From positions 1 through 29,526 of the IMG/VR virus record IMGVR_UViG_3300048574_000064: a DNA stretch of 29,526 nucleotides. One strand, written 5' to 3'. The stretch is from a virus (Duplodnaviria; Caudoviricetes). Position 1 is the stretch's first letter. Each line of letters opens with the position of its first letter. Shown one piece after another: positions 1-29,526 of the stretch. A program made the position numbers and the translations under genes. The notes under the pieces are model-generated. The model was not told the origin of the DNA. It searched no databases and saw only the letters and a list, made by a program, of their open reading frames with translations.

Positions 1-4
1 CAAA

Positions 5-13
5 TGGTAGACT
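5..13 (+). promoter_or_regulatory. Extended -10 (TGGTAGACT) of the host tRNA-Leu gene
   Basis: TGn-TAGACT lies 8 nt before the tRNA 5' end, mirroring TGATAGAAT before the phage tRNA. Confidence 0.5.
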
Positions 14-21
14 CACATTTT

Positions 22-63
22 GGGGCCGTGGCGGAACTGGCAGACGCACTGGATTTAGGTTCC
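22..63 (+). pseudogene. 5' half of host tRNA-Leu(TAG), truncated in the anticodon stem by integration
   Basis: GGGGCCG-TGGCGGAACTGGCAGACGCA-CTGGA TTTAGGT TCC, then diverges. GGGGCCG pairs with CGGCCCC at 29491-29497. Confidence 0.93.
47..63 (+). repeat. attL core CACTGGATTTAGGTTCC
   Basis: Exact copy at 29441-29457; spans the 7-nt anticodon loop. Confidence 0.93.
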
Positions 64-90
64 CTCCAGCTTGCCCAATCTACCCTTTCT

Positions 91-103
91 TATCAATACT
101 TTA
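91..103 (+). promoter_or_regulatory. IHF-like site TATCAATACTTTA
   Basis: Matches WATCAANNNNTTR and lies between the att core and the arm-type repeats. Confidence 0.5.
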
Positions 104-122
104 CAACGCACCGAACTCGCCA

Positions 123-142
123 CTGTGCTAAGACTGTGCTAA
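123..142 (+). repeat. Integrase arm-type sites, 2x CTGTGCTAA
   Basis: Copies at 123-131 and 134-142; the same 9-mer recurs five times near attR. Confidence 0.8.
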
Positions 143-151
143 TGTCGGTTC

Positions 152-1246
152 ATGGGCCAACTCTTCAAGAAGCCGGGAAGCTCAAACTGGTGGGCACGCT
201 ACACAGTCCAAGGCCAGCAGGTTCGAGAGTCCACCAACACATCCAATCGCAAAGAGGCAGAGAGATTCCTGTCCCAACGCATCGTCACCAACACGGTGCC
301 TTCCAGGGCCAGCATTGGCAGTCTCCTCGACACGCTCATCCAAGACTATGAGATCAATGGCAAGGATGCCGAATGGTGTCGCACCTACGTCGAGACACAC
401 CTTCGTCCTGCCTTTGGCGAAATGAAGGCTGATCGGCTGACCGAAGACCACATCCGCAAATTCGTTGGCGACAAGCTCAAGGCCGAATACAAGAACGCAA
501 CCGTCAACCGTTGCCTTGCACTCCTCCAACGGGCCTTCAAACTACGAAAAGTGCCATATCCAGGATTCCCGCTTCTGCAAGAGAACAACGTCAGGAAGGG
601 CTTTTTGACCAACCTGAACTTCTGGCAACTGTATACGAACCTGCCGAAGCACCTACAGCCGATAGTGCTCTTCGCCTTTGAAACGGGATGCCGGAAGAGC
701 GAAGTCTTGGGACTCAAATGGGACCAGCTTGATGAGATCAAAGTTGGTGACACCGTGCGCTACTGCGTCCGTCTCAATCCAGGCGAGACGAAGAACAAGC
801 AAGGTCGTGTGATTCCCTTGACCGATCTGATGAAGGAGCTGCTGGACAACATCCGCCCATTTTCCAAGTCCGAATACATCTTCACCTTTCGAGGCAAACC
901 GATACACGACATCCGCACTGGTTGGAAAAAAGCGTGTACTGATGCTGGTCCTGAATTTGAAGGTCTTCTCTTTCATGACATGCGAAGGTCCGCAATCCGT
1001 AACATGGTGCGTGGCGGGACTCCTGAAGGTGTCGCAATGGCAATCTCAGGCCACAAGACACGCTCTGTGTTCGAGCGGTACAACGTAGTCGATGAGGCGG
1101 ATCTGGCGGCGGCGATGCAACGCTACGAAGAATCCCGGAAGGCCGATCTTCAATACTTTGCCTCTGTTGCTGGTCCAGATCACATCCAACAATATGCGGC
1201 GAAGGCTTTTGAACACGAAATCGAAGTTCCCTTCCCTGAAGATTGA
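152..1246 (+). CDS. int: Tyrosine recombinase / phage integrase
   Basis: Catalytic motifs GCRKSE, ETKNK, FHDMRR, SGHKT, FERYN; N-terminal arm-binding-like segment (WWARY...VRESTNT); adjacent to att. Confidence 0.97.
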   Translation: MGQLFKKPGSSNWWARYTVQGQQVRESTNTSNRKEAERFLSQRIVTNTVPSRASIGSLLDTLIQDYEINGKDAEWCRTYVETHLRPAFGEMKADRLTEDHIRKFVGDKLKAEYKNATVNRCLALLQRAFKLRKVPYPGFPLLQENNVRKGFLTNLNFWQLYTNLPKHLQPIVLFAFETGCRKSEVLGLKWDQLDEIKVGDTVRYCVRLNPGETKNKQGRVIPLTDLMKELLDNIRPFSKSEYIFTFRGKPIHDIRTGWKKACTDAGPEFEGLLFHDMRRSAIRNMVRGGTPEGVAMAISGHKTRSVFERYNVVDEADLAAAMQRYEESRKADLQYFASVAGPDHIQQYAAKAFEHEIEVPFPED

Positions 1247-1331
1247 TAACCCCACAATTGAAGGGCGCAAACGCATTTGTGAAGGTGCCCAAGTGAACAC
1301 AAGTGCCAGATGTGAGTGATATGCTTATCTC

Positions 1332-1718
1332 ATGTCTGACTTAGCAACGATCCTCAAGCAACTCGAAGCCGCATCGAAAGAGGTTGCGGACCTCACCACC
1401 AAACTGGAAGCCGCAAAAGCGAAGGGCCGGGAACTTGCCGAACAGTATGCCGAATATCACGCCTCTCTCATGCGTCAGTTCGGCGTCGAAGAAGCTGAGG
1501 CACCAAAGAAGGGGAAGAAGGCGGCTGGTGGTGCTGTCCGATGGTCAACAACGATCACCCGGTACATCAACTCCGCAGATGCCAAACTGACCAAGGCGCA
1601 AGCTCTGGAAGGCGTGCGAATTGGTCTGGAAAAGCTGGCGAAGAAGAAGGGCGTGAGCGTGCCAGCCGAAGTGTTGGCCGAAGCTGAAAAGAAGATTGGC
1701 GAAGCGTTCAAGAAGTGA
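1332..1718 (+). CDS. Small Lys/Ala-rich protein: N-terminal coiled coil, basic linker, helical C-terminal domain; possible nucleoid-associated or silencer-like protein
   Basis: Coding-like 128-aa ORF with extended -10 TGATATGCT 6 nt before the ATG; function inferred from architecture only. Confidence 0.6.
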   Translation: MSDLATILKQLEAASKEVADLTTKLEAAKAKGRELAEQYAEYHASLMRQFGVEEAEAPKKGKKAAGGAVRWSTTITRYINSADAKLTKAQALEGVRIGLEKLAKKKGVSVPAEVLAEAEKKIGEAFKK

Positions 1719-1728
1719 TTCCAAATTG

Positions 1729-1762
1729 GAAGACCCTGCTGGTTGCTGCTGGTGGGGTCTTC
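1729..1762 (+). terminator. RNA hairpin after the 128-aa gene (possible terminator or stabiliser)
   Basis: 15-bp stem, GAAGACCC/GGGTCTTC extended by G-U pairs on the + strand; no U tract. Confidence 0.45.
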
Positions 1763-1774
1763 AACGGGTGCTCT

Positions 1775-2650
1775 ATGTTCACAGCCAGAATTCTCTTTCT
1801 CCTGACACTCCTGATTGGCAGTGCCTATTCACAGACCAAGCAGAAGCAAGGCGATCAACCTCCTGTTCAAAATCCAGTGTCGGTGCCCGTTCAGTCTGTA
1901 GTTCCTCCAGTTGTGACAGTGAAACTGGAGCCACCGTCCACAAATGCAAAATGGTACGACGAGTTGCCTCCGGGAATTCTGCAAGGCGTAGTTGGCGGTT
2001 TGATTGCAATCTTTGGTGTGTGGCTGACAAACCGGAAGCATCAGTCTGAAGCCGAGAAGAGCAGAGCGCATTCTCAAGATGAGGCAGAGAAGAACAGAGC
2101 GCACTCCGCATCTGAGGCTGAAAAGAACAGAGCAAACGAACTGCTCAAACTTGAGAGAGAGCGCAAAGAGGCAGTCAGACGGAAGGCGCTGGAGGATGTG
2201 GTCGATCAAGCATATGCCATCTTGGAAGAAATGGTGGGCGTAATAGTGGATGCGAACACACCATCTGAATCAGATAGCAATGAGGAAGAACATTCTTCGG
2301 CAGAAAGCGATACTGGAGCCGTTGACAACACTGCGGTTGACGAAGAGGGTGACAGGATGCCCGAGCCAAGCCCTGCCAGAAAAGGGGCAATATTGCAGAG
2401 GATTCCAGTCTTTCTCTCAAGTATGAACAAAGCCAGTTTATATATCTCTGGCCCTATGAACGAACAGATGAAAGAGACCGTATATAGTTGTCGCTCTATT
2501 GCGCTGGAGTTTATTTCGGCGGATGGAGACGATCATTTGGGTCGCTACGGTGGAAAACTGCGTGAGTTCGTTGTATTGTGTAGAGCGTATCTGGGATACG
2601 ATGACATTTCGATGAAAGCTGCTCCGAACGGTATGGACGACAGTAACTAA
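1775..2650 (+). CDS. Membrane-anchored hypothetical protein (signal peptide, Pro-rich segment, one TM helix, 3x 11-aa repeat, acidic region)
   Basis: Start moved to ATG 1775 (MFTARILFLLTLLIGSAYSQ); TM GILQGVVGGLIAIFGVWL. Confidence 0.7.
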   Translation: MFTARILFLLTLLIGSAYSQTKQKQGDQPPVQNPVSVPVQSVVPPVVTVKLEPPSTNAKWYDELPPGILQGVVGGLIAIFGVWLTNRKHQSEAEKSRAHSQDEAEKNRAHSASEAEKNRANELLKLERERKEAVRRKALEDVVDQAYAILEEMVGVIVDANTPSESDSNEEEHSSAESDTGAVDNTAVDEEGDRMPEPSPARKGAILQRIPVFLSSMNKASLYISGPMNEQMKETVYSCRSIALEFISADGDDHLGRYGGKLREFVVLCRAYLGYDDISMKAAPNGMDDSN

Positions 2651-2820
2651 CTCCTAACTTTGGCGAGAGGGACCAGTCAAGGCAAAGTACGATGGTTTCT
2701 GAGGCTGGCAACATCGGAAGACCCTTCTTGTTGCGGCTGGTGGGGTAACACAAAGAGAGGAGTTGTGATGCGATTCTATCTATTGGCTCTGTGCGGAACC
2801 TATTAAGGATGCCTGAAAAC

Positions 2821-3276
2821 ATGCGAACTCGAATTCTTGCAGCAATTCTCATTTTCACCACGATACCGACCCCGCTTCGATCAGATGAGATGTATAACTT
2901 CGCACAATGGTGGTCGAATCTGTCGGTACAGGCCAAGCACTCCTACATCGACGGAGTCAAAGACGCCGTGCCGAGAACGTACTTGTCAGCTCTTAACGAA
3001 TGGATTCCAAAAGATGAACAATACAAGACTTCAGAATCTGAGCGGGTATCCATTGTTCGGCGTGCTGTATTTCTGATGCGATTCACCTCGGCCTCAATCG
3101 TTCTGGTGATGACCGATCTTTACAAAGACCCATCCAACATGTTCATTGATACGATAGACATGGTTTATGTCGCTCGTGACAAGCTCAACGGCGAAAATAT
3201 AGAAGGTAGGCTTACAGACGCAAGGAAAGCTGCGGTGAAGAATCATGAACTGAATGAGAAGATGAAGCGCAACTAA
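2821..3276 (+). CDS. Secreted/periplasmic hypothetical protein
   Basis: Signal-peptide-like MRTRILAAILIFTTIPTPLRS followed by a helical domain; start uncertain. Confidence 0.65.
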   Translation: MRTRILAAILIFTTIPTPLRSDEMYNFAQWWSNLSVQAKHSYIDGVKDAVPRTYLSALNEWIPKDEQYKTSESERVSIVRRAVFLMRFTSASIVLVMTDLYKDPSNMFIDTIDMVYVARDKLNGENIEGRLTDARKAAVKNHELNEKMKRN

Positions 3277-3317
3277 TAACTTTAGCAATAAAAACCATAC
3301 ACTTATGATGTTGGTCG

Positions 3318-3839
3318 TCACTCTTCTTCGGAAGGCGCTTGTCTTGCCGTGATCGCCGTAGAGAACAGCGCCGCAAGTTCAGTTGCTCTACTACGATTCC
3401 TGACAACTTGACTCAGTATCTTCTCATTGATCTTCCGCTTTATCTCAATCTGCTTATCGCTAAGACGACGCTTGCCCAATATGTCAAGGTAGAATTCATG
3501 CTCCCACTGGCTAATCCAGCGACGCTCAAAGCCCCAATTAACCATGCTTTCGTTTAGTGACTTGTCAATATGTTTGCGAACTCTCTTTATAGCTTCAAAT
3601 AGCTTGCCAGATGGGAGTCCAAGAAACTTCTTCACGCAACAGTTGCCAACCTGAGCGGCATTCCCATTGCGAATATTTGTAATTTCACAAATTTCCCGTA
3701 TCGGGTAGTGTCCGCAAAGGCAAGTATCCGGCTCTTCCTCGTCCCATATCTGCCTCAATTCCCATTCTAACTTGGCTTCGCTCCACGTCTTCGCTTCTGA
3801 TCTCGCCATGATCTCTTCAGTTAGCTTGTACTCACTCAT
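3318..3839 (-). CDS. Cys/His-motif, putative Zn-binding hypothetical protein
   Basis: CLCGH...C...GNCC motif; AGGAG/AGGT upstream of the ATG. Confidence 0.75.
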   Translation of the reverse strand: MSEYKLTEEIMARSEAKTWSEAKLEWELRQIWDEEEPDTCLCGHYPIREICEITNIRNGNAAQVGNCCVKKFLGLPSGKLFEAIKRVRKHIDKSLNESMVNWGFERRWISQWEHEFYLDILGKRRLSDKQIEIKRKINEKILSQVVRNRSRATELAALFSTAITARQAPSEEE

Positions 3840-3987
3840 CTACCTGTCACTCCTGATTCAAGAGGCGATCCAATAAAGCCACTATACTTTACCACCAGCC
3901 TGTAGGATACGCCCGACTTGGGAATCTCATTTCCATCTCGGTTCAGCCATCCGGGTTGGTCCCTCAATGACGAATTAGCCGACGCTA

Positions 3988-4446
3988 TCAGGCACTCCCA
4001 TCGTACTGCTTGATCCATCGCCCTTCCTTGGCGGCGTCCACCAGATCACTGACGGTGACGGGCACGACTCCGCTTGGCTCCTGGTCAATGAAGAACCGAG
4101 TGTAGATCCAACCGAAGCCACCAACCAGAAGGATCATCCATATCCAATCCGCAATCGGCTTGAACGCCTCGTGGAGAAGAGAACCCAAGATAACAGCCGC
4201 TCCGATCACAACCATGCATCCCAATGGCGGCGCACTGCCCTCTGGTCCAAAATGCAGGTGCCAATGATCGCCTAACCTCACAAGGTCAACGTCGAACTCC
4301 TTGCTGAACTTTTCAAAGAACTCCACCGCATCGTCACCCTCCATGCCGAGATCGTGGGAGAGGCGAGACGACAAGTGAATTCGATCCGGCTTCATACCTC
4401 GTTCTTTGGCGGTGAACGCAATGATCCTCTGTTCCAGTTCAGGCAT
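3988..4446 (-). CDS. Acyl-carrier-like (DUF1493-like) protein with two inserted TM helices
   Basis: SRLSHDLGMEGDDAVEFFEKFSKEFDVDL...HFGPEG...VTVSDLVDAAKEGRW; hydrophobic insert between the halves. Confidence 0.7.
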   Translation of the reverse strand: MPELEQRIIAFTAKERGMKPDRIHLSSRLSHDLGMEGDDAVEFFEKFSKEFDVDLVRLGDHWHLHFGPEGSAPPLGCMVVIGAAVILGSLLHEAFKPIADWIWMILLVGGFGWIYTRFFIDQEPSGVVPVTVSDLVDAAKEGRWIKQYDGSA

Positions 4447-4950
4447 AGCTTAGTAAATTCCCATTATGGGCAACTGACGCCCTGGGTGGAAGGCTTCGTA
4501 GTGCGGCCTTACTGCAACATCAAAGCCGATATCGCATACGTCGCACCAATTCCATGTCGCTGGTCATTCCAAATTAGAATTGTCTGCTCATCCGAACTCG
4601 GCTCCCGGCTCCCGCAAAACTGTGTCGAGTTGACAGCCTGAGTTTCGGTGCGACAATGAATCATACGTCGAATACGCAAATGAATTTCGCTTATGGCTTG
4701 GTCGATTCTATAAATTCGCTTTATGGAGTCACTTTTCTTTCGGTTTTGGGCATTCTGAGCATTTGGCGTGTATACATATTGATTGCAATGCCCGTTCATT
4801 GGCTTTGTTAGTGAAACATGTGCATCTGATTCCGGCTCTGTGAAGGTCTCACTCAGCCATAGATAGTGAGTCAGACACAATTAGTGGCTGTCGGATGCCA
4901 CTCGAACCAAAGACGACGAAAACGAAGTCCAAGAGGGCGCATATTGAGCC

Positions 4951-5277
4951 GCTTGGCAGGGTGGTGGAGAAATCCACCCGGCATGTACTCCACTCAGACG
5001 AAAGGTGGGTAACGATGTCGAAAGCTGCGAATAGCAGTACCTACAGCCACACAGCAACCAACGGAACGCTGTGGCCTAACAGGTTGATGTCGAATCAACC
5101 AACCTGAGTAACCTGGAGAGGAAGAAAGGGCGCTGAAGAGCGGGATTGGCCGTCGGGTGGGTTACCAGCAACGAGTCTATGCTCCGGGCGCTAAGATCAA
5201 GACCCGGCGATTCCCATGTCAGAAACATGTGAACGAATGGTAGCAGTACTCGCTACCATTCAAAAACCCTGTCAGGT
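4951..5277 (+). ncRNA. Candidate ~330-nt multi-branched structured RNA, family unknown
   Basis: 12-bp closing helix (4951-4962 with 5266-5277) enclosing at least 8 hairpins, including GGTGGA-GAAA-TCCACC and a perfect 10-bp stem (5235-5261); G-U pairs favour the + strand. Confidence 0.55.
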
Positions 5278-5409
5278 ATTTGTAATAAACGATTATAGAA
5301 TCCGTTAGGCGTGCGAGTCTTCGAGCACGCTAATTGGAGACTGGTTGGGATATAGCCTTCGGCCCTTCGGGTTCTTGTTTGGTTCAGCCTGTACACTAAT
5401 CCATACCAA

Positions 5410-5479
5410 CTATGGTTCCGCATGGTCCAACTTCGAGAACGCTATAGAACCGGAAATTCAAAATTGGAACTCGTCTCCT
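5410..5479 (+). repeat. 70-bp exact direct repeat, copy 1
   Basis: Identical to 6539-6608. Confidence 0.95.
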
Positions 5480-5910
5480 ATTCGTTTTGGGATGCCTTCC
5501 ACAGTTCTAACGTTTGCCTCTGCACGATGATTAAAATCACTTCATCTGGTGACCTTTCAAATTGGAATTCGGCGCTCCGGTCAAAATCCAACTTGTTCAT
5601 TTTGCTCGATCTTGCAGCCCCGAAGATTTCAAAAGAAATAGCCGACCCGGATTTGGATCGAATTGGCTCCTGAGACAGTCGATAGATACATCTATCTACC
5701 TGATTCTAAATGAGTTGACTCTTGACCGAGTGAAGCGACCGTAGTACGCTTGAGATGTCGGATCAAGGCACCAAGTTCGTGGCGAAGATCCAACGGCAGA
5801 CAATCTCCGACAATTGATCGTTTCATACGACAACGCCGGGAAACACCCCGCCAGCGTTGCGGCTCGAAGTGTGTCTGAACGAGTGAGAAACAGGCTAAGG
5901 AAGGAACTGA

Positions 5911-6381
5911 ATGAGAGAACTATTAAGCAACATGAACGGAGCAAGAAAGCGCTTCTCAGCAACATTTGTCCGAGAAGGCAAGAAACGAGCGTACCGAGGT
6001 TATGGGTCAAACATGGACGGAACGGATACAACGCTCTTGTTCAAGGATGTACGAGAGTATGAATCAGGGCGTATTGTTGCGGACCACCTGTGGTTTAATC
6101 TAACGGTCGCATTCGATCAGCTAAACGACGGAATGGGCCTATTCGACGGTGAGATCGTCAGCTTCGACGCCAGAGTTGACAGCTACATCAAGGGCTACCG
6201 CCGGGACGCTTTTGACTACAAACTGTCACGCCCGACCAAAGTAATTGCTCATGGCTGTCCTGACTGGGAAGATTACGACGGCCCCGATCACTCAACGACG
6301 ACAACCGAAAACGGACGGCCTGATTGTACCAAAACCACCAGTCAAGTCAAAAGACTCAAATGGTGCGGCCGACCTCATTGA
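5911..6381 (+). CDS. Phage-type hypothetical protein (beta-rich, possibly OB-fold-like)
   Basis: SD AAGGAAGGA; motifs TLLFKDV, DHLWF, FDARVDSYIKGY, DYKLSRPTKV. Confidence 0.75.
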   Translation: MRELLSNMNGARKRFSATFVREGKKRAYRGYGSNMDGTDTTLLFKDVREYESGRIVADHLWFNLTVAFDQLNDGMGLFDGEIVSFDARVDSYIKGYRRDAFDYKLSRPTKVIAHGCPDWEDYDGPDHSTTTTENGRPDCTKTTSQVKRLKWCGRPH

Positions 6382-6538
6382 TGAAGATATTTGGTATCAC
6401 AACGGCTTTGTCTGGTCCTATGTAAACGACCAAGGCCAGAGAGTCTACAACGATCACCGCAGACCTTCCAGTGCTTAATATCAGAAATGCCGTTTCTTGG
6501 ACCTGGAAGGCACCTACAAACGATCCATCACGGTTCAC

Positions 6539-6608
6539 CTATGGTTCCGCATGGTCCAACTTCGAGAACGCTATAGAACCGGAAATTCAAAATTGGAACT
6601 CGTCTCCT
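6539..6608 (+). repeat. 70-bp exact direct repeat, copy 2
   Basis: Identical to 5410-5479. Confidence 0.95.
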
Positions 6609-6745
6609 GTTAGTTTTGTAGCGTCAGTGGTTGGCGTGGCCGGAACCGTCGAGTTGACACCCGCTTGGGTTAGCATTCCCAACACGCACCTCCGAGTTCC
6701 AATCGTCCTTCATTGCTTCAGTTGTCGCATGATATACTCCTGCTC

Positions 6746-7531
6746 ATGCCTTGGGCCTTCGACTACTGGAACTTTGAAGTTTATACCAAAACTCGCTTTC
6801 GCTATCGATATAACGAAACGTTCAATAAATTCATCGAAGAGGTCGCTGAGAGTGCGGCATCCCGGACGGTGCGATGGGAAAAAGGCACTTCGCTTTGGAG
6901 AGCGCAACGTGGTTGCCGGGTCTGTGTCGATGGACCTTACGGGAAAGAACTTTGGAAGGATGATATCGACGGCTGCGGACATCCGTATAAGTGCAAGCCT
7001 TTTAAGGCAGAGCGAATGAAGCCTCAACCGGACAAGGCCAAGGAAGGACGAGTTAATCCCAAAGGTATTCCCTGCCTGTACCTCGCAACTCACGAAGACA
7101 CCGCAATGAGTGAAATTCGCCCCTGGCATGAGGCGAGGATTTCGCTTGCGAGGTTGGAGTTAACAAAAGACGTTGTTCTCGTGGACTTTTCACAAGATTG
7201 GCCGGGAGAAGATGCGGGTGATGAAGCATTGAGGTGGAGTGTGATCGGTGAGGCATTTTCTTGTCCAGTTAGTTCATCTGACGATGTTTCCGACTATGCC
7301 CCAACTCAAATTCTTGCGGAAGCATTCCGTCAGAAGTCCTACGACGGCATCATCTACAATAGTGGACTTAACAGGGACGGCAAGAATGTTGCGCTGTTTG
7401 ATCTTTCACATGCCGATGTAAAAGAGTGCTTCCTATACAGGCTCACCGACATCTCCTATTACTTTTATAAGCACAACATTGACGACGAGGCCGAGGAAGC
7501 ATCTACGCTCGAAGGCGAACAACCTGAATAG
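6746..7531 (+). CDS. RES-domain protein (NAD+-consuming toxin family)
   Basis: GRVNPKGIPCLYLA, TAMSEIRP, YAPTQILAE, DGIIYNS, NVALF; extended -10 TGATATACT 7 nt before ATG 6746. Confidence 0.9.
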   Translation: MPWAFDYWNFEVYTKTRFRYRYNETFNKFIEEVAESAASRTVRWEKGTSLWRAQRGCRVCVDGPYGKELWKDDIDGCGHPYKCKPFKAERMKPQPDKAKEGRVNPKGIPCLYLATHEDTAMSEIRPWHEARISLARLELTKDVVLVDFSQDWPGEDAGDEALRWSVIGEAFSCPVSSSDDVSDYAPTQILAEAFRQKSYDGIIYNSGLNRDGKNVALFDLSHADVKECFLYRLTDISYYFYKHNIDDEAEEASTLEGEQPE

Positions 7532-7618
7532 AATCGGCAATTAGCTACCCGTCGATTTTGTTCAACCACAGAATTGCCAACTCCAAATCGCTTCTGTCGT
7601 CGCTGAATAAATGTCGAT

Positions 7619-8284
7619 GTGCCATACTACATCGACAATCTTTCATTCTCGCTGGCTCTCGGCAATTGGGCAGCACAAAAACGACAAGCAATCAAAACTG
7701 AAACAAAAATCCCACCTATGCCCGATATTGTTGGCGAAGGTGTCTTGCTGATCGCCAGACATTTTGCCAACAAGCCCAACTTCCGCTACTATACCTACAT
7801 TGACGACATGGTGACCGAGGGTTTACTTGCTGTGGTCAAATACGGTCACAATTTCGACCTCACCAAGAGCAAGAACGGTCTGGCTTTCGTGACGCAAATT
7901 CTTCATAACGCTTTCGTCAAAGTCATCAAAGACGAGAAGGAACTCACATACCGCAAGATGGCCTTTGCCGAAACCTCAGATACAGTCCAACCCAAGACCC
8001 GGCAACGATACGCATCCGAAAATGCCGAGCACGAAAAATATGCAGCATGGAAACAACACAAACTCGACAAAGCCGCAATTTCAAAAACGAATCGAGAAAA
8101 GCGGAAGACCGAGACCAAAGAAAAACGGGCAGCAGCAAGCGGAACCATCACCACAGTTGCGCTGGTTCGTGAGTTCGTCTCGGCTGGAATCACTGACCCG
8201 AAAATCATCGCCGCAAAAACAGGCCGCAAACAAATGACAGTATATCAATCACTGCGTCGAGTCCAAAAAGAGATGGCAGCATAG
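7619..8284 (+). CDS. T4 gp55-like late-transcription sigma factor with basic linker and C-terminal HTH-like extension
   Basis: YIDN, IVGEGVLLIARHFANKPNFRYYTYIDDMVTEG, HNFDLTKSKNGLAFVTQILHNAFVKVIKDEK follow the gp55 pattern as I recall it (YVNN, IGxxxxxIAxxLSxxxNFxxY, MIxDG, HNFDxxKxKNPxAYxTQxxxxAFxxRIxKE). Confidence 0.85.
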   Translation: MPYYIDNLSFSLALGNWAAQKRQAIKTETKIPPMPDIVGEGVLLIARHFANKPNFRYYTYIDDMVTEGLLAVVKYGHNFDLTKSKNGLAFVTQILHNAFVKVIKDEKELTYRKMAFAETSDTVQPKTRQRYASENAEHEKYAAWKQHKLDKAAISKTNREKRKTETKEKRAAASGTITTVALVREFVSAGITDPKIIAAKTGRKQMTVYQSLRRVQKEMAA

Positions 8285-8315
8285 GAACAATAGTGCGTGC
8301 GTGATACATATTCGC

Positions 8316-8867
8316 ATGAAGAATGAATATTTGACCATCGGTGAGACGACCATCATTTATGTCGCCCACAAAGACGGCAGAGTTGACGAAGTGCTGATTG
8401 ACACGGCTGACTTTGAAATTGCCAATTCCATCCCCGGCACTTGGACGACAAGCAAGACTGGTCCGACATCAAGAAGCCCAATCTATTGCTACGCCAACAT
8501 CGCAGATGAAAACAACACCACCAGTAAGCAAAAGCGCAAGCCACGCCGGAACCTCTACCTACATCGCCTTTTGCATGGCGAACCGCAAGGAATGGACATC
8601 GACCACATCAACCGAAATGGTCTCGACAACAGACGTGCCAATTTGCGGGTGGTGACGACAGCCGACAATGTATCACGACGGGTGTTGTACAACGAGCCAG
8701 CCGTAAACAACACAACAACTGGAGTTCGCAACGTCAGCATCACACAGAGCGGAAAATATCAGGTGATGGTGTGCGGTGTCTATTACGGCTCATTTGACAC
8801 GATCACGGAAGCGGCCAAAGTTGCGGCTGATGCACGGATGGAAATCAACCGTAAGAAGGTCGCATAA
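8316..8867 (+). CDS. HNH homing endonuclease with C-terminal AP2-like domain
   Basis: LYLHRLL...IDHINRNGLDNRRANLR...N; TGVRNVS...YYGSFDTITEAA; start moved to ATG 8316, 5 nt after ATACATA. Confidence 0.9.
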   Translation: MKNEYLTIGETTIIYVAHKDGRVDEVLIDTADFEIANSIPGTWTTSKTGPTSRSPIYCYANIADENNTTSKQKRKPRRNLYLHRLLHGEPQGMDIDHINRNGLDNRRANLRVVTTADNVSRRVLYNEPAVNNTTTGVRNVSITQSGKYQVMVCGVYYGSFDTITEAAKVAADARMEINRKKVA

Positions 8868-8876
8868 ATACCTGCG

Positions 8877-9767
8877 GTGACGACAACAATGAAACCGCAA
8901 TCCATTCCATCCAATCCTTCAGTGCCAGACAAGGCGTACTACCCGGCAAGCGAACTCCAGACCGTCAGACGCTATAACCGTGATTCCTACTTCGCTGAGT
9001 TTGGCGAACAGGCTCCACCATTCGATTCCTCCAGACCGCCGAAGTTCTGGTTCGACTCAACAGCACTCGACAACCACGAACCAGATGAACGTCTCGCCTA
9101 CACGAAGCTCGTCTATGATGTCTTCGTTCCCTTCGACCTCAAGGCGTCGGAAGCGGCAACGGTCAACCTGCCGGGTGTGTATCAGTACCCTGCATACCAA
9201 GTCGAGCCAACACCAGCCGTTGTTTTGAGCGTGGTGAATTCGCCTGAGACTCCGATCAATGCCCGTCACCTGTCCAGCAAGGAAGACGCTGAAGCCATCG
9301 TCAGTGAGCTTGGAACGGCCTACAGCGAATCGAACTTGACTGATGGGCCGTACAGCGTCGATTGGCGTGGCGAGACCCGCAGATTCTATCAGGTGCGATT
9401 CAAGAACAACCTCTTGAACGTCGGCCAACTCCTGATCCTCAAGAACGCTGGTGGTGTCGGTGCGCCGGGTGCATGGAATCTTGATGGTGATGAACCGACA
9501 TGGACGCCAGCCTTACAAGAGACTGGCGAGAATGACCCACGGCCAGAGGTTCCGGTTCCAGTTCGGCGGCTGGCGAGTGTCGAGCGTCTGAGCGTGAATC
9601 CTTTCGGCGTGACCGTTTACCGCATGGACAGAGAGAGTCCGTACAATCCGAAGCCAGTTGTAGCGGTTGGCGGGTCAGGTGGCGGGTTGACGGCTGGACA
9701 GGAAGCTCTGCTCAACGAAATCAATCAGAACGTCTGGAAGGTCTTGAAGTTGATGGTGGGTGGATAA
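8877..9767 (+). CDS. Pro-rich hypothetical late protein
   Basis: 296-aa ORF; ATAAATA 6 nt before the GTG; no family recognised. Confidence 0.75.
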   Translation: MTTTMKPQSIPSNPSVPDKAYYPASELQTVRRYNRDSYFAEFGEQAPPFDSSRPPKFWFDSTALDNHEPDERLAYTKLVYDVFVPFDLKASEAATVNLPGVYQYPAYQVEPTPAVVLSVVNSPETPINARHLSSKEDAEAIVSELGTAYSESNLTDGPYSVDWRGETRRFYQVRFKNNLLNVGQLLILKNAGGVGAPGAWNLDGDEPTWTPALQETGENDPRPEVPVPVRRLASVERLSVNPFGVTVYRMDRESPYNPKPVVAVGGSGGGLTAGQEALLNEINQNVWKVLKLMVGG

Positions 9768-9776
9768 CCGGGCAAT

Positions 9777-10058
9777 TCAGCGGTTTCCGGCCCACAATTT
9801 CTGAGCAAACTGAAGCGTGAGGCCGAGACCATACGGGATGGCGAAATCCGCAATGGGTGGCACCCAAAACCACTCGTTGAGCACCTTCACAGGGACGACG
9901 AGAAACCCTATCAATCCAGCCAACCCTCCGACGATGAGAACAAGGGACGACCGCTGCTTTCGGAAAATCCATCCCAAAACGTAGACCACATTGCAGACGA
10001 TCCAAAGCAGAAAGAATGCAATGAGCGCAATCCCGAACACCCAACGAAGGTAGATCAT
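9777..10058 (-). CDS. Small multi-pass membrane protein (antisense moron)
   Basis: 93 aa from ATG 10058 with about 3 hydrophobic segments; fills the gap between two + strand genes. Confidence 0.65.
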   Translation of the reverse strand: MIYLRWVFGIALIAFFLLWIVCNVVYVLGWIFRKQRSSLVLIVGGLAGLIGFLVVPVKVLNEWFWVPPIADFAIPYGLGLTLQFAQKLWAGNR

Positions 10059-10122
10059 TCGACTTAATGACGAAGGGAGTGGCGCAAAAAGTCGGAACCG
10101 ATAAACGATTGGGGATGCAAAC

Positions 10123-10515
10123 ATGAAGCCGTGCCGTGTCAACAACTGTCCGAAGTACGCCACCGATCACGGCTACTGTGGCGACCACCAGAACAAGCAC
10201 CGACCTCCAGACCCACAGCAACAACGGAAGCGTGAGCTTGCGTGGAACAGACCCGGCCATCACCTATACAACACTTCACGCTGGCAACGCCTACGTGCCT
10301 CTGTGCTCATCCAAGAGCCACTGTGCCGCCTGTGCGTTGCCGATGGCGTGGTCTGTCTCGCCACTGAGGTTGACCACATCGAACCGCACAGAGGCGAAGA
10401 GGTTAAGTTCTGGTCGGGTCCATTCCAGCCGCTCTGCCGATCACATCACAACCAGAAGTCGGCAACCGAACGACAAGAGCGAATCAATCATTCAAATTCT
10501 GAGAGTGATAAATAA
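10123..10515 (+). CDS. Terminase-associated HNH endonuclease (HK97 gp74-like)
   Basis: KPCRVNNCP...GYCGDH, RWQRLR...PLCRLC, VDHIEPH, LCRSHHNQKS; directly upstream of terS. Confidence 0.92.
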   Translation: MKPCRVNNCPKYATDHGYCGDHQNKHRPPDPQQQRKRELAWNRPGHHLYNTSRWQRLRASVLIQEPLCRLCVADGVVCLATEVDHIEPHRGEEVKFWSGPFQPLCRSHHNQKSATERQERINHSNSESDK

Positions 10516-10616
10516 CATTGTCATTATGAATTGGCATCAGTGATTCGTCTCTCCCTATGTGGTGTCGTAGATAGGACTCGGATGGTCCCACTCCAACTGT
10601 TCGAGTCCTTTGGGGA

Positions 10617-10740
10617 TTGTCAAATAGGTACATCTGGCCTTGTCAAGTAGATACATCTAACACTGTCAGGGGATAGGGGCTTTAGAATCTAATACTTACG
10701 GGGAATAATACCGCACTCCGCTCACACGAAGGGGCGTTGA
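10617..10740. other. Probable cos/packaging region with 23-bp-period repeats
   Basis: Non-coding gap between HNH and terS; TGTCA at 10618, 10641 and 10664; G-rich GGGGATAGGGGC; exact cut site not determinable. Confidence 0.5.
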
Positions 10741-10763
10741 TATGTTTTAGGGTTTGACCTTTC

Positions 10764-11129
10764 ATGGCAAAGAAGACCATTTTCGCTGCACCAGAATTTC
10801 TTGACGAGACCGCAACAAACGAATGGAATCGCATTGTCTCAATTCTTGGAAGTAAGCTCACCGAATCCGATCTTGGCTCATTGACGGCGCTTTGTGCTGC
10901 CTATTCCCGATTGGTTGCTGCCCAAACCACACTACAAACAGAAGGGCAAATTGTTGTTTCAAAGACTGGTTGGTCAGCACCACATCCCTGCATCGGAATC
11001 GTCAACTCTGCAACCGATCAAATTGCACGCATTAGCAAAGAGTTCGGCCTGACACCTAATTCGAGGAAAAAATTCAAAGAACTCGAAGCCGACGCAACCA
11101 AGATCAAACGCAATACGTTGATTCGCTAA
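10764..11129 (+). CDS. terS: Terminase small subunit (P27 family)
   Basis: APEFLD..A..EWNRIV, LCAAYSRL, PHPCI, EFGLTPNSR. Confidence 0.93.
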   Translation: MAKKTIFAAPEFLDETATNEWNRIVSILGSKLTESDLGSLTALCAAYSRLVAAQTTLQTEGQIVVSKTGWSAPHPCIGIVNSATDQIARISKEFGLTPNSRKKFKELEADATKIKRNTLIR

Positions 11130-11144
11130 CTCACAGAAAGGATA

Positions 11145-12734
11145 ATGCCATACGACCAATCCAAAGCAGACCGTGTAATTCAATTCGCTGAAATGTATGG
11201 CGTACATAGCAAGGGTCCGCTTGCAGGACAGCCGTTGAAGTTGGCCGATTGGCAAAAGAGAGACATTATTGAACCTCTGTTTGGCACTGTCGATGAAAAT
11301 GGCCTTCGACAGTATAAGCAGGGTCTCATTTTCATGCCAAGGAAGCAGGGCAAGAGCTTTCTGTCTTCGGCTCTGTCCCTCTACATGCTCTTGGGCGATG
11401 GTGAATCGGGCGCTGAAGTCTACACTGTTGCCAGAGACAGAAGCCAAGCTGCAATCGTCTTCAACCAGACGGCTCAGTTCATCAAAGCCAGTCCAGAATT
11501 AAGCAAGCTCTGTCGCATCATAGACTCAACAAAACGAGTTCTCTACAAAGACCGTGTTTTGCGGGTGCTGAGTTCTGATGCCTCTTCAGCGATGGGATTG
11601 AACCCAAGCTGCTGCATCATGGACGAGATTGCCTTCTGGCCTGACCGAGACCTCTATGACGCACTCGTTTCAGCGACCAAGGCACGCAAACAGCCGCTCA
11701 TCCTCTCCATCACAACGGCATCGAACGACGTTTACGGCATCGGCAGAGAGCTTTACGACTACGCCAAGGACGTTCGGAACGGCATCAAGATTGACCCTCG
11801 ATTCTTCTCTTACATCCGTGAGGCACCCATTGACGCCGATGTCACTGACCGCAAGGTGTGGACACTGGCGAATCCCGGCATGGGCACTGCTGACGAAGTG
11901 GCTTCCGGCAAGGCGCTCTTTCCAATCACGGCTATAGAAGACGAGTTCGTACAGGCACTCAACGAACCTTCGGCCATGCTCCGTTTTCGGATGCTCACGC
12001 TGAATCAATGGGTGACGGAGCAAGAGACACCATACATTCCGCTGTCGAAGTGGGATGCGTGCTCAGAGCCTCTTCCAGACCTCGCCAACGCAACTTGCTA
12101 CGCCGGGTTGGACCTGTCGCAGAAGATGGACCTGACGGCCTTCTCAATGGTTTTTCCGCAGGGCGAAGGATTTGCAGTGAAGACCCATTTTTGGATGCCA
12201 GCAGAAGGTATCCGGGAGCGTGAGATCAAGGACCGGGCTCCATATTCGCAGTGGGCGCAAAAGGGATTCATCACCCTCATTCCTGGTCCGGTCGTGAAGA
12301 ACAGTTTCGTCATTACCAAGATTCTGGAGTTCGCCAAGGAACACAACATTCGTGAGGTCGCCTTTGACCGCTATGGCGCTGTCGATGTCGTTTCGGAACT
12401 TGAAGCCAATGGCCTGACTGTCGTTGAGTTCGGCCAAGGCTTCCTCTCCATGTCACATCCAACGAAAAGCCTTCGGGAACTCGTGTACTCGATGCAAATC
12501 ATTCATGGCGGCAATCCCGTACTGCGCTGGAACATCTCATGTGCTCACACGGTCAGTGATGCTGCCGCAAATATCAAAGTCGTCAAACAGGACAAGCGCA
12601 AGAACTACAACCGCATTGATGGCGTTATCACAACGATCATGGGTCTTGACCGTGCAATGAGACACAACCATCAGCCGCAAAACAAGCCTGATCTGAGCGA
12701 CTTCATAAATAGTCCTCTGGTGTTTACATTCTGA
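11145..12734 (+). CDS. terL: Terminase large subunit
   Basis: LADWQ, Walker A PRKQGKS, Walker B CIMDE, ITTA, GLDLSQKMDLTA, RIDG. Confidence 0.97.
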   Translation: MPYDQSKADRVIQFAEMYGVHSKGPLAGQPLKLADWQKRDIIEPLFGTVDENGLRQYKQGLIFMPRKQGKSFLSSALSLYMLLGDGESGAEVYTVARDRSQAAIVFNQTAQFIKASPELSKLCRIIDSTKRVLYKDRVLRVLSSDASSAMGLNPSCCIMDEIAFWPDRDLYDALVSATKARKQPLILSITTASNDVYGIGRELYDYAKDVRNGIKIDPRFFSYIREAPIDADVTDRKVWTLANPGMGTADEVASGKALFPITAIEDEFVQALNEPSAMLRFRMLTLNQWVTEQETPYIPLSKWDACSEPLPDLANATCYAGLDLSQKMDLTAFSMVFPQGEGFAVKTHFWMPAEGIREREIKDRAPYSQWAQKGFITLIPGPVVKNSFVITKILEFAKEHNIREVAFDRYGAVDVVSELEANGLTVVEFGQGFLSMSHPTKSLRELVYSMQIIHGGNPVLRWNISCAHTVSDAAANIKVVKQDKRKNYNRIDGVITTIMGLDRAMRHNHQPQNKPDLSDFINSPLVFTF

Positions 12735-13945
12735 TGGGTATTCTACAGCTAATCTCGAAGTTCTTGCCATTTTCGTTGGGTGATCCGACTACGCAATATA
12801 CAAGTCTGAACATCGGTGACACTTTTGTCGGCAAGGTGATTGATGAACGTAGTTCCATTGGCATCACGAGCGTATGGTCTGCCGTCCGTCTGATCGCTGA
12901 AACTGGTGGCTCTCTTCCGCTTCATTTCTACGAGCGTTCCAAAGACAACAGTGCGACACGCATTTTTCACCCATTGGACAACCTGCTGGCGAATGAGCCG
13001 AATGCCTACATGACATCGGCTGAATTTTGGGAATGCATGTTTGCGTCTCTTGCTCTGTGGGGCAATGCCTACGCTCTCAAAGAGACGAACACCCTTGGTC
13101 AAGTCATTTCACTCATGCCAATTGCGCCAAATCGCATGACTGTCGCTCGATTCCCTGACCGGATTGAGTACAGGGTTGCCGGGACCACTCAGACAGCCGT
13201 ATTCACGCCAGAGCAAATTTTCCATCTGAAGCTCTTTTCGTTTGATGGGCTGGTCGGCATCTCTCCGATTGCCGCATGTCGTCAAGCATTGGGCCTGTCT
13301 GTGGCTGCTGAAGAGTTTGGTGCTCGTTACTTCGGCTCTGGCGCAAGACCATCAGGCTTCCTGACCACGGATCAGGTGCTCACGCCAGAACAGAGGAACG
13401 CACTCAAGGAAACTTTCTCGTCTGCCAACGCCGGGTTGAGCAATGCACACAAGATTGCAGTTCTTGAAGCTGGTTTCAAATTCGATGCGTTGACCATACC
13501 GAACTCAGATGGTCAGTTCATTGAGTCCCGAAAGTTTTCTGTTGAGGAAGTCGCCAGAATCTTCAGGGTTCCGCCGCATCTCATCATGGATTTGAGCCAT
13601 GCCACGTTTTCCAATGTTGAAAATTTGAGCCTTCAGTTCGTCACCTATTCACTTCGCCCATATTTGGTGAAGGCAGAGGCGGCAATTCGACGGTCTCTGT
13701 TGAGTCCAGCCGAAAAGGCAAGAATCTTCGCTGAATTTTCTGTTGAAGGTCTTTTGAGAGGCGATCAGGCTTCAAGATCGGAGTTCTACAACAAATTGTT
13801 TCAAATTGGTGCGCTGTCGCCAAATGAGATCAGACGGCTTGAGCGATTGCCAACTTACGAAGGTGGTGACGAACACTTTGTACAGGTGAACATGGCGACG
13901 GTCAAGCAAATCGCAAGCCAAAGAACTCAAGTGATAAATAACTAA
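12734..13945 (+). CDS. Portal protein, HK97 family
   Basis: VWSAVRLIAE, PNAYMT, LWGNAY, GISPI, IFRVPPHLI, SPNEIRRLE. Confidence 0.97.
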   Translation: MGILQLISKFLPFSLGDPTTQYTSLNIGDTFVGKVIDERSSIGITSVWSAVRLIAETGGSLPLHFYERSKDNSATRIFHPLDNLLANEPNAYMTSAEFWECMFASLALWGNAYALKETNTLGQVISLMPIAPNRMTVARFPDRIEYRVAGTTQTAVFTPEQIFHLKLFSFDGLVGISPIAACRQALGLSVAAEEFGARYFGSGARPSGFLTTDQVLTPEQRNALKETFSSANAGLSNAHKIAVLEAGFKFDALTIPNSDGQFIESRKFSVEEVARIFRVPPHLIMDLSHATFSNVENLSLQFVTYSLRPYLVKAEAAIRRSLLSPAEKARIFAEFSVEGLLRGDQASRSEFYNKLFQIGALSPNEIRRLERLPTYEGGDEHFVQVNMATVKQIASQRTQVINN

Positions 13946-13946
13946 C

Positions 13947-14579
13947 GTGATGGAACGCAAGCATCTTACATTTCGATTGGACATCAAGGCCGAACCAGCC
14001 GAAGACGGAACTTTCACAGGCTATGCGGCGGTCTTTGGCAATGTTGATGCCGTCAATGATGTTGTGTTGCCGGGTGCCTTCACCAATACGCTGAAGAATC
14101 GCACGAATCCGTTCCCGCTTTGCTATGAGCACGACACCACCGAAGTGATTGGAGTGTGTGAGGAGATCACCGAAGACGAGAACGGCTTACTGGTGAAGTG
14201 CCGATTAGCCATCAAGACCGAAGATGGCCTCAAAGCATACGAATTGCTGAAAATGAAAGCCATCACAGGTTTAAGCATTGGCTATGCCGTGCCTCCAACC
14301 GGGGCGATCTGGAAAGACGGTATTCGGCAACTGAAGGAAATTGAGCTATACGAAGTTTCACTTGTGCTCTTTCCCGCAAACGAACAGGCCACAGTCACAG
14401 CAGTCAAGTCCGATGACATGGACGAAAGGAAATTGGAACGAATCTTGCGTGATGCCGGATTCTCCGCAAAAGAAGCCAAGACGGTCATCAGTCAAGGTTT
14501 CAAGTCGCTGAAGGCGCAACGGGATGTTGACGACGCAGTGAAGTTGTTGGAAGAAATCACAAAACTCTATCGGGGCTAA
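13947..14579 (+). CDS. Prohead protease, HK97 family
   Basis: FTGYAAVFGNVD, YEHD, GLSIGY, LYEVSLVLFPAN. Confidence 0.95.
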   Translation: MMERKHLTFRLDIKAEPAEDGTFTGYAAVFGNVDAVNDVVLPGAFTNTLKNRTNPFPLCYEHDTTEVIGVCEEITEDENGLLVKCRLAIKTEDGLKAYELLKMKAITGLSIGYAVPPTGAIWKDGIRQLKEIELYEVSLVLFPANEQATVTAVKSDDMDERKLERILRDAGFSAKEAKTVISQGFKSLKAQRDVDDAVKLLEEITKLYRG

Positions 14580-14597
14580 GAGTGCTCCAGAAAGGAA

Positions 14598-15719
14598 ATG
14601 GAAAATCAAGAAATTCTCAACCAAATCAAGACCCTGCATCAAGAGATGAAAGGCGTCTACGATCAACAGTTCGCAGAGATCAAAGCAAATGGCTTCGTCT
14701 CGCCTGAACTGAAGAGCAAATTTGAAAAGATGGAAGCCGACCAGAACCAGCTAATCAGCCGGGTCACTTCGCTTGAACAGAAGGGCATCAAGCCAATGGG
14801 TTCCGACAAGATCGAAACAAAGTCGGCTGGTGCTCAGTTTGTTGAGTCCGACAGCTTCCGTCAGATGGCCGAAGGCAAGTCCCGCAACGCCATCGCAGAA
14901 GTGAAGGCGACGTTCACCAGTCCGTCAATGGTCGCTCCGCAGATGGCCGCTCCAGTTGGCGCAAACATCTTCGCCTACAAGCTGCGTTCATACCTGCCGA
15001 CGATTCCGGTCCAGTCTGACGTATACAAGGTTCCTCAAGAGACCGCCTACACCAATAACGCAGGGCCGAAAGCCTATGGTGCGACTGGCAACGAATCGAC
15101 GCTCACAATCACGATGGTTGACGCCAACGTGCGGACCATCAGCCACTACACCAACGTCGCCAAGGAACTTCTGGTTGACTCGACTGCCTTTGCTGCATTC
15201 GTAGACAGCCGCATGACTTGGGGCTTGCAGGGTGCTGAAGAAGGCCAGTTGCTCATCGGTGACGGCACTGGCAACAACATCAAGGGCCTTGTCACATACG
15301 CAACCTCGAAGACCTTCACAACCGAATCCATGATTGACCGCATTGGCCTTTCCATTGGTGACGTTCTGAAGACCGGACATGCGCCTTCCTTCGTCGTGCT
15401 GAACCCTGCCGACTATGCCACCATCATGACCGCCAAGGCTTCGACGGCTGGCACGTATCTGTTGGGCAATCCTGCCTTCGGCTTCTCTCCAACCATTTGG
15501 GGCGTTGCCGTGTTGCCTTCCTCGAAACTCACGGCGAACAACTTCCTTGTGGGCGCATCTTCGGCGGCGGCTGTGGCTGAACGGCAAGGTGCTGTGGTGT
15601 CGCTCTCGTTTGAAAATGCCAGCAACTTCACATCTGGCATCGTGACGGTTCAGGCCGAACAGCGTGAAACTCTCGCTGTCTATGCGCCGGGTGCTTTCGT
15701 AACTGGCCTGTTGAGCTAA
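14598..15719 (+). CDS. Major capsid protein, HK97 family, with N-terminal coiled-coil delta domain
   Basis: Position after protease; EEGQLLIGDGTGNNIKGL, VLNPADY, IWGVAV; SD AGAAAGGA. Confidence 0.95.
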   Translation: MENQEILNQIKTLHQEMKGVYDQQFAEIKANGFVSPELKSKFEKMEADQNQLISRVTSLEQKGIKPMGSDKIETKSAGAQFVESDSFRQMAEGKSRNAIAEVKATFTSPSMVAPQMAAPVGANIFAYKLRSYLPTIPVQSDVYKVPQETAYTNNAGPKAYGATGNESTLTITMVDANVRTISHYTNVAKELLVDSTAFAAFVDSRMTWGLQGAEEGQLLIGDGTGNNIKGLVTYATSKTFTTESMIDRIGLSIGDVLKTGHAPSFVVLNPADYATIMTAKASTAGTYLLGNPAFGFSPTIWGVAVLPSSKLTANNFLVGASSAAAVAERQGAVVSLSFENASNFTSGIVTVQAEQRETLAVYAPGAFVTGLLS

Positions 15720-15731
15720 CCCTTTCACGTC

Positions 15732-15763
15732 GGGTGGGGCATCTTCATTGGTGTCCCACTTTT
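15732..15763 (+). terminator. Intrinsic terminator-like hairpin after the capsid gene
   Basis: GGGTGGGGCATC-TTCATT-GGTGTCCCACTT with a short T run. Confidence 0.65.
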
Positions 15764-15770
15764 CATCCAT

Positions 15771-15959
15771 ATGCAAATCAAAGCTACAAAACCGTTTCTT
15801 GGCTCAGTTGAGGGTGTCATCACCACAAATCAAGTGTTTGATGCAACCGACGCCAGAGCGAAGGAACTCATTGACATCGGCCTTGCCGTCTTTTACACAC
15901 CTGTTGAAGAGAGAAAGGTAGTCGCACCAGTTCAAGAGACCAAGAAGAAGACAAAGTAG
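15771..15959 (+). CDS. Small post-capsid phage protein
   Basis: 62 aa, RAKELIDIGLA motif, basic tail; usual position after the capsid gene. Confidence 0.75.
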   Translation: MQIKATKPFLGSVEGVITTNQVFDATDARAKELIDIGLAVFYTPVEERKVVAPVQETKKKTK

Positions 15960-15974
15960 TAACCACAACTAACG

Positions 15975-16340
15975 ATGAACGGCTTGACGTATATTTCGGG
16001 TCCGAGTGTTGAACCAATTGATTTGGTGCTGGCAAAGGCGCATCTACGAGTGCTCGACACAGCAGATGATTCATACATCACTCATCTAATTACAGCATCT
16101 CGACTGGCCGCAGAAAAGTATATCAATCAAGCCATCGGTTCACAAATGTGGAAAGATGCCGACAACCAAACTCTTACCATCGGCCTTGATCCGGTTCCGT
16201 CTGACATCAAAGCTGCAATGTTGCTGACCATCGGACACCTTTACGCCAATCGGGAATCAGTGACCATCGGCTCAACTCAGGGTCACGAATTGCCATTGGG
16301 CGTCAAGCATTTGCTTCAACCATATCGGGTGTACTCATGA
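15975..16340 (+). CDS. Head-tail connector (HK97 gp6-like)
   Basis: EPIDL..AKAHLRV...DDSYI, VPSDIKAAMLLTIGHLYANRE, LLQPYR. Confidence 0.93.
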   Translation: MNGLTYISGPSVEPIDLVLAKAHLRVLDTADDSYITHLITASRLAAEKYINQAIGSQMWKDADNQTLTIGLDPVPSDIKAAMLLTIGHLYANRESVTIGSTQGHELPLGVKHLLQPYRVYS

Positions 16341-16657
16341 TTCAAGCTGGCTCACTCGACACGCTCATCACCATTGAGCAATCGACAGAAATCCAAAACG
16401 CAGTAGGTGAACCGATTGCCGTCTGGACCGAATTCTGCAAAGCGTATGCCGCCAAGTCGTACAGAACAGGCAAAGAGTTCTTTCAAGCTGGCCGAACCGT
16501 TGCCGAAGGAACGGTCCATTTCACCATTCGGCATATCGACGGCATCACAACAAAAATGAGAGTGTCGCATGATGGCGTCCTGTACAACATCCTGTTTGTG
16601 AAACTCTCCAACAAACGGCGTGAATCCATCGAACTCGAATGTACTCAAGTCGCCTGA
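16337..16657 (+). CDS. Head closure / head-tail adaptor
   Basis: MIQAGSLDTLITIE, GEPIAVW, FTIRH..GITTKMRV, YNI. Confidence 0.92.
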   Translation: MIQAGSLDTLITIEQSTEIQNAVGEPIAVWTEFCKAYAAKSYRTGKEFFQAGRTVAEGTVHFTIRHIDGITTKMRVSHDGVLYNILFVKLSNKRRESIELECTQVA

Positions 16658-16682
16658 TGGACCAGAATCCATAAATACTGTC

Positions 16683-17189
16683 ATGGCAAGATCAGTGAGC
16701 GTTGATGGGCTTTCCAAGCTCCAACGGAACGTGCATCAAATTGTTGACAAGGCGCAAGGTGAAGCCGTCATGACAGTCCTTGGCAGGGCCGCAAACCAAT
16801 TCCGCAGACAGGCCATCGCCAACGCCGAATCCGAAGGTCTGCCGAAGGAAGTCGCTGATTCAATCTTTGCCTACGGGCGTCTGACGAAGGTTCGGAAGAA
16901 TCCATCAGCCTTGGTTGGCATCAAACGTGGTCCTGGTTCACCTTCTTACGTCGAATGGGTTGCTCACACTCCAACGGGAACCAGAAGCGCACAAGGCACA
17001 GGCAGAACCATCAACGCCAAGGCTGAACCCGGCAAAGTCATCGGAATGTCGCTGGCGTCGATGTTTGAATATGGAACCTCCAAGATGCCGCCAAGACCGT
17101 ATTTCGCACGAGCACTAAAAGAGAAGAGACCGGAAGTGAGAGCATTTGTAAGAGAAGAACTGTTGAAGGTTCTGACTCGGGTTGAATAG
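16683..17189 (+). CDS. HK97 gp10-like tail completion protein
   Basis: VDGLSKL, FEYGTSKMPPRPYF; start moved to ATG 16683, 5 nt after ATAAATA. Confidence 0.88.
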   Translation: MARSVSVDGLSKLQRNVHQIVDKAQGEAVMTVLGRAANQFRRQAIANAESEGLPKEVADSIFAYGRLTKVRKNPSALVGIKRGPGSPSYVEWVAHTPTGTRSAQGTGRTINAKAEPGKVIGMSLASMFEYGTSKMPPRPYFARALKEKRPEVRAFVREELLKVLTRVE

Positions 17190-17191
17190 CC

Positions 17192-17545
17192 GTGATCGAA
17201 TCAGAAATCAGAGCACTTCTCATCAACATCGGAATCGCCAAAGTGTATCCAATCGCAGCACCACAGGATACAGCATTGCCCTATGCGGTCCTGAATCGGA
17301 TCACCACCGATTCCGAATTGACGATGGATGGCGATGCGGCACTGAAGACAAACATCATTCAGATTTCCTATTTCTCTCAAAGCTCAACAGACGCACTCAC
17401 CAAAGCAGACGCCATCAGAACCGCATTGGATGGTTATCAGGGCGGCTCCATTCAATTGTCTTCCATTCAGAATGAAGGCTCCGCTTACGAATTTGACACG
17501 AAGCTCTATCACGTCTTCCAGCGGTACTCTCTGATTCACAGTTAG
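17192..17545 (+). CDS. Tail terminator (DUF3168-like)
   Basis: KVYPIAAPQDTALPYAV, IQIS, IRTALDGY; synteny. Confidence 0.85.
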   Translation: MIESEIRALLINIGIAKVYPIAAPQDTALPYAVLNRITTDSELTMDGDAALKTNIIQISYFSQSSTDALTKADAIRTALDGYQGGSIQLSSIQNEGSAYEFDTKLYHVFQRYSLIHS

Positions 17546-17553
17546 GCGCATTG

Positions 17554-17586
17554 ATAAATACCTTCGAGATTCCTTCGGAGGTATTT
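17554..17586 (+). promoter_or_regulatory. ATAAATA late promoter embedded in a 13-bp hairpin that sequesters the tail-tube SD
   Basis: AAATACCTTCGAG (17556-17568) pairs with TTCGGAGGTATTT (17574-17586), which contains GGAGGT. Confidence 0.7.
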
Positions 17587-17591
17587 CCAAA

Positions 17592-18011
17592 TTGGCTAAT
17601 AAGTATGCTGCCTATGGCGCTCAGATCGGCTTCGGCTCACCAATTGTCACTGTTGCGTCCGTCAAGTCGATTTCTGGTCCAAAACTCAGTGCCGAACAAT
17701 TAGATGTCACAACGCACGATTCGGCATCTTCGTATCGTGAGTTCGTCGCTTCATTCAAGGACAGTGGCGATGTCCAAATCACTGTCGTCTTCGATCCCGC
17801 CGAAGCCTCTCACGGCTCTTCAACGGGTCTTCTTTCGCTATTTGAATCTGGAGCGAAGACCGCATTCAAAATCACATTCCATTCGACGCCAGCGTCCAAC
17901 CTGTCATTCTCTGGCATTGTGACCGGGTTTGAATGGTCAAATCAGGAAGTCAACAGCATTCTTGAGGCTTCCATCACGATCAAGGTCAGTGGTCCTGTAA
18001 CCCTCGACTAA
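17592..18011 (+). CDS. Major tail tube protein
   Basis: VKSISGP, LDVTTHDS, KDSGDV, FSGIVTGF, ASITIKVSG; TTG start with GGAGGT. Confidence 0.92.
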   Translation: MANKYAAYGAQIGFGSPIVTVASVKSISGPKLSAEQLDVTTHDSASSYREFVASFKDSGDVQITVVFDPAEASHGSSTGLLSLFESGAKTAFKITFHSTPASNLSFSGIVTGFEWSNQEVNSILEASITIKVSGPVTLD

Positions 18012-18016
18012 GCACT

Positions 18017-18352
18017 ATGCGTGAATATCCTGTAAATCTCAAAGTTGCATTCGATTTGGGTGACGGCAAAATCCGTCACCTTGTCGTCACAACTGGTGCC
18101 CTCAGACGCCTTGACCAGAATCATGGCATTCGTTTCGATTCGGAATTTCTCAACCAGCCGCTTTACAAGATTGTGCCAGCCGCAATAGCCGAAAGTACGA
18201 TTGAGAAAGACATCACCATCGAAGACGTGGAAGAGCTTCCTGTAAGCACGCTCGAAGCTCTGGCATCTTCGTTCTTCTCGGCCTTAGCAAAATCAGTAGG
18301 AGTAGACGAACTCCCAAACGTCATTACGAGTCAGCCAGCCGCAAACCAGTAG
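18017..18352 (+). CDS. Tail assembly chaperone (gpG-like)
   Basis: Lies between tail tube and tape measure; slippery C-CCA-AAC at 18313-18319. Confidence 0.8.
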   Translation: MREYPVNLKVAFDLGDGKIRHLVVTTGALRRLDQNHGIRFDSEFLNQPLYKIVPAAIAESTIEKDITIEDVEELPVSTLEALASSFFSALAKSVGVDELPNVITSQPAANQ

Positions 18353-18693
18353 ATTGGCTGACTCTGTGGGCAGACGCCAGAGTCTACCTTAGTATTGAAG
18401 AAGATGAACTTTGGTCGCTCACCTTTGTTGAACTGAACAAGCTATTCGACACCTTCAAGCGCAAACAGGCATTTGAAGATTATCGGTTTGGCAAGTTGTG
18501 TGAAGTCATTGCTGCATCACAAGGCGCAAAAGCGAACAACGGCAATCCACTCACGCCAGCCTTCTTTTTCCCAACTGTGAATCAACTGACAATCGAATCA
18601 GACGGCAATGATTCATCAACCATGTCGGCAGAACAAATGACCACTTGGGCCAAACGATTTGCTTTGATCCAAGGCACGACACCAAAAGAGTAA
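18319..18693 (+). CDS. gpT-like -1 frameshift extension of the tail chaperone
   Basis: The -1 frame is open from the slippery site to TAA 18693 and reads ...YLSIEEDELWSLTFVEL... Confidence 0.8.
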   Translation, partial: RHYESASRKPVDWLTLWADARVYLSIEEDELWSLTFVELNKLFDTFKRKQAFEDYRFGKLCEVIAASQGAKANNGNPLTPAFFFPTVNQLTIESDGNDSSTMSAEQMTTWAKRFALIQGTTPKE

Positions 18694-18701
18694 ATACTGC
18701 T

Positions 18702-21239
18702 ATGTCCACATTAGGCGATCTGATTGTAAGGGTTGGAGCGAACGTATCCGGTTTTCAGGATGCGATGACTTCTGTTTTGGACCGTGCCGAAAAGACAGTC
18801 AAGGGTGTCGAAAGACAATTTGCTTCGCTCGACAAACTTGGAACTCGTCTCAGTGGACTTGGGCAAAATCTCACTTTTGCTCTGACATTGCCCATCGTAG
18901 GCGTCGGCAGTGCTGCTGTTAGGTCGGCAATGGACATGGAGAGTCTTGAAAAGGGTCTGATTGCCGTTGCCGGGTCCGCTGATGCTGCCAAGGCACAGAT
19001 GGTCAGATTGCAGGAGGTCGCCAAGCTGCCCGGACTTGGCATGTCAGAGGCGATCAAGGCCAGCATCAACCTGCAATCGGCTGGCATGTCCGCACAGACC
19101 GCCGAACGGTACGTCAAAGCCTTCGGCAACGCACTCGCTACCGTCGGCAAGGGCAAGGCAGAACTACAAGGCGTCATCGAACAGCTTCGCCAGATGTCCA
19201 GCAAGGCCAAGGTGACGGCTGATGACCTGAAGCCGATCATGAACGCTACTCCACAGGTGGCAAAGATCGTCAAGGAAGCGTTCGGAACCATCGACACGGA
19301 ACAGCTTCAGAAGATGGGGGTGAGCACAGCCATGTTCCTTGATGTGGTTGTTGCTGGCCTTGAGAAGTTGCCTCCAGCCGGGAACTCCACAAAGAACACG
19401 TTCGAGAACCTCTCAGACGCAATCCAACGGGCATCTTCATCCATCGGCAAGAATCTCCTGCCTCTGATGAACACGCTCATTCCGTTGGTGGAGCGTGCCG
19501 CAAACACGGTCGGTCAGTGGGGTGAAGAGTTCGGCAAACTTGACCCGGCAACACAGAGCTTCAGCATTGCCTTGGCTGGCGTCCTCGCTGTTTCGCCGTT
19601 GGTCGTCACTGCCATCGGAAGCATGGCGTCTGGCGTAAAAGGGTTGGCTGTCGCTTTCACCTATTTGCAGGGTCTTGGCGCATTCAAGATGCTCTTTTCT
19701 CCTGTCGGCCTGACCATCCTGACAGCGATGGCGGCAACGGCTGTCGTCTTGAAAGAACTGAAGAACCTCGACAGTCTTGGCAAGGCTGGCACTGATCGTG
19801 TGTACGCCGAAGCCACGAAGAAAGCTCAAGCCGATGAAAAGATGATGCTGGCCGAATCCGAAGCCGCATGGAAGACGCACGATGCCGCCATTGCCAAATC
19901 GGACCAAGAGCGAATTCAGAAGCAATTGGCTGGACTCGCAACGACCAAGGACAAGCACGAGAAAGAAGTTCAATTCGCACAAAAGAAGCTCTCCCTGTCA
20001 TTGGAAGAGCGTGCGTCACTGGACCTCACAGGCGAACGCTACAAGTCCGCTGAACAGTGGATTTACAACTACTACCGAACCAAGGCACTCGACAAGCAAC
20101 TAACTCAAGAACTGGTTGAAATTGGCGCTGGCCTCAGAACTGCACTATCAGATCAGACCGCAGAATACGCCAAACAGATTGAACCACTCGACCAAGTTGC
20201 CGAACGTCTGGAATCACTCAACAGGGCGGCTCAGTCCCTTTCGGAAATCAAAGTCTCTGATGGTCTCAAGGTCAGTTACGACAAAGCGACTGAAGCAATG
20301 CTGAAGTATCAGGATCGGCTGTCAGACCTTGGCGTCAAGACGGATGAAATCATGCGTGCGTCGAAAGAGAAGGTCAAGGATGCCATGCTCTCGACCATTG
20401 CCGCATATCAGTCTGGAGCAATCAGCTTGGACGAATTCAAGCGGGTCTATGCCGACCTCTTGAAACTTTACAACACGAAACCCGGCAGTGGTTCAAGCCA
20501 GCAAAAGACCGTCTTGACTGAAATCTCAACTGTTCTGACGAACATGAATCAGGACATTGCCGACGCTATTGTCAACTGGAAAGGTTTTGGCGATACGGCA
20601 ATGAATGTCTTAAAGCAAATTGGTAAAGCCATCATTGCGAACATCCTCGAAAAGATGGTGCTCACGTCAGGCCGTCTTGACGCCATCACAGGCGCACTCG
20701 GGGCGGGGTTGAAGAAGATCGGACTTGGCTCTCTGGTCGGTGGCGCAACCAAGGCTGCTGACATCGGATCAACAGCCGCTCAGACAGCTTCCAGTGCTGC
20801 TTCGAGTTCATCAGGTGCATTGGGCGCAATCGGCGGCATCGGTGGAGCCGTCAACATGGTGTCAGGTGTCGTGTCGGCAATCGGCTCTCTGGGAAGCATG
20901 TTCATGATGGGCAAAATGAACTCGAAGCTCTTCCAGATTCAGAGTTCGATGGTTGGTCTTGTCGGCAACTCCACAGGTCTGAACGAACAAATCAACGAAT
21001 ACTTGCCAGCACTCAAAGGGATTGAAGAGCGCATCAAGCAGCTAATCACTGGTGGCCTTGGCATCTACTCATTTCCTGATTCCGAAGTGCGTGTCCGCAT
21101 GGCAGATTCCAGCTTGGTTGGCGTTGGTGGGCAGATGGTCGTCAACGTCTCTGGTGGCTATTTCATGACCGATGGCGCACTGGACAGCTTCATCGACACA
21201 TTCATTACACGGCTTCGGCAGCGTGGCCTGAAGGTGTAG
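18702..21239 (+). CDS. Tape measure protein (845 aa)
   Basis: MSTLGDLIVRVGANVSGF start, Ala/Gly-rich helical sequence, hydrophobic segments; start moved to ATG 18702, 5 nt after GTAAATA. Confidence 0.95.
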   Translation: MSTLGDLIVRVGANVSGFQDAMTSVLDRAEKTVKGVERQFASLDKLGTRLSGLGQNLTFALTLPIVGVGSAAVRSAMDMESLEKGLIAVAGSADAAKAQMVRLQEVAKLPGLGMSEAIKASINLQSAGMSAQTAERYVKAFGNALATVGKGKAELQGVIEQLRQMSSKAKVTADDLKPIMNATPQVAKIVKEAFGTIDTEQLQKMGVSTAMFLDVVVAGLEKLPPAGNSTKNTFENLSDAIQRASSSIGKNLLPLMNTLIPLVERAANTVGQWGEEFGKLDPATQSFSIALAGVLAVSPLVVTAIGSMASGVKGLAVAFTYLQGLGAFKMLFSPVGLTILTAMAATAVVLKELKNLDSLGKAGTDRVYAEATKKAQADEKMMLAESEAAWKTHDAAIAKSDQERIQKQLAGLATTKDKHEKEVQFAQKKLSLSLEERASLDLTGERYKSAEQWIYNYYRTKALDKQLTQELVEIGAGLRTALSDQTAEYAKQIEPLDQVAERLESLNRAAQSLSEIKVSDGLKVSYDKATEAMLKYQDRLSDLGVKTDEIMRASKEKVKDAMLSTIAAYQSGAISLDEFKRVYADLLKLYNTKPGSGSSQQKTVLTEISTVLTNMNQDIADAIVNWKGFGDTAMNVLKQIGKAIIANILEKMVLTSGRLDAITGALGAGLKKIGLGSLVGGATKAADIGSTAAQTASSAASSSSGALGAIGGIGGAVNMVSGVVSAIGSLGSMFMMGKMNSKLFQIQSSMVGLVGNSTGLNEQINEYLPALKGIEERIKQLITGGLGIYSFPDSEVRVRMADSSLVGVGGQMVVNVSGGYFMTDGALDSFIDTFITRLRQRGLKV

Positions 21240-21241
21240 CC

Positions 21242-22561
21242 ATGCCGTTCACAGTCACCATTGGCACGACAGAGCGGAGCATTGCGGAAGGCTCACTGTC
21301 CGTCACGTCAACATTAGGCCAAATCGGAACAGCAGAGATTACCCTGCCCGATGTCGATTCATCCATTCATGTTGAAGTCGGTCAGCCGCTCACAGTGACC
21401 GAAGACGCACAAAAGCTCTTCGCCGGGACCATTTCCGATTTCACTCTCGCCAGACCCAACAACCAAGGGTTCCGCACGCTCACGCTTTCAGCACAGGACT
21501 GGAATGCACTGCCAGCAAGGTACTCGGCTGGTGAATACGAATGGCCGAAAGAAACACGGCTCAACAACATCATTCGTGACATCGTAAGCGGCTCTCCGAT
21601 GCACGATGACGGAATCGACCTCACTCATGTTGCGGCTGGTGGTGGCGACCTGACGACGGACGTTTACAATCCCGTCTACATCACAATTGCCGACGCCTTC
21701 AATGAACTGGCCGCAACCTACAAGAAAATTTGGCGTCTCGACTATGACAAGGTGCTGACGTTTTCCGATTGGCAAGCTGGCGTCATTTCCGCTACGATCA
21801 CCGAAACCAGCAAGAACGTGTGTGCTGGAACGATCAAGTGCCGTTCCACACTTGAGCAATACGCAAATTACGTCATCGTCCGATACAACAATTTCATTTC
21901 TGATTTCACGCAGAGCTTCGTCGGCAATGGAACCCTGAAAGATTTCACTGTCGAGAACCCTATCGTGGTCGTGCCGACAGTCCGGGTGAACGGCACGATT
22001 CAGACGATGGGCATTGCTGGAACCGACACAGGCAAGCAATGTTACTGGTCGCAAAGCAGCAAGGAAATTTCGTTTGAATCCGCACCAGCAAACGGAGCGA
22101 CCATTGCCGTTGAGTATCGTGGCAAGGTCGATGCGATCAGAGACGCCATAGATGCGGCTGGAGTCAACACCATGAAGGACGTTGTTGGCGGCTCTGGTGT
22201 ATTTGCCAAGGTGGTCAACGTCAGCACTGAGACCACTGGAGACGCAGCACAGGCCATCGCAGACCGTCTGTTGGCGAAGTACTCTCACATCGCCTACGTC
22301 ATCACCTTCGATTCGTTCGACATCACGGCGCAAGTTGGCGACCGCATCTCAGTCAATCTCGCTGGCGTCCCTGTCGGCAACTACGTCGTTCGTTCGGTCA
22401 AGACGTACATGCAGGGAACCAAGCTCAGACGGAATTTCGAGATTGTGACGGGCAACATCCTCAGTGACGGATTCGACGCATTTTCGCAGTTTGGCGGCAC
22501 AACAGTTCTGATCGGCGGCTCTGTCGGTGATTCGGCTGGTTCTCTCGTTCCAACCTACTGA
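21242..22561 (+). CDS. Tail tip / baseplate hub-like protein
   Basis: Beta-rich; LFAGTI, LSAQDW, WRLDYDKVLTF, YANYVIVR, VGDRISV; follows the tape measure gene. Confidence 0.75.
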   Translation: MPFTVTIGTTERSIAEGSLSVTSTLGQIGTAEITLPDVDSSIHVEVGQPLTVTEDAQKLFAGTISDFTLARPNNQGFRTLTLSAQDWNALPARYSAGEYEWPKETRLNNIIRDIVSGSPMHDDGIDLTHVAAGGGDLTTDVYNPVYITIADAFNELAATYKKIWRLDYDKVLTFSDWQAGVISATITETSKNVCAGTIKCRSTLEQYANYVIVRYNNFISDFTQSFVGNGTLKDFTVENPIVVVPTVRVNGTIQTMGIAGTDTGKQCYWSQSSKEISFESAPANGATIAVEYRGKVDAIRDAIDAAGVNTMKDVVGGSGVFAKVVNVSTETTGDAAQAIADRLLAKYSHIAYVITFDSFDITAQVGDRISVNLAGVPVGNYVVRSVKTYMQGTKLRRNFEIVTGNILSDGFDAFSQFGGTTVLIGGSVGDSAGSLVPTY

Positions 22562-22582
22562 CCCGCTGAAATAAATACCTCT

Positions 22583-25500
22583 ATGTCGCAACAATTCCCG
22601 GATGCAATCGGCCAATCCCTGTCTGACTTTCTCGGCACTCGCCCAAACGTGAAGCAGTGGGGTGCTGTCGGTGATGCCATCCAATTGACTGATGGCGTCG
22701 TGTCATCAGGGTCGGTTGTGGTGACTTCGGCAACCGCAACCTTCAAGGCGTCCGATGTGGGCAAGACCATTGTTGTAAAGGGTGCTGGAGCTTCTGGCAA
22801 AATCCTCAAGACCACCATCACGAAATTCACCGACGCTCATACCATCGAAATTGGCTCGGCCAGCGGAATTTCTGCAAATGGCGTCACGGCCACTTACGGC
22901 ACTGACGATACCAACGCCTTCAAGAAAGCCTACGCCAGCATCCACGATCACGGCGGCGGGACGCTGTTTGTGCCGGGTGGCCTCTACCTGCTGACAGACA
23001 CGCTGATTTTGGACGGGCCTTTCTCAATGGAGGGTTGCGGCATGAAGATTGACAAGGTGACCGACTATGCGGCTGGTAACAAGTCTTTCACGGCGCTGCT
23101 GAGCACATCCAATCCGATCATTTGGGCGAGGCCGTATCCAACCATCTCAATCGACAAGATGCTGCTTTGCGGCCTTGGAACGACAGGAACGCTTGATCTC
23201 TTCGAGGTCGCCAACTATCAATCTCAGATCGGTGTATGGGCAGGGTGTCCAGTCTATCCCTTGCCAACACTGCCAGCCGACACCTATGGCTACGCCGGGT
23301 CCGGTTCGCTGTACATGGACCGGGTTTCCTTCTCTGGCGATCTTGGATGGGGAATCTATGCGCCGAAGCTGTGGGGTCAATCCACGCTGTCAAACCTCTT
23401 CTTTTACTACGTGGGCACGGTTCCCGAAGGTGGCGACAAGACCCACTACGGCGCAATGAACTTCCAAGGCGAGTGCGCCGATGTCGTCATCAACGGCGTT
23501 CATGCCATCGGACACAACGCCGGGGCTGTCATCAAATTTGGTTGCACGACAGCAGAGGCAGCAACCATGAACCGCTTCTATACCGTCTGCACGCACTTCA
23601 AAGTCAACAATGTGTTCACCGAAGGCACAGGACACTATCCTCTGTTGATTCGCTCACTGGTGCGAAGCTCATTTGAGAATTGTCACTTCGGCGGAACCTA
23701 TCAAGAGTTCGAGTTTGGTGAAAAGAATTTTGTTCACCCGTTCAATTGCGAATTCACGATGTCTGATTGTGGCGCATACAACGTTCCCGAGATGAACATC
23801 TTTGCATGGCGGGTGATGCTCGACAATTGGGTTTCGGAAGGCTGGACCACGACCAATGTGAATTATTGGTATTCAGGCATCACTGTTCGTGGTCGGAATT
23901 TGATCCTGCAACCATCAGGCGACAAAACCAAATCCTATGGCGGCAACATCGACAAGGTTGCCAACCTGCCTGTAGCGATCACGGATGAGCCAAGAGACTC
24001 GACGGACTTGGTTCCTGATTTCGATTCGCCATCGTGGTCATACTCTACTGGTGAACCAAAGGTCTGGCGGATGTCGGCAAATGAGATCAGGCTCTATGAA
24101 GCAACGGCAACCTGCAACATCACTGGATTGATTCCGGGTGAAGTATACACTTTTGCTTTCCGACACAAAACAGAATTGTCTTATGGCTATGACCTGTCGT
24201 ATCGCCTTTATGAAACGGGTGGCTCTGACATCCTTGCCAACAAGCTCGGATTGTACGAAGACATCTCCAACAAAGAGCAATTCATCCTTGCTCAGTTCAT
24301 CGCACCAGCTTCAGGCAACTTATCAATCGAATTTGCCACAACTTCAACCAATCAAACCTATTGGTCAAAGCCCTTCATCGGTAAGGGTCCGCACACCGAA
24401 GTTACGGCTGGCGAGTATTTTATTGCCGTCGAAGCTACAACTGGTGACATTGTAGGGCACTCAGTCAAGGGCAAACAGAGCACTGAAGTAAGCGGAAACT
24501 TCATCTCACGGTCTTTCACTGGCCTGAAGACCATGCTCACCAGCGTGATTGATTCGACCTTCAAGCGGCTTGGACTTGGCTTCAACATCGGATTCAACGG
24601 TGACAAATGGGTGATTGACACTGACGGCACTGACACTGGTGCGGCTCTCATCACAGGCGATCCGCATTCCGGCAATGTGGATTTTTACGGAATCCCATCA
24701 GACAATACATTGCGAGTCCGCAGACTGTCATCCAGTGACCTGACGCAGTACAAACGTTTCACTGTGGCCGAAAATCACAATCACGCTTTTTGGGGCGTGG
24801 CTGGCGTTGACCACAACTTACATTTTTCCAAGATCGGAAATTTGTCGTCATCGAATGTGGACTTCATGTTTGCTCATTCTGGTACTGGTTTGCGCCTTTA
24901 TGCCAACGATGGAACCGACTATTGGTACAACGTCTGGAATGCTGACTATGCGACAAAGACCCTGCTTTTGAACGACAAGACAAAAATCCAGTCTGACGGA
25001 TCAATCGTGCTGATGAACGGTTCGACACTGACAAGTTCGAGCGGAAGTCCAGAAGGCAACCAAGACAGACCAAAGGGCAGCATTCATCTGGACATGTCGA
25101 GCGGAACAATTTGGTTCAAGTCAACGGCATCAGGCTTCAACACTGGTTGGAAGTCATTGGGTCCGATCTTCGAGATTTCGCAAGGTGCGGATTCTGGCTA
25201 CGGAACGCCAGCGGTGAAACTGATCGCTCACAACAACTACGGCAACACTCCAAAGGATGCGCTGGTCCTTGAACGTGATGTGTCTGGCGATGTCGGAGCA
25301 AACGGCAACGGCGTCTCTGTGCTGGCGAGAGTGGAAGACAGCACTGGAACGGTGGTCGATAGCGCACGCATGGCCTTCGACTTGCAGAACGCCACGACCA
25401 ACCAAGGCCGATTCATCCTCCAGCTTCGAGACGGAAACCAGATGTACTCTGCCTTTGCCGTCGAGAAGGATGGCAAGACATACATCCGCACAGGCCAATC

Positions 25501-26659
25501 TCTGTTCGGCGGCAACAACTCACCTGAAGGCGTCGTGTCGTCCGCTGTTGGCTCTTTGTACATGGATGCCGTCAACGGTGCTCTCTACGTCAAGAACACC
25601 GGAACCGGAAACACAGGCTGGAAGCGGCTGTTCGATGGCGCAATCAACGTCAATCAAGGGTCTGAGTCAGGGTACGGCACAGCACCGTTCCAAATTGCAT
25701 TCCAGAACAACTCTGGCATCGGCTGGAAGGACGCCATCAAGATCACTCGTTCAGTGAATGGCGACGTGAGCGGATTGACGGGCAATGGCGTTTCCATCCT
25801 CGCCAATGTGGAAAACCATGCTGGCGTTCAAATCGACGCAGCACGGTTCATCATGGACCTCTCAGACGCCAACGAACTTCCATTGCCGAACGGTTCCGCA
25901 AAGGGCCGAATGGTGTTCCAGCTTCACAACGCCGGGTCAATGGAGAATGCGTTGTTGTTGGACTATGACGGCAAAATCACGTTGAAGACTGGCTTGACCA
26001 TTCGGTGCGGAACAGGATCGCCAGAAGGCGTCTATTCTGACCCGGCAGGTTCCCTTTTTGTCTCGTCATCTGGTCTGTTCATGAAGACCGGAACCGGGAA
26101 CACAGGATGGCAATCCCTCAGTGTGGACATCGTAGCCAAGACGCTCACTTTGAAGGATGACAACTGCGATTTGACGATGAAGAAAAGCGGCGGAACGGTG
26201 GTCTTTCATGTCACAAAAGACGGTCAACTGTTCACCAATGATACCGTTCTCACAGGCACAGGGACGGCAACCAACGTCTTCAACGTCAAATCGAGTGGCG
26301 GGACTGACATTCTCAAAGCTGGCAACGACGGAAGCACAACGGCGGTCAAACTGGTCGTCACAACCGATGTATGGCTACAAAGCAAGTCGGCTGGCGTGAT
26401 GAAAGTCGATTCAAACGCCAAAGTGGTCACTGGCAGCGTGGATTTGGCCTCTGGTGAAGTCGCTGGCCTCTTGCCTATCTCGAAGGGTGGAACAGGTGCG
26501 GCAACAGCGTCAGGGGCACGCACGGCCATTGGTGCGGCGGCGGCTTCTGGGTTGGGCGCTGGTTCCGCAACATTGGCGAAACTGACGCCGGGTGGAACGA
26601 ATGGTTCGATTGGCTGGAATGACGATGGAGTTATCACATCCATCACGCAACCGACCTGA
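22583..26659 (+). CDS. Tail spike/fibre receptor-binding protein with pectate-lyase-like beta-helix and repeated modules
   Basis: NVKQWGAVGD, TDDTNAF, GGTLFVPGGLYL; 3x SPEG...GS...K..G.NTGW; C-terminal LPISKGGTGA. Confidence 0.85.
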   Translation: MSQQFPDAIGQSLSDFLGTRPNVKQWGAVGDAIQLTDGVVSSGSVVVTSATATFKASDVGKTIVVKGAGASGKILKTTITKFTDAHTIEIGSASGISANGVTATYGTDDTNAFKKAYASIHDHGGGTLFVPGGLYLLTDTLILDGPFSMEGCGMKIDKVTDYAAGNKSFTALLSTSNPIIWARPYPTISIDKMLLCGLGTTGTLDLFEVANYQSQIGVWAGCPVYPLPTLPADTYGYAGSGSLYMDRVSFSGDLGWGIYAPKLWGQSTLSNLFFYYVGTVPEGGDKTHYGAMNFQGECADVVINGVHAIGHNAGAVIKFGCTTAEAATMNRFYTVCTHFKVNNVFTEGTGHYPLLIRSLVRSSFENCHFGGTYQEFEFGEKNFVHPFNCEFTMSDCGAYNVPEMNIFAWRVMLDNWVSEGWTTTNVNYWYSGITVRGRNLILQPSGDKTKSYGGNIDKVANLPVAITDEPRDSTDLVPDFDSPSWSYSTGEPKVWRMSANEIRLYEATATCNITGLIPGEVYTFAFRHKTELSYGYDLSYRLYETGGSDILANKLGLYEDISNKEQFILAQFIAPASGNLSIEFATTSTNQTYWSKPFIGKGPHTEVTAGEYFIAVEATTGDIVGHSVKGKQSTEVSGNFISRSFTGLKTMLTSVIDSTFKRLGLGFNIGFNGDKWVIDTDGTDTGAALITGDPHSGNVDFYGIPSDNTLRVRRLSSSDLTQYKRFTVAENHNHAFWGVAGVDHNLHFSKIGNLSSSNVDFMFAHSGTGLRLYANDGTDYWYNVWNADYATKTLLLNDKTKIQSDGSIVLMNGSTLTSSSGSPEGNQDRPKGSIHLDMSSGTIWFKSTASGFNTGWKSLGPIFEISQGADSGYGTPAVKLIAHNNYGNTPKDALVLERDVSGDVGANGNGVSVLARVEDSTGTVVDSARMAFDLQNATTNQGRFILQLRDGNQMYSAFAVEKDGKTYIRTGQSLFGGNNSPEGVVSSAVGSLYMDAVNGALYVKNTGTGNTGWKRLFDGAINVNQGSESGYGTAPFQIAFQNNSGIGWKDAIKITRSVNGDVSGLTGNGVSILANVENHAGVQIDAARFIMDLSDANELPLPNGSAKGRMVFQLHNAGSMENALLLDYDGKITLKTGLTIRCGTGSPEGVYSDPAGSLFVSSSGLFMKTGTGNTGWQSLSVDIVAKTLTLKDDNCDLTMKKSGGTVVFHVTKDGQLFTNDTVLTGTGTATNVFNVKSSGGTDILKAGNDGSTTAVKLVVTTDVWLQSKSAGVMKVDSNAKVVTGSVDLASGEVAGLLPISKGGTGAATASGARTAIGAAAASGLGAGSATLAKLTPGGTNGSIGWNDDGVITSITQPT

Positions 26660-26674
26660 TAAATAAATATCTGC

Positions 26675-27040
26675 ATGTCTGATGTGAATCTACTCGAACG
26701 CCTGTTGGACCGGGCGGAAAAGATGTCCGAAGAGCTTGTCCAAGTGCGTGAGCAAGCAACGGCCATCCAAGCTCGACTTGACAAGATCAACGGCTCAGTT
26801 GGGCGGCACGACACCACAATCAACGAACTGAGAGTTTGGACGGCAACAAAGGACCAGTCATGCTCAGTCCATTTGCGTGAGATTGCGGACTTGGCGAAGG
26901 CGTTGAAAGAGCATCAAGACGAGAACCAAATCTCCAATCAGACCGTCCTCAAGATTGCAGTTCTGGCAGCAATCACGGTCATGACGGTGTTCCAGGTTGG
27001 TGGGCCGTTGGTTGAGAAGTTGGTAGGGTTGGTGAAGTGA
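26675..27040 (+). CDS. Coiled-coil protein with C-terminal TM helix; holin-like candidate
   Basis: LDKINGSVGRH coiled coil, IAVLAAITVMTVF hydrophobic tail; last late gene; ATAAATA 5 nt upstream. Confidence 0.6.
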   Translation: MSDVNLLERLLDRAEKMSEELVQVREQATAIQARLDKINGSVGRHDTTINELRVWTATKDQSCSVHLREIADLAKALKEHQDENQISNQTVLKIAVLAAITVMTVFQVGGPLVEKLVGLVK

Positions 27041-27047
27041 TTTGAGT

Positions 27048-28022
27048 CTATGGCTGCTTGGCGAGTCCCAAGTCCTTTTCAGCCCATTGAGTGATTTCTT
27101 TCGTGATGCTTTTTGTAATATGGTAAGTGTCAAATGAACGATATAGCTTGCCCGTCATGTCAGAGGGTAAGTCCTTCATTCGCTGATCTTTCAGCAATAA
27201 CACTCTTCTGTCCATTGCTCTCATGAACCCATATTCCAGCGGTACGTTTGGGCTAAACTCTTTGACGTTGATTTCATCGAAAACACAAATACCAAATCGG
27301 CATCCCATCATGTACACGCAAATGTTGTCCCACAGATCACCATCTGTCGGATACAGTCTGTCGTCGGCTCTCAGGACGGCCAGCCCATATTCAGCGCAAG
27401 CTGCTACTATGGCGCTGCGTATTTCCTCGTGCTGCTCACTTGGCTCAAAACGCATCATCAAAAAGACGTTGCGGTTCGTTTGCGGGTGATCTTTGTGAAA
27501 CTGCTCAAGGAAGGGCTGAAGGCCTTCGTACCCAGGTATGGCTTGTGGGATCATTTTCTTCTTTAGAATCTCGGAGACGTAAACATCTGCTCTATGCGCC
27601 ATTGCAAGTCGTTGTAGTTCTATAGGTGCGGTGACTTCCTGAAGCGGAATGCTCACACTTTCCACCTCGACAAATCCAAGACGCAATTGGGCTGCGCCGA
27701 TCCAATCATTAGCGGCAGATGTCTCCACTTCTACCTGCATCCAGTATTGCGCTGGAATGGAAAAGTTGGATAATTTGGCAAATACGACATGGAGGAAAGA
27801 ATGGTCAATTACGCCGAGTATATTATGGCAGTGGAGAGCGGGGAAGAGGCTTGGGTTCAAGCTGTATTTTTGCTGAAATTTAATCAGCTCTTCTTTGAAT
27901 AGGTTCCATGCGGATTTCGCACCTGAATCAAGATGCGGAGGCAAGTTGGACCCGCCGAAGTGCATTGAGAAAGAATTTGGCAAAGAAGACATAGTGCGAA
28001 ATCTCGCCGGAGCAAGAGTCAA
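27048..28022 (-). CDS. Protein with C-terminal nucleoside 2-deoxyribosyltransferase/TIR-like domain
   Basis: NVFLMMRF, VLRADD, SPNVPLEYG, LPSDMTG; true start may be ATG 27992. Confidence 0.75.
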   Translation of the reverse strand: MTLAPARFRTMSSLPNSFSMHFGGSNLPPHLDSGAKSAWNLFKEELIKFQQKYSLNPSLFPALHCHNILGVIDHSFLHVVFAKLSNFSIPAQYWMQVEVETSAANDWIGAAQLRLGFVEVESVSIPLQEVTAPIELQRLAMAHRADVYVSEILKKKMIPQAIPGYEGLQPFLEQFHKDHPQTNRNVFLMMRFEPSEQHEEIRSAIVAACAEYGLAVLRADDRLYPTDGDLWDNICVYMMGCRFGICVFDEINVKEFSPNVPLEYGFMRAMDRRVLLLKDQRMKDLPSDMTGKLYRSFDTYHITKSITKEITQWAEKDLGLAKQP

Positions 28023-28067
28023 TACCGATCAGCCAAATTACTGCTAATCCTGCCGTTCGTCCCTTTC

Positions 28068-28421
28068 CTATCCTTGCATCTGACGCTTCACGAACTCAAT
28101 CATTGCGGACTTCATCAAATCGAGTGTAATGGTTCCGACTTTGGACAAGGCCCTCTTGCTTGAGTTCCAGGCATTGTCATTCCGAGAGTATTCAAGAAAA
28201 TCGTGACCACTATTCGTTAGTCGCACAGGTTTCCAGTCTTGCCCATCGCTGCTCGAAGCATCGTAAGCCTCGATCAGACCAGCTTCCGCAAGCAAGTGGA
28301 CATGCTCGGAAACCTCTTCGCTCATCCGTCCCTCGATTTCCAACTCAAGCCAGCCGTTTGTTGATGGTGACTCTTCCAGTTCCAGAAGAATTGCCTTCAT
28401 TAAGTCCAGGTCACGTTTCAT
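28068..28421 (-). CDS. DUF2513-like winged-helix protein
   Basis: MKRDLDLMKAILLELE, HVHLLAEAGLI, RLTNSGHDFLE, W; SD GGAGGAG. Confidence 0.88.
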   Translation of the reverse strand: MKRDLDLMKAILLELEESPSTNGWLELEIEGRMSEEVSEHVHLLAEAGLIEAYDASSSDGQDWKPVRLTNSGHDFLEYSRNDNAWNSSKRALSKVGTITLDLMKSAMIEFVKRQMQG

Positions 28422-28934
28422 CGTTGATCCACTCTCCTCCGACGAAGGCTGCGTCGGTGTTCGACTACCGTTGCTCTGATGTCGTCAACCATCTCAGCGT
28501 CGGCATCGGTCCAGACCAGCGTTTCACCCCGATACATTTCTTCCCATCCCTGTTCTGAATGGCATCATAGCGCATTCATCCAGGTGGTAAAACGGTCAGG
28601 ACTCGGCATCGATGCTACCGATCCGTTGTGGACAGGTCAATTGTGTCCGAGTCCGAGTGACAATTTACCCAGTGTCGTGTAGAATACTTGCTGCTTTCAG
28701 CGAAAAACCCGTATGCCCTGTGGCGTCGTATTGCTGAGAGATGATCGACAGAAAGAGGCTGCGCATGATTCTCGATGATCCATTTGAAGTCGTGCATCGC
28801 TACTTGGCGTACGGCGACGACGATAGCGGCGACGACTACGAAGATCAGGCCGCTGACGAACAAAGTGAAGACTCTGACGACCGAGGCTCCGATCCTGAGC
28901 CTGTCCAGCGAGACTAACTAAGGCCATGAAAGAC

Positions 28935-28980
28935 ACGAAGGAGAGGCGATTCGGTCAGTCTCGTGATGCCTCTCCTTCGT
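28935..28980. repeat. Perfect 13-bp inverted repeat ACGAAGGAGAGGC / GCCTCTCCTTCGT
   Basis: Arms at 28935-28947 and 28968-28980 with a 20-nt loop. Confidence 0.85.
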
Positions 28981-29012
28981 TAAGAAGCGGGTGTCAAAGC
29001 CACGGAACGAAT

Positions 29013-29115
29013 GCTGAAAGCGGATCAAGTAGATCAGGTCAACGCACTCGTCCGGGATGCGCTCTCGAAGGCTGCTGAGATTGTCGCCAAAGTAGAGCTT
29101 GTTCTTCCAAGACAT
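29013..29115 (-). pseudogene. N-terminal remnant of an N4/N6 DNA methyltransferase
   Basis: MSWKNKLYFGDNL..LRERIPDECVDLIYL, then a frameshift where DPPF is expected (TAC TT GAT CCG CT TTC); the rest is absent. Confidence 0.8.
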
Positions 29116-29197
29116 TTCTTGTTGTTCCTGTTCTGAGAGGCATCATAGCGCACTCTTGGCGATTGGCACGCCGGATGCTCTCCTACCCCACGTCGTC

Positions 29198-29206
29198 TGA
29201 TAGAAT
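29198..29206 (+). promoter_or_regulatory. Extended -10 (TGATAGAAT) for the phage tRNA
   Basis: Lies 9 nt before the tRNA 5' end. Confidence 0.6.
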
Positions 29207-29215
29207 CGTCTCGTT

Positions 29216-29301
29216 GGGGTCGTGGCGGAACTGGCAGACGCACCAGATTTAGGTTCTGGCGGTTAACAGCCGTGAGAGTTCAAGTCTCTCCGACCCCACC
29301 A
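29216..29301 (+). tRNA. Intact prophage-borne tRNA-Leu(TAG)
   Basis: Acceptor GGGGTCG/CGACCCC, anticodon arm CCAGA-TTTAGGT-TCTGG, long variable arm, T arm GAGAG-TTCAAGT-CTCTC, encoded ACCA end. Confidence 0.96.
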
Positions 29302-29336
29302 ACAACCCTCCTCGCTCCTCCTCTCCCTTCGATCAC

Positions 29337-29396
29337 CTGTGCTGACTGTGCTAAAACTGTGCTAACTGTGCTGATTTTTGAGCTTTTTTAGCACAG
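29337..29396 (+). repeat. Integrase arm-type sites: 4 direct CTGTGCTRA plus 1 inverted
   Basis: Direct copies start at 29337, 29346, 29357 and 29366; inverted TTAGCACAG at 29388-29396. Confidence 0.8.
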
Positions 29397-29440
29397 ATGT
29401 CGTCTGTATCTAATTGAAAACAAACGTCATCTAACACGAT

Positions 29441-29457
29441 CACTGGATTTAGGTTCC
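29441..29457 (+). repeat. attR core CACTGGATTTAGGTTCC
   Basis: Exact copy of 47-63. Confidence 0.93.
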
Positions 29458-29501
29458 AGCGGTTAACAGCCATGAGAGTTCAAGTCTCTCCGGCCCCACC
29501 A
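29441..29501 (+). pseudogene. 3' part of host tRNA-Leu(TAG), lacking the acceptor 5' strand and D arm
   Basis: Anticodon arm through CGGCCCC-A-CCA; upstream sequence is not tRNA-like. Confidence 0.93.
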
Positions 29502-29526
29502 CCCTCCACCGCCGCCGCCACCCCCG

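Follow-up and report, generated by a model that had tools for sequence, protein, structure and literature searches.

What is a late sigma factor of the phage T4 gp55 type doing in a small integrating phage, and which promoters would it read there? gp55 is a textbook example of a minimal sigma that needs the replication clamp to be fully active; to our knowledge, sigmas of its type have been reported only in large lytic T4-like phages, of which they are treated as a hallmark. The open reading frame considered here lies in a window (the whole stretch of DNA analysed) of 29,526 nucleotides, positions 1 to 29,526 of the IMG/VR virus record IMGVR_UViG_3300048574_000064 (Caudoviricetes). The original prediction described it as a gp55-type sigma heading the late region of a temperate HK97-like siphovirus, with matching promoter boxes, and saw in the whole a transplanted, self-contained T4-style late transcription system.

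The gp55-family gene and its prophage

The gene and its parts are as follows.

7619..8284, plus strand: gp55-family late sigma gene, 221 aa, GTG start (PHROG, T4 gp55 match, AlphaFold/Foldseek)
7619..7987, plus strand: sigma-region-2-like gp55 domain, residues 1-123 (pLDDT 83-98 over the first 110 residues; helices 7-27, 36-50, 61-78 and 87-123)
7988..8152, plus strand: low-confidence loop and long Lys/Glu-rich helix, residues 124-178 (helix 136-173; pLDDT 51-73)
8153..8278, plus strand: C-terminal three-helix helix-turn-helix domain, residues 179-220 (pLDDT 92-94 in the full model)
8276..8281, plus strand: C-terminal Ala-Ala (comparison of relatives' C-termini)

The GTG at 7619 is the only usable start of this frame, because an in-frame stop lies at 7604-7606 and homology to gp55 starts at residue 3-4. 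Residues 3-167 match PHROG 234, "late sigma transcription factor" (E 5.4e-36), the alignment with this family and with the relatives extending to about residue 167, into the Lys/Glu-rich helix; residues 4-116 match T4 gp55 itself (chain F of PDB 7d7c, 7d7c_F; E 6.7e-13), which agrees with the predicted gp55-like stretch of about residues 1-115. Pfam Sigma70_r2 scored 18.9 bits, below its gathering cut-off of 24, and Sigma70_r4 gave no match in six frames at E ≤ 10. The AlphaFold model (mean pLDDT 85.5) has the gp55-type fold, i.e., sigma-region-2-like helices (7-27, 36-50, 61-78), an extended fourth helix (87-123) and then, in a helix-loop-helix arrangement, a fifth (136-173); its best Foldseek match in the PDB is again 7d7c_F (E 2.2e-4, TM(target) 0.68, rmsd 2.7, 31% identity across 115 aligned columns), and sigma domain 2 structures rank after gp55. 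By sequence and predicted fold, the ORF is a divergent gp55-family protein and, as foreseen, not an ordinary sigma70 or ECF factor. At E ≤ 1e-3, 1912 library representatives matched the protein.

The residues with which T4 gp55 contacts DNA could be followed in the alignment with the query. According to PMC7892883, the pocket residues for A-12, A-9 and A-8 are N13, L54, R57, F86, H95, Y97 and T99, to which R114 is added. Three of these eight are identical (T4 N13, F86 and T99 are N7, F79 and T92 in the query), four are conservatively replaced (L54 by F49, R57 by K52, Y97 by F90, R114 by K107) and one is altered (H95, here L88). As for the acidic contacts to the beta-prime clamp helices (T4 E70, D74 and E77), the first two remain acidic (D63, E67) and the third is L70.

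The surrounding element carries the following landmarks.

47..63, no strand: attL core, 17 nt, ending the 5' half of a split host tRNA-Leu (22-63); direct repeat CACTGGATTTAGGTTCC
152..1246, plus strand: tyrosine integrase (PHROG 1, E 1.6e-50; Pfam Phage_integrase, E 3.5e-16)
8301..27040, plus strand: late region, i.e., HNH, unknown, HNH, TerS, TerL, portal, protease, major capsid protein, connectors, major tail protein, tape measure, tail, fibre (PHROG; Pfam)
29441..29457, no strand: attR core, then the 3' half of the host tRNA-Leu (to 29501); direct repeat CACTGGATTTAGGTTCC

Because it is bounded by the 17-nt direct repeat that splits the host tRNA-Leu, the element is whole at about 29.4 kb, compared with a CheckV figure of 39% completeness for the virus record. 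The sigma gene heads the late region, as described, and is directly 5' of the genes for an HNH protein, a 296-aa unknown protein, a second HNH protein, TerS, TerL, portal and protease. The head genes are of the HK97 type (major capsid protein included), and no tail sheath was matched by PHROG among the 29 ORFs scanned. Judged from its genes, the element is an integrated siphovirus-type prophage with an HK97-type head and a non-contractile tail, so that this part of the original prediction stands. The conserved T4-like neighbourhood uvsW-55-47-46 is absent around the sigma gene, and the TerL has no close relative in the viral contigs.

The idea of a self-contained T4-style system fared less well. 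A six-frame search of the window for the gp45 clamp family (PF02916) was negative at E ≤ 1, and no clamp turned up among the 29 ORFs; the gp33 coactivator had no PHROG match among the 29 ORFs of at least 106 aa, smaller ORFs being judged by eye and gp33 being poorly conserved according to PMC2988020. The sigma C-terminus lacks the hydrophobic-acidic clamp-binding motif: it ends in ...RRVQKEMAA, which is the end of the helix-turn-helix domain standing in place of the clamp-binding tail, and it gives no alignment with T4-type tails.

ATAAATA boxes as candidate late promoters

The exact sequence ATAAATA occurs nine times in the window for 0.79 expected (11-fold; none of 100 shuffles reached nine). 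All nine copies are on the plus strand between 8864 and 26669, hence in the late region only; they are listed below with a near-box and a hairpin at the start of the sigma gene.

7607..7613, plus strand: near-box ATAAATG, 5 nt before the GTG of the sigma gene (parallel in the sigma gene of provirus G001: CTAAATG, 5 nt, ATG)
7612..7637, plus strand: hairpin or palindrome with a 10-bp stem, enclosing the sigma GTG start codon (predicted RNA fold at -18.5 kcal/mol, z -3.5; none of 200 shuffles was that stable)
8864..8870, plus strand: ATAAATA box, 6 nt before GTG 8877 (296-aa unknown protein)
10508..10514, plus strand: ATAAATA box at the end of an HNH gene, 249 nt before TerS (10764)
12705..12711, plus strand: ATAAATA box, 22 nt before the portal ATG 12734
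13934..13940, plus strand: ATAAATA box, 6 nt before GTG 13947 (head protease)
16671..16677, plus strand: ATAAATA box, 5 nt before the in-frame ATG 16683 (Neck1/tail completion)
17554..17560, plus strand: ATAAATA box, 31 nt before TTG 17592 (major tail protein), with GGAGG between
22571..22577, plus strand: ATAAATA box, 5 nt before ATG 22583 (1358-aa fibre)
26659..26669, plus strand: two overlapping ATAAATA boxes, the second 5 nt before ATG 26675

A box lies within 45 nt upstream of 7 of the 18 late-region plus-strand genes, against none of the 11 early or minus-strand genes; ATG 16683, and not 16620, is likely the true Neck1/tail completion start. No conserved -35-like element accompanies the boxes (the best 5-mer is found in five of the eight regions upstream of boxes, with no fixed position, and 6 of 200 shuffles do as well), and a sigma70-type promoter scan gave no excess (17 for 14.4 expected). 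The window thus holds (T/N)ATAAATA sequences before late genes without a -35 element, as had been expected of boxes for such a sigma. The half-site of the palindrome, TGTCGATGT, has no clear repeat elsewhere (18 matches for 9.9 expected; 1 of 100 shuffles reached 18). Among sequencing runs, the sequence was listed for no RNA run and, with small shares (0.06-0.08), for four DNA runs.

These boxes would be the promoters of the sigma, because they fit the cyanophage gp55 late promoter consensus NATAAATA (PMC2984593), including the lack of T4's first T, and because the residues that serve A-12, A-9 and A-8 in T4 are kept or conservatively replaced. We consider it probable that this divergent gp55-family sigma binds the host core RNA polymerase and starts late transcription at the -10-only ATAAATA boxes without gp45 or gp33.

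The pairing of sigma and box recurs in two unrelated integrase-bearing phage contigs. The first, G001/L115, is a 43.4-kb provirus with integrase, sigma, TerS, TerL, portal and protease, in which four boxes are found forward and none reverse; the protease GTG follows one of them at 6 nt, and an ATG follows another at 5 nt. The second, L220 (39.7 kb), codes for a serine integrase, a primase, a sigma whose tail is AP2-like, TerS, TerL and a portal protein; an ATG is preceded by a box at 5 nt and the portal GTG by one at 6 nt, and two boxes of this contig are on the minus strand.

The spacing of the boxes lends itself to another reading, in which ATAAATA would mainly be a translation-initiation signal (A/U-rich, Shine-Dalgarno-free ribosome loading) or a dual one, the late region forming one long operon with a single promoter and the sigma acting at one or a few sites. 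Indeed, five of the nine boxes have an ATG or GTG 5-6 nt downstream that opens an ORF of at least 60 codons; this is the Shine-Dalgarno position, and those five genes have no Shine-Dalgarno sequence. The near-box occupies the same place before the sigma gene, and the same spacing is seen in G001, in L220 and for 76 of 483 boxes of T4-like contigs (loci partly redundant). Several observations argue the other way: the exact 7-mer is the gp55-family promoter core reported in PMC2984593; three boxes are 11-31 nt from the next start, one of them with its own GGAGG, and another is 249 nt before TerS; the early and minus-strand genes, read by the same ribosomes, have no box at all; and other genes of the window use AGGA/GGAG-type sites. 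Weighing both sides, we find this mainly translational or dual role unlikely.

A separate branch with exchangeable C-terminal modules

The best identity to gp55 from cultured phages is 36-38% across residues 3-137, a stretch covering over half of the sigma, with T4-like cyanophages (Kyanoviridae, e.g., S-H38). In the tree, a set of 29 rows stands apart; it unites the query with other gp55-like proteins, these too from integrase-bearing contigs, and 17 of 19 T4-context rows lie away from it. On these comparisons, the sigma belongs to a separate gp55 branch and is no recent import from a T4-like phage, so that the word "transplanted" does not suit it; the phylogeny and genome-context check proposed at the outset did bring up integrase-bearing contigs with the sigma, with the query standing apart from most T4-context rows. 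That no example had been described also held, in that we found no published description of a member of the branch in the literature and none among 50,697 GenBank phage records, but the gene does not stand alone: a member is present on at least two further contigs of temperate type. The G001 sigma is annotated as a hypothetical protein in a Bryobacteraceae MAG (contig of 1,017,364 bp).

Close relatives were scarce in the other searches. A word-based homologue search returned only the query, single-protein scans of genome contigs and viral contigs gave no relative, P0007 was not found in the viral contigs, and plasmids gave no match. An alignment-based (A2) scan of genome contigs gave 27 loci, matched in the N-terminal domain only, and all four annotated ones are T4-like fragments binned into MAGs; metagenome contigs gave 30 loci, 18 with T4 markers and 12, mostly on short contigs, with neither T4 nor window markers.

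The C-terminal helix-turn-helix (mean pLDDT 78.8 when modelled by itself) is common only to P0008 and P0004 besides the query. It had no significant sequence or structural match: Foldseek listed only generic DNA-binding folds of mixed, unrelated classes (best E 0.84; SigR region 4 at rank 47), GenBank phages gave no match at E ≤ 1, and a word-based search with the C-terminal alignment returned its three input proteins only. As several close relatives are without it, the domain is not essential to the family; others have an AP2-like domain in its place. The Ala-Ala end is shared by the query and 7 of the 12 proteins at HMMER ranks 2-13, against 3 of 137 at ranks 14-150 and none of 136 distinct T4-context gp55 C-termini. 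In the ESM Atlas, the whole sigma was placed with viral "late sigma" clusters at 0.92; its C-terminal part reached no more than 0.75, for a cluster with Sigma70_r4 in 33% of its members, to be taken as a lead only.

The modelled architecture, in which a long linker joins a sigma-2-like domain to a C-terminal three-helix helix-turn-helix, could also be that of a full two-domain sigma of a fused gp55-gp33 type, whose helix-turn-helix would be a true region-4 equivalent that binds the tip of the beta flap and might also recognise a degenerate element upstream. The question of a fused late sigma is raised in PMC2988020, where Geiduschek and Kassavetis remarked that none had been found. Foldseek does align the full model with whole sigma factors over 190-298 columns, but at an rmsd of 17-25, and SigR region 4 and LuxR-type helix-turn-helix domains are among the weak matches; since Sigma70_r4 is not matched in any frame, the best structural match is poor, the matches are a mix of unrelated classes, no -35-like motif is conserved, and relatives have an AP2-like fold or nothing there, we regard this as very unlikely. 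Most improbable of all is a recently captured or decaying T4-like piece with no working sigma, a passenger or polymerase-binding inhibitor lying near boxes that are chance AT-rich intergenic sequence: it would suit the undetected gp33, the missing gp45 and clamp-binding tail and the one polymerase-contact and one DNA-pocket residue that differ, but the frame is intact, the N-terminal model has a pLDDT above 90 over most of residues 11-110, the branch is diverse and has its own conserved features (Ala-Ala end, swappable DNA-binding tails), the boxes are enriched, strand-specific and confined to the late region, and sigma and box are paired in two unrelated phages.

A proposed clamp-free late switch and its meaning

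The reading that we favour, a clamp-free sigma at -10-only boxes, can be carried further. If the box ends at -6 as in T4, the five abutting boxes would yield mRNAs whose 5' ends fall on the start codon or a single nucleotide ahead of it, so that leaderless late mRNAs are predicted; from the boxes 22-31 nt upstream, short leaders would result, one of them with GGAGG. The helix-turn-helix on its long basic helix is likely a built-in DNA or RNA-polymerase anchor in place of the gp33/gp45 tether, and the conserved Ala-Ala is likely an ssrA-like degradation tag keeping the sigma scarce in lysogens. The near-box ATAAATG and the hairpin over the start codon may allow weak read-through expression of the sigma, followed by self-amplification.

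One has to keep in mind some counterpoints. GTG starts are poor for leaderless translation in E. coli, and two of the five abutting boxes precede GTG starts. The boxes sit where a ribosome-binding site would, the sigma gene with its near-box included, and a translational role is possible. One of three clamp-helix contacts is lost (T4 E77, L70 here) and pocket residue H95 has become L88. Finally, a clamp-free system might be weak, since T4 gp55 alone gives basal transcription only (PMC7892883).

With T4, the query shares the sigma-region-2-like fold, the long fourth helix, most DNA-pocket residues, an AT-rich -10-only promoter core without -35 and a place at the head of virion gene expression. 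It differs in having an extra helix-turn-helix and Ala-Ala, with no gp45, gp33 or clamp-binding tail detected, and in its phage, a 29-kb integrating siphovirus-type element and not a lytic myovirus of at least 140 kb. The cyanophage gp55 homologues, the closest cultured relatives, are on the other side of the tree, and they are T4-core genes in genomes of 140-200 kb that also encode g33 and g45 (PMC2984593).

The position of the gene, between early/replication genes and terminase, is that of lambda Q, RinA, ArpU, P2 Ogr and Mu C, and its predicted job is the same, turning on packaging, head and tail genes. Lambda Q, ArpU, P2 Ogr and Mu C are antiterminators or activators that use the host primary sigma at one or few promoters. 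The same holds for RinA (PMC3152322); unlike these, the query is a predicted replacement sigma at about eight boxes spread through the operon. It resembles ECF-type and phage sigma70 factors (e.g., SPO1 gp28/gp34) in being small, with a region-2-like domain and then a C-terminal helix-turn-helix, but Sigma70_r2 is below cut-off, Sigma70_r4 and a -35 element are missing, and the best profile and structure matches are to gp55.

A broader proposal, which we put forward tentatively and hold to be doubtful as a whole, is that environmental temperate phages have their own T4-type late sigma lineage made of single polypeptides, in which the gp55-like domain would read ATAAATA, a swappable helix-turn-helix or AP2-like module would replace the gp33/gp45 tether, Ala-Ala would make the protein short-lived, and many promoters would abut start codons, giving leaderless virion mRNAs, a directly testable prediction. 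If true, such a protein would be the "fused late-transcription sigma" that workers on T4 had noted as never found, and possibly the simpler state out of which the clamp-coupled T4 system arose. For annotation, a gp55 match alone should not be taken as evidence of a T4-like phage. A clamp-free gp55 relative in small integrating phages would add to the known routes to temperate late-gene switching, offer a one-protein system for the study of -10-only promoter recognition and bear on the question, raised in PMC2988020, of why no fused late sigma exists.

Family membership and modelled fold of the sigma factor

The sigma gene (7619-8284, + strand) encodes 221 aa from a GTG codon, which we consider the sole usable start, since an in-frame stop lies upstream at 7604-7606 and homology to gp55 begins at residue 3-4. 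Residues 3-167 match PHROG 234, “late sigma transcription factor” (E 5.4e-36), and residues 4-116 match T4 gp55 itself (PDB 7d7c chain F, E 6.7e-13), so that the gp55-type sigma of the original prediction is borne out by the profiles. An ordinary sigma70 or ECF factor is rejected: the best matches are gp55, Pfam Sigma70_r2 stays below its cut-off (18.9 bits vs. 24), and Sigma70_r4 is absent from the six frames of the window at E<=10.

The AlphaFold model, built from an alignment with 25 gp55 proteins of related loci, has a mean pLDDT of 85.5 and helices at 7-27, 36-50, 61-78, 87-123, 136-173, 179-188, 194-201, and 205-220; among PDB structures it matches gp55 best (E 2.2e-4, TM on target 0.68, rmsd 2.7, 115 columns), with sigma domain 2 structures ranking next. 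Shi et al. (2021, PMC7892883) give the T4 gp55 residues gripping the flipped adenines at -12, -9, and -8, as well as R114. Mapped through the sequence alignment to 7d7c_F, three are identical (N13 to N7, F86 to F79, T99 to T92), four are conservative (Y97 to F90, L54 to F49, R57 to K52, R114 to K107), and one is changed (H95 to L88). Two of the three acidic contacts to the polymerase clamp helices are still acidic (D63, E67), the third being L70.

The prophage and its insertion site

A 17-nt direct repeat (47-63 and 29441-29457) bounds an insert that splits a host tRNA-Leu, with its 5′ half at 22-63 and its 3′ half running to 29501; we, thus, regard the prophage as whole, at about 29.4 kb, against the CheckV completeness estimate of 39% for the record.

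Genes of the prophage, in order (PHROG and Pfam assignments)
152-1246: tyrosine integrase
Between the integrase and the RES-domain protein: early genes without assigned function
6713-7531: RES-domain protein, directly upstream of sigma (Pfam RES, E 4e-21)
Following sigma: HNH_3 nuclease (8301-8867), 296-aa ORF, second HNH
Then: TerS, TerL, portal, protease, HK97-type major capsid protein, adaptors
Then: tail terminator, major tail protein, tape measure, tail protein, 1358-aa fibre

This gene content supports the small temperate HK97-like siphovirus that had been proposed, and the PHROG and Pfam scans of the window gave no tail sheath match. Within the complete 29.4-kb prophage, they recognised no replication gene, repressor, holin, or endolysin, nor any function for several ORFs in 1332-6381 and for the ORFs in 26675-28022. 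We place the RES-domain protein with the toxins of RES-Xre toxin-antitoxin pairs; the scans gave no match that could be recognised as an Xre partner.

The insertion breaks the host tRNA-Leu(TAG) in the anticodon stem-loop, and the gene is not rebuilt; a complete tRNA-Leu(TAG) carried by the prophage at 29216-29301, about 140 nt inside attR, would replace it. CTGTGCTAA-type repeats adjoin both prophage ends (about 125-145 and 29340-29375) and may serve the integrase as arm sites. The early region also holds an 83-nt direct repeat, 96% identical (5407-5489 and 6536-6618, spaced 1129 nt), next to some 1 kb (4880-5910) that lacks a convincing ORF. Rfam found nothing there; the repeat may be an origin, a set of iterons, or a small RNA.

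Relatives, their contexts, and their C-termini

An HMMER scan of 1.84 billion representatives with sigma gave 1912 matches at E<=1e-3, 371 at E<=1e-10, and three at E<=1e-30, one being sigma itself. The nearest relatives are 43-45% identical, but the alignment ends at about residue 170 and the C-termini differ: P0008 and P0004 carry a helix-turn-helix like that of sigma, P0042 another HTH-like tail, P0002 and P0009 an AP2-like module, and P0003, P0006, and P0010 no module at all. The HNH_3 protein next to sigma has a C-terminal AP2-like motif (…GKYQVMVCGVYYGSFDTITEAAKVA…) resembling the modules fused to P0002 and P0009, which suggests that DNA-binding domains have been shuffled between neighbouring genes.

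T4 markers (uvsW, gp47, gp46, gp23, gp20, or gp43, by tblastn) lie beside the sigma-like gene in 150 of the 151 viral-contig loci that two scans gave. The sole exception, G001 (43.4 kb, a provirus by the class of its record), encodes an integrase, an excisionase-like protein, a sigma of 182 aa with LAA at its end (P0016), endonuclease VII, TerS, TerL, portal, protease, and scaffold; the source lists P0016 as a hypothetical protein on a 1,017,364-bp contig of a Bryobacteraceae MAG. Besides that sigma and its AP2-like tail, the 39.7-kb contig of P0009 (L220) encodes a serine integrase, a primase-helicase, HNH, TerS, TerL, and portal. P0005 lies on a 522,861-bp contig. We also observed gp55 genes in MAGs labelled archaea, CPR bacteria, and others (genome contigs L008-L034); as the four annotated contigs are T4-like phage fragments in uvsW-55-47-46 order, binning has probably placed phage contigs in these MAGs. 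In P0063 (644 aa), the gp55 homologue runs to about residue 66, gives way to some 420 aa of inserted sequence with an HTH, and then resumes exactly (compare P0013); the insert looks like an intein or a homing-endonuclease insertion in the sigma domain.

A maximum likelihood tree of 59 rows (sigma, 39 of the 40 best-ranked representatives, and 19 T4-context rows; no representative over 300 aa was dropped) splits with support 92/83 into 30 rows, holding 17 of the 19 T4-context rows, and 29 rows, holding all three temperate-context rows and two Ackermannviridae-type rows. Sigma falls with P0009 in a nine-row clade (support 95/84). As the root is arbitrary, we claim no direction of descent.

T4 gp55 has a hydrophobic-acidic C-terminal tail, whereas sigma has in its place a three-helix bundle (residues 179-220; pLDDT 92-94 in the full model, 78.8 alone). 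Its matches are weak or generic HTH ones: HTH_23 in Pfam (E 0.08); the LuxR-type ComA (E 0.03-0.045) and the 434 repressor (0.2-0.4) for its profile against PDB sequences; and, with Foldseek, generic DNA-binding HTH folds only (best E 0.84; SigR region 4 at rank 47). We, therefore, name it a helix-turn-helix without claiming that it is a region 4. The six frames of the window hold no match to PF02916, the gp45 clamp family, and no clamp or coactivator was matched in a PHROG scan of 29 ORFs of at least 106 aa, the small ORFs being read by eye only. Sigma ends in Ala-Ala, as do seven of the 12 relatives at HMMER ranks 2-13, 3/137 at ranks 14-150, and 0/136 distinct complete gp55 C-termini from T4-context loci. 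By analogy with the ssrA tag and ClpX, this end would be a likely degradation signal.

Among 50,697 GenBank phage records, 2400 hold a match to sigma, none covering 80% of it; the best, from a cyanomyovirus, scores 84 bits, against 100-135 bits for members of the sigma branch. Of the best 40 of these 2400, 39 are records of 141-244 kb, and the shorter one is a 53-kb Campylobacter myovirus matching residues 52-109 only. Full-text searches of the literature outside subscription journals turned up neither gp55 homologues in temperate or small phages nor leaderless gp55-dependent transcripts. Passages of Geiduschek and Kassavetis (2010, PMC2988020) count gp55 homologues in the T4-family core gene set and raise the question of why a fused late sigma has yet to be found.

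Predicted late promoter boxes and proposed control of the sigma gene

ATAAATA occurs nine times in the window (0.79 expected; 0/100 shuffles reach nine), always on the + strand and within 8864-26669; TATAAATA with one mismatch allowed gives 15 sites vs. 4.3 expected. A box lies within 45 nt upstream of 7/18 late-region + strand genes vs. 0/11 early or minus-strand genes. In the 60 nt upstream of the boxes, no motif recurs more than chance would allow (the best 5-mer is in five of eight regions, at varying positions, and is equalled in 6/200 shuffles), hence no -35 element, as in T4. The cyanophage late promoter given by Clokie et al. (2010, PMC2984593), NATAAATA, fits both the absence of a fixed first T in these boxes and the cyanophage gp55s being the closest cultured relatives among the matches listed. 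For five boxes, the start codon of an ORF of at least 60 codons comes after 5-6 nt.

Box positions relative to genes
8877: GTG start, 6 nt after box
10508, + strand: box, eighth site, 249 nt before TerS
13947: GTG start, 6 nt after box
16683: ATG start, 5 nt after box
22583: ATG start, 5 nt after box
26675: ATG start, 5 nt after box

Other boxes stand 22 and 31 nt before their genes, with GGAGG in between in the 31-nt case. For the Neck1/tail-completion ORF, annotated from GTG 16620, the 16671 box and an in-frame ATG at 16683 point to 16683 as the real start. Given the T4 flipped adenines at -12, -9, and -8 (PMC7892883), the box ends at -6, and the sixth base after it would be +1; transcripts from the five abutting boxes are, thus, predicted to have their 5′ end on the start codon or 1 nt ahead of it. 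Such spacing is commoner in the prophage, not unique to it: in a control set of 176 partly redundant T4-like loci (L008-L033, L035-L185), 76/483 boxes abut an ORF start by the same rule (ATG/GTG after 5-6 nt, at least 60 codons), and start-codon-abutting late promoters may be common in marine T4-like phages too. In G001, all four boxes are forward; one precedes the protease GTG by 6 nt, and another precedes an ATG by 5 nt. In L220, the spacing is 5 nt from box to ATG at one gene and 6 nt from box to GTG at the portal, and two boxes lie on the minus strand.

The sigma gene itself has a near-box, ATAAATG (+ strand), 5 nt before its GTG, and a hairpin at 7612-7637 (10-bp stem, -18.5 kcal/mol, z -3.5) that contains the start codon; the G001 sigma gene reads CTAAATG, 5 nt, ATG, and that of L220 has no such near-box. 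Speculatively, sigma would first be expressed weakly by read-through, masked by the hairpin, and would then self-amplify from ATAAATG. The protein is a real gp55-family sigma, of predicted function, in an unexpected host phage and with a different accessory architecture.
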